From contig JAHFFW010000002.1 of NCBI GenBank assembly GCA_023247725.1, positions 160 to 64,159 on the forward strand: a stretch of 64,000 bases of DNA. Direction: 5' to 3'. Numbering within the stretch: the first letter of the stretch is position 1; the number at the start of each line of letters is the position of its first letter. Made by a program: the position numbers and the translations under genes. The stretch comes from Candidatus Omnitrophota bacterium (GTDB lineage Bacteria; Omnitrophota; Gorgyraeia; Zapsychrales; JAHFFX01). Below the pieces are notes generated by a model. That model had not been told where the DNA came from. It ran no database searches and saw nothing but the letters and a program-made list of their open reading frames with translations. This document shows, in pieces, positions 1 through 64,000 of this stretch.

Positions 1-170
1 TTACGACCCAGAAGTCCTGCATCCTTCTGATCTCCCCGATTCCAAAAAGCAGCACTATATCTTCGTCAGCCCCACCTGCTTCGTCATCAAAAAACGCTGG
101 CAGTTAGACGACGAGACTCCGCCCCAACCGTAAAATTGATTTTGAATGTGTTTTCTTGCAAGCGATTGAT

Positions 171-2198
171 TCAGCGGCGAACCGCACCCAGGCGGTCAAT
201 AAGCTCCCGGCAGATTTTCTCGTGGGCGGCGGTGACTTCTTCTTCGCGCAACGTGCGGCGGGCCGATTGATAAACGAGAGAGAAAACGATCCCGCGCTGG
301 CCGGCGGGAATTTTTTCCCCGATATACTCTTCCAGAAAATGCACCGCGTGCAGGAATTCCACCTTCTGTTGGGCGATCAGCTCCTCGACGCGGGAAAAAG
401 GGATATCTTTTCTGACAGCCAAACTCACATCGCGGACGACCGCGGGAAATTCCGGCAGCGGCTGAAAACGCCCCGGAGGCTGAATCTGCTGGAATACTTT
501 TCCAAGATCCAGGCCGACAAAATAAACATCGCGATGCTTGATGTCCCAGTGACTGAGGACTTTTGGCGAGACTTTACCGACGATACCGACCGCCTCCGCG
601 CCCATCTTCACTTGGGCCGCCAGGCCATTGTGCAAAAAAGGAATCGTGTCCGCCGCAAACTGGGGTGCTTGTATCCTCAATGCCTGTAAAACGCATTCCA
701 GGGCGCCTTTCATATCAAAAAAATCAATCTCTCTTTTGGGACTTTCGCGCCAATCCTGTTGCCTTGCTCCCGTCGCCAGGATGCCCAGGGTTTCCCTTTC
801 TCCGGTCGGGAGATAACGTTTCCCGAGCTCAAAGATCCGGATGGTCCTTTGCCCGCGGTTGAGATTGGTTTGCAAAACCGCCAGCAGACTCGGTAACAGC
901 GAAGGACGCAGGATTTCCTGCTCCTTGGAAAGCGGATTTTGGATTTTGACGGTTCCGTCGATCGGAATGAGCGTCTTTTCCAGATCGCTACGGCTGACCA
1001 TAGAAAAAGTGATCGCTTCATCAAAGCCCAAACCTAACAACGTCTGGGCCACGATTTTCTTTCGGTCCCGTGCGGGCGAGTGTGGGATCGAAGAAGCTCT
1101 GAGCATCGGCAAGGACGATGGAAGTTTATCATAACCATAAACCCGGGCCACTTCCTCAATAAGATCGACCGGTTGTTTAAGATCGGCACGGAAACTGGGC
1201 GGAGTGATCTTGAATTGTTTGCCGGCCGCCGCAGCGCGGCAGCCGAGTTTTTGCAAAATCGTTTTGATCCGGGCGGCGGGGATTTCACCACCGAGGCGGT
1301 TGGCGATTTCGTCCGCGGAAATTTTAATCATCGGCGGCGTCTTCGCAACAGGGCCGGCTTTGATATCGTTAAAAGCAGCTATCTTCCCGCCGGCGTTTTT
1401 TGCGATCAGTTGCAGCGCCCGCAGAGCGCCAGTTTCCACCGTCGAGAAATCTACCCCGCGTTCAAAACGATACGACGAATCGCTGCTCAATCCGAGCTTA
1501 CGACTGCTCAAGCGGATCAGAATCGGATCAAAGTACGCGCTTTCCAAAAGGATATTCTTCGTTTGCGCTGAAACCTCAGTCTCTTTGCCACCCATGATGC
1601 CGGCGATCGCGACCGGACGCCGTGCGTCGGCGATGACGAGGACCGAAGGGTCAAGGATTCGCTCCACGGCATCGATCGTTACAATCTTTTCACCTGCCTT
1701 CGCCCGGCGGACCACGATTTTCCCTCCAATGAGCTTGTCATAATCAAAGGCGTGCAGGGGTTGGCCCCATTCCATTAAACAGAAATTGGTGATATCAACG
1801 ACACTATTAATGGACCTAGCGCCAATCGAATGCAGTTTTTGACTAAGCCACGCCGGTGAGTCTTTGATCGAAAGGTTATTGATGATAACGCCGATGTAAC
1901 GGGAACAGTCTTTTTTATCTTCCAGGTTAATATCTGTTTTCCTAGGCGGGAATTTTATCGCCTTAACGGAAGGAGTTTTGAGGGGCTTATTTGAAACCGC
2001 TGCGATATCCCGGGCACAACCGATATAACTCAAGCAATCGGGCCGATTGGGAGTCACCTCAACTTCGAACATGGTGTCGTTCTGGATCTCATATTGTTTT
2101 TCTACGCCAAGACCCAGCCTATTGAGGAGCTGGCCTAACCTCTCCGGGGAAATCTTACCATCGACGTATTCTTGCAGCCATTGTAAACTGATTTTCAT
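171..2198 (-). CDS. pheT: phenylalanine--tRNA ligase beta subunit
   Basis: 675-aa ORF (MKISLQWLQEYVDGKISPERLGQLL...) with PheT-like domain order; lies directly downstream of pheS in the same minus-strand operon. Confidence 0.85.
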   Translation of the reverse strand: MKISLQWLQEYVDGKISPERLGQLLNRLGLGVEKQYEIQNDTMFEVEVTPNRPDCLSYIGCARDIAAVSNKPLKTPSVKAIKFPPRKTDINLEDKKDCSRYIGVIINNLSIKDSPAWLSQKLHSIGARSINSVVDITNFCLMEWGQPLHAFDYDKLIGGKIVVRRAKAGEKIVTIDAVERILDPSVLVIADARRPVAIAGIMGGKETEVSAQTKNILLESAYFDPILIRLSSRKLGLSSDSSYRFERGVDFSTVETGALRALQLIAKNAGGKIAAFNDIKAGPVAKTPPMIKISADEIANRLGGEIPAARIKTILQKLGCRAAAAGKQFKITPPSFRADLKQPVDLIEEVARVYGYDKLPSSLPMLRASSIPHSPARDRKKIVAQTLLGLGFDEAITFSMVSRSDLEKTLIPIDGTVKIQNPLSKEQEILRPSLLPSLLAVLQTNLNRGQRTIRIFELGKRYLPTGERETLGILATGARQQDWRESPKREIDFFDMKGALECVLQALRIQAPQFAADTIPFLHNGLAAQVKMGAEAVGIVGKVSPKVLSHWDIKHRDVYFVGLDLGKVFQQIQPPGRFQPLPEFPAVVRDVSLAVRKDIPFSRVEELIAQQKVEFLHAVHFLEEYIGEKIPAGQRGIVFSLVYQSARRTLREEEVTAAHEKICRELIDRLGAVRR

Positions 2199-2758
2199 CT
2201 CTGTCGAACCATTTCTTTTTCATGGCAGGTCTTTTCCGCTTGGATCAATCGCCGAATGTGATCGTTGATTTCTTCCTGCCGACGCGAGACGGGGCCTTCG
2301 AGAAACCAAACAATATTCATGTCCCCAATCCATTCGGGCCTGACCGCAGCCGTGCCGCGCCAATCGCCCTCATAAAAAATAATCCTTAGATAAATCCCAT
2401 CCTCGGAAAATTTTTTAATTGATTTAGGATTCCCGCCTTTTTTGCACTCTTTAGGCCAGTTAGCTTTTCCACACTCAAGGTTAGGAATATATTCTGGATT
2501 CGGAACATAGGTCATTCCCCGAGCATATTCCAATTCAAACCAGAAATGCTCTTCGATTTCACTCTGCTGAATTTTAGCCGTTGTCTCAACTTCTTTAAAC
2601 TCCGGGAAGTGGGTTTTAAGGGCTTTAATTTCGTCAATGATCTTTTGGGCAATCGGAAGATATTGTTGCTTGAATTCGGAACCGGCAAAAACTTCTGATG
2701 AAGAAGCAAAATGCAAACAAAGGACGGCCCAAACGATGATCGATAATACTCTTTGCAT
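2195..2758 (-). CDS. hypothetical secreted protein embedded in the pheS-pheT operon
   Basis: 187-aa ORF with N-terminal signal peptide (MQRVLSIIVWAVLCLHFASSSEVFA); its ATG overlaps the pheS stop (TAATG) and its stop overlaps the pheT ATG (ATGA). Confidence 0.55.
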   Translation of the reverse strand: MQRVLSIIVWAVLCLHFASSSEVFAGSEFKQQYLPIAQKIIDEIKALKTHFPEFKEVETTAKIQQSEIEEHFWFELEYARGMTYVPNPEYIPNLECGKANWPKECKKGGNPKSIKKFSEDGIYLRIIFYEGDWRGTAAVRPEWIGDMNIVWFLEGPVSRRQEEINDHIRRLIQAEKTCHEKEMVRQR

Positions 2759-3792
2759 TAGAATTGTTTCAAGAATCGTAAATCGTTCTCGAAAAAAAGC
2801 CGAATATCCGAAATCCCATGCTTGAGCATGGCCAGGCGCTCCACGCCCATTCCGAAAGCCAATCCGGTATATTTTCCTTTCGGATATCCGACGGCTTCAA
2901 ACACTTTCGGATGCACCAACCCGCAGCCCATGACCTCAAGCCAGCCTTTTTTCTTGCACACCGAACATCCTTTCCCGTCGCATAAATAACAAGAAATGTC
3001 CACATCGGCGGAAGGCTCCGTAAACGGGAAAAAGTGAGGGCGTAACCGCAATCGAATTTTTTCTCCAAAAAGATGTCGACAGAAAGTCTCTAGCATGCCT
3101 TTTAAATCCGAAAATTTCACATTGTCATCGACGAGTAATCCTTCGATCTGGTGAAACATAAAGCAATGACTGGCATCGACTGCATCGGGTCGATAGACCC
3201 GCCCCGGGATAACGACCGCCAATGGAGGTCTATACTTTTTCATAACGTGAATTTGCCCGGGCGAAGTATGGCTGCGCAGCAAAAGATATCGTCCGGGATT
3301 CTGGGGGTCGGGGACATCGAGATAAAAAGTGTCGAAGGCATCACGGGCCGGATGATCGACCGGAATATTGAGCGCGGTGAAATTGTTGAATTCGTTTTCG
3401 ATTTCAGGCCCTTCTTCGACGACGAACCCGAGGCGTTCAAAAATCGTACATATTTCATCGATCGTTTGGGTCAAAATGTGCGGCCGCCCCAAAGGAAAGC
3501 TAACGCCAGGCAAAGAGACATCGAGGGCCTTCACCTCAGACTTCTCTTGGGACCTTAATTCTGTTTGCTTAGTCTGTAAAAGACCGGTCACCAAATCCTT
3601 TAGCTCATTAGCACCTTTACCTATGCGAGGTTTTTCTTCAGCGGAACTACCGGCGAGACTGGAATAGATTTGCGCGATGAGCCCTTTACGGCCCAAATAT
3701 TTTTGCCGGATGGCTTCTAGGACCGGGAGACTATTGGCCTGGGCGATCTGGGTTTGGGCACTGACCTCAAGGGCTTTAAAATCCCATGACAT
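2758..3792 (-). CDS. pheS: phenylalanine--tRNA ligase alpha subunit
   Basis: 344-aa ORF with class II aaRS core motifs (FRPxxFPFTEP, GxGxER-like GMGVERLAML). Confidence 0.9.
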   Translation of the reverse strand: MSWDFKALEVSAQTQIAQANSLPVLEAIRQKYLGRKGLIAQIYSSLAGSSAEEKPRIGKGANELKDLVTGLLQTKQTELRSQEKSEVKALDVSLPGVSFPLGRPHILTQTIDEICTIFERLGFVVEEGPEIENEFNNFTALNIPVDHPARDAFDTFYLDVPDPQNPGRYLLLRSHTSPGQIHVMKKYRPPLAVVIPGRVYRPDAVDASHCFMFHQIEGLLVDDNVKFSDLKGMLETFCRHLFGEKIRLRLRPHFFPFTEPSADVDISCYLCDGKGCSVCKKKGWLEVMGCGLVHPKVFEAVGYPKGKYTGLAFGMGVERLAMLKHGISDIRLFFENDLRFLKQF

Positions 3793-3886
3793 GAACGTTA
3801 TCCTTTAAAACCAAAATCCCAAACCGGCTTAAAGGCCCGATTTGGGATTCAGGTCGACGGCATGATTAAAAAATCGAATAAAATTT

Positions 3887-4270
3887 CTATTTGGCGGATT
3901 TGTTGACAGCCGCGACCGGGCGGGCTTCTTGCGCCATTTGCACTAGCCTTTTAAAGGCAACCGGAGAGTTAACCGCCAATTCTGCCATCATCTTTCGATT
4001 GATTCCGACCTTGGCTTCTTGCAGGCCTTTGATAAAACGACTGTACGAGATTCCCGATTCTCGACAAGCGGCATTGATCCGAATGATCCAAAGGCTGCGC
4101 AACTCTCTTTTGCGGACCTTCCGATCGCGGTACGCGTAGACCATCGCTTTCATAAGCGATCGGCGAGCCTGCTGATAGCGTCGGCTCTTTTGACCAAACT
4201 GGCCCTTGGCCTGTTTGAGCACCCTTTTCTTCCGTCGGTGAGTCGAAACCGAATGTTTGATTCTAACCAT
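3887..4270 (-). CDS. rplT: 50S ribosomal protein L20
   Basis: 127-aa basic protein (MVRIKHSVSTHRRKKRVLKQAKG...) in the infC-rpmI-rplT arrangement. Confidence 0.9.
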   Translation of the reverse strand: MVRIKHSVSTHRRKKRVLKQAKGQFGQKSRRYQQARRSLMKAMVYAYRDRKVRKRELRSLWIIRINAACRESGISYSRFIKGLQEAKVGINRKMMAELAVNSPVAFKRLVQMAQEARPVAAVNKSAK

Positions 4271-4460
4271 AAGGCATAATCCTCCTGATCACTTTCGCCG
4301 AAGCGGCCGTAAGATAGCCGGGTTGACGCAGATGCCGTTTGCGTTTCCGGGCTTTTTTGCCCAGAATGTGGCCTCGACCGGCATTTCGTTTCTTAATCTT
4401 TCCTTTTTTCGTAAACCGGAAACGCTTGGCCGCGGCCCGATTCGTCTTGAGTTTGGGCAT
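4263..4460 (-). CDS. rpmI: 50S ribosomal protein L35
   Basis: 65-aa highly basic protein MPKLKTNRAAAKRFRFTKKGKIKKR...; 8-nt overlap with rplT. Confidence 0.85.
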   Translation of the reverse strand: MPKLKTNRAAAKRFRFTKKGKIKKRNAGRGHILGKKARKRKRHLRQPGYLTAASAKVIRRIMPYG

Positions 4461-4462
4461 GT

Positions 4463-5053
4463 TTATTTCCTTTCTCCACTTTCACTGGCAAGGCTGGCGG
4501 CTTCTTTGTCGGGCTCTGCCGGCTGATGCTTTTTTTCCGAACGCGGACCAATCACCACCGACATGACGCGGCCTTCTAGCATCGGATTGCCTTCGGCGGT
4601 ACCGTAATGATTCAAATCGGCAATGATCCTTTCCAAGACCTGCCGACCCTGTTCCTTAAAAGACATTTCCCGGCCGCGAAAAAACATGTTGACCTTCACC
4701 TTATCTTTTTTCCCCAGGAAAGAAATGGCCTGGCGGATTTTCACCTGGTAATCATGCTCGTCAATGTGAGGCTTAAAGCGAATCTGTTTCAAATGCGTGA
4801 TCCGCTGGTTCTTTTTGACTCGGCGTTCCTTTTTTTCCTGATCATATTTATATTTGCTAAAATCCATGATGCGGCAGACCGGAGGCTTGCCGTTGGGAGA
4901 AACCTCGACGAGGTCGAGACCATTTTCTTCCGCCAACTCTAGGGCTCTTTTTAAAGCCACGACCCCCAATTGTTCGGAATCAGGTCCAATGACGCGCACT
5001 TCCAAAGCCTTAATACGGTAATTGACACGGATGTTTTTCTGAATATGAACCAC
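4463..5053 (-). CDS. infC: translation initiation factor IF-3
   Basis: IF-3 N- and C-domain signature (EVRVIGPDSEQLGVV...DLVEVSPNGKPPVCRIMDF...); the true start may be a non-ATG codon inside the listed ORF, as is common for infC. Confidence 0.85.
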   Translation of the reverse strand: MVHIQKNIRVNYRIKALEVRVIGPDSEQLGVVALKRALELAEENGLDLVEVSPNGKPPVCRIMDFSKYKYDQEKKERRVKKNQRITHLKQIRFKPHIDEHDYQVKIRQAISFLGKKDKVKVNMFFRGREMSFKEQGRQVLERIIADLNHYGTAEGNPMLEGRVMSVVIGPRSEKKHQPAEPDKEAASLASESGERK

Positions 5054-5066
5054 CTCCTGGCCAAAA

Positions 5067-6797
5067 CTACTTTTTTTGTTCGATTTCCGCTGTTAGGTTC
5101 GAGAGGAATTCTTTCAAGGGTATGCTTCCCTGATCACCCACTCCTCTTTTTCGGACAGCGACCCCGCCTTTGGTCATTTCCTTATCCCCGACAATGAGGA
5201 GATAGGGAATCTTTTTGATGATTCCTTCACGGATGCGCTTATTGAGCGTCTCATGACTGTCGTCCATTATAACCCTGACGTTAACTTGTTGTAAATCTTG
5301 TTTTACCTTTTGCGCATAGGAGCGATGCTCGCTGCGAAAAGGAATGATCATGGCCTGGACTGGTGATAGCCACGTCGGAAATGCGCCACCGTAATGTTCA
5401 ATGAGGGTGCCCATAAATCGCTCGATGCTTCCCAGAATGGCTCGGTGAAGCATGATCGGACGCCGGGATTCCCCGGCTTCATTAATATAGGTAAGATCAA
5501 AGCGGACAGGCAAAAAGAGATCACACTGGATCGTCGCGCATTGCCAAGCCCGGCCTAAGGCGTCCTTCAATTTGATATCAATCTTGGGACCATAAAAAGC
5601 CCCCTCGCCGGCATTGACCAAATACGGTAAATTCTTTTCCTTTAGAGATTCTTCCAGGGCTTGGGTGGCTGTATCCCAATCCTGCGGGCTGCCTATATAT
5701 TTCTCGGGCCGGGTGCTCAATTCGACCTCAAGATCCTGAAATCCAAAATCCTTCATCGTTGCAAAGACAAAATCCATGACATCCATGACTTCCGTTTTGA
5801 TTTGGTCCGGACGGCAAAAGATATGCGCATCATCTTGAGTGAACCCGCGGACCCGCAAAAGACCATGGAGAACGCCGGCCTTTTCTTGACGGTAAACCGT
5901 GCCTAATTCAAAAAACCTGACTGGTAAATCGCGGTAGGATCGCAACCTTGATTTGTAGATGAGCATGTGGCCGGGACAATTCATTGGTTTTATGACATAT
6001 TCTTCTTCATCCACTTTGAAATAATACATGTGTTCGCGATAATGTTGTGCATGACCGCTTTGTTCCCAAAGCTTCCCCTTGAGCAGGTGAGGAGTCATGA
6101 CGAACTCGTAACCGCGTTTCAGATGCTGCTCGCGAATGTAGTCTTCGATGGTTTTTCGCAGCATGGCTCCGTTCGGATGATAGAAAACCAAACCAGCGCC
6201 AGCGGTTTCATGATAAATATTAAAAAGATCGAGGGCCACGCCAAGTTTTCGGTGATCGCGCTGCTGAGCCTCCTCCAGCATTTTAAGGAATCCGTCGAGC
6301 TCTTTTTGAGAAAAGAAGGCCGTCCCATAAATCCGTTGCAACATGGGATTTTTCTCATCTCCGCGCCAATAAGCCCCTGCGACTGATAATAATTTAAAGG
6401 CCTTGATCTGCCCAGCGTCTGCGACGTGCGGGCCTTTGCAAAGATCAAACCATTCATCACCGGTTTTAAAAATGGACACTTCGGGATCGGGAAGCCGTTC
6501 GATGATTTCGACCTTGTAATCTTCCTTCATTTTTTTGAAAAGGTCGATGGCTTCCTGGCGGGGCATAAAGGATTGGGTGAATTTCGGTTTGCGATTGATG
6601 ATCTCCTGCATCACCTTTTCAATCTTGGCCAAATCCTCGTCGGTAAAGGGCTCTTTCTTATCGAAATCGTAATAAAATCCGCTTTCGATGGCCGGACCGA
6701 TGGTCACTCTGACGTCCGGCCATAATTTCTGGACGGCTTCGGCCATGATGTGGGAGCAGCTGTGGCGTAGCTTATCTAACTCAGTTTTGTATTCCAT
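5067..6797 (-). CDS. thrS: threonine--tRNA ligase
   Basis: ThrRS catalytic and anticodon-binding domains. The listed ORF (to 6875) runs over tRNA-Val, so the start was moved to the internal ATG (MEYKTELDKL..., rc of cat at 6795-6797). Confidence 0.85.
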   Translation of the reverse strand: MEYKTELDKLRHSCSHIMAEAVQKLWPDVRVTIGPAIESGFYYDFDKKEPFTDEDLAKIEKVMQEIINRKPKFTQSFMPRQEAIDLFKKMKEDYKVEIIERLPDPEVSIFKTGDEWFDLCKGPHVADAGQIKAFKLLSVAGAYWRGDEKNPMLQRIYGTAFFSQKELDGFLKMLEEAQQRDHRKLGVALDLFNIYHETAGAGLVFYHPNGAMLRKTIEDYIREQHLKRGYEFVMTPHLLKGKLWEQSGHAQHYREHMYYFKVDEEEYVIKPMNCPGHMLIYKSRLRSYRDLPVRFFELGTVYRQEKAGVLHGLLRVRGFTQDDAHIFCRPDQIKTEVMDVMDFVFATMKDFGFQDLEVELSTRPEKYIGSPQDWDTATQALEESLKEKNLPYLVNAGEGAFYGPKIDIKLKDALGRAWQCATIQCDLFLPVRFDLTYINEAGESRRPIMLHRAILGSIERFMGTLIEHYGGAFPTWLSPVQAMIIPFRSEHRSYAQKVKQDLQQVNVRVIMDDSHETLNKRIREGIIKKIPYLLIVGDKEMTKGGVAVRKRGVGDQGSIPLKEFLSNLTAEIEQKK

Positions 6798-6835
6798 AAA
6801 AAATTGCGGTCGTCGGCACGTCCACCAACTTAATC

Positions 6836-6912
6836 TGGTGGACCCAAGAGGACTCGAACCTCTGACCTTCTCCATGTCAAGGAGACACTCTAACCAGCTG
6901 AGCTATGGGTCC
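6836..6912 (-). tRNA. tRNA-Val (anticodon GAC)
   Basis: rc reads ggacccatagctcagctggttagagtgtctccttGACatggaga...ggttcgagtcctcttgggtccacca; cloverleaf with 7-bp acceptor stem, T-loop, encoded CCA. Confidence 0.85.
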
Positions 6913-7150
6913 ACAATATTCAGACCAAGTCGGCGCTGCACCAACTTCCACAAAATCTTTAAGGAAAGTTGGTGGACGCCTTTTCCATGTCAAGTCCCGA
7001 CGCTTTCTATATTGCTTTATGGTAGTCGGGATCCCGACTTCAACAAAACATTCCAGAAAGCGTCGGGAGAAACGCTCTAACCCCCGCCGCAAAACATGGC
7101 GGGTCTCCGCCAAGCTTTTTGGCGGAAACTGAGCTACGGATACATCAATC
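6913..7150 (-). pseudogene. scrambled tRNA-Val-derived fragments (pseudo-tRNA)
   Basis: On the minus strand the region contains gtatccgtagctcagtt...ggttagagcg (a D-arm-like 5' half split by a two-hairpin insertion) and gacttgacatggaaaaggcgtccacca (anticodon-loop and 3'-CCA-like piece). They closely match the adjacent tRNA-Val, but the acceptor arms do not pair. Confidence 0.35.
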
Positions 7151-7687
7151 TTAATTGATTTTAATAGAACTAATGATGGCTTTGGCTTGTGGCAAAAAAG
7201 TTTCAAATTTATCTTGCTGGGCTGTGTATGTCACCAGGTAAGCCTTATTGTTTTGAATTGCCCAAACACCCAGATATTTTAATGAAAGCTGGGCCTGCTT
7301 TGAAGAATAAATCATCGCCTTGGCCGGAAGGCCGGACAAGGTAAAATCCTCGATATTGAAAACTTTCCCCTCTGGTAGAAGCGTCTTGATCTGATTTTCG
7401 GAAAGCTTTGTATAATCCTCAAGCGTCATCGGACTTGCACTTAAATCCTGAATGATCACATTCACATTCTCTTGAAAAACATCCTCCACTGACTCTCGCG
7501 GCGCAAGGACGGCAATCACGACACCGACGCCCATAGCGTTTTCCCGTTTTTGCCAGTCCGACGGGTACTGAAGCGAAATTCCGGCGGAGGGATTTTGAAA
7601 GGCGACGGTCGTTTCCTCGGCCGAAACCAATAAAATTGGAGTAAAAACCAAGGTCGAAATTACCATGATTGCAAAATTTTTTTTCAT
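7151..7687 (-). CDS. hypothetical secreted protein
   Basis: 178-aa ORF with signal peptide MKKNFAIMVISTLVFTPILLVSAEE; no recognisable catalytic motif. Confidence 0.5.
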   Translation of the reverse strand: MKKNFAIMVISTLVFTPILLVSAEETTVAFQNPSAGISLQYPSDWQKRENAMGVGVVIAVLAPRESVEDVFQENVNVIIQDLSASPMTLEDYTKLSENQIKTLLPEGKVFNIEDFTLSGLPAKAMIYSSKQAQLSLKYLGVWAIQNNKAYLVTYTAQQDKFETFLPQAKAIISSIKIN

Positions 7688-7817
7688 AATAAGAACCCAT
7701 ATGGATCGGCTGCCAAAACAAAAATTTTTGACGAGCCTAATCTGCGCAGCAACATTCTATGCCACAGGGGACTGTTTCGGCGAAGCCCAAACACGAAAGT
7801 TTTTGAGCGAAGTAGAA

Positions 7818-7900
7818 TGGGCAAGGAGGGAGTCGAACCCTCACAGCCTTACGGCCAAAGGATTTTAAGTCCTTCGTGTATGCCATTCCACCACTTGCCC
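7818..7900 (-). tRNA. tRNA-Leu (anticodon TAA)
   Basis: rc reads gggcaagtggtggaatggcatacacgaaggactTAAaatcctttggccgtaaggctgtgagggttcgactccctccttgccca; long variable arm, class II tRNA. Confidence 0.8.
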
Positions 7901-8097
7901 GTCTTCGTTCAATTACTTGCGTGTTGAACGCCGGGCTTCCGACGAAGCCAATCCTGAGCGTAGTCGAAGGATTGGCCCTGAGCAGAGTCGAAGGGCCAAA
8001 CGCGAAAGCAATTCGGCGAAGGGGCCCGGGGTTAATATCTTTTAGAAACGTCGGGAGACTAAATAACGTTTTTGCCCCTGGCTTCTAAACCTCATTA

Positions 8098-8169
8098 AGG
8101 CGGCAATCGGAATCGAACCGATGAATAGCAGTTTTGCAGACTGCTGCCTTACCACTTGGCTATGCCGCC
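8098..8169 (-). tRNA. tRNA-Cys (anticodon GCA)
   Basis: rc reads ggcggcatagccaagtggtaaggcagcagtctGCAaaactgctattcatcggttcgattccgattgccgcct. Confidence 0.85.
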
Positions 8170-8491
8170 AATATCGACGCTCAGGATGCCGAGCTTGACT
8201 ATAACAATCAAAAAGGCGAGCCATAGACTGCTGCCTTATCCCGGAATTTTCTTAAAATACATTTTGGTCGTCGGAACTCCGACTTCCTTAATATCTTTCC
8301 TAGAAAACGTCGCAACCACTTGACTATGTCTGCATTGAAACCATCAAAAGGCTTGTACACTCCATAACAATCACGCGATACAGGACTTCCTCGTTTGAGT
8401 TATTAAAAAGACGGAGTTCTACGATGGATCTTCAAAACAGTATCCCATTCGATAAGATTAATGAGGAATCCTCGTCGAAGAGCATATCGGA

Positions 8492-9043
8492 TTATTTCTC
8501 ATGAAGCAAGCGCACAACCGACTCAATGATGTTTTCAACATCCGCGAGATGACCTTCACCATAGACACCGCAGGCCAATTTGCCTTTAGTCGGATCAACA
8601 AACTTTATGCCATTTTTTTTCAGTTTTGCACAATTTTCTTGGACGGCAGGATTCTGGTACATGAGGTCATTCATGGCCGGAGCGATGCATAAAGGGGCTC
8701 GGGTTGCTAGGGCTACACACGTGAGAATATCGTCGGCAAAACCGTGGGCAAGCTTGGCAATGGTATTGGCAGTGGCTGGAGCGATCAGAAGACAATCAGC
8801 GGTTCTGGCTAATTCAATATGACCCATGGATGACCTTTCCTGTTCTCCATGAAACATATCCCTAAAAACTTCTTTTCCGGAAAGACAGGCGAGGGTCAGA
8901 GGCGTAATGAATTTTTCCGCCTCTTTGGTCATAATGACCGAAACTTGAAATCCTTTGTCCTGTAAACGCCGAATAATATCTCCGGCCCGGTAAGCCGCAA
9001 TACTTCCGGTCACACCTAAAACGATGTGTTTAGACCTGGACAC
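8492..9043 (-). CDS. coaC: flavoprotein, phosphopantothenoylcysteine decarboxylase-like
   Basis: 183-aa ORF with the flavoprotein fold of the CoaC/Dfp N-domain (HIVLGVTGSIAAYRAGDIIRRL...PAMN..M); stand-alone, no CoaB domain. Confidence 0.75.
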   Translation of the reverse strand: MSRSKHIVLGVTGSIAAYRAGDIIRRLQDKGFQVSVIMTKEAEKFITPLTLACLSGKEVFRDMFHGEQERSSMGHIELARTADCLLIAPATANTIAKLAHGFADDILTCVALATRAPLCIAPAMNDLMYQNPAVQENCAKLKKNGIKFVDPTKGKLACGVYGEGHLADVENIIESVVRLLHEK

Positions 9044-9308
9044 TTTCTACCCTCTGCGAAGTCCTTTCCGGTTCAAGCGATTTTATGCCCTTGGCGGGGG
9101 AACCTTCTTTAGCGAATTCCTTAAGCTCGACCTTTCCGAGGGCAATTTCTTCTAAGGCAACGCTAGCAGCCTTCTGTGAGGAAGGATTCTCAATCAGCTT
9201 CGGTGCATTGTCGGCCAATTCCATCGCTCTTTTGGAAGCCATGGCCATTAATCGGTAGATGCTATGGCCAGATTTGGGTAACAATTTTTCCAACGGCACA
9301 AATGCCAT
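9030..9308 (-). CDS. rpoZ: DNA-directed RNA polymerase subunit omega
   Basis: SIYRLMAMASKRAMELADN matches the RpoZ core. Start set to the internal ATG (MAFVPLEKLL) preceded by AGGAGG rather than the longer listed ORF. Confidence 0.7.
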   Translation of the reverse strand: MAFVPLEKLLPKSGHSIYRLMAMASKRAMELADNAPKLIENPSSQKAASVALEEIALGKVELKEFAKEGSPAKGIKSLEPERTSQRVESVQV

Positions 9309-9427
9309 GGTTGTCCTCCTCATGATCATGAATTCTTACATGCATCTGCGCCAAAATGGCCCAAATGGATTTTTTTATATAACACATGTTCCTATTCTTG
9401 TCAATGTTCCCTAAATTGGGAAGCTCA

Positions 9428-10042
9428 TCAATTTCTAGACGGAAAAAGCTCTTTAGTCACAATTATTTCTAATTTTCGGAAAGCAGACAGAAGCCGATCG
9501 TTGACAACCATATGATCGTAGTGTTTGGCTTCTCGCATTTCTTTCCGAGCTGTTTCTAGCCGGTGGCGAAGTTCCTTTGGGTCTTCTGTACCTCGTGATT
9601 TCAATCGCTCTTTAAGGATTTTTAGAGAAGGTACGCTTATAAAAATTTTCAAGGCCTCGGGAAATTTCCGTGAAATAACCTTGGCGCCTTTGACGTCAAT
9701 ACACAAAAGAACATTTTTACCTGAGCTTAACAATTTTTTTACAAAACCGATTGGCGTCCCGTAATAATGGACAAAGACTTTCTGCCATTCGAGGAAATAA
9801 CCTCGACGCCGGCGATCTTTGAATTGTCGAGGAGAAATGAATAGATAATCAACTCCATTTTTTTCCTGGGATCGAGGAGGTCGCGTGGTTGCGGAAATGG
9901 ATTTCACCAATGATCCTTTTAACAGGCGGCTTTGCAGAAGCATTTTATGCAGGGTGGTTTTGCCCGAACCGGAAGGCCCCGAAAGGATAATAATCCGACC
10001 TTTTTTCATAAAGTTGGGGCGTTCGGAAAAAATTTCATTCAA
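9428..10042 (-). CDS. gmk: guanylate kinase
   Basis: P-loop GPSGSGKTT plus guanylate kinase signature in a 204-aa ORF. Confidence 0.9.
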   Translation of the reverse strand: MNEIFSERPNFMKKGRIIILSGPSGSGKTTLHKMLLQSRLLKGSLVKSISATTRPPRSQEKNGVDYLFISPRQFKDRRRRGYFLEWQKVFVHYYGTPIGFVKKLLSSGKNVLLCIDVKGAKVISRKFPEALKIFISVPSLKILKERLKSRGTEDPKELRHRLETARKEMREAKHYDHMVVNDRLLSAFRKLEIIVTKELFPSRN

Positions 10043-10862
10043 TATTCTGAGATAATTCGCGGATTTTTTCTATTTTGCTTTTGAGAGCGATGACCGCGTT
10101 GGATACGATTTTATCTTGGAGTTTCGATCCAATGGTGTTTGTTTCCCGCTGCATTTCTTGAGCGATAAAATCAAGTTTTTTTCCGACGGCCAAATCGATT
10201 TTTAGCTGTTGCTTGAATTCATCAATGTAATGATTAAGGCGGGAAATTTCCTCATAGACGTCCGTGGATTTTTGGATAGAGGAAAATTCGTCAGGGTTCA
10301 AAACCTTTTTGCGTTCCGAAAGAATTTTTTTGGCCCTTACCTGAATTTCTCTAGTGAGACCCAACATGCGCTTCAATTGATTTATTAATTCAGTGGCCAG
10401 GCTTCGGCCTTCCCGAAAACGCATATTCACCACGCTTTTAATGGAGGCCGCCAGGCACCGTTCTGCTGAAGGCCAAAGTGCCAATGGATCCACATTGGCC
10501 TCCTTGGTCTCAATCACGCCGGGTAAACGAAAAAGATCTTCCAGCTCTAAGCCCTCTTTCAATTTGAATTCTCTTTTTAATATTTGGGCATACTTTAAGT
10601 ACATTCCGGCCACCTCTTTGTTCAATTCTAAGGCCACCGTCGGCTTATCAGTAATTTTGATTGAGACGGTGACCCGTCCGCGCTCAAGACGTTTTTGCAC
10701 CATTTGTCGGATTTTATCTTCAAAAGGCGAAAAGCCCGCCGGCAAATAACAGGTGAGATCCAAATATCGATGGTTCAGACTCTTGACTTCGACGACTCCT
10801 CGAATCTTATTCATTTGGAAAGGAGCAGTTCCAAACCCAGTCATGCCCTTAATCATGCCCAC
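10035..10862 (-). CDS. yicC: YicC family stress-induced protein
   Basis: 275-aa ORF starting MIKGMTGFG...; conserved YicC N- and C-terminal regions; classical gmk-yicC neighbourhood. Confidence 0.8.
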   Translation of the reverse strand: MGMIKGMTGFGTAPFQMNKIRGVVEVKSLNHRYLDLTCYLPAGFSPFEDKIRQMVQKRLERGRVTVSIKITDKPTVALELNKEVAGMYLKYAQILKREFKLKEGLELEDLFRLPGVIETKEANVDPLALWPSAERCLAASIKSVVNMRFREGRSLATELINQLKRMLGLTREIQVRAKKILSERKKVLNPDEFSSIQKSTDVYEEISRLNHYIDEFKQQLKIDLAVGKKLDFIAQEMQRETNTIGSKLQDKIVSNAVIALKSKIEKIRELSQNIE

Positions 10863-11356
10863 ACCTTTTCTTTTCTATTTTTCAGGAAATCTATTTTTGT
10901 TTTGTAAACTTTTACCAAAATATCGTCGGGTTTAAACCAAAGTTTAATCTCCCGTTCGGCCTCCTTTGCTGTTGCGGAGACATGAATCACATTCTCATAA
11001 ATTCCTTTTGTGGTGACTCGTCCACAGGAACCTCGGATGCTTTTGAAATCGGCCTCTTCCGGATTAGTCGCGCCAGCGATATCCCGACATTTTTGGTTGG
11101 CATTTCTTCCCCAATATACAAAGACAAAAACGCCCGCACAATGATGAATTTTACCAGAAAGATATGAGACAATTTCTTTAAAGAAAAATTTCTTTCTATG
11201 GGAAAAGTAATGCTCTTCGGCCAAAGGCCGAATTACTTTAACCAACTTGGCACCAACGAGTTCAAGACCTGATTCTTCCAGACGAGTGAGCACGTACCCG
11301 GCCAAGCGCTTAACCATAGCGTCGGGTTTAAGAATAACGAGTGCCGCTTCTTTCAT
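10853..11356 (-). CDS. ndk: nucleoside diphosphate kinase
   Basis: 167-aa ORF with NDK fold motifs (ALVILKPDAM..., ...IRGSCG..., NVIHVSA). Confidence 0.75.
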   Translation of the reverse strand: MKEAALVILKPDAMVKRLAGYVLTRLEESGLELVGAKLVKVIRPLAEEHYFSHRKKFFFKEIVSYLSGKIHHCAGVFVFVYWGRNANQKCRDIAGATNPEEADFKSIRGSCGRVTTKGIYENVIHVSATAKEAEREIKLWFKPDDILVKVYKTKIDFLKNRKEKVWA

Positions 11357-12216
11357 TTTTTGATAATCCCTAAAATCCTTTCCAAATCCCCTGTCGAATA
11401 ATACTCCACAATAATTTTGCCTCGCTTTTTGGCAGCGACAATTCTAACCTTTGTTCCCAAAAGTCGCTGCAATTCTTCTTCCATGAATTGCAAATGCTGA
11501 TCTTGCCCCGCTGACTTTGCTTTTTTCCGACGGGAAAATTTTTTAGTAACGGTTTTTAAAAGATTCTCCAACTCTCGCACTGAAAGATCTTTTTTTAAAA
11601 CTTCTTCAAATAAGCGTTTTTGTTCCTGAAGATCTTCAATTCCAACGAGGGCTCTGGCATGGCCCATACTCAGTTGCCCATCAAGAACACTTTGTTGGAT
11701 AACGGCCGGTAATTTTAATAAACGAATTAGATTTGCAATAGTTGTTCTATCTTTCCCAACTAATTGTGCCACAACATCTTGAGTAATATTAAATTCGCTC
11801 ATTAAGCGTTGGAAGGCCTGCGCTTCTTCAATTGCATTGAGCTCTTGTCTTTGAATGTTTTCCACTAATGCCAATACTAGGGCTTCTTGGTCATCGACAT
11901 TTTTAATAATAATAGGGACCTCTTCCAGGCCTAAAGCCTTTGCCGCGCGCAATCTTCTTTCCCCGGCGATGACTTCATATCCTTGATCTTTCTGGCGTAC
12001 AATGATTGGCTGTAAAACTCCTTTTTCTTTTATAGAAGAAATGAGTTCGGCCAGCTTCTCGTCGTCAAAATTCGAGCGCGGTTGAAAAATATTTTCTTTG
12101 ATGTCGGCAGTTTTAGCCCGACTCGATTCCGCATGGACAAATTCAGTTCTTTTTGGTATTAATGCCGAAAGACCTTTACCAAGCGCTCGATTTTCCATTT
12201 GGCCTCCTAAAGGCAC
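11353..12216 (-). CDS. parB: chromosome partitioning protein ParB (Spo0J)
   Basis: ParB N-terminal box (IIVRQKDQGYEVIAGERRLRAAKALG) and HTH; adjacent to parA. Confidence 0.85.
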   Translation of the reverse strand: MPLGGQMENRALGKGLSALIPKRTEFVHAESSRAKTADIKENIFQPRSNFDDEKLAELISSIKEKGVLQPIIVRQKDQGYEVIAGERRLRAAKALGLEEVPIIIKNVDDQEALVLALVENIQRQELNAIEEAQAFQRLMSEFNITQDVVAQLVGKDRTTIANLIRLLKLPAVIQQSVLDGQLSMGHARALVGIEDLQEQKRLFEEVLKKDLSVRELENLLKTVTKKFSRRKKAKSAGQDQHLQFMEEELQRLLGTKVRIVAAKKRGKIIVEYYSTGDLERILGIIKK

Positions 12217-12227
12217 TGATTCGAATA

Positions 12228-13040
12228 CTATCCTACAGCGGGTTTTACCTCATTGGATTCTAAAGATTTTAATTCCTGGGGGGCCTCTCCAATAAATTCT
12301 CGGGCAAATTCTTCATATTTCTTGGCACCGATAGAATTTTTGTCATAAAAACTAATTGGTTTGCCGAAACTAGGTGCTTCACTAAGTTTAATATTTCTTG
12401 GTATGATTGTTTGATAAACCTTCTGCTTAAAATACCCTTTTATCTCACTAATGACTTCGTTAGTAAGATTTGTCCGAAAATCGGCCATAGTTAGCAAAAC
12501 CCCCTCAATGGACAAATTTGCATTTAATCCATCTTTAACGAGATTAATCGTATTGAGCAATTGAGAGACCCCTTCCAATGCATAAAACTCACATTGAATA
12601 GGAATTAAAACAGAATCACTTGCTACAAAAGAATTTAAGGTGAGCAATCCTAATGATGGCGGGGAATCCACGAACACATAGTCGTATTGATTTTTAATTG
12701 GATTTAAAATTTTTTTCAGCTTTGTTTCTCTAGATAATGCACCAACTAATTCAATCTCAGCCCCAGTCAAATTTATGTTGCATGGCACAACATTAAGTCC
12801 ATCCGTAGAAGTTTTTAACACGACCTTTTCTATGTTTATATGGCCCAATAAAACATTGTAAACAGATTGTTCAATTGTATTTTTATTAATACCAACTCCA
12901 CTAGTTGCGTTCCCTTGAGGATCTATATCAACCAATAAAATTTTTTTTCCCATTAAAGCAAGGGCAGCAGATAAATTAATAGCAGTTGTTGTTTTACCTG
13001 TTCCCCCCTTTTGATTACAAATCGACACTATTTTTCCCAT
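12228..13040 (-). CDS. parA: chromosome partitioning ATPase ParA (Soj)
   Basis: Deviant Walker A KGGTGKTT; 270 aa. Confidence 0.85.
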   Translation of the reverse strand: MGKIVSICNQKGGTGKTTTAINLSAALALMGKKILLVDIDPQGNATSGVGINKNTIEQSVYNVLLGHINIEKVVLKTSTDGLNVVPCNINLTGAEIELVGALSRETKLKKILNPIKNQYDYVFVDSPPSLGLLTLNSFVASDSVLIPIQCEFYALEGVSQLLNTINLVKDGLNANLSIEGVLLTMADFRTNLTNEVISEIKGYFKQKVYQTIIPRNIKLSEAPSFGKPISFYDKNSIGAKKYEEFAREFIGEAPQELKSLESNEVKPAVG

Positions 13041-13081
13041 GGGACCATTTTCACGTGGAAATTATACAGTGAATTTTCTTA

Positions 13082-13309
13082 TTATTTTTTCTTTCTGTCC
13101 TTGTCCAAATCAATTGACTTTCCAAAAAGGGTAACCTTTATTTTGGCTGGCTTTTGCCCCTCCATACCAAATAAGCCCCTTTGTTCTTCCGAAACTACTT
13201 TAACAGAAATAGAATTTCTCGGCACTTTAAAAAATTCTAAGGCTTTCTTTATTGCCTCTTCCACTGTTCCACCTTCAAACTCAATAAATTTTTTATTATC
13301 CGCCATCAT
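13082..13309 (-). CDS. Jag-like KH-domain protein (short)
   Basis: 75-aa ORF; EEAIKKALEFFKVPRNSISVKVV resembles the Jag N-terminal/KH region; lies in the canonical position after yidC. Confidence 0.45.
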   Translation of the reverse strand: MMADNKKFIEFEGGTVEEAIKKALEFFKVPRNSISVKVVSEEQRGLFGMEGQKPAKIKVTLFGKSIDLDKDRKKK

Positions 13310-14889
13310 TGGACATTATAATTTATTTTCGACATTCGAATTTGAGTCAGAGTGGACAATAAATAAAAAGTTATCATATAAATGGAAAGCCCGCTGGAAA
13401 ATTTATAAAAAATAAAACCAAACATAAATGGCAAAATTGTCGTCATTATTTTTTGTTGAGAGGCTTGACTAGGATCAGTAATGACTGCGCTTTTTGCAGT
13501 TATTTTCTGCTGAAAGAACATCACTATTGCAACTATGATTGGTAGAATATTTAACTCATTGCCAATGATAGGCAAAGTGAATGGAAAAACTAGTAGTCGG
13601 TCAGGCTCTGATAAATCTTTAATCCAAAGAAAATGAGCTCCTTTAAAGTAAATAGATCTCCAAAGAACCTGGTAAAACGAAATAAAAATCGGCATTTGAA
13701 TTAAGAATGGTAGGCATCCACCTAAAGGATTAATTTGATGTTGTTTATACAATTCCATCATTTCCATATTCAATTTCTGCGGATTATTGCTGTATTGTTC
13801 CCTTAATTTTGAAATTTTTGGCTGAAGTGATTGCATTTTTTTCATCGACGACATAGCTCTGAATGTCAATGGGTACAAGGAAAGATAGATAATCATGCTT
13901 ATAATTATTATGCAGAGTCCCCAGCTTGGAATCACCTTGTGAAGAAAACCAATCATATTATAAATAAATAAGGCAATAGCATTAAATAACCCAATGCTGC
14001 TAAAGCTAACAATATTTTCGAATTCCTGATTATATTTTTTTAAAAAAGCGACATCTTGGGGGCCAATAAATACATTTGTAGAAAAGGAATAATGCCCATT
14101 TTGATTATATTTAATTGGCACATTTAATAAAGCAATATCTAAAATTTTTTCGCTCGCAGGATTAATGGAAAATTTCTGGACTTCAAATTCGGGTTTAAAA
14201 ATGGCGCAAAAATACCGATCACGAAAACCAATCCACTTAATTAAATTAATTATATCCTGCTTTTTTTCCTTTTGAGTAAAACTAAAGGCACTGCCTTTTC
14301 TGTAAATTCCAGATTCTGTTGAAAGCGAGTATTCAAGCAAAGATTTTTCATTTTGTGAATATTTATTGTCCAATTTGGAAGAATGAATAGAAAATATATT
14401 AATGTCCAAATTGGAGGTTAGTGCTTGCTTATGCTGAAAATCAATATTAACTTCCAATAAATTGCTATCCAAAAATTTGAAGGTTTTAATAATAACAATA
14501 TCTTCATCTTCATATCCATATTTAATAAAGCTTTCGGATTGTTCTAGAACATTAAAAATAGCATCCTTGAATTTTATCAAACTAAATGAATTCGTGAGCG
14601 GAAACAACAAATTGTAATCACGTATTTTGATTGTTTTTAAATAAGCCCCCTTATTAGAGATTTCTAACTCAACTTTTGCAGAGCGAATAAGATCCACTTT
14701 TTCGCTTAAATCGGTATTTTTTTCTGGCTCATTTTGGTGATTCAAATATGAGTACTCATTAAGTTCTTTATTTACAAAATTTTGTGAATAATTGAACGCT
14801 GGTTGGATTTTACTTTTAGGCAAGGCAAAATTGTAAACCACAAGAACAAGTAAAGAAAGGGTGAGTGCGAGCAGAGTTCTCTGTTCCAT
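13306..14889 (-). CDS. yidC: membrane protein insertase YidC
   Basis: 527-aa ORF with N-terminal TM, large periplasmic domain and the conserved C-terminal 5-TM core (…PLGGCLPFLIQMPIFISFY…); very AT-rich (about 30% GC). Confidence 0.85.
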   Translation of the reverse strand: MEQRTLLALTLSLLVLVVYNFALPKSKIQPAFNYSQNFVNKELNEYSYLNHQNEPEKNTDLSEKVDLIRSAKVELEISNKGAYLKTIKIRDYNLLFPLTNSFSLIKFKDAIFNVLEQSESFIKYGYEDEDIVIIKTFKFLDSNLLEVNIDFQHKQALTSNLDINIFSIHSSKLDNKYSQNEKSLLEYSLSTESGIYRKGSAFSFTQKEKKQDIINLIKWIGFRDRYFCAIFKPEFEVQKFSINPASEKILDIALLNVPIKYNQNGHYSFSTNVFIGPQDVAFLKKYNQEFENIVSFSSIGLFNAIALFIYNMIGFLHKVIPSWGLCIIIISMIIYLSLYPLTFRAMSSMKKMQSLQPKISKLREQYSNNPQKLNMEMMELYKQHQINPLGGCLPFLIQMPIFISFYQVLWRSIYFKGAHFLWIKDLSEPDRLLVFPFTLPIIGNELNILPIIVAIVMFFQQKITAKSAVITDPSQASQQKIMTTILPFMFGFIFYKFSSGLSIYMITFYLLSTLTQIRMSKINYNVQ

Positions 14890-14892
14890 AGA

Positions 14893-15099
14893 CTATTTAA
14901 CTGAATCAAATCCGCCTTTAAAAAATGGGCAGCAACGGATAACGCGTAACATCGTTAGCGATAATCCTTTAAAAGCACCATACTTATGTATGGCATCAAT
15001 GGCATATTGCGAACATGTGGGGTAAAAGCGGCAGTTAGGGAGGAAAATGAGGTGACTTATCTTTTGATAGATCTTTATTATATTAACCAAAAGGGCCAT
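14893..15099 (-). CDS. yidD: membrane protein insertion efficiency factor YidD
   Basis: 68 aa, conserved YPTCSQY motif. Confidence 0.8.
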   Translation of the reverse strand: MALLVNIIKIYQKISHLIFLPNCRFYPTCSQYAIDAIHKYGAFKGLSLTMLRVIRCCPFFKGGFDSVK

Positions 15100-15117
15100 A
15101 TTATGGCTAATCAGTCA

Positions 15118-15255
15118 TTAAATACTCAGTCGCTTACGGCCCTTGGCCCGGCGCCTTTTAAGTATTATTTGCCCATTTCGTGTTTTCATGCGAAGACGAA
15201 AACCGTGCTTGCGTTTTCCTTTCAAAAGCGTCAAGGTCTTAAGATGTTTTTTCAT
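15118..15255 (-). CDS. rpmH: 50S ribosomal protein L34
   Basis: 45-aa ORF missed by the ORF track (below its size cut-off): [45 protein letters not shown]. Only 18 nt separate it from yidD, so no rnpA lies between them. Confidence 0.8.
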
Positions 15256-15620
15256 AGTTGCAGAATTATAACATAAGAAGATGGGTAGTCAAGCCTTTTC
15301 AATTTTGTTACGTCCTAAAAATGCATCATGACAATAGGTTATAAGCTGAGGGCTTTCAAATCATAAAGGATTTCCTCTCCGACGGTAAATAAAATTTTCT
15401 AGCCATATTTTAAAAGTGTCAAAATTTCCCATAGGCCTTTAAATTGAAGTTGAAATAAAAATTTTCTTTGTTATAATACCACAACGATCTAAACAAATCA
15501 TCGTCGTTTATTGAATAAATTATTTAATGATGCAAGTAATCCACTGGTGTGGATAACTTGTGAATTCCCATCCCACAATCGATTGTTAAAAACTTTTAGA
15601 TTTTCGGTAAAAATGAATCC
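15256..15620. promoter_or_regulatory. putative oriC / dnaA promoter region
   Basis: 365-bp AT-rich intergenic region at the minus/plus strand switch; perfect DnaA box TTATCCACA (rc of tgtggataa at 15548-15556) 65 bp upstream of dnaA. Confidence 0.5.
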
Positions 15621-16952
15621 ATGACCCTCTCCTCTTTTTGGGAAAAAGCCCAGAATACCATTAGAGAAAAAGTTGGAGCAACGAGCTACGAAACTTGGTT
15701 TAGCACTCTCGGCATTAAAGAAGAGGCTCCCCATACTCTTGTTATTGAAACTCCGGATGAATTTTTTAAGAATTGGATTATTGAACATTATCTTGGAATT
15801 ATTCAAGACTCTCTTCGGTCCATTACCTCTGACTCCTTCAGCCTCCAGTTTGATGTCAATCCTCATATTCTTAAGCAAGGGACCCAGACTCGTTTAACCG
15901 AATTCGAAAAAAATTTTACTTCAGTTGATCGGCATTCGAATATTAATCCTCGTTTCAATTTTGAAAATTTTGTTATCGGTCCGTCCAACCGGTTTGCCCA
16001 CGCTGCCTGTATGGCGGTAGCAGAATCCCCGGCAAAAGCATATAATCCTCTTTTTATCTATGGTAGAGTTGGTCTGGGAAAAACGCATCTCATGCAAGCA
16101 ATCACCCACCGCTTGCAAATGAATAATCCCAATCTTAAACATTCCTATCTAACTTCGGAGCGCTTTACTAACGAATTGATTGATGCCATTCGGCATCGCT
16201 CAACGACCCAATTTCGCCAAAAGTACCGGTCAATTGATGTGCTTTTGATCGATGATATCCATTTTATCGCTGGAAAGGAATCAACCCAGGAAGAATTTTT
16301 TCATACATTTAATACCTTGCATGAAAATCGCAAACAGATCATCATCTCTTCGGATCGGCCGCCAAAAGAAATTTCTAATCTCGAAGAAAGATTGAGTTCT
16401 CGTTTTGCCTGGGGATTAATTACGGATATTCAGCCACCGGATTTTGAAACTCGCGTTGCCATTTTGAGAAAAAAAATTGAACGCGAACCAGTTCGCGTTC
16501 CGGATGATGTTATCTTTTTTATTGCTCAAGAGATTAAGAGTAATATCCGCGAATTAGAAGGAGCCTTGATCAGGGTTGTGGCGTATTCTCTCTTGGAAGA
16601 AAAACCGGTTTCATTGGATCTGGCTAAAATAATTCTGAAGGATATGGTCAAAGAAACCCTAAAATCTATCAGCATCGAGCATATTCAAAAAACGGTGGCC
16701 GAATTTTTTAATATTCAAACAAATGAATTAAAAAATACGCGGCGTAATAAAAATATTGTTTTACCTAGGCAAATCGCCATGTATCTGTCCCGACAATTAA
16801 CCAATTTGTCTTTACCAGAAATCGGCCAAGCGTTTGGTGGAAAAGACCACACGACTGTCTTGCATTCTTGCAAAAAAATTTACCGGGATTCAACCGCGAA
16901 TAAGGAATTAAAAAATACTCTCGAAAAGTTAACCACAACGATTAAACAGTAA
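15621..16952 (+). CDS. dnaA: chromosomal replication initiator DnaA
   Basis: 443 aa; AAA+ Walker A GRVGLGKTHLMQA, sensor motifs, C-terminal DNA-binding signature (VLPRQIAMYLSRQLT...). Confidence 0.95.
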   Translation: MTLSSFWEKAQNTIREKVGATSYETWFSTLGIKEEAPHTLVIETPDEFFKNWIIEHYLGIIQDSLRSITSDSFSLQFDVNPHILKQGTQTRLTEFEKNFTSVDRHSNINPRFNFENFVIGPSNRFAHAACMAVAESPAKAYNPLFIYGRVGLGKTHLMQAITHRLQMNNPNLKHSYLTSERFTNELIDAIRHRSTTQFRQKYRSIDVLLIDDIHFIAGKESTQEEFFHTFNTLHENRKQIIISSDRPPKEISNLEERLSSRFAWGLITDIQPPDFETRVAILRKKIEREPVRVPDDVIFFIAQEIKSNIRELEGALIRVVAYSLLEEKPVSLDLAKIILKDMVKETLKSISIEHIQKTVAEFFNIQTNELKNTRRNKNIVLPRQIAMYLSRQLTNLSLPEIGQAFGGKDHTTVLHSCKKIYRDSTANKELKNTLEKLTTTIKQ

Positions 16953-17108
16953 TTCATTGATTATTGGGTATTTATTCACAGTTTAAAATTCTATAAATTT
17001 TTAAACTACAATGGGTTGAGAACTTATAAATTTTATCAACAGCCCTTAATACTATGACTACGATTTTAAATTTAAAAATAGAAACCATTTTGGTGGAAAA
17101 CAAAAATT
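16953..17108. promoter_or_regulatory. AT-rich dnaA-dnaN spacer, possible DNA-unwinding element
   Basis: About 80% AT; contains a DnaA-box-like ttatcaaca. Confidence 0.3.
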
Positions 17109-18197
17109 ATGAAAATTAAAACAAATAAGGATGAGCTTTTACTGGGAATTCAAACAGTACAAAATGTTGTTTCTTCAAAATCCACATTGCCGATTTTATC
17201 CAATATGTTGATCGAAACAAAAAATGACAGCATAAAGCTTAATACGACTGATTTGGATATTGGAATTTCATGTGAACTTCCTGTGAATATTCAAGAACAA
17301 GGTGGAATAACAATACCAGCAAAAAGATTTAGCGATATCATTAAAGAATTGCCTTCCGGGGAAGTGGTTATCACGACTCGCAAAAATAATCAAGTCGACA
17401 TTGAAGGTGCGAACTGTCGATTTAAATTGCTTGGCCTTCCGAAGGATGAGTTTCCTAAATTTCCAGAATTTAAAGAAAAGGATTCAGTCCGACTTGAGCA
17501 AAGTGTATTAAAGGAAATGTTAAGAATGACTTCATTTGCCGTGTCCCATGAAGAATCACGATATGTCTTAAATGGAATTTTGTTGGAAATTTTTGATAAA
17601 ACATTTCGAATTGTAGCGACGGATGGAAGGCGATTGGCCAAAATCGAAAAAGAAATAATTAATACAGTCAAGGATGACGTGAAAGTGATTATTCCTTTGA
17701 AGGCTGTACAGGAATTGAATCGCAATCTAAAGGACACGGGAGAGGTTGCTTTTGTTCCTGGCCATAATCAAGTTTTGTTTGATATCGACGGGATTTTGAT
17801 TGCAACGAGGGTCATAGAGGGAGAATTCCCTAATTATAACCAGGTTATTCCCAAGGCCATTTCGCCTAAAATTGAAGTTTTCACTCAGGATTTGTTGGCG
17901 GCTATCCGCAGAGCGAATCTTTTATCGACCCCGGATTTTCAAGCCGTGAAATTTGAGGTTTTTGGTGACAAAATCATCGTTTCTAAAACTACCCCCGAGG
18001 TCGGTGAATCCCGGGAGGAGATTCCTGTTACTTACGGTGGCGCAGAATTCATTGTTGGATTCAATCCGCACTTTTTGATTGATGTGCTTAAAAACCTCAA
18101 CGAGGAAAAAATAGAATTAGAACTTTTAGGATCCGATAAGCCTGCCGTCATCCGCTTAGGCGATTACCTCTACCTGGCACTTCCCATGCGGATTTAA
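17109..18197 (+). CDS. dnaN: DNA polymerase III beta sliding clamp
   Basis: 362-aa ORF with three-domain clamp architecture and the conserved dnaA-dnaN position. Confidence 0.9.
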   Translation: MKIKTNKDELLLGIQTVQNVVSSKSTLPILSNMLIETKNDSIKLNTTDLDIGISCELPVNIQEQGGITIPAKRFSDIIKELPSGEVVITTRKNNQVDIEGANCRFKLLGLPKDEFPKFPEFKEKDSVRLEQSVLKEMLRMTSFAVSHEESRYVLNGILLEIFDKTFRIVATDGRRLAKIEKEIINTVKDDVKVIIPLKAVQELNRNLKDTGEVAFVPGHNQVLFDIDGILIATRVIEGEFPNYNQVIPKAISPKIEVFTQDLLAAIRRANLLSTPDFQAVKFEVFGDKIIVSKTTPEVGESREEIPVTYGGAEFIVGFNPHFLIDVLKNLNEEKIELELLGSDKPAVIRLGDYLYLALPMRI

Positions 18198-18236
18198 AGT
18201 TGCTTTTGCATTTTTTCCAGATACAATAATCCATTC

Positions 18237-20995
<2,759 letters not shown>

Positions 20996-21028
20996 GTTTA
21001 AAGGCGAGCGAAGAAAGGCCTGCAGTTT

Positions 21029-23482
21029 ATGAAAGATTTAGGAGCTAAAGAAAAGATCATTCCGGTCCCCATTGAAGAGGAGATGAAGGATTCTTATCTT
21101 TCTTATTCGATGAGTGTTATTGTCGGTCGGGCTTTGCCGGATGTCCGTGATGGACTCAAACCCGTACATCGGCGAATACTGTACGCCATGCAGGAATTGA
21201 ATTTAGAACACAATAAGCCTTATAAAAAAAGTGCCCGTATTGTCGGCGAGGTCTTGGGAAAATATCATCCCCATGGCGATGCGGCTGTTTACGAAACCAT
21301 GGTGCGCATGGTTCAGGACTTTTCCCTACGCTATCCTTTGATTGACGGACAAGGAAATTTTGGCTCCATTGACGGGGATGCGGCGGCGGCGATGCGTTAT
21401 ACGGAGGCCCGCATGGCGGCCGTGGCGGAAGAACTGTTGGCGGATATCGAGAAAGAAACGATTGATTTTACGCCGAATTTTGATTCGACGTTGAAGGAAC
21501 CAAGAATTTTACCCGGCATGATCCCCAATTTGTTGATCAACGGTTCTAGCGGGATTGCTGTCGGTATGGCAACCAATATGGCGCCGCACAATATGGCCGA
21601 GGTGGTAGAGGGTATTATTTATTTGTTGGACAATCCCGAAGCGCCGATTAAAGAAATTGTAAAATATGTCAAGGGGCCGGATTTTCCGACGGGCGGAATT
21701 ATTTGCGGACGTGAAGGCATTGTGGAAGCCTACAACACCGGTCGCGGCAAGGTGCTTTTGCGGGCTCGCGCTTCCATTGAGCGACAAAAAGGCAATAAGG
21801 ATTCCATTGTTATCACCGAGATTTCCTATCAAGTGAATAAGGCCAATCTCATTGAATCCATCGCCGACTTAGTTCAGAACAAAAGCGTTGATGGTATCAC
21901 TGATATCCGGGATGAATCAGACAAAGATGGCATTCGTGTGGTCATCGAGTTGCGCCGAGATGTCGAACCCCAGATTGTGCTCAATTATCTTTATAAGCAC
22001 ACTCAATTGGAAACCACCTTCGGTATCATCAATCTGGCCTTGGTGAACAATAGCCCGCAGGTATTGAATTTAAAGCAGTTGATTGAGCAATACATTGCCC
22101 ATCGAAGAGTGGTGATTCGTCGAAGGACGCAGTTTGACCTTGACCGCGCTCTCAAGCGGGCCCACATTTTGGAAGGCCTGAGAATTGCGCTTAAATTCAT
22201 CAATCAAATCATCAAGGTGATCAAGGAGTCCAAAACCACTCCGGAAGCCAAGGTGAACTTGATGAAGCATTTCGAGTTAAGTGAAATCCAGGCCCAGGCC
22301 ATTTTAGAAATGCAACTTCAACGGCTCGTTGCCTTAGAGCAGGATAAAATTGAATCGGAATATAAGGTGTTATTAGAAAATATTGAGATGTTCCGCGCTA
22401 TCCTGGCTTCGGAAAAAAAGATTGATGATCTTATTAAAGAGGATCTCTTGACGATCAAAAAGAAATATGCCGACGAACGCCGCACCGAAATTGCCGCCAA
22501 GGCCGAAGAAATTGAAGTGGAGGATCTGATTGCTGAGGAAGATATGGCGATCACGATCAGCAACACTGGTTATATCAAACGTTTGGCCGTCGACGCTTAT
22601 CGAAAGCAGAAAAGAGGTGGTAAAGGGGTTACCGCCATGGAAACCCGGGAAGAAGATTTTGTGAAGCACCTCTTTGTGGCTTCTTCTAAAGATTATCTTT
22701 TGATTTTTTCTAATAAAGGAATTGTCCGGTGGTTGAAGGTTTATGAGATTCCAATTGCTTCACGCAGCGCCAAAGGCAAGGCGATTGTGAATCTGCTTTC
22801 TATGGGCAACGATGAAGCGATCAGTTCCATTGTTGCGGTCAAAGAATTTAGCGAGGACCAATTTTTGGTGATGGCTTCCGCCCAAGGCAATGTCAAGAAG
22901 ACCAAATTGTCGGAATTTAGCAATCCGCGTAAAGGCGGGATTATCGGAATCACCTTAGAGAAGGGGGACTTCCTCATTGGAACGGCTTTGAGCGGAGGCA
23001 AGTACGACATTCTTCTAGCCACTCAACAAGGAAAGTCCCTGCGTTTTTCAGAAAAGCAGTTGCGCGATATGGGCCGGGCGGCTAAAGGTGTGCGGGGAAT
23101 TAAGTTAGGCAAGGATGATATCGTGGTGAGCCTCGTCGTTTTTCCCGTCGATATTGAAAAAACCGGTAGCACTCTTTTGTCCGTGACCTCGTTGGGTTTT
23201 GCCAAACGTTCCATGTTTAGCGCTTATCGGACACAGTCCCGCGGGGGAAAAGGCATTATCAACGTCAAGGTCACCGAAAGAAATGGTTTAGTCATCGGAG
23301 TTCTTGTTGTCACGCAAGATGATGAAATCATGGCCGTCACAAAGAAAGGAATGATGGTGCGCTGTGCGGTTAAGGACATCCGCGAAACTGGCCGCAGCAC
23401 CCAGGGTGTCCGTTTGATTTCCATGGAAAAGGATGATTCCGTCAGCTCGGTGGCAAATATTGCCGCCCGGGACGAGGAATAG
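21029..23482 (+). CDS. gyrA: DNA gyrase subunit A
   Basis: 817 aa; active-site region AAMRYTE, GyrA-box-like C-terminal beta-pinwheel repeats. Confidence 0.95.
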
Positions 23483-23508
23483 GGCGATTAATTTCTTGAC
23501 CATTGTGA

Positions 23509-23540
23509 GGGCGCAATTTTATAATAGCGCCCCTTTTGTA
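23509..23540 (+). terminator. putative rho-independent terminator after gyrA
   Basis: GC stem gggcgc(N12)gcgccc followed by cttttgtatt, 27 nt after the gyrA stop. Confidence 0.45.
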
Positions 23541-23603
23541 TTGTGGCAGTCCCTCGGCCCTTTGAAGCGGGCCTCAGGACGACAATTCGCTTCGCTCGTT
23601 GTC

Positions 23604-23680
23604 GACCCCATCGTCTAGCCCGGTCAGGACAAGAGCTTTTCAAGCTCTCGGCGCGGGTTCAAATCCCGCTGGGGTCGCCA
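23604..23680 (+). tRNA. tRNA-Glu (anticodon TTC)
   Basis: gaccccatcgtctagcccggtcaggacaagagctTTCaagctct...gcgggttcaaatcccgctggggtcgcca; matches the canonical tRNA-Glu D-loop (tcgtctag) and encodes CCA. Confidence 0.85.
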
Positions 23681-23732
23681 AGTTGTACCATAGAGAGAAC
23701 ATTACCTAAACCGCATTCCCCACCATTTCATA

Positions 23733-23751
23733 CAGGACATAATTGTTTTAT
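23733..23751. repeat. left copy of 19-bp direct repeat (target-site duplication) flanking the IS
   Basis: caggacataattgttttat is repeated exactly at 25182-25200, immediately outside the inverted repeats. Confidence 0.7.
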
Positions 23752-25181
23752 GTTACGTAACTTTTAAAAGTAGACATTGGGAACAGAAAGAATAGACATA
23801 GCCGTAGCCTTTCTTTCTTTTTGCTACTTTTTCTTTCTTTGTTAATTCTGTGAATATGTGGATAACTTTAGCGATAGCCCTCCAGGTGATATTGCCAGAC
23901 CTTCTGGTTGTTAATGAGCGCCATGAGTTTTTTGCCAGGGATAAAGGCGACGATGATTTTGCGGCCGGGGCGCTGACCGATCTTATAAGTTTTGCTCATA
24001 AATTTGATGGAATCGTCGTTATAGACCGTTCTTTCAAAGTGCAAAGAGAAGATAGCATCAAGGTCTCTATCTTTGGGAAGCTTTCTTAGCTTGGAACGTT
24101 TTTCCTGGATGGCTCTTTTCCAGCGTTCGTTGGGAATCTCGTGAGTTTCAAGATGCACTCTTTTTTCGTTATAAAAATAGACTAGATCAGCTAAGATTTT
24201 AGTCGCTTCCTTGAGAATTTTGATCTTAAAGCGTTCGCACTCTAGCGGAAGTCGGCGTTGGAAGTAATCGAACTGTTTTTCGATTTTGCCCTTGGATTTG
24301 GCATCCTGGGCGTAAAGGACAGTGACGTCCAATGAATTCATCACCCGTTTGAATTGGACTTTGCCTTCTTCTTCGGAGATACGGCGGGTGTAATGGATGC
24401 ACTCATCGGCCAGGTTAAATCTAAAGATGCTGTGTCTATCAACGTAATAGGCCAAGGGCAAGCCGTTTTCCTCGGCGATCTGACGCTCAAGACGGATATG
24501 CTCCCAGGCGCTTTCGGCTTCTTTCAGTGAGAAGCCAACGACTTTACGGGAATGGTCATCTTTGGTCATGATCAGATCATGATAACGGCCTGAGGATGGC
24601 AGCCAGACGTGATGCGAGGTATCGTGCTGATATAAAGCGCCGATACAATCCATTTCAAAACGAATACAGGGTTTTTGTTTTTCTTCCGAGGTCTGTTCAT
24701 AGTAGCCTTTGACGATGGCAAAACGTCTGATGGTATTGCGATGAAGGGTGAGTTCATAATTCTTTTGGACCTTCTCGGCCAGGTAAGCAAAATTGAATTT
24801 GTTGTGATAATGCTTGGCGTCATTTTTTAGATACGAAAGTTCACTGTGAAGAAAGCATTGGATATTGTGAGGGAGAGTGCGCTTTTTATTCTCCCCGGAG
24901 ACCTGAAGCTTGAAAGGTTGATCCTTTAAACTGGCCCGAAGCCATCTTTTACGGATTTTATAAAGACTCGCTCGCTTTACACCTAAAAGTTCGCAGGCTT
25001 CCTTCTCAGAAATCGTATGGTTATTAAACTGTTCTAACACTTGTATGACCCATTGTTTTGTTGACCGCTTGGCTAGTTGTGTCGTCATGGGACACCTCCT
25101 TTTTTAAAAGGATGTCCCAGAAAAAACTAAGAACCTATGTCTACTTTCTTGTTCCCCATGTCTACTTTCTAAGTTACGCAT
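23752..25181 (-). mobile_element. insertion sequence with rve-type DDE transposase (IS481 / ISNCY-IS1202-like)
   Basis: About 1.43-kb element bounded by imperfect terminal inverted repeats about 45-50 bp long (23753-23800, ttacgtaacttttaaaagtagacattgggaacagaaagaatagacata, versus the rc of 25135-25180, gcgtaacttagaaagtagacatggggaacaagaaagtagacata). It has a single transposase ORF and a flanking 19-bp direct repeat; inserted 52 bp downstream of tRNA-Glu. Confidence 0.7.
23868..25088 (-). CDS. DDE transposase (integrase catalytic core, N-terminal HTH)
   Basis: 406 aa; N-terminal HTH (ISEKEACELLGVKRASLYKIRKRW) and rve-like core with candidate D (YQHDTSHH), D (YYVDRHSIF) and a downstream E; intact ORF. 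Confidence 0.85.
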   Translation of the reverse strand: MTTQLAKRSTKQWVIQVLEQFNNHTISEKEACELLGVKRASLYKIRKRWLRASLKDQPFKLQVSGENKKRTLPHNIQCFLHSELSYLKNDAKHYHNKFNFAYLAEKVQKNYELTLHRNTIRRFAIVKGYYEQTSEEKQKPCIRFEMDCIGALYQHDTSHHVWLPSSGRYHDLIMTKDDHSRKVVGFSLKEAESAWEHIRLERQIAEENGLPLAYYVDRHSIFRFNLADECIHYTRRISEEEGKVQFKRVMNSLDVTVLYAQDAKSKGKIEKQFDYFQRRLPLECERFKIKILKEATKILADLVYFYNEKRVHLETHEIPNERWKRAIQEKRSKLRKLPKDRDLDAIFSLHFERTVYNDDSIKFMSKTYKIGQRPGRKIIVAFIPGKKLMALINNQKVWQYHLEGYR

Positions 25182-25200
25182 CAGGACATAATTGTTTTAT
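25182..25200. repeat. right copy of 19-bp direct repeat (target-site duplication)
   Basis: Identical to 23733-23751. Confidence 0.7.
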
Positions 25201-25282
25201 TGAATTTTCAATAAACCTTTGATATATTAAATTACTTTTTATAAGCATAGTGTTGGGAGACAACAGCAAATAAGGAGGGTTT

Positions 25283-25768
25283 ATGAAAAAAGTCGCAATA
25301 ATGATGCTATTGGTGGGGATGATGATCGCAGCAACTTCAAGCAGTTATGCCACAGAGACAAAAGATTTACAAGGGATTTATGAGCAGTGTGGTCTGGGCG
25401 GACTTTTATTTCCCCGCTGGCCAGTAGGGGCAAGCGTCAGTAATTTTACCTGGGATTTTGGTTCAACGGCATCAACATCAGGATTGACGACTCCGGATGC
25501 CTGCAAAGGGGGACAAGCAAAGCTGGCGGCCTATATCTACAATTCCTATGATTCGATCGAAAAGGACCTTGCCAAAGGCGACGGCAAGTATTTGGACATG
25601 TTGTCCATGTTGTCCGGAAAAACAACGGAAGAGAAAGATGCGTTCATCCAAGATGTGAGGACACAGTTCCGCGCGATCGTCGCGAGAGATAACTATTCTT
25701 CCCTGAGCCGTCTTGAAAAGGCAAAATTAGTATTCGCATTGGTCACGGGTGTAACGAACAATTCTTAA
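25283..25768 (+). CDS. hypothetical secreted protein
   Basis: 161-aa ORF with signal peptide MKKVAIMMLLVGMMIAATSSSYA; RBS aaggaggg upstream. Confidence 0.5.
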   Translation: MKKVAIMMLLVGMMIAATSSSYATETKDLQGIYEQCGLGGLLFPRWPVGASVSNFTWDFGSTASTSGLTTPDACKGGQAKLAAYIYNSYDSIEKDLAKGDGKYLDMLSMLSGKTTEEKDAFIQDVRTQFRAIVARDNYSSLSRLEKAKLVFALVTGVTNNS

Positions 25769-25816
25769 TCCGGGGAAATTCATCATTTCACGAAGCCGTA
25801 CTTTAAAGATTAAAGT

Positions 25817-27701
25817 ATGGCTTCTTTTTTTTCTCTTCTTCTGCGCTTTATTCACATCCGTAACTCATGCCTCGGAGAGCGAGTCTTATATCGAAAAAGC
25901 GAACGCGCTGCATCTGGCAGATGATCAGATGTGGAAAGACCTTCTTCACTTTCACCGGGGCCACAGCCTGATCCTGGATAAGGACTTCTTTTTGTCCGGT
26001 AGGGGCCGCCTCGATCCCCAAGCGGAAATGGAAGCAACGATCGAAGTCTATTTTATCCGGGAACATAAAATCAAGAGAGAATCGGGTGACACGGACATCG
26101 TCTGCATCTATCCGGCCAGATATACATGGCTTAACGAAAAGCTGGGTCTTCCGAATTTCAGGATCGACGCGGATGTTTGCCCGGTGCTAACCCAGTGGGC
26201 CCGCCTTGACCAAATCGAATCGGTCAGCGTACTCTATGTTAGTGGTTATCTGGGTAACCCTGCGTCTTCTTTCGGGCACGTCCTTTTAAACCTGAAGATT
26301 AAAGGCCAGGATGAGCTGATGGGCCTTTTCGACACCTCGATCACTTACGGCGCCACCGTCCCTCTTAATGAAAATATTCTCTTGTATGTCCTCAAAGGGC
26401 TCTTCGGCGGTTACTATGCTACCTTTTCAGACAAATTCTTCTACACTCATGACCAGGTTTATACCAATCGGGAGTTTAGGGACATGTGGGAGTATACGCT
26501 CGAACTGACAGACTTTGAGAAAAAGATGCTTATCTATCACATAGCCGAACTGCTCACGAAGAAATTCAGATATTATTTTCTCAGCGCCAACTGCGCCCAG
26601 CGCATGGCCGTCCTCCTTGACATCTTTCTCGATGAAAATTTGCACAGTTACCGTTACCCAGCATACGTTCCGGAAGAACTTTTCCACCAGATGGAGATCA
26701 TCGACACAGAAAGGCGCAATAAAAACAAATCCGGATTAATAAAAAGCATTAGATATATTCCATCCGCACAGCGTTACTTATTTTACGAGACCGAGCGCTT
26801 AACGGGCGAAGAGCGAAAGACCTTCCGGGATGTTATGAAAAGCCAACAAGAAGATTTCAGCCCTCTGCTTGATGAGCTGGACACCCAGAGCCGCATCAAT
26901 ATTTTGAACGCACTGCTGGCTTACCAGTATTACAAGCTGATGGCGAGTAATGAAGCGGAGGCCGATCAACGCTTGAAAGAATTCAAAAATAAGATCCTTT
27001 TGGCGCGGTTGGGGTTGCCGGCGCAAAAGGAAAATCCGGTGACCATTCCGGAAATCCCGTCACCCAGAGAGGTCTCGCCGCCCTCTTCGTTCAACACCGG
27101 GCTTGTCTTTGAGAGGGGTAACGACCCGTTCCCATCAGCGGGAGTGACTGTTTTCCGTAAGGAATCGGTAGGAATGAATGCCCTGGAATATAACGAACTA
27201 GTCGCGTTAAACCTGGTCATCGGGGTCCGTTCCGACTCTGGAAGAGTTTTTGTCGATACCTTTGATTTTCTCAAGATAAGCGATTTCAAGACGTACTGTA
27301 TCAAGGAGACGAAAGAGAACCCGTTGTCCTAGAGGGTTCGGGCGGGCCTTGACCGATATAGCACGGATGATGACGTTTCCTATGATTATATGCTGGATGG
27401 AGGTATCGGGTTGGCCCAAAAAACCGGCGAGATTGGTATTTTTTACGGATTTATGAACGCTTCTTTGCACTCACTTGATCAGCAATACCGGGCAGGGCCT
27501 TCAGTCGGACTTATTGTCGGTCACGATGCCCTGAAACTTCAGCTGGAATCCGGACTGGAGTTCGGGCTGGAGAAATACGGCTATATCGAAACCGGGCAAG
27601 TCAAACTTCAGTACCAGATCAATCGGCAAAATGCCATACAGTTATCTTTTGAAAAAACATCCCGTGAGCGTCTGACATTGAATTATATTTTCTACTGGTG
27701 A
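25817..27701 (+). pseudogene. DUF4105 (Lnb N-terminal domain) family outer-membrane/lipoprotein-like gene with two lesions
   Basis: The listed ORF 25929-27332 (MWKDLLHFHRG..., DUF4105-like) continues in the same frame after a single TAG (27330-27332) into ORF 27390-27701, which ends ...LTLNYIFYW (an aromatic terminus as found in OMP beta-barrels). Upstream, the ATG at 25817 encodes a signal peptide (MASFF...) that is out of frame by 1 nt within a T8 homopolymer (25825-25832). Deleting one T gives MASFFLFFCALFTSVTHASESESYIEKANALHLADDQMWKDLLHF. Confidence 0.5.
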
Positions 27702-28091
27702 TTTCATGCCTGCTTTTTCATTCTCCCTGCCATAAATTTGTCTCACGGGTAAAAATGACGTTCACACACTCATTCAATCTGCTCCTCTGTGGGCCGCTTT
27801 TTATGGCTCTCCCCCTGTTTTGAGGACCCTATTTTAGTAGAAAATTCTACTTGGGAATGGTCCAGAATTCAGGGAACAGGTCACCTTTGAAAAGAAACTC
27901 TCCGAATACGGTGCGGGGAGTAGACAAAATCAAAATACACCTTGTCTCACCCGCTCAATACTTCAAATGCGTATTTTTTTAACTGATGACACCCCGCTAC
28001 TCATAATCCCCCATTGATTTTTTCTCAATTATCTCTTCTCGTCTTTTCAACAATCGGGTATGATATGCTTAAACTACAGAGGCGGAATAAT

Positions 28092-28538
28092 ATGCAAAAC
28101 GATTATGTTTTATATACAATCGGCTATGAAGGCCGGAATATCGACGAATTTATCGTCAGATTAAAAAATTTTGGGGTCACTCGCCTTATCGATGTCCGGG
28201 AAATTCCTCTTTCACGAAAAAAGGGATTCTCAAAAACGGCTTTAGGGCGAAGATTAAACGAGGAAAATATCGAGTATGTCCATTATAAGGCTTTGGGAAG
28301 TCCGTCGGAAATAAGACACAAGTTAAAAGCGGATTGGGATTATGATTATTTCTTTAAGGTTTTTTCAAAATATCTTGCCAGCCAGAAGGATGTTATAGAG
28401 GAAGTTTATAATCGTTTATTTGACGGCGTAAATTGTTTGATGTGTTTTGAGTATAACCATGAACAATGTCATCGCTCGTGTGTGGCTACCAAGATAAAGG
28501 AATTTAACGGGAGTTTAGTCTCGGTAGAACACATTTAA
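28092..28538 (+). CDS. DUF488 family protein
   Basis: 148 aa from the internal Met (MQNDYVLYTIGYEGRNIDEF...), which resembles the conserved DUF488 N-terminus; RBS upstream. Confidence 0.65.
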   Translation: MQNDYVLYTIGYEGRNIDEFIVRLKNFGVTRLIDVREIPLSRKKGFSKTALGRRLNEENIEYVHYKALGSPSEIRHKLKADWDYDYFFKVFSKYLASQKDVIEEVYNRLFDGVNCLMCFEYNHEQCHRSCVATKIKEFNGSLVSVEHI

Positions 28539-28546
28539 AATGCAGA

Positions 28547-29329
28547 ATGCAATTTCAAACCAAGAAAATCCTCGTCACTGTTAAAACCTACCCCAATCCA
28601 AGCAAAAAATACGGTGAAACAGTTTGTTGTGCAGGCATTGATTTAGAAACGAACCAGTGGGTTCGCTTATATCCTATTCCTTTTCGTGATTTAGATCAGT
28701 ATAAGGCATTTAAAAAATATTCCGTCATAACTGTAAGTTGTTCCCACCCTCGTGATGATAAAAGACCAGAGAGTTTTCATGTGGATCGGGATAGCATTAA
28801 AATTCTGGAACACTGGGATACTATAAAGGACAAAAAATGGCAACGGAGAAAAGATGTGGTTTTTAAACTGCCGGTCAAATCAATGTGTCAGGTTTATAGA
28901 GAGCAACAGGAAAAAGATTTGTCTTTAGCAATGATTAGGCCGGTTGACATATCATTTGAATGTAAAAAGAAAAGTTCGACCGATATGCAATCAAGAGAGG
29001 CTTGTTATTCGCAGTTCAGCTTTTTGGATAAGCCTAAAGCGCCTATTGAAGTGATTCTGTATGATTTTTATTACAATTTTAAATGTTTAAATGAACCAGA
29101 TTGCGATTCGCATAAATTATCAATTATTGATTGGGAGATAGGGGCCTTATATAGAACCTTGCGGGATAGGTGTTCCTCAGAAAAAGAGTTATTGGAGAAA
29201 ATTGAGCAGAAATGGCGTGAAATCTCTGATACAAATAAGAAAGATGTCCATTTTTATGTCGGCAACATAAAGAGATTGCGAGATATTTTTATGGTATTGG
29301 GTGTCTTTTATCCGCCTAAAAACATTTGA
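28547..29329 (+). CDS. hypothetical cysteine-containing protein, co-operonic with DUF488
   Basis: 260 aa (MQFQTKKILVTVKTYPNPSKKYGETVCCAGIDLETNQWVRLYPIPF...); about 13 Cys (CC pair, C-x-H, CxxxxxC near LNEPDCDSH); 8-nt gap after the DUF488 gene; no family recognised. Confidence 0.5.
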   Translation: MQFQTKKILVTVKTYPNPSKKYGETVCCAGIDLETNQWVRLYPIPFRDLDQYKAFKKYSVITVSCSHPRDDKRPESFHVDRDSIKILEHWDTIKDKKWQRRKDVVFKLPVKSMCQVYREQQEKDLSLAMIRPVDISFECKKKSSTDMQSREACYSQFSFLDKPKAPIEVILYDFYYNFKCLNEPDCDSHKLSIIDWEIGALYRTLRDRCSSEKELLEKIEQKWREISDTNKKDVHFYVGNIKRLRDIFMVLGVFYPPKNI

Positions 29330-29477
29330 GTTGCGTCAATGTGTTTAAAACGGTATCATGGCCCTGATTGTAAAGGTTCGTTGTATTGTACAGCTGGGGT
29401 CGTTCTTCTTCGCCTCCGAATTTGCATTCAGGGGTTCGTCTTGTTTTTTAATTGATTTCTAATCGAAGGAGGAAACT

Positions 29478-30134
29478 ATGTTAAAGATTTACGGAAGTGA
29501 CCTTTCGGCCCCATCCAATAAGGTGCGTTTCACAGCAAATTATCTGGGCCTTCAGTATGAATATGTGAAGGTCGATCTGCGCTCCGGCGACCATATGAAA
29601 CCGGAATATAAAAAGTTGCATCCCGCCAATAAAGTTCCCTCGATCGACGACGACGGCTTTGTTTTATTTGAAAGTAACGCCATTATTCGTTATCTCGCCG
29701 ACAAAAAAGGCTCACCACTTTACCCCAAGGGGCTCAAGGAACGGGGACTCGTCGACCAATGGATTGATTTTGGCAGCATGCACGTGGGCGCTGCTTTAAT
29801 GAAGGTAGTTTATAATCGAATCTTTGCCCCCCTGCGCGGCATCCCCATTGATGAGAATTCGCTCAAAGAGGGGCTTTCTTTCCTCGACCGGTTCTTGCCC
29901 GTCGTGGATGAACAGCTTTCCAGGCACACATATCTCGTGGGAGAGAATTTTACGTTGGCCGATATCAATCTTTTGGCCTTGATGGATCCCTGTGAACCTG
30001 CACAAGTTGATATTTCAAAATATAAAAATCTCACCCGTTGGAGAAACGCTCTTCGCAAGGAATCGTTCTATACCAAGTGTCATCCAGATTATACCCACGT
30101 TTTGCAGAGCCTGCAGACGCCGGCAAAAAAATAA
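29478..30134 (+). CDS. glutathione S-transferase
   Basis: 218 aa; GST N-terminal thioredoxin-like motif (KVPSIDDDGFVLFESNAIIRYL) and C-terminal helical domain. Confidence 0.8.
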   Translation: MLKIYGSDLSAPSNKVRFTANYLGLQYEYVKVDLRSGDHMKPEYKKLHPANKVPSIDDDGFVLFESNAIIRYLADKKGSPLYPKGLKERGLVDQWIDFGSMHVGAALMKVVYNRIFAPLRGIPIDENSLKEGLSFLDRFLPVVDEQLSRHTYLVGENFTLADINLLALMDPCEPAQVDISKYKNLTRWRNALRKESFYTKCHPDYTHVLQSLQTPAKK

Positions 30135-30157
30135 CTCAACCTTTTCTTTAAATCATT

Positions 30158-30958
30158 ATGAAGATTGCCCTGGTTCAAATGAATTCCGGCCCCGATAAAG
30201 ATCGGAATATCGCCAGGGCAATTTTATTTGTCCGACGAGCCATTCAAAAAAAAGCCGAATTCATTTTGCTGCCGGAGGTTTTTCATTTCCGCGGGGCGCT
30301 GGATAAAGAGGCGGCTCTTCAGCATGTGGCAGAATCAATTCCTGGAAAAACCACGTGCTGCTTTCAGGAAATAGCCAGAAAAGATAAAGTTTTCATCCTT
30401 TTGGGATCCATTTATGAACTTCCGTTTAAAGGGGCAAAAAAAATTTATAATACTTCCGTCTTGATTGATAATCAGGGTCGAATTTCGACAACATATCGTA
30501 AAAGAAAATTGTTTAAAGTTCGACTCCCTCAAAAGCACATTGACGAATCAAAGATTTTATCCGCTGGACACAATTTCGTTACGGCGAACGTCAAAGGCTG
30601 GCGTGTGGGTTTGTCCATCTGTTACGATTTGCGTTTTTCCGAAATTTATCGAACCTATGCCCGAGGGGGCGCTCAGATTATTTGTGTCCCCTCTTCCTTT
30701 ACTTTTCCGACGGGAAAAGCACACTTTGAAATTTTATTACGCGCCCGCGCCATTGAAAACCTGTGTTACATTGTGGCCCCGAATCAGGTCGGCTCAAGCA
30801 GCAATGGCATTGCCGCCTATGGCAACAGCATGGTGATCGATCCTTGGGGAAAGATCTTGGCGCGGGCTGGCGCCCGAAAGGAAGGAATTATTTTTGCCAA
30901 CCTGGATCGGGGAAACATTGTTGCGAAAAGGAAATCCCTTCCGGGCATTTTGAAATGA
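30158..30958 (+). CDS. carbon-nitrogen hydrolase (nitrilase superfamily)
   Basis: 266 aa; E-K-C catalytic triad context (LPEVF..., RKRKLF, GLSICYDLRFSEIYR). Confidence 0.8.
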   Translation: MKIALVQMNSGPDKDRNIARAILFVRRAIQKKAEFILLPEVFHFRGALDKEAALQHVAESIPGKTTCCFQEIARKDKVFILLGSIYELPFKGAKKIYNTSVLIDNQGRISTTYRKRKLFKVRLPQKHIDESKILSAGHNFVTANVKGWRVGLSICYDLRFSEIYRTYARGGAQIICVPSSFTFPTGKAHFEILLRARAIENLCYIVAPNQVGSSSNGIAAYGNSMVIDPWGKILARAGARKEGIIFANLDRGNIVAKRKSLPGILK

Positions 30959-31037
30959 TTCTAAGATTGTCTTGTCGGCCCATTGTTTTTAGGTGTAAGA
31001 TGAAATCAATTTCAACAATCTAAATAAGGAACAAACG

Positions 31038-32018
31038 ATGGCCTCTCTCAAAGTGGCTGTGACCGGCGCCGCTGGCCAAATTGGTTATGCCTTATTGTTC
31101 CGAATTGCCGCCGGAGAAATGTTCGGCCAGGAAACCAGCGTCGAATTAAACCTCCTTGAATTAGAAACAGTCCTTCCCGCTCTGGAAGGTGTCGTCATGG
31201 AGTTGCAGGATTGCGCCTTTCCTTTATTAAAATCCACGACGGTTACTTCCGATCCAAAAGTTGCCTTCAAGGAAATTGATTGGGCCTTATTGGTGGGCAG
31301 CGTGCCCCGAAAAGCGGGTATGGAAAGAGGCGAACTTTTAAAAATTAATGGCGGTGTCTTTGTTACGCAGGGCAAGGCCTTAAATGAATCGGCAAAACCG
31401 ACTTGCAAGGTCTTGGTCGTTGGGAATCCATGCAACACCAATGCCACCATCGCAAAAAGTACTGCCAAGAATCTTTCCGAGCGCAATTTTTTTGCCATGA
31501 CCATGCTGGACCAAAATCGGGCGGTGGCTCAAATCGCTTTAAAGGCCGGAGTCGATATCGGTCAAGTCAAGCGAATGGCCATCTGGGGTAATCATTCTGC
31601 CACCCAATTCCCGGATTTTTATCATGCCACCATTCAGGGAAAACTTGTCCCCTCCGTGATTCAGGATGAACAGTGGCTTAAAACGACTTTTATTCAAACC
31701 GTCCAGCAAAGAGGCGCGGCCATCATTAAAGCCCGCGGCCTTTCCTCCGCTGCCTCTGCGGCAAATGCCATTATCGATAGCGTGAAGAATCTGACCACTC
31801 CGACAAAGGCGGAGGAATTTTTTTCCGTGGCCGTCTCTTCCGATGGAAGTTATGGAATTCCTTCCGGCCTGATGTTCAGTTTTCCTGTACGGAATAATGG
31901 ACGGGACTGGGAAATTGTGCAGGGGATCAGTCATAATGATTTTGCCAAAGAAAAATTGGCTGCGACTTTGAAAGAGTTGCAGGAAGAAAAGACGATCGTT
32001 CAATCATTGTTAGTTTAG
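31038..32018 (+). CDS. mdh: malate dehydrogenase (LDH-like MDH type 2)
   Basis: 326 aa; NAD-binding [33 protein letters not shown] signature, catalytic His region. Confidence 0.85.
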
Positions 32019-32036
32019 GTTAACCGGTGATTTTTA

Positions 32037-32507
32037 ATGGATTCAACGAACCCAAGACAATCCCCCCCAAATCCATTAGAAAATCTTAAACAGATCCTTT
32101 CGCAAGCCGATCGTCTGGCCGCTAGCTATTTTAGACAAGATAAATCCTCCAGTGCACCACCATCACTCAAGCCTGATTTCCTCGTCGAAGAAATTAAAAA
32201 TGAGGTTTCGAAAGAGGAAAAGATGCTCGATCGTGAAAAAACTTTTCCCTCCACGGCATTCGCTGAAAGGTCAAAATCTTCGGAGGATAAAAATTTAGGT
32301 TCTGCAAAATTTTTCTTAGAGTTTGCGGACCGGGTTGCAAAAAAAACTATCGAAGATTTAGTCCATCGAATCCAATCGATTCCAGAGCAAAACTTAAATC
32401 CAGCAACCCTAGAAGCATTGTTGACTTCCTTGATGAGCGAAACTTCCCATATTCGAAAATTGGATGAATTGATTCAATCCAATCGCCCTTCCAAGCCTTC
32501 CCCTTGA
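32037..32507 (+). CDS. hypothetical protein
   Basis: 156-aa ORF, hydrophilic, no motif recognised. Confidence 0.35.
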   Translation: MDSTNPRQSPPNPLENLKQILSQADRLAASYFRQDKSSSAPPSLKPDFLVEEIKNEVSKEEKMLDREKTFPSTAFAERSKSSEDKNLGSAKFFLEFADRVAKKTIEDLVHRIQSIPEQNLNPATLEALLTSLMSETSHIRKLDELIQSNRPSKPSP

Positions 32508-32588
32508 GAAAACCTTATTGCAGTCATCGGGATTATAAGGTAAACTTAAATAGCCTTCAGTAAATCATTCTTTTCTAGCCTAATAATA

Positions 32589-33593
32589 ATGATGCGATTA
32601 TCGCAAAAAGCCCAAACCATTCTCGAATACACCCTCCTCATCACTCTGGTTATCCTTGGGATTGTTGTCATGTCCCGCTATGTGATTTATTCCGTCAATG
32701 CCCATTTGAAGTCTTGGGACGATGCCGCCGAGGATGCAACGACTGATCCCATGATGAACTTTGATGATATAACCAGCCTGCCAGGTGTTGCCTGCACTTG
32801 CGGCAATTTTCTTCCGCAGGCCTGCGGTGTATCCACGTGTGCGCCGACCGAGATGTATTCTAAGAAATTTTGTACCCCCGCTGATTGCGGCTGTGTCAAT
32901 CCCGGTGATTGCGATCAATGTACAGCCGATCCTTCCTGCTGTACGAGAACGCCGAACGGAGGTTGTGGAGCTGGCGGTTGTGCCCCCACGGCTATTCTCA
33001 TGACCGTGACCTGCGGGACTAATCCGCCGTCTAATCAGTGTGAGGATTCGGAGACGTGTGGTCCTTTTAGCTGTCAGGGCCCGGTCCCTGCCAACGCAAC
33101 GCTTTGCCCAGGAGATAACACGGGTTTAACCAGCAATGACTTCAATAAAATTGTATCGGCATGCTCGGCGGCAAAATGCGAATACACCTGCGATGCCGGG
33201 TTCATCCTTGTTAATGGTGCGTGCGAGGAGGATACCGGCCCTTGCCCAGGGGGGCAAGTTCAATGTTGGTCTTGCAGCGCAGAGATTATTTTTAGCGAAG
33301 CGCCCAGCGGTTGTAGCGGTTTTAACGGTTGTGTGGGTAGAAACATCGTGGCGGTCATCGATCATATTTGCGCTGCCTGTCCAGCTCCTCCGACTTGTTC
33401 TTCTTGTGAAGGATTTTCGTTGGGTGGGGGATATATTGATGAAAATTTTGCTTGTTCGGCGGCCAGGACCGACGCTGAAACTCGCCCTTGTTCCGGGAGA
33501 AGTCAGCCGGTTCGGTGCGGATATGCCCAATATTCTGGAAATCCGGCTGATTGCATCTGCTCCTATACCTGTGAGAACTCCTGCGCTCGTTAA
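32589..33593 (+). CDS. Flp/TadE-like prepilin fused to a cysteine-rich extracellular domain
   Basis: 334 aa; N-terminal class-III-like prepilin signal (KAQTILEYTLLITLVILGIVVM) followed by about 250 aa containing about 50 Cys (CTCGNF..CGVSTC..CGCVNPGDCDQC..). Confidence 0.6.
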   Translation: MMRLSQKAQTILEYTLLITLVILGIVVMSRYVIYSVNAHLKSWDDAAEDATTDPMMNFDDITSLPGVACTCGNFLPQACGVSTCAPTEMYSKKFCTPADCGCVNPGDCDQCTADPSCCTRTPNGGCGAGGCAPTAILMTVTCGTNPPSNQCEDSETCGPFSCQGPVPANATLCPGDNTGLTSNDFNKIVSACSAAKCEYTCDAGFILVNGACEEDTGPCPGGQVQCWSCSAEIIFSEAPSGCSGFNGCVGRNIVAVIDHICAACPAPPTCSSCEGFSLGGGYIDENFACSAARTDAETRPCSGRSQPVRCGYAQYSGNPADCICSYTCENSCAR

Positions 33594-33685
33594 AGAGGGT
33601 CTATCATTCGGAAGTTGACATTAACCCGACGAAAAAATTTGAAAAAACTTGTTTTTTCACAGAGCACCCAGTATACTTATTCATC

Positions 33686-34696
33686 ATGTTAAGAAGGGAG
33701 AGAGTTTTGAATAAAGCCAAACAATGTTTAGGATTGTTGGTTCCTTTGGTATTTACGCTTGCCACCTTGTCTGGATGTGATCAGATTTCGTCATTCTTCA
33801 ATAAGTCCGGTTCCAAATCTAACCTCAATAAAGAAAAAATTTCTTCAACTCCCGTCGAGTCTACACCGGTCCCTTCCCTGGCACCTCCTTCCATAGATTC
33901 TAATGTGCCTTTACCTGCTGATGTGCTGGCCAGGGTGGGCAATTGGACCCTCACGGCTAAAGATTTTGAAGAGCGCCTTAAGGGGCTTAAAGAAGTCTTC
34001 CCTGACTTCGATGTGAATGTTCCGGAAAATAAGCGGTTGATTTTAGAAGAATTGGTTCGCCAACAATTGCTAGTCAGGGAAGCGGAAGAGACTGGAGCTG
34101 CCAAAAAGAAGGAGATTGTGGATGCCGTGGAAGAATTTCGCCGGTCCCTCCTGGTTCGGGACGCGGCCACGAAATTGACCGAAGGCATCAAGGTGACGGA
34201 TTTGGAGGCGCAGGAATTTTATAACCAAAATAAAGACAACCCGGCATTAACCGAACCGGCGGAATATCATTTGCGCGAAATTGTGATGTCCACTCAGTCG
34301 GGCGCTAAAGAAGTTCTCGTCGATCTTTTAAAAGGAGCGGATTTTGCGGAGATGGCCAAGGCTCGCTCCAAAGGAAAAACGGCAGCCAATGGCGGGGACT
34401 TGGGGACGGTGAAGACTTTCGAATTTCCGCAAATGGAGGCGGCGGTGGCCTCGTTGGAAGCGGGAGATATTAGCAATGTATTCAAAGGGCCCAGCGGAGA
34501 TTACTACATCGTTAAGGTGGAAGAAAAAAAGGGTGGCAAACAAAAGGATTTTGCTGCCGTCAAAGAGGACATCATTACCTTTTTAACTCAATCCAAGCAG
34601 CAATCTGTGATTGAAAGCCACCTGAAAGAATTGCAACAAAAATATGGGGCAAAGATCAATGAAAATTTCTTGTCCGATAAAGGAGTAAAACCATGA
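33686..34696 (+). CDS. parvulin-type peptidyl-prolyl isomerase lipoprotein (SurA/PrsA-like)
   Basis: 336 aa; lipobox LATLSGC; PpiC domain (GGDLGTVKTFEFPQMEAAVASLEAGDISNVFKGPSGDYYIV). Confidence 0.75.
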   Translation: MLRRERVLNKAKQCLGLLVPLVFTLATLSGCDQISSFFNKSGSKSNLNKEKISSTPVESTPVPSLAPPSIDSNVPLPADVLARVGNWTLTAKDFEERLKGLKEVFPDFDVNVPENKRLILEELVRQQLLVREAEETGAAKKKEIVDAVEEFRRSLLVRDAATKLTEGIKVTDLEAQEFYNQNKDNPALTEPAEYHLREIVMSTQSGAKEVLVDLLKGADFAEMAKARSKGKTAANGGDLGTVKTFEFPQMEAAVASLEAGDISNVFKGPSGDYYIVKVEEKKGGKQKDFAAVKEDIITFLTQSKQQSVIESHLKELQQKYGAKINENFLSDKGVKP

Positions 34697-35514
34697 ATAC
34701 CGATGATAAGAAAAAACTAGGTGTGATTATCCTTGCCGTGAGTGCCGGTATTGTGGCGTCGATTTTGGCCGGTAATTACATCAAGCAAAGTGTTCAGGAA
34801 CAAACGGCCTCGCTCGCCAAGGAATACGAAAAAAAGCGCAAGCAAGAAATGGATGCCCTGAGGCAGGATTACGAGCGTTTTAAAATGGAGACCGCTCAAG
34901 CCATTGCCCAGCAGCAGCAATTGGCGGCGACCTTCAGAGAGCAAGCGGGAAGCGCAAAAAATCAGCAAGTGATTACGCCCGCCCAACAGGCCTCGCTGGC
35001 GATTAAGACTCCGCCGGGAAAAAGAGCCATTACGATCCAATTGGATTCTTTATCGGCAGTTGGAGGAATGATTGGCGCTGGCGATTTTGTGGATGTCTTG
35101 GCTCATTTGAATGTGCCCAATCCTGCGGAGCCCGCAGCTAAAGAAACCGTGACCGTGATGGTTTTCCAAAATATTGAAGTTTTGGCCGTTGGAACAAGCC
35201 TGCAGTCGGTTCCCGGCCAGTATCCCTTGCAGCAACAGTCGACTAATCTGAATGTCACCTTCGCGGTTGAACCAGAGGAAACTGGTTTACTGACCTTCGC
35301 CCAAAGAAATGGAAAACTGCAGTTAGTTCTGCGCTCGCCCCAAGAATTGGAAACGCGCATGCTGCAGGCCGCGAATTGGCAAACGCTCTCCGATTATGTT
35401 TTAGAAAAACAGGGAACCGATATCAGCGCTCCTAAATCCAAGGCTTTGATCGAACCCGCTGCCGAGGAGGTCAAACCCTTTATTCAAATCTTCCGGGGAG
35501 GAAAGTCATTATAA
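34693..35514 (+). CDS. cpaB: Flp pilus assembly protein CpaB/RcpC
   Basis: 273 aa; N-terminal TM, then SAF/RcpC-like beta domain (GDFVDVLAHL...VFQNIEVLAVG); start overlaps the PPIase stop. Confidence 0.75.
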   Translation: MNTDDKKKLGVIILAVSAGIVASILAGNYIKQSVQEQTASLAKEYEKKRKQEMDALRQDYERFKMETAQAIAQQQQLAATFREQAGSAKNQQVITPAQQASLAIKTPPGKRAITIQLDSLSAVGGMIGAGDFVDVLAHLNVPNPAEPAAKETVTVMVFQNIEVLAVGTSLQSVPGQYPLQQQSTNLNVTFAVEPEETGLLTFAQRNGKLQLVLRSPQELETRMLQAANWQTLSDYVLEKQGTDISAPKSKALIEPAAEEVKPFIQIFRGGKSL

Positions 35515-35526
35515 TCGTTAGGAGTC

Positions 35527-37839
35527 ATGGTCATGGAAATTATGCTTAGACAGTCGAGAAGAATCGTTTTTTGCATCAGCCTCTTAGCATTATCTGCATG
35601 GTTGGTTTCTTCATCCGCATTGTTTGCTCAAGATCCCATCGATCCAGGACCGACGCCGGAAAAATCGGTGGAGCAAACCGGCGGCATGGTCGCTAGAGAT
35701 GTCAAGAACAACGAAGATATTTACATCATACGGGGCGATTTGGAAGCCATTAAGGTTTATGCCTTGACGAGGATCTCGGTTACGAATCCGGAAATTGCCG
35801 ACATAGCCAACGTCGATAGCAATCAGGTTTTAATGTTGGCTAAAAAGTCGGGACGAACGACCCTGATTATTTGGGATGAGTATGGAAAGCGTTCGATTCT
35901 TATTCATGTGTTTGAAGAAGATTTGGACTTGGTTTATCGTCGTTTAAGTCAGATGTTAGAAACCCTGCGCATTGAAGGGGTGAGTTTGGAAATTAATAAA
36001 ACCGAAGGCAAGGTCGTAGCGACGGGTCGGATTCCTCCCGAAAAAAAGGCGGAATTTGAAAAGGCTCTGGATCCTTATTCGGCCAGTGTTCTCAATTTGG
36101 TTAAAACCTCGCCGGTGGATGATTTGATTCAAATTGATATCCAAATTGCGGAGTTAAATCAAACCCTCAGCAAATCGATCGGGATTGAATGGAATAGTGC
36201 CGTGACCTACGCGGAAAGAAACTTCGTAGCCAATGCGGCGCGAGATATTTTTAAAGTAGGGCCTTTAAGTCGTACAACTCAGATTATCGCCACGGTCAAT
36301 GCCTTAATTACGGAAGGCAAAGGTCGTATTCTTTCTAAGCCTAAACTCGTCGTGATTAATGGCAAGGAGGCGAGTTTCCAGGTCGGAGGGGAGATTCCGA
36401 TTTCCACAACCACGACGACATCCGGCGGCAACGTCCAGCAAAATATCGAATTTAAGGAATATGGCATCACCCTGACCGTTAAACCCACGATCCGCGACGG
36501 GAAAGTCGATGTGATTTTGACGGTGGAGGTCAGCGACATTGATGAGGCTAATGCGGTAGGACAAAATGTGGCGTTTACAACCCGCAATGCTCAAACCCAA
36601 ATCCTTTTGGATAATGGTCAGACGGTGGTTATTGCGGGTTTGATTAAGCAACAGGGAGGCGAGGAGATCAGAAAGGTTCCTTTCCTCGGCGACATTCCCA
36701 TTGTTGGGATGGTATTCCGTAAGCGTAGAACGCCCACCCTTAATCAGGACACGGAATTGGTTATTTCTTTAACGCCAACGATTATTCCCCAAAGAGAGTC
36801 CACCCGGAGTGTTGCCAAAAAGGTTGTTGAAACGCCAACAGAGGCGGGGCCAGGAAAACCAGAATTAATGGAAATCTCTCAAGGTTCTACCGAAACACCG
36901 GCCGAATCCACGGGAACGTCCGGTACCGTGAAAGAGAATACAGATGCGCCGTCGGCGAGCGTGGGAGAGACTCCCCCAAAAATGGAACCTTCTGTCCAGG
37001 CTCCGGCGCCTTCTGCACAAGTGACTCAACCCTCGACGGCAATGACCGAGCCTGCGCCGGAAAAGACCGCCCCGGTTGCTAATGAAAATGCTCCCGCGCT
37101 TGGGAAGATACAGGAGCCATCACCCGAAGGAGAGAAGGCTTCTGAGGTTGCCGCCGTCTCGGAAGAAGCCACCAAGGTTCCGGCCGAGATGGCTCCTTAC
37201 ATTCAGTCCATCCAGAAAAAAATTTCTGAATCCGTCGCTTATCCTTATGAAGCCAAAGAAAAAGGTTGGGAGGGGACGGTGAAATTGGCCTTGCATATTT
37301 TAAGAGATGGAACTTTAGCCGATGTCACGGTCAAGGAGTCATCTGGATATGAGATTTTTGATAATGATGCTTTGAATACAGCTCAAATTTTAGCTCCTTA
37401 TGCCGCTTTTCCGACGGGAATGAAGTTGGAAGAATTGATTGTCACGATTCCAATTGTTTACAGTCAGAAGGCGGCATTGCAAGAAGGAGTTTGCGAACCC
37501 AGCGTTCAAGTAGACGACAATGCCGCTGCAAGGGTTTTTCTTCCCGGTGGAATGGCTTATTCCGAGATGATCCAGAAGCGGCTTGCTGAGTCCATTGTTT
37601 ATCCAGAAGAGGCAAGGGAAAACGGCTGGGAAGGGACGGTCAAATTGACCCTGCAAATCCTTCGCGACGGAACCCTAGCCTATGCCTCCGTGAAAGAATC
37701 TTCCGGTTACCAGCTATTTGATGAATGCGCATTAAAGACAGCCAAAAGCCTGGCACCTTACTCTGAATTTCCTACCGAATCTGAACTTCAGGAAGTCAAT
37801 CTCACGGTTCCGATTGTCTACAGCCTCAAACATAATTAG
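35527..37839 (+). CDS. cpaC: Tad secretin RcpA/CpaC with C-terminal tandem TonB_C domains
   Basis: 770 aa; signal peptide; CpaC N-domain; secretin domain (…GKEASFQVGGEIPIS…VPFLGDIPIVGMVFRKRR…); Pro/Ala/Thr/Glu-rich linker; two TonB C-terminal-like domains (…YPYEAKEKGWEGTVKLALHILRDGTLADVTVKESSGYEIFDNDAL… and …YPEEARENGWEGTVKLTLQILRDGTLAYASVKESSGYQLFDECAL…). Confidence 0.8.
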   Translation: MVMEIMLRQSRRIVFCISLLALSAWLVSSSALFAQDPIDPGPTPEKSVEQTGGMVARDVKNNEDIYIIRGDLEAIKVYALTRISVTNPEIADIANVDSNQVLMLAKKSGRTTLIIWDEYGKRSILIHVFEEDLDLVYRRLSQMLETLRIEGVSLEINKTEGKVVATGRIPPEKKAEFEKALDPYSASVLNLVKTSPVDDLIQIDIQIAELNQTLSKSIGIEWNSAVTYAERNFVANAARDIFKVGPLSRTTQIIATVNALITEGKGRILSKPKLVVINGKEASFQVGGEIPISTTTTTSGGNVQQNIEFKEYGITLTVKPTIRDGKVDVILTVEVSDIDEANAVGQNVAFTTRNAQTQILLDNGQTVVIAGLIKQQGGEEIRKVPFLGDIPIVGMVFRKRRTPTLNQDTELVISLTPTIIPQRESTRSVAKKVVETPTEAGPGKPELMEISQGSTETPAESTGTSGTVKENTDAPSASVGETPPKMEPSVQAPAPSAQVTQPSTAMTEPAPEKTAPVANENAPALGKIQEPSPEGEKASEVAAVSEEATKVPAEMAPYIQSIQKKISESVAYPYEAKEKGWEGTVKLALHILRDGTLADVTVKESSGYEIFDNDALNTAQILAPYAAFPTGMKLEELIVTIPIVYSQKAALQEGVCEPSVQVDDNAAARVFLPGGMAYSEMIQKRLAESIVYPEEARENGWEGTVKLTLQILRDGTLAYASVKESSGYQLFDECALKTAKSLAPYSEFPTESELQEVNLTVPIVYSLKHN

Positions 37840-37863
37840 ACCTTAGGGAAAGTCAGTATTGTC

Positions 37864-40029
37864 ATGGATTCTCGGACAATCACGATTTTTAGCAATAAGG
37901 GTGGTGTCGGTAAGACCTTTGTTACGGTTAATTTGGCTACGACCTTGGCGCTTAATGGAAAGCGCGTTTTCCTTTTGGACATGGATTTTCAGGCGGTCCA
38001 AGATATGGCGCGCATGCTTAATTTGGCCCCGCGTTATGCCGTCGTGGATATGCTGCGCGACGTCGAGGAATCGTCCGACCCGAACATCATCAAAAAATAT
38101 GTGATCTCTCATTCCAGTGGCTTGGATTTTTTGCCCGCCGTTATTCACACCAAGCAGATCGGCCACATCACTCCAGATAACATCAAACCGTTTTTAAAAA
38201 AAGCCGCTCAGGCCTACGATTATATCGTCATTGATGCAGGCAAGGCCTTTAGTGAGACCCTCATAACGGTCCTGGACTATTCCAACTTAATTTTTTTAGT
38301 CGCAACCCCCGATATCCTGGCGGTCTACCAGATCCGTTGGGCCATGGAGGTCTTACAAAGCCTGCACTTCCCTTTGAAGATGGTGAAACTTATTCTCAAT
38401 AGAGCCGAAAGTCGAGGTGGTGTGGCATGGCAGGAAGTGCGTTCAGCCTTGACTTGTGAAATCTTTTCTCGAATTCCGTCGGATGGAAGGGCCGTTGGGA
38501 TGGCGCTGAACCGCGGAATCCCTCTGGTGATCGACAGTCCCAAAAGTCTAGTGGCCGATTCCTTTAATGCTATGATCCGGGATTTGTCCAGGGACGGGAT
38601 GTTTGTTCAGGCAACGGAAGTTGCGAAGTTAAGGACGACGGAGGATTTGGTCAAACCCGGCGAGTTTTGGGAAAAATTTGGTGTTTCTTCCGGTGCAGCT
38701 AAGGCGGGAGTCTATGCCGGCTATTCGGCGGAAGAAGATGAAATTATAAAATTGAAGAAAAAGATACATGAAAAGCTCGTCGATCGGCTTGATATCAAGG
38801 ATCTTTCCGCCGAGGCATTGAGTAATCCCCAGCAATTTGCCAAGATTAAACAAAATGCGGAAAAAATTGTCAGCAACCTTCTCACCGAAGAGGCTGGGGC
38901 CATGATTTCCTCTCATGAAGAACGTGCCCGGATGGTCAAAGAGGTGGTTAATGAAGCCTTGGGGTTGGGCGCGATCGAAGAATTCCTCGCTGATCCGGAA
39001 GTCACCGATATCATGGTCAATAATAAGGAAGAGATTTACATCGAGAAAAATGGCAAATTGATTTTAACGAATAAACGGTTTGTTTCTGAAACTCAAGTGA
39101 GAACTGTTATTGATCGGATTGTCGCGCCTTTAGGTCGACGGATTGATGAATCAGTTCCCATGGTGGATGCGCGTCTGCCCGATGGATCTCGGATCAATGC
39201 GGTGATCCGGCCTATTTCCCTCAACGGCCCGATGATCACCATCCGTAAATTCAGCACTGAGCGTTTGACCGTTGAAGATCTCCTTCTCAAATATAAAAGT
39301 TTGTCGGAACCGATGGGAGAGTTTTTAAATGCTTGTGTATTAGGGCGCAAGAACATCATTGTTTCGGGAGGAACTGGCGCGGGGAAAACCACGCTTTTAA
39401 ATGTTATTTCGTTGTTTATTCCTGATGGAGAAAGAATTATTACAATCGAAGATGCTGCGGAGCTTAGGCTTAAGGCCCATAGTCATTGGGGCCGCATGGA
39501 ATCCCGGGTGCCCAATGTAGAGGGGAAAGGCGCGATTACCATTCGCGATTTATTTATTAATTGCTTGAGAATGCGCCCGGATCGCATCATCATCGGTGAA
39601 TGCCGCGGGGCTGAGGTCATGGACATGCTTCAAGCCATGAACACGGGTCACGACGGCTCCTTAACGACCGTACACGCGAACTCAACTAGAGATGTATTGG
39701 TGCGCTTGTGTTCTATGATGCTTTTATCCGGCATTGATCTCCCTTTACGGGCTATGCACGAGATGATTGCCTCGGCTATTCACCTCATTGTCCATGTGGC
39801 AAGATTCTCCGATGGGACTCGTAAAATTACTGGTATTACCGAAGTGGCTGGCTTGGCAGAAGGGTATCAGCTCAATCTTAAGGATGTTTTTACTTTTGAC
39901 CGCCAAGGGATTGACAACGAAGGGCGCGTGATCGGTCAATATAGGGCCACGGGTTATATCCCCACTGGTTATCAGGATCTCGTAGCGCGCGGAATTCCCC
40001 TCGACAAAGCCATTTTTACTCCCAGATAA
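37864..40029 (+). CDS. fused TadZ/CpaE-like (MinD/ParA ATPase) - TadA/CpaF (secretion ATPase) protein
   Basis: 721 aa; N-terminal deviant Walker A SNKGGVGKTF plus MinD-like fold; C-terminal CpaF N-domain and core (GGTGAGKTTLLN, ...IIIGECRGAEVMDMLQAMNTGHDGSLTTVHANS). Confidence 0.8.
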   Translation: MDSRTITIFSNKGGVGKTFVTVNLATTLALNGKRVFLLDMDFQAVQDMARMLNLAPRYAVVDMLRDVEESSDPNIIKKYVISHSSGLDFLPAVIHTKQIGHITPDNIKPFLKKAAQAYDYIVIDAGKAFSETLITVLDYSNLIFLVATPDILAVYQIRWAMEVLQSLHFPLKMVKLILNRAESRGGVAWQEVRSALTCEIFSRIPSDGRAVGMALNRGIPLVIDSPKSLVADSFNAMIRDLSRDGMFVQATEVAKLRTTEDLVKPGEFWEKFGVSSGAAKAGVYAGYSAEEDEIIKLKKKIHEKLVDRLDIKDLSAEALSNPQQFAKIKQNAEKIVSNLLTEEAGAMISSHEERARMVKEVVNEALGLGAIEEFLADPEVTDIMVNNKEEIYIEKNGKLILTNKRFVSETQVRTVIDRIVAPLGRRIDESVPMVDARLPDGSRINAVIRPISLNGPMITIRKFSTERLTVEDLLLKYKSLSEPMGEFLNACVLGRKNIIVSGGTGAGKTTLLNVISLFIPDGERIITIEDAAELRLKAHSHWGRMESRVPNVEGKGAITIRDLFINCLRMRPDRIIIGECRGAEVMDMLQAMNTGHDGSLTTVHANSTRDVLVRLCSMMLLSGIDLPLRAMHEMIASAIHLIVHVARFSDGTRKITGITEVAGLAEGYQLNLKDVFTFDRQGIDNEGRVIGQYRATGYIPTGYQDLVARGIPLDKAIFTPR

Positions 40030-40032
40030 GTC

Positions 40033-40386
40033 TTGGCTATCCTCAATCTTACCCGCAACACCATCCTCAGTACAAAAGTAACGATTGCTCAGACAACCTC
40101 TCAACGGATGCAAGGGCTGCTTGGTCGTAAATCCATGGGGCTTGATGAGGCCTTAGTCATTTTCCACTGCCAAGCCATCCACATGTTTTTTATGAATTTT
40201 TCAATCGACGTGATTTTTGTGGGTAAGGAAAATCGGGTGGTTGGATTGGTGGAAAATATTCAGCCGTTTCATCTAAGCCCTATTTTTTGGCGTGCCGATA
40301 AAGCCATCGAAGTAGCCCCGGGCACAATCAAGTCGTCTTTAACCTCTCTTTTTGATCTTCTCGTCATCGAAGGTCAAGCCAACTAA
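40033..40386 (+). CDS. DUF192 family protein
   Basis: 117 aa; starts 4 nt after the ATPase gene. Confidence 0.55.
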   Translation: MAILNLTRNTILSTKVTIAQTTSQRMQGLLGRKSMGLDEALVIFHCQAIHMFFMNFSIDVIFVGKENRVVGLVENIQPFHLSPIFWRADKAIEVAPGTIKSSLTSLFDLLVIEGQAN

Positions 40387-40406
40387 TCTCTTCATAGGCA
40401 AATAGC

Positions 40407-40619
40407 TTATTCGTTTGATTCCGCTTCATCGACCCAACGGTGACAGTATCGGCAAATAATAGATTCCACAAGAATATCCATCCCGCAGAAGATGCATTTT
40501 TTTTTGTCGGTTGGTTGGTAATCAATATCCAAAAGATCCTCAATTAAAAATTGGTTGCAAAAAGGACAGATGGACGGCCTAGAATCGAGGGATTCGAAAC
40601 AGTAGGGGCATCGTTTCAT
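40407..40619 (-). CDS. double zinc-ribbon protein
   Basis: 70 aa with CPYC...CPFC...CIFC...CRYC. Confidence 0.5.
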   Translation of the reverse strand: MKRCPYCFESLDSRPSICPFCNQFLIEDLLDIDYQPTDKKKCIFCGMDILVESIICRYCHRWVDEAESNE

Positions 40620-40782
40620 GGAGCCTCCAGATTGAGTGCTTACCTCTCATTAAACACTCAAGACATTCGCATTGCAAGAATAATTGCATAGATTTTTATA
40701 GCGGATATGAACTTGACGCCATTAATATTGGTGTGATACTATAAAAATGTCCAATTAAAATCACATTTGTCCAATTTGACCC

Positions 40783-42720
40783 ATGGGCGTTGTCCATAAA
40801 CTAAGACAAGAGGTGGTTGATTTTATTATCACCTTAAAAAAAGAAAACCCTTCACACAGTTGCCGGGGGCTCGTCGGCCTAATCCAGCAAAGATTTCAAA
40901 TTGAGGTTTCCAAATCATCGGTTAATGCAGTCATTAAAGGGGCCCAATTGAGCAGTTCTATTGGAAGAAAATTGGGCTCCGGAAAAAAGCAAAATAAATT
41001 TAAAATTCCAATAGAAAAAAAACAACAACTCTTTTCAATTGATGTCAAAAAAATACCATCGTCTCCATCAGAATTCCCTGTTTCATTCCCTTCCCCCACC
41101 CCAGACATAAAAGAAGTTACCCATTTAAGTGCAGAAACCGTTAATGAAGGAATTTTTTTAAAAGCACCAGCATCAGAGCAAGAAATTGAAAAATACGTTG
41201 CTAAAACCGACGCTCCTTCAAAAAAAGCAAAACAAGGAGCAGCAATTACAAAAGGTGTTAAGACTCAAAAAGAATTTTTTCCGACGGAGAAGAAGGATGG
41301 AAAAGGGTTCACTGCGATTGAACAGATTGAACGCTATGAGAGTCCAATGCCGACCGCTTTGCCAGATAATAATAATTCGTCGGTCAGAATGGCCGAACCT
41401 TTATTCGACTGCATGGGAAGCATTTTTTTGCGAGCGGCAGAATGGGAATTAGGCGTCTCATCGATTTGGGGACCCTTATTGAGTAAATTTATTCCACGCA
41501 TCAATACGGATATCCACACTTTAAGTAGTTTGCTTCTTTATTCCAGATTATTTGGTATTGAAGAGCCAGATAAAATTGACAATTATCCGCAATCAGAGAT
41601 TTGCTCCCTTTTAGGCATAAAGAACGGGATTGATGCTCATGACTTCTTTATAGTTTTAAAAGAGATTGAAAACAATGCTTCCCTGAGATTAGGACTGACT
41701 ATGGAACGAATACAACTTTTTTCAGAAGTGAATTTTTTGAAGCTCCAATTAGAGGACGGAAGAGAAGTCTTTTTGGATGCTCAGATGCATTCCATTTGGA
41801 ATCAGGATATACCGCCTCAATTTTGTTGCCCTTCAAATAAAATAATGTCCATTCTAATGAGCAAAATAATTGATAATGTCCAATCTGTAATAATTCAAAA
41901 AATTCCTGAGGACGCCAATTCATCCCATTTTTCGGATTTTATACAAGGTTTTGAAAATTTCCCCGGAAAACGAATTAAGACAATTATCCTGTATGATTCC
42001 CAAAAGCGCGAATTTGCCAATTTTCCTTATTTGCTGAACAAAAGAAGACATTTTATCATTGGATTGTGGCCATGGCAAAAAGAGTTTGCCCAATTGTCGC
42101 AAAGTTTGGAAGAAAAATCGCCGATAACAATGATGAATGAAAAATTCTTTTATGATGTGAAGGAATTAAATTTGATCACGCAAATGGGGCAACCTTTGTC
42201 CAGCTTGCGAGTATTTTGTTTGTATTCGACTCAATCTGATTCCCCTTTCCTCGCCGTTGCCACCAATATTCTCGACGATAAAAATAAGCCGGAAAAAATC
42301 ATATCGGAATATTGCAGCCGCTGGCCAAATTGGCAATGGGAACCGGAGTTGTTTATTCCTCGCGCGATCTCGGCTGAGCCCTCTCTCAATCTTGAAGAGG
42401 AATTAAACCTGAAATCTTCGCAGCAATATGAACAGTCGAACTTAAAGGCAATTCAACAGCTATTGCTTAACGATTTGAATACACACTGCAAAAAATATTT
42501 TTTCCCTCCTTATTACGCCGATTTGGGATTCGATGAACTTAATCGCCGATTTTATCAAATAAAAGGTTCTTTACAGCAAAGTCAAAACCAATTGAAAATT
42601 AAACTGATTCCTCCGAAGAGCTTTCCATATCATCAGGATCTCATGTGGGCAGCTAAAAGGCTCAATGAAAGTGCGATCGTGAGCCCAGAGGGGTTAGCTC
42701 TAACCATCTCAGTCAATTGA
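40783..42720 (+). CDS. hypothetical 645-aa protein with N-terminal transposase-like HTH
   Basis: N-terminus (LRQEVVDFIITLKKENPSHSCRGLVGLIQQRFQIEVSKSSVNAVIK) resembles transposase/homeodomain-like HTH; the remainder is unassignable; AT-rich and unrelated to the surrounding Tad genes. Confidence 0.4.
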   Translation: MGVVHKLRQEVVDFIITLKKENPSHSCRGLVGLIQQRFQIEVSKSSVNAVIKGAQLSSSIGRKLGSGKKQNKFKIPIEKKQQLFSIDVKKIPSSPSEFPVSFPSPTPDIKEVTHLSAETVNEGIFLKAPASEQEIEKYVAKTDAPSKKAKQGAAITKGVKTQKEFFPTEKKDGKGFTAIEQIERYESPMPTALPDNNNSSVRMAEPLFDCMGSIFLRAAEWELGVSSIWGPLLSKFIPRINTDIHTLSSLLLYSRLFGIEEPDKIDNYPQSEICSLLGIKNGIDAHDFFIVLKEIENNASLRLGLTMERIQLFSEVNFLKLQLEDGREVFLDAQMHSIWNQDIPPQFCCPSNKIMSILMSKIIDNVQSVIIQKIPEDANSSHFSDFIQGFENFPGKRIKTIILYDSQKREFANFPYLLNKRRHFIIGLWPWQKEFAQLSQSLEEKSPITMMNEKFFYDVKELNLITQMGQPLSSLRVFCLYSTQSDSPFLAVATNILDDKNKPEKIISEYCSRWPNWQWEPELFIPRAISAEPSLNLEEELNLKSSQQYEQSNLKAIQQLLLNDLNTHCKKYFFPPYYADLGFDELNRRFYQIKGSLQQSQNQLKIKLIPPKSFPYHQDLMWAAKRLNESAIVSPEGLALTISVN

Positions 42721-43238
42721 ACCCGCAATTTTTGTCCGCTCTACCTTTTTCTGACAATATTCTCGGTTTTGTTTATTTTTCTGCACAATTTTTCCTGTCC
42801 ATAAAAGATTGTCTCTTGACATTCAAAAGAGGCCCATGTTATATTTATAGAGCCATTTAAAACCAAATAATTTTATTAGAAAAAGACTACATATGAGAGT
42901 ACTTTTGCATATCACCATTTGTATCCGGGCAATTTTAAGACAAAAAATGCGGGTTTCAGATCTTCAAGGCATCATCCTTGAAGATTTTTTATTTTCAGGA
43001 AAGACAAAAATGGCTTTGACACCGTAAGGTGTTTTACCCGGGTCGGCGCGATTGGCCAAGGATCGTTATATGGACGAGATCGGCGAAAAGCGAGCCTCCG
43101 GTACCGACCATCGAAAGATGATCGGTATATATACAGCCCAGTCGTGGAGTTCACCCTCCTCTTGGTTTGGAGGAGGAAAGGGCTAAATTTATCTTCCGAA
43201 CACGGTAAGGAGAGGTTCATGATGGGGCAAAAATGCGA

Positions 43239-43382
43239 ATGAACAAAAAAGGTCAAAACATAATAGAATATGCCCTCGTCGCAGCCTTAGTCTCAGCGGC
43301 TATGATTGCCATGAGTACCTACGTGTTTCGTTCGTTTCAAGCAAACCAGAAGATGATTGAGGATGAATTCCAGAACAATTGA
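43239..43382 (+). CDS. flp: Flp-family pilin (47 aa)
   Basis: MNKKGQNIIEYALVAALVSAAMIAM...; G/xxxxEY class III prepilin motif; below the ORF-track cut-off. Confidence 0.6.
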   Translation: MNKKGQNIIEYALVAALVSAAMIAMSTYVFRSFQANQKMIEDEFQNN

Positions 43383-43438
43383 GGGGCAGCTTGCATCTGC
43401 CACTCGTCATTTTAAAGGTTTAGTAAGGAGGAACCATA

Positions 43439-43624
43439 ATGTTGAAAAACAAAAAAGGTCAAAGCACCTTGGAGTACATTATTTTGGTTACAGCGGTGAT
43501 TGCGATCATCATAGTCTTTTTAGGGCCATTCGGTATTTTCCGGCCGAAGCTGAATCAGGTCTTGGAAGACACGTCGAATTCGATGCTCAATATGTCAAAT
43601 CGACTTATGAATTCTCGCCGCTAG
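43439..43624 (+). CDS. flp: Flp-family pilin
   Basis: MLKNKKGQSTLEYIILVTAVIAIIIVFLG; strong RBS taaggagg. Confidence 0.7.
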   Translation: MLKNKKGQSTLEYIILVTAVIAIIIVFLGPFGIFRPKLNQVLEDTSNSMLNMSNRLMNSRR

Positions 43625-43667
43625 ATCGCAATTTTTAACTGAGGATTATTTACGGAGGTGACAATAA

Positions 43668-44015
43668 ATGTTTAGAAAATTGATGCGAATTAAAAAAGGA
43701 CAGACGACCGCCGAATATGCGCTGCTGATCGCATTGGTTGTGGCGGCGATTATTGCCATGCAGACATATGCCCAACGGACCTTGCAAGGCAGGATCCGGG
43801 ATGCTTCACAGTATCTCGTTAATGGGACTAGTGAGTTGGGAAACACGACTCATTATGAACCTTATTATCTGCAGACCGACTACGGCATCAGACGCAATGT
43901 GACGGACAATACCCGGTTAGGACTTAACCAGGTCGCCTATGACGAGGTTTCCAACCGCGTCAGGGAAACCTCGGGTTTTCAGTCGTCCGAGTATAGAGGG
44001 ATCAATGCCGAATAA
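43668..44015 (+). CDS. Flp/TadE-like pilin
   Basis: KKGQTTAEYALLIALVVAAIIAM prepilin motif; 115 aa. Confidence 0.6.
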   Translation: MFRKLMRIKKGQTTAEYALLIALVVAAIIAMQTYAQRTLQGRIRDASQYLVNGTSELGNTTHYEPYYLQTDYGIRRNVTDNTRLGLNQVAYDEVSNRVRETSGFQSSEYRGINAE

Positions 44016-44063
44016 TTCCCTGGTACGATTTTCAACTGTCATTTGTGATAAGGAGGACATTAA

Positions 44064-44390
44064 ATGTTCAAATACATAAGGAAGATTAAAGGGCAGAGCA
44101 CTCTCGAGTTCGCCATTTTAATCGTCATTATTATCGGTGCACTGTTGGCCATTCAGGTCTACATTAAAAGAGGGATTCAGGGCCGGTTGCGCAGTGCCGC
44201 CGATGATATCGGTGATCAATTCTCCCCAGGAAATACCAATTACACGAAAACCACCGTGACGAAAAGCAGCACAAAAGACACCTTCAAGAGCGGTGTTACC
44301 AACTCTTCGTTGCGGTCGGACGAAACAACCGATGTTTCTATGAATCAGAACATCAATAACACCGAGCAGGAATTCTGGGGTGGCAGGTAA
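44064..44390 (+). CDS. Flp/TadE-like pilin
   Basis: KIKGQSTLEFAILIVIIIGALLAI; 108 aa. Confidence 0.6.
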   Translation: MFKYIRKIKGQSTLEFAILIVIIIGALLAIQVYIKRGIQGRLRSAADDIGDQFSPGNTNYTKTTVTKSSTKDTFKSGVTNSSLRSDETTDVSMNQNINNTEQEFWGGR

Positions 44391-44411
44391 TCCGAATGGC
44401 GCAAATCCAAC

Positions 44412-44447
44412 ATGGCTTACTCGAGAGATTTTTCTCGGGTAAGCCAT
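44412..44447 (+). terminator. intra-operon hairpin (attenuator/terminator) after the fourth pilin gene
   Basis: atggcttactcgaga-gatttt-tctcgggtaagccat: a 15-bp stem with one mismatch. Confidence 0.4.
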
Positions 44448-44505
44448 GTTTCATTATGGCACATAATTTTTAGAGGACTAGGTAGGATTCAACTTTATCA
44501 AAAAA

Positions 44506-44864
44506 TGGACCCGGTCAAAAAAACCAAAAAGGCGCAAATCATCGGTGAATATGCCGTTACTTTTTTTGTCGTGACCAGCGTCATTATTGCCATGTCTGTT
44601 TTTATGATTCGGGTGTTTCAGGCCCGGATCTTCGATGCCCGGCGCTATATGGTCAACACCGTCAAGAGTGCTCCGCACATCGGAAAAATCAGATTAGAGT
44701 ATGAGCCCTATTATACGAATACCGACACCTTGACCGACCGGACAAGCTCGGAGGAAAAAAGTCTTCTCGAAGGAGGCCATACCGGAATCTTTCGAAAAGT
44801 TTGGGATGATCATACCGCGGCGCAAACCACGAGCGAACAGCGACCACCCAAAGATGCTGATTAA
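44506..44864 (+). CDS. Flp/TadE-like pilin
   Basis: Start moved to the Met of MDPVKKTKKAQIIGEYAVTFFVVTSVIIAM (listed ORF starts at 44412, inside the hairpin). Confidence 0.5.
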
Positions 44865-44891
44865 GTGTGATCAGTAAAGTGCGGTGGAACA

Positions 44892-45236
44892 ATGCGAAGA
44901 CATCTCCAGAAACAAAATCAAGCGCAAAACCTTTCCGAGTACGTCATTGTTCTCGGACTGGTGACGGCGGTGTTTTTTGCCCTAGGGCCACTTTTTCGCC
45001 GGGGCACTCAGGCAGTGATTAAACTAACGGCTGATCAGATCGGAAATCAGGTCAATGCAGAACAGCGAGTGACTCCTCGAAGCGGTTATTTGGAAAGTTT
45101 ATATACAACGACTCGATCTGCGCAAAATAATAATACGAACGAATCTTTAGGCGTTCTGACCTATACTTACGGTGAATCGGAAGGCGCCTCATCGGATTCG
45201 ATGGTGAATCTGGGTTTCACAAACAGGTACGAATGA
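44892..45236 (+). CDS. Flp/TadE-like pilin
   Basis: NQAQNLSEYVIVLGLVTAVFFAL; 114 aa. Confidence 0.5.
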   Translation: MRRHLQKQNQAQNLSEYVIVLGLVTAVFFALGPLFRRGTQAVIKLTADQIGNQVNAEQRVTPRSGYLESLYTTTRSAQNNNTNESLGVLTYTYGESEGASSDSMVNLGFTNRYE

Positions 45237-45544
45237 TGTTGAAAAATAAAGGTCAATCAACCCTGGAGTATGTCGTCCTTATCATTGTGGTCATGGGAGC
45301 GCTCATTGCGACGAGTGATTATGTGAAACGGGCCATTCAAGGACGTTGGAAAACCTCCGTCGACGATTTGGGGGACCAATACGATCCGGCGTACGCCAAC
45401 TCAACGATCACTCATGCAACAAACGGCACCTCCATTACCAGTATCACCACCATCAATGCGACTGGCGGTTTTTGGACGAAACGACTGGATTCCTCTAATA
45501 TGGAAGAGTCCAAGGCGGGATTTACGGCGATCGGGGCCTATTGA
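45233..45544 (+). CDS. Flp/TadE-like pilin
   Basis: MMLKNKGQSTLEYVVLIIVVMGALIA; start overlaps the previous stop. Confidence 0.6.
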   Translation: MMLKNKGQSTLEYVVLIIVVMGALIATSDYVKRAIQGRWKTSVDDLGDQYDPAYANSTITHATNGTSITSITTINATGGFWTKRLDSSNMEESKAGFTAIGAY

Positions 45545-45718
45545 GTTATTCGGCCTTCTGTAGAAGTGTCAAGGCTAAAGAGCCTCATGGGTCTAACATT
45601 TACATAACACTTGACACTCGGTTAACGCCCGCAGGGCAAGCCCTGACTGCTCATGACTCCCGACGATAAAATTCCCGCGGGGTCTATTTAGGGGCAATAT
45701 TTTTGGCCAATCAAATTC

Positions 45719-47353
45719 ATGGGGAACAAAAATAGAATACAATTTTCGGAAAAGGCCCAGACGGCCATGGAACTGGCCGTTTTCGGAAGTATTTTCGTTT
45801 TCATTTTGGGAGCCATGATCCGAGCCTCGGTTAACAATAGTTTCACCCAAAACGAATACTTAAGAGCCCTGCGCCTGGCGATGCAAAGGTCCTTCGAGTC
45901 TTCGACGAGCAGTTTTGATGATAATACGGGTGACATGTCCCGCGCCACCGCCAGTTTGGCTTTTATCGAAGACCGCACCTCTCCTGATGCCAACAAATAT
46001 GGGTCTTTGACGCGCAATCCTTATGTAGTCAGCGTCTCTGCCTCTTTTTCCAAGAATCTTTTTAAGACGATGGATTATGGGGACAAGCCAGATCTCCCCA
46101 TCGAAGACATGTTCATTAATGGACAGCATTTTACATTTTCGATTGCGGGTTATCGTTGGTATATTGTTGCCCAAAGCAATTCGCAACCCAACGCCGCAAA
46201 ATATACAGATCCACTCGGGACCTCGGTTTGGGTTCCCATTCCCCCCAACAGTCCTTTCGGTCCCGGGGTTAGTGATTGGAGTAACGGCTGTGGAAAATTA
46301 GGAGCCGCCTCGGCGGATGGCGGATGTCGCCGTTTTTATGTGCTGGTGGCCAATGGACGGACCGCCGTCAGCAGTTCTGAACCCAGTAGTACACAGCCGG
46401 CATTTTGTTCGGCCGATCCCTGCCAATGCGCCGGGGGGTCTTGTGACACGACGTGCCAGAACCGAAAAAATAACTGTGAAGCGGGGTGTCCTCCGGCCGG
46501 AGATCTTTATCGAGCCACCTGTCTTTTTGGTTGTCAGTTGGGAATGGCTGTTTGTGTGCAATATAACCCCAACAATGATTTGACCGCGGCTCAACGCTTT
46601 GATTTGAACAGGGACGGCATTGTGGATGTGACTGATCCCGGGTTGCGTTCCCTCTTTTCCTGGCAATGGAATACGGTTTATGCCAATACGATTGAAATCA
46701 ATCTGGAAGTGGGCGACAATACTACGGTCGATGTCGACGGGGATCTGAAAGAAGAGCAGATCCTGGAGATGATTGATAATGCCGGACGGATTTATAAGCC
46801 CGATGATGAAGCCAATGGAAAAAGCAAAGCAAAGATCAAGGCTCCGATTCGAGCGGTCAAGGTCCTGGATTTTAATCAAGGGGACTTTGATATGAGCGAT
46901 CCACCGGGACAGGCCGATCCTCCGGTCGGTCCCGGACCCTTAAACCCTCCCCCTCCCCGTTCTGGATTAAAAGAAGAAATGATCATGTACACCTATACAA
47001 GGGAAGGGACGTATTTGCAAATTCGCGAGGGCAAGCTTTTTAATCCCGAGAGCGAAACCACGGTTCGCAGTTGGCAGAAACGCGATCAGGTGGATGTGAT
47101 CGAGCGGCAGATTCAGTTAAGCACGGACACGGGGCGTTTTTGTGAAAATGATCCCGGTTGGGAACAAAATCCGGTGAAAAGACACACAGGGCGTCCTAGT
47201 GCTACTAACCCGGCGGTGGAGGCCTGTAACGACTGTTACAGTGCGGCCAATATTTATAAAACCTGTTTTGACGAAACCTCGCTTATGCTTTATGTCCGCA
47301 GCCGGATTCAAGATCGTCGGGGCCGTCACTGGATTACGGATGTTTCGCCATGA
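45719..47353 (+). CDS. large pilin-like protein with Cys-rich region and dockerin/TSP3-like Ca-binding loop
   Basis: 544 aa; N-terminal SEKAQTAMELAVFGSIFVFILGAMI prepilin-like segment; Cys cluster (CSADPCQCAGGSCDTTCQNRKNNCEAGCPPAGDLYRATCLFGCQLGMAVC); DLNRDGIVDVTD loop (46601-46636). Confidence 0.6.
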   Translation: MGNKNRIQFSEKAQTAMELAVFGSIFVFILGAMIRASVNNSFTQNEYLRALRLAMQRSFESSTSSFDDNTGDMSRATASLAFIEDRTSPDANKYGSLTRNPYVVSVSASFSKNLFKTMDYGDKPDLPIEDMFINGQHFTFSIAGYRWYIVAQSNSQPNAAKYTDPLGTSVWVPIPPNSPFGPGVSDWSNGCGKLGAASADGGCRRFYVLVANGRTAVSSSEPSSTQPAFCSADPCQCAGGSCDTTCQNRKNNCEAGCPPAGDLYRATCLFGCQLGMAVCVQYNPNNDLTAAQRFDLNRDGIVDVTDPGLRSLFSWQWNTVYANTIEINLEVGDNTTVDVDGDLKEEQILEMIDNAGRIYKPDDEANGKSKAKIKAPIRAVKVLDFNQGDFDMSDPPGQADPPVGPGPLNPPPPRSGLKEEMIMYTYTREGTYLQIREGKLFNPESETTVRSWQKRDQVDVIERQIQLSTDTGRFCENDPGWEQNPVKRHTGRPSATNPAVEACNDCYSAANIYKTCFDETSLMLYVRSRIQDRRGRHWITDVSP

Positions 47354-47709
47354 AAATGAAACGATGGCTAGCGACAAAATCGGTTCCTCTCACCCCGGGG
47401 GTGAGAGTGCCCTTCTCTCACCCCCGGGGTGAGAGGGTGGCTCGAAGGCGGCCACGGTCAGCCCAGGTCACCATTGAATTTGCTTTTTGCTTGATCATTG
47501 TGGCGGTCCTGGTCTATGGTTTAGTCCGGGCTTTCCGTTGGGCCGGATTGGATCTGGCCGAGCGAAGGGCCAAGGCCGATGAGTCCATTATGGCGCCGAT
47601 TGATGAAGATTGGCAACCTCCGGATAAGTTCAAAACTGGTCCGCCGGCGCAGCTGAAGACCACTTATTACCGAACGAATAAAATGGGCCTGGTTTTCAAT
47701 AATTGGTAA
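47350..47709 (+). CDS. tadE: TadE-like pseudopilin
   Basis: RSAQVTIEFAFCLIIVAVLVYGL is a TadE/TadG-type N-terminal motif. The ATG at 47350 overlaps the upstream stop, and an alternative GTG start lies at 47437, just after two palindromes. Confidence 0.55.
   Translation: MKMKRWLATKSVPLTPGVRVPFSHPRGERVARRRPRSAQVTIEFAFCLIIVAVLVYGLVRAFRWAGLDLAERRAKADESIMAPIDEDWQPPDKFKTGPPAQLKTTYYRTNKMGLVFNNW
47387..47435. repeat. two tandem copies of a 21-nt palindrome
   Basis: ctctcaccccgggggtgagag (47387-47407) and ctctcacccccggggtgagag (47415-47435), 7-nt spacer; inside the leader-coding part of the tadE-like ORF. Confidence 0.6.
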
Positions 47710-47711
47710 TC

Positions 47712-47749
47712 CTTCTACGCCCCAATGTTTTCACGTTGGGGCGTAGAAG
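47712..47749 (+). terminator. strong hairpin between the tadE-like and giant tadG-like genes
   Basis: cttctacgccccaa-tgttttcacg-ttggggcgtagaag: a perfect 14-bp stem beginning 3 nt after the stop. Confidence 0.45.
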
Positions 47750-47812
47750 AACCGTTCCTTCGAAGCTCAAACGCCCTGCTCACGGCGGGGCGAAGGAGAA
47801 TAGGAGAGCGAT

Positions 47813-50800
47813 TTGATTCGTTTTCTCCATAAGATTTTTGCAAAATTTTCCCGCACCAAACTCCGTTCCGGAGGGCAGGTGGCCGTGATCCTCATCTTGA
47901 TTACGGCCATTGCCCTTATTCTTTACGCCGTGGTTTTAAATCTGGGCCGAATTTCCACCCACAAAACCCTCGTCACGATGGCTTCTTCCGTCGGCACGAG
48001 TTTCCTTGCCTCGGAAATGGCCAGTTACGCCGAGTCCATGTACCAGGTTCAATTGGGCGGAGAAAAGGGAGCGAAGGATGATACCAGCGTTTGTGCCTTC
48101 ACCGGTTGGTTTGCTGCCCTCATCAAGGTTGCTCTGGTGGTTGCGGCCCTGGTCATCATCATTGTTACGCACGGATCAGGTTGGATGATTGCGATGGCCA
48201 TCATTGGTTTGGTCGTGGCTGGCATTGGTGCTTTTATGCAGATCGCCTTTATCCAGCCCGGGATCACCAAACTCTGGAACAAACAGATGGCCGATATGTC
48301 CGAGCCGGATAATTTTGTCGAGTCGGGCATTCGCACCGCCTTGCAGGCCGTCGTGACGGACAACGAATATGTCCCGGATGTCTATGATCAGGATCTGGAT
48401 CGAAAAACCTTTGCCGCCGACGGAGATAAGATCAACCGTTTTGCGTATTATTACACGGACCGGTTGAGCCGGCACCCTAGTAACGATCCCCGGGTTGCCC
48501 GCGAATTTCAAAAAGATTTGCGCCGGCTTTTGATCACCCTGTATCTTCCGGCCGATTGCTCCGATCCCAGCAACCCGAGTGCCCATCCCTGCTGTTTTGA
48601 TCCGGCCAATAATTGGAAAGTTTTGCCGTCCTATTGCAATCAATGCTGTGTCTTTAGTGATCTGGACACTCGGATTGATCCCAACACAGGAACCTTTGTC
48701 AAAGACGAATTTGGCCGGCGGCTTTACAAAAATACTGCCCGGCCGCAGTGTTGTTATGATCCTTTGAACGAGCCCGGCGGAGCCGGGACTCGCGCCGCCC
48801 CTGACACTTATTATTGCGGCACAACCGAGACTTGTGGAAACTTGAACGGAAATGACAAGGATCCTTTTAATGCCGCAACGCACCCGGTTGCGGCTGATCC
48901 CAATGATTTGCGTTGGATTTATGATCCTTTTTGGGAAGATGAACGCAATTTTAACGTTTTATCCATGCGAGCCCGGATCGGCCGTGATGATGAAACCAAG
49001 ACCTATCGATTACCCTTTAAAGGAGGATACGATTTTCCGCCGACGATGACGCCGGATGCCCTGGGTGTTTCTCCCGGAGATATGTGGCGATTAAATGATA
49101 CCAAATATTGGGACTTAACGACTCCCATTACGACGGAGCTTCCCGACCTTAATATATTTCCCTTTCTGTACCGGTTGACCTGGGGAGTGGACCTGCGCGA
49201 TCGAACGGTATACGATGCAGAAATGACGCCCAATACCTGGCCCGTTGGGGAGCCGGAGAAGTGCCATTGGTACAATATGAATCAGTTTTTCGGTGGGGCC
49301 CCGTGTCCGCCTCCTTACAGTGACGATCCTGTGACTATGAACACCGCCGACCTGAAGGGTAATCTTCCCCTCGGGTATCCAGTTCAATTGTATCTTTCCC
49401 TTGACCCGGCGACCCTGACTTATACCAAGGCCGGGTGGGTGGAGGGGCTCGGCCAGGGCATGTGTCAGGGCTCCGCATGCGTTTCCGACAAAATTCTGAA
49501 TATCCCTGGTCTAATAACCAAGAACGATGATTGCGCTTTGGATGATGCGGCTCACCGAGATTGTGACCACGCCCTCGATCCTCCCTGGGATTGCATTCAA
49601 TATTATTCCTGGAAGCCCGGCGCGGATCGGTATTGCAATTTGAACTGGCCATACTTTGCGCGATGCGCCAAATATGGAGTTTGTTGTTTTGGCGATAGCG
49701 AGGTCGAATGTGACTGCGGCGATGGCGTTGGCGGCCCTAATTCTGCCCTGGTGGCCAGTTGTTCCGACGAAGTGCCCGGGAAATTAAGGTATATCAGTGC
49801 GCCGGACCCAGGCGATGCGTGGGCAGACGATCCGTTGGATGAATTTATTTATGGTTCCGGTGAATTTATCGCCTGGGCCAAGGCCATCGTTGAGAGTTCT
49901 CCTCAGAATTTAAACGAGAATCTGAGAAATTGGTACAGCGAAGCGGCGACCTGGATTGAACCGGGGTGTCCTCGTCCGCCTTGTTCCAGCGGTTTTGTGA
50001 ACCAATTGAATCCCGGCGCCTTGTTTCGATGGATTGATCAGTTTGATTCTTATCAAAGGAATCTGGCATTTTGGTTGGGAATGGAACGCCGCGCCGGTAG
50101 CCGTGACGAACTAGGTGATCTTTGCAACGAGGTCTGGTGTGTTCCCGGAAATCCGGATGGCAGCGTCGGAGACCCCACCGGAAAGGAGCTGCGCGATATT
50201 TGTGATGCGGCCTCCTGCCCCGCGATTTGTCCCGGCGTCAAAAAAGGAGGAACCGAAACCCTTCTGGGAGTGATCACCGACTACGTCGGAGAAGGCGCTC
50301 CGCGGCCGACGGGAAGTTTTTTTGGCGTCGATGCAGAGGGACTTCCCGCAGTGGGCAATCCCACCGGCGTGATCAATTGTTTGAATTTCAATGCCCTCGA
50401 CGGCGATGTGATTGATCCTTATACGGATCCATTTACCGGCCAAATTTTTTCCGATGCCAATGATCCTGCCAATGCCCTTTCGGGAAATTCCGCTAAATTC
50501 GTGCGGGCCTGGGAAACCTGCGATGAGACGACCACACTCATGCTGCCGCGCTCCTTGCTTCATCCCGACCGGAATTTTGACACCAATGAATTCGTGCCTC
50601 CGCATCATCCGAAAAAAAGGGTTGATCTCGGAGTCAATGGCCAGTATAGCGATCCGGAGTTTTTCAAAAAATGTTTGGACGATTGCAATCCGGGACCAGG
50701 TAGTGGAGACTGGGGGAAGTATTGTGAGCCAGCGACTGAGTATGGGGAGCCCACGCCTTTCCGCGGACCAGCGAAGGCAACGATTCCCACGTACCCGGTC

Positions 50801-52987
50801 TTTGATGCCCCTCACGTTATACCGGATTGGGATAAGGCTTTAGCGTTGGAGGCTTGCAGGCAGAATGCAGGGCCGGATTCATGCGGGGTTAAATATACCA
50901 CGTGTGCGAACAACGAAGCTCAATGCGAGCTCGATGTGCAGAATTGCAATAACTGCCTTACAGGCACCATCCCTCCAGGCTGTGATCTTCAAAGGACCCA
51001 ATGTAACAGTAATTGCACCCGGTGCTGGAATACCGCTTACGTACCCTGCTATAACAGCTGCAATACGAGCTGTACAAATTTTCCTTGCCCAAGTGATCCG
51101 TCATGCTCAACACCAAATCCGGCGTATTGTTGTGATCCAGCTAATTATTATAAGCCTTACCCCGATTGCTCGACATATTGCGCTCAGGGCTGCTCCTGTA
51201 ATCCCGGATACTCGAACTGCTCTGACTATTGTCAGGCATTCTACATTAGCTGCTTTTCAGGATGTACGGGGGGGTGTTCTCCAAGTCTTTGGGCTGGCTG
51301 TGCAAATAGAAAGGCTGGGGGAAGCTGTGATGGCAGTCCACCTCATTCTTGCGCGTGTAATGAACAAGCGTGCCGCGATCAGGCCCAATGTACCATCACG
51401 GTGGGCAGTTATACCGCCAATAAAGACTGCGATGATATTGTGATGAGGACTTGCCCCTGCACCGGCACTTATGAAACCTGTGCAGCCCTATGTCCTGACA
51501 AAGCCGCCTGCGAGGCAGCCTGTCTTGATATCGCTATTGATTCCTCCGTGGAATTGCCCGGCGTGCAATTACGGCCAGGCTTTCAACCCGACCCGGTTTG
51601 TTTAAAAAACTGCCGCGATATAAATAAAACCTGTCTGAATAATTGTCGAACTACATATCAAGACTGCATGGCAACAGATTCGGCCCTTCCCGGCCTTCCA
51701 TCGGGAGGATTCGTCGACTGCGCTTGCGGTGATGCCTATTGTTCCTTTGGCTGTAGTGACTGCCCGCCGGCGGGTGGTCCTAACTGTCAGTTGCAACAGG
51801 AAATCGATAATGCCTATGGAAGCTGTCTTCAGTGGGGTGACGGCAATCCCTTTTATGAGATGGTCTGGCGCTCGTGGATTTTGTCCCAGGGTGACTGCGT
51901 GGAGCAGGAACCTCAGCTGGCGTCACCCGACGGAGATGGGTTCTCACGTTGGGATTTTGATCCGCTCATTTATGACAGCTATCGCGAAGCCATCAGCCAA
52001 GTCGAAAAGTTCAAACACCGGGCAAAGTTTCTTCAAAAAGTGGATTTAGGGGCACGCAAGGTACTCCCCATGGCCGGACGCATCATGGATGAGTTCAAGA
52101 TGTTTGTCTACGGGCCGGATTTGAATTTTTCCATTAATGGGACGGTGGACAGCGGCGTGGAAAAATTGATTTGCCAGCGAAAAAGCCTGGAAGGGAGACT
52201 CACGCCCGGACAATGCGCCTGCGAAGTGATGGAAGACGGATCAACCCAGTGCGGCACCTTCTTCGGCAACGCCGGCGGCGGGACCGAATTGCCCTATCAT
52301 GTTGTTTATGGCTGGCAAAGCGAACGCCAGCCCGGAAAGGCGCGCGGGACCTGGCACTTTGTGCGCGTGGACGCCAAAATTCCCGGGCGCTGCAAGGGCC
52401 AATGCTATACCGATCGGGCGGCCGCCGAACAAAAAGCTGGAGTTCCCGTTGAGGAATTGGAGCCAGGATTTCCGATTGTCAAGTCCTATACCCGTCATTG
52501 GGGAACCCGGCGCTGCTATTCTCTCGGCGACAGTTTTGATAAGGTCAATACCTGCGACGATGAAGGAAAATATGACGATGCGAAGCAGTGCTTCCAAGGC
52601 GGGGTGGTTATGACCCAGGTTGTTCGTTATGATGAAGATGCGGATCTGTTGTTCAAATTTGCCAACAATTTCAATATTTGGAAGGCAAAATTTTTCCATC
52701 CCCAGGTGGGCCCGCCGATGGGATCGTTGGATAATTTGGAGAGCATCTGTCCTCCGCTCACGGACCCCGCCATCGGCGGCAATCCACCCATCGTCCAGAA
52801 AGGGGCTTTTATGCTGAATCGTGTCAGTGACAATGAGGCTTGTTGGAATACGGTTAAGTCCTATTTGAAGCGCGGCGTGGCCTCCAAAACGTGCGCCCAA
52901 TATTACTTCCATAATGAAACCCCGCGCGGGATGAATCTCAAATTTATTCCCTGTCCGGGGAGAATCACGGTTGATGACGTGAATTAA
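47813..52987 (+). CDS. giant TadG-like pilin-fusion protein with extremely cysteine-rich extracellular region
   Basis: 1724 aa; N-terminal TadE/TadG-type segment (RSGGQVAVILILITAIALILYAVVLNLG) plus further TM helices, then about 1500 aa with well over 150 Cys in CxxC/CxC/CC arrays (e.g. CNNCLTGTIPPGCDLQRTQCNSNCTRCWNTAYVPCYNSCNTSCTNFPC...). The long antisense ORFs in this region are artefacts of its GC-rich codon usage. Confidence 0.7.
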   Translation: MIRFLHKIFAKFSRTKLRSGGQVAVILILITAIALILYAVVLNLGRISTHKTLVTMASSVGTSFLASEMASYAESMYQVQLGGEKGAKDDTSVCAFTGWFAALIKVALVVAALVIIIVTHGSGWMIAMAIIGLVVAGIGAFMQIAFIQPGITKLWNKQMADMSEPDNFVESGIRTALQAVVTDNEYVPDVYDQDLDRKTFAADGDKINRFAYYYTDRLSRHPSNDPRVAREFQKDLRRLLITLYLPADCSDPSNPSAHPCCFDPANNWKVLPSYCNQCCVFSDLDTRIDPNTGTFVKDEFGRRLYKNTARPQCCYDPLNEPGGAGTRAAPDTYYCGTTETCGNLNGNDKDPFNAATHPVAADPNDLRWIYDPFWEDERNFNVLSMRARIGRDDETKTYRLPFKGGYDFPPTMTPDALGVSPGDMWRLNDTKYWDLTTPITTELPDLNIFPFLYRLTWGVDLRDRTVYDAEMTPNTWPVGEPEKCHWYNMNQFFGGAPCPPPYSDDPVTMNTADLKGNLPLGYPVQLYLSLDPATLTYTKAGWVEGLGQGMCQGSACVSDKILNIPGLITKNDDCALDDAAHRDCDHALDPPWDCIQYYSWKPGADRYCNLNWPYFARCAKYGVCCFGDSEVECDCGDGVGGPNSALVASCSDEVPGKLRYISAPDPGDAWADDPLDEFIYGSGEFIAWAKAIVESSPQNLNENLRNWYSEAATWIEPGCPRPPCSSGFVNQLNPGALFRWIDQFDSYQRNLAFWLGMERRAGSRDELGDLCNEVWCVPGNPDGSVGDPTGKELRDICDAASCPAICPGVKKGGTETLLGVITDYVGEGAPRPTGSFFGVDAEGLPAVGNPTGVINCLNFNALDGDVIDPYTDPFTGQIFSDANDPANALSGNSAKFVRAWETCDETTTLMLPRSLLHPDRNFDTNEFVPPHHPKKRVDLGVNGQYSDPEFFKKCLDDCNPGPGSGDWGKYCEPATEYGEPTPFRGPAKATIPTYPVFDAPHVIPDWDKALALEACRQNAGPDSCGVKYTTCANNEAQCELDVQNCNNCLTGTIPPGCDLQRTQCNSNCTRCWNTAYVPCYNSCNTSCTNFPCPSDPSCSTPNPAYCCDPANYYKPYPDCSTYCAQGCSCNPGYSNCSDYCQAFYISCFSGCTGGCSPSLWAGCANRKAGGSCDGSPPHSCACNEQACRDQAQCTITVGSYTANKDCDDIVMRTCPCTGTYETCAALCPDKAACEAACLDIAIDSSVELPGVQLRPGFQPDPVCLKNCRDINKTCLNNCRTTYQDCMATDSALPGLPSGGFVDCACGDAYCSFGCSDCPPAGGPNCQLQQEIDNAYGSCLQWGDGNPFYEMVWRSWILSQGDCVEQEPQLASPDGDGFSRWDFDPLIYDSYREAISQVEKFKHRAKFLQKVDLGARKVLPMAGRIMDEFKMFVYGPDLNFSINGTVDSGVEKLICQRKSLEGRLTPGQCACEVMEDGSTQCGTFFGNAGGGTELPYHVVYGWQSERQPGKARGTWHFVRVDAKIPGRCKGQCYTDRAAAEQKAGVPVEELEPGFPIVKSYTRHWGTRRCYSLGDSFDKVNTCDDEGKYDDAKQCFQGGVVMTQVVRYDEDADLLFKFANNFNIWKAKFFHPQVGPPMGSLDNLESICPPLTDPAIGGNPPIVQKGAFMLNRVSDNEACWNTVKSYLKRGVASKTCAQYYFHNETPRGMNLKFIPCPGRITVDDVN

Positions 52988-53003
52988 AAAGCGAAAAGGT
53001 TGA

Positions 53004-53345
53004 ATGTCATTCGCAAGATTTCTTATGAAACGATTTGATTTTTTAACGAAAGGCGCTTCAACACTTGAATATGCCACGATGATCGTGGTCCTTATTGCGG
53101 TTATGTTGATCATGCAGAAGTATGTCTGGCAGGCGATCTCGGGTCGCTGGAGGGCGGCCGGTGATTCCTTTGGTTTTGGCCGGCAATACCTGCCCTCCAG
53201 AACAAAGGAATACGCCGTTTTTATGGTGAGCCCCGATCCGTCGAAAGATTTTTGGTACGATACGAATTGTGCGGAAAAAGCGGGTTGCTTGCCGGGAAAT
53301 CAAACGTGTTTTCAAGGATGTCTGAGCACCGTGACGCTCCCTTAG
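53004..53345 (+). CDS. Flp/TadE-like pilin with C-terminal Cys pairs
   Basis: KGASTLEYATMIVVLIAVMLIM prepilin motif; C-terminal CAEKAGCLPGNQTCFQGC. Confidence 0.55.
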   Translation: MSFARFLMKRFDFLTKGASTLEYATMIVVLIAVMLIMQKYVWQAISGRWRAAGDSFGFGRQYLPSRTKEYAVFMVSPDPSKDFWYDTNCAEKAGCLPGNQTCFQGCLSTVTLP

Positions 53346-53369
53346 TACAATGGAAAGAAAGGATAATGC

Positions 53370-54227
53370 ATGATTTTTATTATTATCGGAATGGTCTTTG
53401 GCGCCGTCGGGGTTCTTTGTTATGCGGCGGTTCCATTATTTTTGAATACCACGGTCGCCATTAGTCAGAGGCGGTCCCAAACGTTTGCCAATAAAATGCA
53501 GCGCGTGGTGATGAAGTCCGAAATTCAACGGATGTCGCAATTTTATGTGATCGCGCCGGTTCTGTTTGGCGCTCTTGGCTATTTTGTTTTACCTCCGGAG
53601 TTGAGGGTGATCGGTGTCGTGGTCGGCATCGTGCTCGGGTTCGTGGGCCCGAGCATCTACATCAAATTTTTGGTCAGACGCCGGAAGGATAAATTTAATC
53701 ACCAGCTCATCGATGCCTTGATGATCATGTCAAGTTCCTTTCGCGGGGGATTGAGTTTGATTCAGGCCATGGAGGCCGTCGTCGAGGAAATGCCCGACCC
53801 CATCAGCCAGGAAATTGGCACAGTTCTGAACGAAAATAAAATGGGTGTGTCTCTGGAAGAGGCCTTGAACCATTTGTATGAACGCATCCCTTCCCCGGCC
53901 CTGCAACAAACGATCACGGCCATTCTTTTGGCGAGGGAAACCGGGGGTAATCTGCCGGTTATTTTTTCCCGCATCGTCAATTCCATCCGGGAACACAATA
54001 AAATTCAGCAAAATATTGACACCTTGACTTTACAGGGAAAGATTCAGGGCTCGGTGATGAGTCTGTTGCCCATTGGTTTCGCTTTTATCGTTTATTCAAC
54101 TAACCCGAAATTTTTTGACAGCATGGTGAATACAGAAATGGGACGCATGCTCCTTGTCTATGCGGCGTTTTCGGAGTGCATCGGCGCTTACTTGATCTGG
54201 AAGATCAGTACGTTTAAGGATTTTTAA
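53370..54227 (+). CDS. tadB: Flp pilus assembly inner-membrane protein TadB
   Basis: 285 aa; T2SS-F domain (…ALMIMSSSFRGGLSLIQAMEAV…); polytopic membrane protein. Confidence 0.8.
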   Translation: MIFIIIGMVFGAVGVLCYAAVPLFLNTTVAISQRRSQTFANKMQRVVMKSEIQRMSQFYVIAPVLFGALGYFVLPPELRVIGVVVGIVLGFVGPSIYIKFLVRRRKDKFNHQLIDALMIMSSSFRGGLSLIQAMEAVVEEMPDPISQEIGTVLNENKMGVSLEEALNHLYERIPSPALQQTITAILLARETGGNLPVIFSRIVNSIREHNKIQQNIDTLTLQGKIQGSVMSLLPIGFAFIVYSTNPKFFDSMVNTEMGRMLLVYAAFSECIGAYLIWKISTFKDF

Positions 54228-54306
54228 TGAGCGCATAAGTTACGCGACTGCTAAGGAGCGTAACTTAGCGCGCGAATTAATCCCCGAAGGGGATAATGAA
54301 AAGGGA

Positions 54307-55203
54307 TTGACTATGATAACCGTCATTTTAATGATGATCTTCTTGTCCGTTTTCAGCTTTATCCTGGGTGTGGCGCCGGTGGATTGGGAGAATCGGCCGC
54401 GGCTGCATTTGTTTGGCGAGGAAATGATCCAGGCGAAACGAAAGAAAAGTCCTTTAACGCCAGTTCTAAGTTTGACGCGCAAGATCGCGCTCATTAACAA
54501 ACCCTTCACCATCGGGCATCTGGGTAAGAGGATTAGCCGGGATCTGGCCATGGCCAGGGTCAACCTCACTCCAGAAGAGTTCTTCTTTATTAAGGAAGTG
54601 ACGATCATCGGAACATTGGCTTTATCTTACCCTTACGTTGAACCGGATATGCTGGTGTTCTGGGTTCTCATTGGAATCGCCTTCGGGTATATGTTGCCCG
54701 AGTTTTGGTTAAAGGGAAAGATCAAGAAGGTCAGAAATACCATTGTTAAGGAATTGCCGGATTCCATCGATCTTTTGACACTGTGCGTTAATGCGGGATT
54801 AGATTTCATGTTGGCCCTCAAGTGGGTCGTGGAAAAATCACCGCCTTCGGTCATGATCAGTGAATTCAACACACTGATGCAAGAAATTAATCTGGGCAAA
54901 ACCCGTCGAGACGCCATCCGAGATCTTGCCACCAAATATGAATTGCCAGATTTATCCACCTTGGCCCGCACCCTCATTCAGGCGGATAAAATGGGAACAT
55001 CCGTAGCGGAGGCCTTAAATATTCTTTCCGAAGATATGCGGCTGGCCCGATTCCGTCGAGGCGAGCAATTGGCCTTGAAGGCCCCCCTTAAGATGCTTGT
55101 GCCTTTGCTGCTTTTTATTTTCCCGGTTGTGGGAGTTCTCGTCGCCGGGCCCATCTTTCTCGATTTTATTCAAAATAATCCTCTGCAAGGTCTCGCGCAG
55201 TAA
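54307..55203 (+). CDS. tadC: Flp pilus assembly inner-membrane protein TadC
   Basis: 298 aa; T2SS-F domain (…LPDSIDLLTLCVNAGLDFMLALKWV…). Confidence 0.8.
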   Translation: MTMITVILMMIFLSVFSFILGVAPVDWENRPRLHLFGEEMIQAKRKKSPLTPVLSLTRKIALINKPFTIGHLGKRISRDLAMARVNLTPEEFFFIKEVTIIGTLALSYPYVEPDMLVFWVLIGIAFGYMLPEFWLKGKIKKVRNTIVKELPDSIDLLTLCVNAGLDFMLALKWVVEKSPPSVMISEFNTLMQEINLGKTRRDAIRDLATKYELPDLSTLARTLIQADKMGTSVAEALNILSEDMRLARFRRGEQLALKAPLKMLVPLLLFIFPVVGVLVAGPIFLDFIQNNPLQGLAQ

Positions 55204-55225
55204 ACCCCGTAAAATTTCTAGATAA

Positions 55226-55252
55226 GCCGCGACTTCGTCGGCGGCTTTTTTT
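55226..55252 (+). terminator. rho-independent terminator after tadC
   Basis: GC-rich stem gccgcgac/gtcggcggc followed by T7. Confidence 0.5.
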
Positions 55253-55281
55253 CTACGCGGTAAAATATTTTTTTTACCAAT

Positions 55282-55319
55282 CCCGCATTGGTATTGAGAC
55301 AGGCTAATGCGGGTTTTTT
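55282..55319 (+). terminator. second terminator-like hairpin
   Basis: cccgcatt(N16)aatgcggg followed by T6. Confidence 0.45.
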
Positions 55320-56143
55320 ACGACTTTATTTTCCCCCGAGAAAAAGATCCATTTTTTGCATGGATTACCTGGCGCAGCGAAGCCGCAACCAAAAGGAATT
55401 CGGTTATGGTTAGGATGCCCGTTTCGGGTTTCGGTGGCGTCTAGCGGCTTTTTAAAACCGTTACCGATGGACGCATAACGATACCGGGATCGTTACCGAT
55501 CAACGACAAACCAAAAACTTTGCTAAAAAAAAGTTTTATGCATTTGGCAATGCAGATTCCCAGAGTAATTGATTTTAAATCAAAAAGATCGGTAATGCAG
55601 GGTTAATCTATGTCCATTCTAATAAATAATGTCCATTAATAAAAAATTTTGAATTATGGTTTCAGAAATTTGAGGAAATGATGGAATGGAGACCCTTGCC
55701 GTGCTTCGCATAAAAAATTGTAAGCGCTGTTAATATCTCTTGGTCCTCCTTACACGGCATTTTTTTAAAACTCAATGAACCACCCCGCAGCAAGCTGACG
55801 GGGTATCCACAGCAAACTGCCAAAAGGAAGCGCAGCAAGCTGCGGGGAATTATACCCAAAGAGAATTAAACTTTGAATAAAAAAAATCTCACGCAAAATT
55901 AATATTTGGCAGTGGAAGTCAGGAATCGCGTGATTTTCCTGGTTGAAATTTTTTTGCGGTTTGTTTTGCCACGCTCGACGGAAAAAATTTAAAAAGATAA
56001 AAGTCATTTTAAAAAAATAGAAATTCCTTTACACGTTCGAAACAAAAAATCTCCCATTGGAGGTTATTTTTTTGATTTTTTTAAGAGACATGTAAGTTGT
56101 TGATATATTTAAACATTTATCTCTAAATTAGCTTGCCCCTGGC

Positions 56144-56172
56144 TTGTCACACTTTTACAATAATGTTATACT
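56144..56172 (+). promoter_or_regulatory. sigma70-like promoter candidate for the giant ORF
   Basis: TTGTCA -35 (56144-56149), 17-nt spacer, TATACT -10 (56167-56172); about 320 nt upstream of the ORF start. Confidence 0.3.
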
Positions 56173-56490
56173 TTCACTGCATCGCCCGAGGGATCTCTTT
56201 CGAAGGGCATTTCCGACGGGAAAAATGAGAAACCCTCCTCTTTAATTCAAAAGGCTTTTTGAATTCCAACTGTTTTACCAAGCTCATACAAAATTGAATC
56301 GACCCCATCAAAACAACCAGCCGCTTCACTTAATTTTTGATAATACTAATACTACTTTAATTGACTGTTTGTTTTCGATGGGGAATTTGATTCGCAGCTG
56401 GCTCATCCTCCGAGCCTCAATGGTTTTTTGTCCTTACCGAATAGAGCCCGTATAGTCCAATTTAGATTGGACAATAATGGGATTAGGTGG

Positions 56491-59400
56491 ATGGATAACA
56501 GAATGGACAAAAAAGATCCTGCGATCGCTGAAGATGGCGAAAGTATCGAAAGTCCTATTAATGATTATATTGGACAATTAGATATCCATCTTAGCAAAGA
56601 GCGCAAGCGCTTCAAAAGCCGCTTTAAACAATGGATTCGAAATGTGGCTTTTGTGGTGGTCTTCGTTTTTACTCCGGAGCAGATCAGCTGGGCATTCAAT
56701 TACGACCCCACGGTTTTATGGCGCGATAAATTCGCTCACCAAGCCCAGGTTGCTTCCTCTGTGGCCTCTGCCGAAGAAATCTCCTCTGCCAATATTGCTG
56801 CCAGCGTTGAGCAGCTTCTCAACCAAATCGCCTACAAAGAAAAATCCCGCATCCAATTAAAGATCACCAATTCCGCCATCGCCAATTCCGAACTCAACAC
56901 TCGTGATCTGGCCATTGACTCGAATGTCTTTTTTACCAAAAACCGCATTAAAGAGATCTATGATTGGTTAAAAAGTCCCGACATCCATCCGCTTAATTGC
57001 GGTATTTATGCCCTTCGCGATATCCTTTCGAGCCACCAAATTGAAATTTCCCTCGAAGAGCTCTCCGTTGCGACCTTGATGGTCGATCTCATGAATAATA
57101 TCGTCCGTCCCGGCGAGGAAAAACTCAAGACCTCGCTTTACGCGATTAATAAAGTCGTCGATGCCTATGGACTGAATCTTGAGCCTTTTAAATTGGATCC
57201 CAAAAATGTTCTTAAAGTCAAGCCACCCTTCATTGCCAATTTTGGATCTGAACACTTTGTGACGGTCACTCGCTTCGAAGGCAATACAGTTTATTTTATG
57301 GACATTGGCCGTTCCATGTCTTTGCCTCAAGACGAGTTTGTTTCCCAGCTGAGCGGCTTTATCCTGGCGGCAGAACCCACCGACTTGGGAATCGCTTATG
57401 AGCCGGTTCCCGACCAGATGATGGCCTTCATCTGGGGCAATCGCTGGCACAGCCGGCACCATCTGCTTCCTGGCCTTATCAGCGGCAAATCACTGGCCAT
57501 CAGCACGGCCATCAATGTGGGCATGATGTTTGGCGGTGCCTGGCTTGGCTCTGTCACGATGGGAAAAAACTTTACCACTCTTTTAGAGATTGCTATGACG
57601 CTTGGACAGGGAGCAAGCATTCTTGGCGAAAGCGTCGCCACCATGTGTGTCATGGCGGGCAAGTGTAGTGCGAAGACTGCCTTTTTGCTCAATATGGGAA
57701 TCAGTGCCGGTATAACGATGGGCGTCAGTGCCATGGCTTCGGCGGGAGCCTTTGGGCCCTATAGCAATCCGACAAGTTCCGTCAGTGCCCTGACCCAGAT
57801 TAACGCCCTTCTCGATAAACTTGGTATCGTGGGAGACGTGATCCAGCACATTGCCGGGGGTTTCAGCCACATTGCTAAAATTTTTGGAAGATTTTTTGGT
57901 ATCGGTCAAGGAAGGATTTTTGCTCAAAGTCCTTTCGGTTCATTTTTACAAAATATGGGGATGATCGGGCCTCATCAAACTTTTGTTGGGCAAATATTAG
58001 AAGGGGTCGCCAAAGGGATAGGCTGGGGCTTTAAACAATTGGCCAAGGTCTTTGGCTATAAAGAAAAACCAGCGCCTTCGGTTGACCCGACCGCGACAGT
58101 TGATCCTACGGCCGTATTGGAAAAAGGAGTGGTCGTCAAAGCCGGGGCCGTCGTGGAATCCGATGTTGTTTTAAAATCCGGGGCGGTCGTCGAAGCCGGT
58201 GCCATTATCAAAACGGGAAGCGTAGTTGGATCTGGAGCCCATATTGGCGAACACGCGATGATCGGAGCTAATTCACAGATTGGCGCCAATGCAACTATTG
58301 CAACCGATGCCATCGTAGGAGCACACGCCGTGATCGAAAAAGGCGCTACTGTTATGGCAGGCGCGACGGTGAGAGCGCAGGCCCGAGTTTTAGCGGGCGC
58401 GACCGTCGGGGGGGGCGAAAACGTGCCCATGGGAGCAATATTTACCGGCGAAGTGGCCGAGAAAGTTGCCAATGTTGCCCAGATTAGTGTGGTCCAGGCC
58501 TTGGGTCGATTTGGCGTTGGGTTTACCAAGGGTTTTGCCTTGGGGGTTGGGGTGGGCTATGTTGAGTATGAAATCGCCCAGATGATCCAAGATGCCCTGG
58601 GGGAAGATGCAAACCCCATTATCGTTCAGACCATCCTCACGATTGGAACCTCGGTTGGCGGCGCTCTGGCGATGACGGCGATCACGCATTTTGCGGATAA
58701 GGCGTTCCATGTGGGTTACGGAAAATTGACCGGCGACGATAAAGCGAAGGCAAAGGCAACAGAGGCGGCTGAACAAAAGGCCATGCGAGCTACATATGTT
58801 TATCAGTCTAGTGAGTCTAATTTGGAAGACCCTAATGATGTTTTTGGCAAAGCGATACTCAAAATGGAGAGGGATGAATTCGTGTTCCAAAAGGAGTTCA
58901 GCAAAGTCAATTCCCAATTTAGTTTCATCGGTCAGTTGTTCGCGGCCTTTAAGGGTGAATTGCCTAATATTGTTGGTCAATTGAGCGGCATGGCTATTCG
59001 TCTTTTGGCTTATCGATTAGCCGGCGGAAAAAATGCGAAGAAAAATATTGCGGATGCGGATACGAATTTTTCCCAGGCCCTGGGCCAGATCGGCAACACC
59101 ATCGGTTCCTTGGGATATTCTGGGTTGAGTCCCGCAGCCCGTCGGCAGATGCAAGAAAAACAACAAACATCGTGGGGACGTTTGCTTCTTCGACGACTCA
59201 CGCAGGGCGCCCTTGCTGCAGCCCTGTATCTTGGCCTGGACAAAATTGAAGATGGGTTAATTAGAAATCAAGGTTTTTCGGGGCTGGGCCCAGGGATGGA
59301 TGCCTTGGAGGTCCGGGCATTGTTGTTTTTGGGGTCAGCGGTTGTGGTTGGCTTTTCTAAGGCCTTGACCCTGAAGCTGGTGGGATATTTTCCCGTTATA

Positions 59401-62400
59401 TCGCTTACGCAAGCCCCCCAAGGTTCAAACCCCGGCGATGTTATTGAGATAGACGGGAAAAAATATATCGTGACGAAGGATCACCAAAAGATTCAGGAAG
59501 GGCAACGGGCCTCTTCCGGACTCTTCGACCAGATTTTCTACAATACCGGTAAACAATTCCAATTGGCCATGCAGAATTATTTTTCGGGTGGCGGGGCCTT
59601 CGGGTATCTGGATGAAGACGAGGACGGCAATGTTATATTCCGATGGGATCGCGGCAAAAGGGGTGAACCAGGATACATTCCTGCCACTAATCAGATGCTG
59701 GAATTTGCCACGGCATTGACCCGCATGAGCGGCTTCAGTGTGGAAACAGCCCTGGAAGCAGACAGTGTCTGGAAAACCATGCTCAAAGAAAATACCGAGG
59801 CCAAAGGCGACGAAGTCTTACCGACCCAGGAGGAAATCAATGATCCGGCCAAATGGGCCGCGTTTATTAAGCGGGTGCGCAAGGACGACAAGAAACGGGC
59901 GAAGAATTTTGAAGCCATGGTGGCCCAAGGCAAGAAAGACCAGATTATGACTCTGGAAGACCAGTTCAGGATGACGTGGCTTCGCAGCCATAACCCTGGG
60001 ACAGCCGAGATGAGTTATCTGGCCAATATCACTCTTCCTGCCTCGATCATTACGAATATGGAAACGACCATGGGAGTTATTTTATCAACCTTACCCGCCG
60101 GCGCCCGTCAGGCGTTCTACAATTTAGGATTCACTCTTTACGACACGGTTGGATTAACAACAGACAATGGCACCATTATTCTTTATAACGCTGACAAGGA
60201 CCCATCGATTCCAGGAGTGATTACCGGTGATTTGGTAGGGACACGTTTTCTTTTGTTTGGTCAAAATCTGGGTCAACTTCAAGGCCAGATGGCTAGTAGA
60301 ATTGTGACGACGGTCCAGGTCAATGAAGAGGACTGGGAGAGTTTTCAAGACAAGGCGAAGCAATTAGGCATCAAAATAAAAAAAGGCAAGAAAGAAGGTC
60401 ATAAACAGACCGTCAATTTGTTGTTATCTCCGGAGCAGTTTGAGCAAATTGTGCGAACGGCAAAAGACAAAAAAGGAAATGTGGTTTATAGCGTAGCCCT
60501 CAATCCGGTAACGAAAGACAATGCTCTCACGTCCAAAAAAGACGGAGCAAATTTGGCTTTGGGAGATATCTTGGCCATTACAGAATCCGGTGGCGGGGGA
60601 AGCATTACGAAAATTACAAAGAAAAAGGATCAATCGTTCGAGATTGAGATTGCCATGCCCGGCGGTAAAACTATGACCAGAATCCTCTCCGCCGGTGAAA
60701 CAGTTTCCATTCTCGGCTCGGGCTTGGCTTTAGGTGATACGGTCGCTACGACTGAGTCAGAAGGGGCTTTGGGCAAAATTAATAAAATTACGAAATTGCC
60801 TAATGGGAAATTCCAGGTGGAAATCTTGATGCCAAACGGCGGCATTATCACAAAGACCTTGTCCGCCGATAGCCATATTAAAATTGTGTCCAATGAACTT
60901 TCTTCCGCAATCTCCCCGCTGGCTGCCAAGGTCAGCGTCTCCTATGACGTGAATGACTGGTACAGTATGAACTTCTCTACGCCTGTTTTAAGCCTCGCTG
61001 CACAAAAGAAGTTAGGCTTATCTTATAAGGACACCTATCTGCGGTATCGTGATCAAGTCGGTAAGATCAAGCAGTTTGATCAGGAAGTTCCGGTCCTGGT
61101 TAAGTCCACCGATGACAACAAATTAAATTTTTTGCTCAATGTAGATAATGCCTATGTTGCGATGGGTCAGGATGAAAGTTATGTGGTGGATCAGAAGGGG
61201 GAGATTGCTGCCCAAAGGCTAGGCAAAAGCCTCAGCTTTGATCTTCAATTTAAACACCCTGGCGGTCTGGTCGATCAAATTTTATATTCGTTCGGTGGTC
61301 CGGCGGGAAAACAGTTTGTGCAATACATGAACAACAGGCGTATTGGTCGTACGGGTCTGGAAATCTACCGTATTGTCGCCGGAAAAGTTACGGGAGACCG
61401 ATTGAATTCTTATGCCAGGGTCATGGAAGGGGAGAATCCAAAGGAGGTTTATAAGAACCTTTCTCAGCAAGAGGCGATTATTTATGCTGGTGGATATTTT
61501 ACCTTGCCTGGAACTTCTGCCAACGTTTCCAATGCCGGGTTTTCCTTTATGATCGGTATATTGAATGGACAAAGGGAGATCGCCCTCGAGCCAGGTTTCA
61601 ATAAGCCACTTTCTGTGCACATCGGACGCCTTCCTTTAATTGGTCGGTTGAAGACCGCGATTTTGATTGGAGGAAAACCGGTCGCCATGCAGATTCCAGG
61701 AGAAGGAAAAGCCGCCGAGGTCCAAGAAATCGGCGTGCAGGGGGTTGATTTGTCGTTAAGCGGTAACGCCGAAAATTTTGGAGCGCAGATTTCCCATTTC
61801 GTCAAAGGCGGTTCAACGCTTACTTCGATGGACTACATTAAGCGGCGCTATTTTCGTGAATTGGCCAGTAATCAACGAGCTGGGGAAAATGCTTATACTG
61901 GCAATGACCAGGATAAAGCCGTCTCTTCGGGAACCGCTAATGCAGAGGAGTCCGGCAAGCCAAAGGCTGGTTTCAAGGTTGATGAAAAAAATGAATTTTT
62001 CCTTTTTACCGCTGGAGAGGGCGAGGCCGGAATGGGAATCGATCTGGGAGGTCTGGCTGATCTCAGTGGACGGATGCGCAATGATATGCTTCCCGGAATT
62101 CAGGTGCTGTTGCCAGATCATATTAAGAGGGTTGTTACAAAGAATGCCAAGGGAGAGATCGTCTATGCCAAAACCAATGCCCGGGGAGAACCACTCTATG
62201 AAGAAGATAGCGTGGCCCTGGCAACGGTTATGAAGCTCACCGATGATCAGAAGGTTTATCGTCGCAAAAAAGACGGACAGCTTGTGTCAGCGGGCGAACG
62301 AGTCAAGGGAGAGGAATATGATGCAGGTTTGTGGGTGATGAATGATAAGGGTGAAATTGAATTTAAAATACCACGACATAATTCTCTCGTCGAGGTCGGG

Positions 62401-64000
62401 GCCTTTGGAACCCGATATGGCGGAGGTCAGGCGTTTCTTCACCACGGAGCAGAAGAGGCCGATAAGTTTCTTTTAGCAAGTTTGCATAACCGGCGCGTGC
62501 ATGTCTCGCTGGGACTAGGACCCGGGGATGAACCGGCTTTCGTGAGCGGCATTGGACCAAAGCAAGGCCTCATCTTAGATACCCAGGAGTTTGAAAAAAA
62601 TAGTTTTATTGAAGCCAAGGGGGTCAAAGATCGCTTTACTGCAGATTATCTCAGCACGCATGGGTCATGGAATGTCATGATTACCGGTGTTCTTAAGAAC
62701 ATGAATGTGGAAGAGCTCGCTAAGCTTTTGGGGAAGGACGGGGGCGTGCGAGGTTATATCCAAGGCCTCGAGGCACTTTCTCCGGAAGAAATGAAGACGA
62801 TTGCTGTCGTCAGTCAAATTTTGGGGACGAATCCTGAGGACCCAGAACAAATGCGTCGGTTTGAATCCTGGTTTGGCAAAATCGCACCGGATCGCCAGAA
62901 AAAACTTCTTGCTGAGATTGACAGTTTGATGGCCGAGGTCGAGGCGCAGCGAACCGGCGCTCCTCAATTGACGGCGGAGCAACGCGAACAGCTGGCCAAG
63001 CTTTTGCCGGAAGTGAATAGTCATATCCAAGGTCGGGCGGAGATTTCCCCAGAGGATAAAGATTTGCTCAATCGTGTCAATCAGGCCTTTCAGGAGAGCC
63101 TCAATGATCCAGAAGAGATGGCTCGGCTGAGATCTCTGTTTGGAAAAATCACATCAGGCTCGCAAGACGACGTGATCAATCAGATAGCCAGCTTAATAGT
63201 GGGGAAGGCGTCTTTAACCCCACAGCAACGAGTGGCCTCAGCCAATGATATCGTGGACGCCCTTAATGCGGATGAGATGGAACCCCTGCGAGTTCGCTTC
63301 ATGAATGCCTTGGGTGATAAGGATTATATTGGCCAGACGATTGCTTTACAAGTAAAAGGGAAGGATCAGCTTTTTGCGCAGGCCATTAAGAGTGGGAATA
63401 AGACCAGCAATGCCGCTTCGACGCAAGATAATTCTGGCCTGCTGGAAGATTACATCATGCTGACGAAGTCGAAGGGACAAATTGCCAATACGGCTTCCGT
63501 GGATTTGGCGATTTCCGCTAAAGAAGGCGAAGCCGTCTTGGAGATCAATACGCAAGGGGATCTTTCGACCCATCAATTCACCCCGGGGGCGATTTGGAGG
63601 CTACCGCGGGCGGGGCCGTCGTATCTATATCAGGTGGCCTCTACGGATTTAAGAGGCAACACGGTGACGCCACTCGGAACGTTCAAAGGCAACGACGCCT
63701 TAAGTAAGATTTTAGATGGTAATATTCCCGATCTTCCTCTCCCGGCGCTGCAGTTGGCCGGAAGAACGCCTAAAGAGGAAGTAACCGTTAAGCTAACTTC
63801 TAGTGGTGAAGAGGTTCCATCAACTGCCGATCAATCTGCCGGCATCTTATCAAACCAGCCAACGGGAGCAGGCGCTTTCAATAATCCATTTACATCGTTC
63901 ATTCGAGTTGCAACCGGCCCGACGCAAAACAATAATCAAGAACCGGTTTCTGAAGTAGATTTTGCTAAGATTATCAACAAGGATGTGAATGCTGCCGGCG
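56491..64000 (+). CDS. giant membrane-anchored protein (partial, over 2500 aa, runs off window end) with C39/papain-like peptidase domain
   Basis: Frame 1 is open from the ATG at 56491 (SD-like aggtgg upstream) to the window end. The ORF track omitted it because it has no stop in the window, and the track lists no other frame-1 ORF there. Hand translation shows a TM helix (WIRNVAFVVVFVFTPEQISWAF); a C39-like Cys/His region (HPLNCGIYALRDIL ... GSEHFVTVTRFEGNTVYFMD); a hydrophobic Gly/Ala/Met-rich membrane region; hexapeptide beta-helix-like repeats (GAVVESDVVLKSGAVVEAGAIIKTGSVVGSGAHIGEHAMIGANSQIGANATIATDAIVGAHAVIEKGATVMAGATV); and an internal tandem duplication (ITKITKKKDQSFEIEIAMPGGKTMTRILSAGETVSILG / INKITKLPNGKFQVEILMPNGGIITKTLSADSHIKIVS). 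Confidence 0.7.
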   Translation, partial: MDNRMDKKDPAIAEDGESIESPINDYIGQLDIHLSKERKRFKSRFKQWIRNVAFVVVFVFTPEQISWAFNYDPTVLWRDKFAHQAQVASSVASAEEISSANIAASVEQLLNQIAYKEKSRIQLKITNSAIANSELNTRDLAIDSNVFFTKNRIKEIYDWLKSPDIHPLNCGIYALRDILSSHQIEISLEELSVATLMVDLMNNIVRPGEEKLKTSLYAINKVVDAYGLNLEPFKLDPKNVLKVKPPFIANFGSEHFVTVTRFEGNTVYFMDIGRSMSLPQDEFVSQLSGFILAAEPTDLGIAYEPVPDQMMAFIWGNRWHSRHHLLPGLISGKSLAISTAINVGMMFGGAWLGSVTMGKNFTTLLEIAMTLGQGASILGESVATMCVMAGKCSAKTAFLLNMGISAGITMGVSAMASAGAFGPYSNPTSSVSALTQINALLDKLGIVGDVIQHIAGGFSHIAKIFGRFFGIGQGRIFAQSPFGSFLQNMGMIGPHQTFVGQILEGVAKGIGWGFKQLAKVFGYKEKPAPSVDPTATVDPTAVLEKGVVVKAGAVVESDVVLKSGAVVEAGAIIKTGSVVGSGAHIGEHAMIGANSQIGANATIATDAIVGAHAVIEKGATVMAGATVRAQARVLAGATVGGGENVPMGAIFTGEVAEKVANVAQISVVQALGRFGVGFTKGFALGVGVGYVEYEIAQMIQDALGEDANPIIVQTILTIGTSVGGALAMTAITHFADKAFHVGYGKLTGDDKAKAKATEAAEQKAMRATYVYQSSESNLEDPNDVFGKAILKMERDEFVFQKEFSKVNSQFSFIGQLFAAFKGELPNIVGQLSGMAIRLLAYRLAGGKNAKKNIADADTNFSQALGQIGNTIGSLGYSGLSPAARRQMQEKQQTSWGRLLLRRLTQGALAAALYLGLDKIEDGLIRNQGFSGLGPGMDALEVRALLFLGSAVVVGFSKALTLKLVGYFPVISLTQAPQGSNPGDVIEIDGKKYIVTKDHQKIQEGQRASSGLFDQIFYNTGKQFQLAMQNYFSGGGAFGYLDEDEDGNVIFRWDRGKRGEPGYIPATNQMLEFATALTRMSGFSVETALEADSVWKTMLKENTEAKGDEVLPTQEEINDPAKWAAFIKRVRKDDKKRAKNFEAMVAQGKKDQIMTLEDQFRMTWLRSHNPGTAEMSYLANITLPASIITNMETTMGVILSTLPAGARQAFYNLGFTLYDTVGLTTDNGTIILYNADKDPSIPGVITGDLVGTRFLLFGQNLGQLQGQMASRIVTTVQVNEEDWESFQDKAKQLGIKIKKGKKEGHKQTVNLLLSPEQFEQIVRTAKDKKGNVVYSVALNPVTKDNALTSKKDGANLALGDILAITESGGGGSITKITKKKDQSFEIEIAMPGGKTMTRILSAGETVSILGSGLALGDTVATTESEGALGKINKITKLPNGKFQVEILMPNGGIITKTLSADSHIKIVSNELSSAISPLAAKVSVSYDVNDWYSMNFSTPVLSLAAQKKLGLSYKDTYLRYRDQVGKIKQFDQEVPVLVKSTDDNKLNFLLNVDNAYVAMGQDESYVVDQKGEIAAQRLGKSLSFDLQFKHPGGLVDQILYSFGGPAGKQFVQYMNNRRIGRTGLEIYRIVAGKVTGDRLNSYARVMEGENPKEVYKNLSQQEAIIYAGGYFTLPGTSANVSNAGFSFMIGILNGQREIALEPGFNKPLSVHIGRLPLIGRLKTAILIGGKPVAMQIPGEGKAAEVQEIGVQGVDLSLSGNAENFGAQISHFVKGGSTLTSMDYIKRRYFRELASNQRAGENAYTGNDQDKAVSSGTANAEESGKPKAGFKVDEKNEFFLFTAGEGEAGMGIDLGGLADLSGRMRNDMLPGIQVLLPDHIKRVVTKNAKGEIVYAKTNARGEPLYEEDSVALATVMKLTDDQKVYRRKKDGQLVSAGERVKGEEYDAGLWVMNDKGEIEFKIPRHNSLVEVGAFGTRYGGGQAFLHHGAEEADKFLLASLHNRRVHVSLGLGPGDEPAFVSGIGPKQGLILDTQEFEKNSFIEAKGVKDRFTADYLSTHGSWNVMITGVLKNMNVEELAKLLGKDGGVRGYIQGLEALSPEEMKTIAVVSQILGTNPEDPEQMRRFESWFGKIAPDRQKKLLAEIDSLMAEVEAQRTGAPQLTAEQREQLAKLLPEVNSHIQGRAEISPEDKDLLNRVNQAFQESLNDPEEMARLRSLFGKITSGSQDDVINQIASLIVGKASLTPQQRVASANDIVDALNADEMEPLRVRFMNALGDKDYIGQTIALQVKGKDQLFAQAIKSGNKTSNAASTQDNSGLLEDYIMLTKSKGQIANTASVDLAISAKEGEAVLEINTQGDLSTHQFTPGAIWRLPRAGPSYLYQVASTDLRGNTVTPLGTFKGNDALSKILDGNIPDLPLPALQLAGRTPKEEVTVKLTSSGEEVPSTADQSAGILSNQPTGAGAFNNPFTSFIRVATGPTQNNNQEPVSEVDFAKIINKDVNAAG

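Follow-up and report, generated by a model that had tools for sequence, protein, structure and literature searches.

A giant Omnitrophota gene headed by a C39 peptidase module lies behind a Tad/type II secretion-like locus

The last 7.5 kb of the 64,000-nucleotide stretch of DNA analysed here (“the window”) come from an uncultivated Omnitrophota bacterium and form the 5′ portion of a giant gene that spans at least 8,278 codons. The gene lies behind a Tad/type II secretion system (T2SS)-like locus, and we consider it likely that it forms a transcription unit of its own and encodes a giant, membrane-anchored surface protein headed by a C39 peptidase domain.

The giant open reading frame starts at position 56,491 of the forward strand, on which all features described below are located, and runs to the window end at 64,000. 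Re-inspection of frame 1 over this interval found 2,503 codons and no stop, against 5% stop codons in the other two frames; at that rate, the natural logarithm of the probability that frame 1 is open by chance is about −128. Frame-1 codon usage correlates with that of the housekeeping genes in the window (r = 0.74–0.81 in all five 1.5-kb blocks), while the correlation is near 0 in the other frames. The ATG at 56,491 is supported as the start codon by an N-terminus, MD(N/E)(K/R)xD, that is common to the aligned relatives. By exact-match lookup of the TadB-like neighbour we reached ENA contig ERZ27297570 (81,506 bp), on which the product has 8,278 residues and starts at this same position, so that the window shows residues 1–2,503 of the protein and at least 5,775 further residues lie beyond it. 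The initial annotation, which had described an ORF of more than 2,500 residues truncated by the window end, thus agrees with the public record, and the ORF was missing from the ORF list because that list leaves out frames running past the window end. When the last 333 of the 2,503 residues were scanned against JGI metagenomes, no match appeared, and the full 8,278-residue product was absent from the matches of a protein homologue search.

The protein begins with a signal-anchor transmembrane (TM) helix (aa 51–69) and a juxtamembrane motif (together 56,641–56,721), identified by hydropathy and invariant alignment columns. A basic stretch (aa 35–50, KERKRFKSRFKQWIRN) precedes the helix, and the motif F-x-PEQ-x-SWA-xx-Y-x-P-x-VLW (aa 60–77) is invariant in the alignment of relatives. 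Because the basic stretch stands before the anchor, the positive-inside rule predicts an N-in orientation; combined with hydropathy, the rule predicts an extracytoplasmic position for the C39 domain and the bulk of the protein.

The C39 cysteine-peptidase domain follows at aa ~100–310 (56,788–57,420). Pfam family PF03412 (Peptidase_C39) matches aa 169–297 with E = 3e-10 and 40.4 bits against a gathering cutoff of 22. Cys170, His255 and Asp271 are invariant in all seven aligned sequences, and in an alignment of 13 sequences the equivalent of the C39 cysteine is invariant, with the histidine and aspartate at least 90% conserved. An AF2 model of aa ~100–310 reached pLDDT values of 70–90. Its best Foldseek match in the PDB is the double-glycine protease 6mpz (TM 0.70), followed by the C39 domains of HlyB and PCAT1 and also by 3b79; in the alignment with 6mpz, His255 and Asp271 fall on its HFVV...ND motif. 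Since the Cys-His-Asp triad is kept in the relatives, the domain is probably an active protease. A glutamine was not found six residues before Cys170, which we take, from the ComA/PCAT peptidases, to be the oxyanion-hole position; Asp164 stands there and varies among relatives. The neighbours of the cysteine, H166, P167, L168 and N169, are invariant. Neither Pfam nor NCBIfam found an ABC transporter membrane or ATPase domain in aa 1–2,503, and no double-glycine substrate turned up among the neighbouring small proteins.

Gly/Ala-rich hydrophobic helices (aa 325–421; 57,463–57,753), seen by hydropathy, carry a C-x-M-x-G-x-C motif in the consensus of 13 relatives and end the family-wide module, past which (aa ~440) tblastn coverage drops. 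One scan with the patterns FxPEQ[AVI]SWA and [IV]HPLNCG[VI]Y retrieved loci with this N-terminal module (aa ~40–440) from 70 species-level genomes, of which essentially all belong to the Omnitrophota; all six named protein homologues are from Candidatus Omnitrophica. Of 68 scored module-bearing ORFs, 65 extend past the end of the fetched DNA, and three (loci L012, L025 and L047) have earlier stops; among the 65, those whose flank spans the full 10 kb are longer than 3,500 residues. Among loci with at least 4 kb of upstream sequence, TadB/C genes lie upstream in 52 of 53. In contrast to the module, the protein is hypervariable beyond aa ~450, conservation in tblastn collapsing after aa ~440.

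Downstream of the module lies a left-handed beta-helix (LbH) of hexapeptide repeats (aa ~528–665; 58,072–58,485), supported by Pfam (Hexapep, E = 5e-12, five stretches) and by sequence matches in the PDB to PglB-ATD, LpxD and LpxA (1e-9 to 1e-8). NCBIfam models cover only the LbH core and score far under their cutoffs (in one case 56 bits where 207 are needed), and no nucleotide-sugar binding domain or other substrate-binding N- or C-terminal domain accompanies the block. In an alignment with 4m98, a threonine of the block pairs with the histidine of the VDHD motif, which from PglD we presume to be the catalytic one. The block is absent from all 13 relatives examined and thus private to this protein among them; it was also the sole match of the giant ORF in a PHROGs search. 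Two strongly hydrophobic segments, aa 710–728 (58,618–58,674; Kyte-Doolittle mean 1.68, no charged residues) and aa 943–961 (59,317–59,373; mean 1.87), are candidate TM helices, and hydropathy shows no comparable segment from there to aa 2,503.

The remainder of the visible protein contains two internal duplications, which tile-wise Smith-Waterman alignment detected and BLAST self-comparison missed. Duplication A is a tandem pair of ~57-residue units (aa 1,352–1,400 and 1,409–1,458; 60,544–60,864) with a local alignment score of 115, and duplication B consists of two ~55-residue cores 89 residues apart (aa 2,086–2,140 and 2,175–2,229; 62,746–63,177) with a score of 90, compared with a maximum of 51 among shuffled tiles. 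AF2 secondary structure gives each A unit, at low confidence, a three-stranded beta meander and makes the B cores helical. Both duplications are old, and DNA identity between units of just 59% (A) and 64% (B) argues against assembly collapse. The anchor, C39-like peptidase, beta-helix repeats and tandem duplication that the initial annotation had read as a mosaic of modules within one ORF are all recovered by these analyses. An exhaustive HMMER search of aa 1,301–2,500 against 1.84e9 representative proteins, a library that may lack very long proteins, gave no match; by tblastn, one relative (L050) shares aa 2,131–2,372. Structure prediction of aa 1,301–2,500 without an alignment was unusable (mean pLDDT 34.7). 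Over aa 1–2,503, two Pfam families only pass their cutoffs, and Pfam and NCBIfam reveal no adhesin, glycoside hydrolase or SecA-like domain. No matches indicative of paralogy were found between the giant ORF and the 1,724-residue neighbour or other proteins of the window.

The pilus machine noted next to the ORF is a conserved Tad/T2SS-like locus (33,686–55,203), delineated by Pfam scans, pilin translations and synteny. By Pfam, it comprises a Rotamase_2 PPIase (33,686–34,696), RcpC (34,693–35,514), a secretin with two TonB_C stretches (35,527–37,839), a TadZ-like/CpaF ATPase fusion (37,864–40,029), a DUF192 protein (40,033–40,386) and, at its end, the TadB-like (53,370–54,227) and TadC-like (54,307–55,203) T2SSF proteins. 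Between them lie seven Flp-type pilin or pseudopilin genes (43,233–45,544), recognised by the G|QxxxEY motif in their translations, a 1,724-residue protein without a Pfam match (47,813–52,987) and a 113-residue protein that recurs in relatives (53,004–53,345). In most of the 70 loci, the homologous giant ORF is likewise preceded by genes for the 1,724-residue protein, the 113-residue protein, TadB and TadC. The “TadG-like” label previously given to the 1,724-residue protein finds no Pfam or profile support, although the protein is syntenic in most relatives: no TadE/TadG-like N-terminal domain (PF07811/PF13400) appeared in its first 200 residues at E ≤ 5, and the whole protein has no TadE/TadG Pfam match. 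We also considered the C39 domain as a pilin-processing protease and rejected this, as the pilins carry the classical Flp site G|QxxxEY and not GG leaders.

Between tadC and the giant gene is an AT-rich gap of 1,287 nt (55,204–56,490; 34–42% GC) without any ATG-started ORF of more than 80 residues. Its sequence suggests that two terminators come first, followed by an AT-rich spacer, then a conserved sigma-70 promoter and finally a ~310-nt 5′ UTR. The 1.2-kb “leader” described earlier therefore holds up as to its length, but most of it appears to be intergenic DNA, with only the last ~310 nt likely to be 5′ UTR. Directly after tadC, two hairpins resemble intrinsic terminators in sequence and RNA fold, the first (55,224–55,252) formed by AAGCCGCGACTTCGTCGGCGGC and followed by T7, the second (55,282–55,319) formed by CCCGCATTGG...CTAATGCGGG and followed by T6. 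The fold of 55,204–55,340 has z = −4.55 against shuffles, and both hairpins may well act as terminators. A promoter scan found a sigma-70-type candidate at 56,144–56,172 (−35 TTGTCA, 17-nt spacer, extended −10 TGtTATACT; score 10/12 with TG). The promoter block AATAATGYTATACTT is invariant in five relatives (L002, L032, L035, L050 and L071), ~300–345 nt before the ATG, and 14 further loci have weaker matches to the promoter profile at the same relative position; transcription of the giant gene would thus start near this promoter. The putative 5′ UTR (56,180–56,490, about 310 nt), delimited with the help of the alignment, shows little sequence conservation beyond the promoter and has a hairpin, GTCCAATTTAGATTGGAC, directly before the start codon. 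A structured 5′ UTR or riboswitch was considered and rejected, given a modest fold z of just −2.26 and the little conservation past the promoter. No Rfam family reached its gathering score in the leader; the sole match, IS128 (28.8 bits against 80), was treated as chance. Term searches of the accessible text of West-Roberts 2023 and Nielsen and Lui 2026 found no mention of an own promoter or a ~300-nt 5′ UTR, and the accessible parts of published work on these giant genes do not mention a precise definition of the N-terminal module.

Taken together, we propose that the tad operon would end at the two terminator hairpins and that the giant gene would be read from its own sigma-70 promoter, ~320 nt before the ATG. 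With its basic N-terminus and first hydrophobic helix, the protein would insert N-in, leaving the C39 domain and most of the downstream sequence outside the cytoplasmic membrane; the helices at aa 325–421, 710–728 and 943–961 may add further anchoring. The C39 domain would process either the giant protein itself or an envelope partner. The fast-diverging remainder, for which no relatives turned up outside these giant genes, may form a surface-exposed coat or adhesin that, with the Tad-like pilus, touches host or prey cells. This last step draws on what has been published on Velamenicoccus archaeovorus and on other Omnitrophota, and a role in attachment or predation, a hypothesis of that literature, would apply here by analogy.

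A different division of labour is conceivable, in which the N-terminal module is a docking and processing unit of the Tad machine and the remainder is cargo, cleaved by C39 and released via the secretin. Conservation limited to the N-terminal module, the nearly invariant place right after TadB/TadC and the conserved catalytic triad all speak for it, and the accessible text of published papers raises cleavage into smaller products as a possibility. We nevertheless regard it as rather unlikely: the giant gene appears to have its own promoter and to be parted from tadC by two terminators, more hydrophobic helices follow up to aa 961, a cleavage motif was not identified, and the G|QxxxEY site of the Flp pilins is one for A24 peptidases and not for C39. 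If it were true, the locus would encode a dedicated export route for giant proteins and not a membrane-anchored coat. Also unlikely, in our estimate, is that the module acts as a coupling device, docking giant hypervariable proteins to the Tad-like machine and cleaving itself to release or display them. Were this so, proteins with lengths from thousands to tens of thousands of residues would have a route of export and processing that had gone unrecognised, and the variable part would be a fast-evolving host-range determinant.

We hold it for improbable that the protein is a cytoplasmic or membrane-bound multi-enzyme scaffold and not a surface adhesin or predation factor. The accessible text of Nielsen and Lui describes, among the long proteins of Omnitrophota, a “multi-enzyme metabolic cluster” class; the LbH block is similar to sugar acyl/acetyltransferases; and at least two thirds of the protein lie beyond the window. 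However, neither of the two Pfam families found in the visible 2,503 residues is a metabolic enzyme domain with a substrate-binding partner, the LbH block has a threonine in place of the NeuD/PglD-type catalytic histidine (4m98 alignment) and comes without a nucleotide-sugar binding domain, and the positive-inside rule puts the bulk of the protein outside.

C39 domains are typical of PCAT-like ABC transporters, and it is peptidase domains of PCAT and HlyB that match the present domain best in sequence and fold. A bacteriocin or type I secretion (PCAT-like) exporter, or its substrate, is nonetheless already contradicted by the domain content of aa 1–2,503, which lacks the ABC transporter membrane and ATPase domains; the C39 domain, unlike that of PCATs, stands behind a signal anchor and has a predicted position outside the cytoplasm, no gene for a double-glycine leader peptide was found nearby, and we give this reading hardly any credence. 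Equally implausible is an artefact, be it a chimeric or collapsed assembly or non-coding sequence: the earlier stops in L012, L025 and L047 could be cited for it, against which stand uniform codon usage along the ORF, duplications diverged to 59–64% DNA identity, the same gene model on a separate public record and an architecture that recurs in 70 independent genomes.

Omnitrophota giant genes rank with the longest genes known from any organism, and it is presumed that ultra-small uncultivated bacteria use them to make contact with host cells or to attack them. The membrane-anchored, C39-headed giant gene described here is one more example and leaves the current picture of these genes unchanged, the find being largely expected. 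What is gained is a sharper description of the conserved part (aa ~40–440), with its TM anchor, juxtamembrane motif, seemingly catalytically intact C39 domain and hydrophobic helices. In addition, the conserved putative promoter ~300 nt before the ATG would be evidence that giant genes are separate transcription units, and the module patterns and the small, expressible C39 domain are usable handles.

Compared with known systems, the C39 domain shares its fold and the Cys-His-Asp triad of active double-glycine proteases with the PCAT/AMS C39 domains (LahT150, PDB 6mpz; PCAT1), and its fold with the inactive C39-like domain of HlyB. Unlike the PCAT/AMS domains, it comes after a signal anchor, without any fused ABC transporter, and its predicted location is extracytoplasmic; moreover, the oxyanion-hole glutamine was not identified and a double-glycine substrate not found. 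With the hexapeptide acyl/acetyltransferases (NeuD/PglD, LpxA/LpxD) the protein has the LbH in common, whereas their catalytic histidine and substrate-binding domain are missing here.

Large adhesin-like ORFs have been described in Patescibacteria, Nanohaloarchaeota and Chlorobium chlorochromatii (PMC10066038, accessible text). Like the protein described here, these are very large, poorly conserved and membrane- or surface-associated, and they come from small-genome, host-dependent microbes. No sequence relationship to them was detected, and the accessible text does not report a TM-C39 N-terminal module or Tad synteny for them.

The accessible accounts of V. archaeovorus LiM describe a giant ORF of 39,678 residues of the “Archaeovorin” type (Kizina et al, 2022, via PMC10066038; bioRxiv 10.1101/2023.11.21.568195) and peptides of the giant ORF that are about 3-fold more abundant in attached cells. 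As here, the protein belongs to the Omnitrophota, is membrane-associated and has Tad genes in its genome; the Tad complex is expressed, and for the protein, action on prey at the cell surface has been proposed. No V. archaeovorus locus is among the 70 found with the N-terminal module patterns, and the Archaeovorin domains (glycosyl transferase/hydrolase, methyltransferase, NUDIX, SecA DEAD-like) do not occur in aa 1–2,503 of the at least 8,278 residues.

Closest are the giant genes of the Omnitrophota themselves. Giant ORFs beside Tad-like loci, which had been noted for host-dependent uncultivated lineages, are indeed published for this phylum, to which essentially all homologues belong (accessible parts of PMC10066038; bioRxiv 10.1101/2023.11.21.568195; bioRxiv 10.64898/2026.06.07.730766). 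Among them, the accessible texts describe giant genes with an N-terminal C39 domain behind a Tad/type II secretion-like locus (bioRxiv 10.1101/2023.11.21.568195), and an architecture cluster of Omnitrophota giants with PF03412 and Tad flanks (Nielsen and Lui 2026, bioRxiv 10.64898/2026.06.07.730766); small PilZ genes and carbohydrate import genes are given as lying downstream in the published C39-type class. The length sets stated there are > 30,000 residues (West-Roberts 2023) and ≥ 10,000 residues (Nielsen and Lui 2026); at 8,278 residues on record, the present product falls below both, unless it is cut by the contig end. It also differs in its LbH block, which is absent from the 13 relatives examined, and in that the SecA-like, glycosyl hydrolase/transferase and dockerin domains of published giants do not occur in aa 1–2,503. 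Shared with the class of West-Roberts and of Nielsen and Lui are the phylum, a C39 domain adjoining an N-terminal signal/TM segment, multiple TM segments, an N-terminal region otherwise without known domains and extreme sequence divergence outside a few domains. The upstream locus corresponds gene for gene to the published one (bioRxiv 10.1101/2023.11.21.568195), with Rotamase_2, RcpC, secretin, T2SSE, class III signal pilins and two T2SSF genes, and the giant gene fits the published C39-type architecture of the Omnitrophota.

The frame-1 ORF at 56491-64000 (+) comprises 2,503 codons with 0 stops upon translation; stops account for 5% of the codons in the other two frames, and the probability that frame 1 stays open by chance is ~e^-128. 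In each of five 1.5-kb blocks, frame 1 resembles the window's housekeeping genes in codon usage (correlation r = 0.74-0.81), and the correlation is near zero in the other two frames. Given the open frame and housekeeping-like codon usage in all blocks, the whole of 56491-64000 is coding, and this very long coding region is real. The initial annotation had described an ORF of more than 2500 aa, truncated by the window end and missing from the ORF track, and is borne out in each respect: renewed inspection of frame 1 revealed no in-frame stop, and the ORF lists omit the gene solely because it runs past the window end. An exact match of the neighbouring 285-aa TadB-like protein led to the source contig, ENA record ERZ27297570 (81,506 bp), where the gene that starts at the equivalent of window position 56491 has an 8,278-residue product on record, which is either the complete protein or cut at the contig end.

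The giant protein starts with a hydrophilic tail (aa 1-50) with a strongly basic stretch at its end (KERKRFKSRFKQWIRN), followed by a hydrophobic helix at aa 51-69 (hydropathy), which by the positive-inside rule we infer to be an N-in signal anchor. Directly after the anchor comes the invariant motif F-x-PEQ-x-SWA-xx-Y-x-P-x-VLW, and aa ~100-310 form a C39 cysteine peptidase domain (Pfam PF03412, E 3e-10, 40.4 bits vs a cutoff of 22). The AF2 model of this part (pLDDT 70-90) best matches the fold of the double-glycine-motif protease 6mpz among PDB entries (TM 0.70), ahead of HlyB, PCAT1 and further C39-like domains. Cys170, His255 and Asp271 are invariant in seven sequences, and in a 13-sequence alignment the Cys170 equivalent never varies, with conservation of the His and Asp at 90% or more. 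In the alignment with 6mpz, His255 and Asp271 pair with its HFVV...ND motif; the usual C39 oxyanion-hole Gln was not identified in the domain. The stretch at aa 325-421 consists of Gly/Ala-rich hydrophobic helices and carries a conserved C-x-M-x-G-x-C motif. These comparisons show a conserved TM-C39 module whose catalytic triad, judged from the aligned residues, is intact, confirming both the TM anchor and the C39-like peptidase domain noticed initially.

A protein search with the giant protein returned six proteins, all partial and all with PF03412, that align only to aa ~1-440; three of them are named, each as 'Candidatus Omnitrophica'. Two peptide patterns from the N-terminal module (FxPEQ[AVI]SWA and [IV]HPLNCG[VI]Y) retrieved 70 loci in 70 species-representative genomes, essentially all Omnitrophota MAGs (a few carry other labels). 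The ORF leaves the fetched DNA in 65 of 68 scored loci and is longer than 3,500 aa in relatives with a full 10-kb flank. The three loci with earlier stops (L012 at ~1,035, L025 at ~566 and L047 at ~1,000 aa) have the same N-terminal module and could represent shorter variants, pseudogenes or errors of assembly. Conservation stops at aa ~440, beyond which it is found only in one related locus, L050 (CAYJRN010000011.1, L050:10001-20728), which shares aa 647-1252 (34% identity) and aa 2131-2372 (27%), and in a few weaker cases; L050 is the best partner for comparing the variable part. Among the sequences compared, the giant protein proves hypervariable beyond its N-terminal module.

At aa ~528-665 the beta-helix repeats of the initial annotation were recovered as a hexapeptide left-handed beta-helix (LbH; Hexapep E 5e-12). 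Scans of 13 relatives, covering ~3,600 aa in each, detected only Peptidase_C39 (12/13) and a single OmpA domain, so the LbH is private to the window's giant protein. Similar to the LbH cores of PglB-ATD, LpxD and LpxA, it scores far under every family cutoff, has no flanking substrate-binding domains and carries Thr at the position of the VDHD His when aligned to 4m98; we consider it a structural beta-helix rather than a proven acetyltransferase. Strongly hydrophobic segments are present at aa 710-728 and 943-961 (hydropathy), with none after aa 961 within the visible 2,503 aa. The tandem duplication suspected initially corresponds to two internal duplications, aa 1352-1400 vs 1409-1458 (score 115) and aa 2086-2140 vs 2175-2229 (score 90; shuffled maximum 51 in both cases), which are old and not an assembly collapse, because the units are only 59-64% identical in DNA. 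Residues 1301-2500 gave 0 matches at E <= 0.001 against 1.84 billion representative proteins, among which very long proteins are probably under-represented, and single-sequence AlphaFold modelling of this region yielded a mean pLDDT of 35, too low for use.

Upstream, the plus strand at 33686-55203 encodes a Tad/T2SS-like system, in agreement with the pilus machine initially placed next to the giant ORF. Profile scans identified a Rotamase_2 PPIase (33686-34696), RcpC (34693-35514), a secretin with two TonB_C stretches (35527-37839), a ParA/TadZ-like and CpaF (T2SSE) fusion ATPase (37864-40029), DUF192 (40033-40386) and two T2SSF (TadB/TadC-like) proteins (53370-54227 and 54307-55203), and a G|QxxxEY motif marks seven Flp-type pilin or pseudopilin genes (43233-45544). 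Between pilins and T2SSF genes lie a 1,724-aa Pfam-dark protein (47813-52987) and a 113-aa protein (53004-53345). TadB/TadC homologues are found upstream in 52 of the 53 loci with 4 kb or more of sequence on that side, usually accompanied by homologues of the 1,724-aa and 113-aa proteins, and the gene order compared across these loci shows a fixed synteny of the giant gene with the Tad-like locus.

Several components deserve description in their own right. The Tad-type secretin combines Secretin and T2SS-T3SS_pil_N with C-terminal TonB_C-type stretches (aa ~556-620 and 690-767), an unusual fusion on an RcpA-like secretin. The fusion ATPase is one 721-aa protein that joins a ParA/MinD-like (TadZ-like) ATPase domain (aa 4-240) to a secretion ATPase of the CpaF/T2SSE type (aa 367-647). 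A 645-aa ORF (40783-42720, +) with no Pfam match, flanked by gaps of 396 nt and 636 nt, separates the secretion ATPase/DUF192 genes from the pilin cluster, whose seven tandem products (49-150 aa) all combine a hydrophobic helix with a K-G|Q-x-x-x-E-Y/F-like processing motif. The protein scan, which covered 28547-55203 and thus began downstream of the window's first 28 kb, turned up no A24 prepilin peptidase. Hydrophobic helices lie in the N-terminal part of the 1,724-aa protein, which matches nothing in Pfam or PHROG, leaving its designation as 'TadG-like' without profile support; no sequence shared with the giant ORF was found. Gene callers place the start of the 1,724-aa protein differently (other records give 1,669 aa and 1,702 aa), and in most related Omnitrophota loci both this protein and the 113-aa one after it are conserved upstream of the giant gene.

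The AT-rich gap between tadC and the giant gene spans 1,287 nt (55204-56490), and no ORF starting with ATG exceeds 80 aa in it. Directly after tadC come two hairpins that resemble terminators and carry T-runs (55224-55252 and 55282-55319, +; fold z-score -4.55), and a promoter scan identified a sigma-70-type promoter at 56144-56172 (+; TTGTCA, 17 nt, TGtTATACT). In the AT-rich spacer between tadC and promoter (55783-55847, +), two palindromic CGCAGCAAGCTG(A/C)(C/G)GGG copies lie 45 nt apart and double as an inverted repeat (CCCCGCAGCAAGCTG / CAGCAAGCTGCGGGG). The window (56141-56193, +) and six related loci (L002:3546-3598, L032:9639-9689, L035:9648-9699, L049:9518-9569, L050:9606-9658 and L071:9654-9705) share the promoter block at the nucleotide level, with an invariant AATAATGYTATACTT and a -35 TTGTC; the block ends ~300-345 nt before the giant-gene ATG, in species with only 40-60% identity between their proteins. 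Weaker profile matches in other loci lie on the same strand in 14 of 22 cases, 149-440 nt upstream of the giant ORF. The conserved block and these 14 similarly placed matches suggest that an own promoter with a long UTR is general among the relatives' giant genes. The predicted 5' UTR of ~310 nt is poorly conserved and modestly structured (z = -2.26), and an Rfam search of the leader found no family at threshold. The 1.2-kb leader of the initial annotation is mostly intergenic DNA, with terminator-like hairpins, spacer and promoter, and a likely UTR of only ~310 nt. Across relatives, TadC-giant ORF gaps have a median of 887 nt, and most of those above ~2 kb hold an ORF longer than 170 aa.

The giant protein is not a PCAT/T1SS exporter, because its visible 2,503 aa contain no ABC domains. 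We propose that the giant gene is transcribed separately from its own promoter and that its product would insert N-in, so that the C39 domain and most of the protein lie outside the cytoplasm, where the domain may proteolytically process the giant protein itself or a partner. Following published work, the giant protein would act at the surface, with the pilus, in contact with host or prey cells. A role of the N-terminal module in linking giant proteins to the Tad-like machine and in self-processing them seems to us improbable; if true, it would constitute a new export route.

Most Velamenicoccia genomes have giant ORFs and more than half have Tad complexes, and V. archaeovorus giant-ORF peptides are ~3-fold more abundant in attached cells (Seymour et al., PMC10066038). 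Nielsen and Lui describe a PF03412 architecture cluster of 24 proteins and report that 13 of 14 giants are flanked by Tad or secretion systems (bioRxiv 10.64898/2026.06.07.730766), so the initial remark that giant ORFs beside Tad pili had been noted before was correct; its interpretation of the giant ORF is essentially right, and the novelty is low to moderate. Assignment to the Archaeovorin or Dockerin subtype is not possible from the 2,503 aa in view. The words 'promoter' and 'intergenic' are absent from both giant-gene preprints (West-Roberts et al.; Nielsen and Lui). The locus seems to add modestly to the published picture, through the conserved promoter with its UTR and through the precise boundaries and motifs of the conserved module. 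The window locus matches the giant-gene description of West-Roberts et al. (bioRxiv 10.1101/2023.11.21.568195) gene for gene, and since published C39/Tad-flanked giants match it, this kind of gene is already known.
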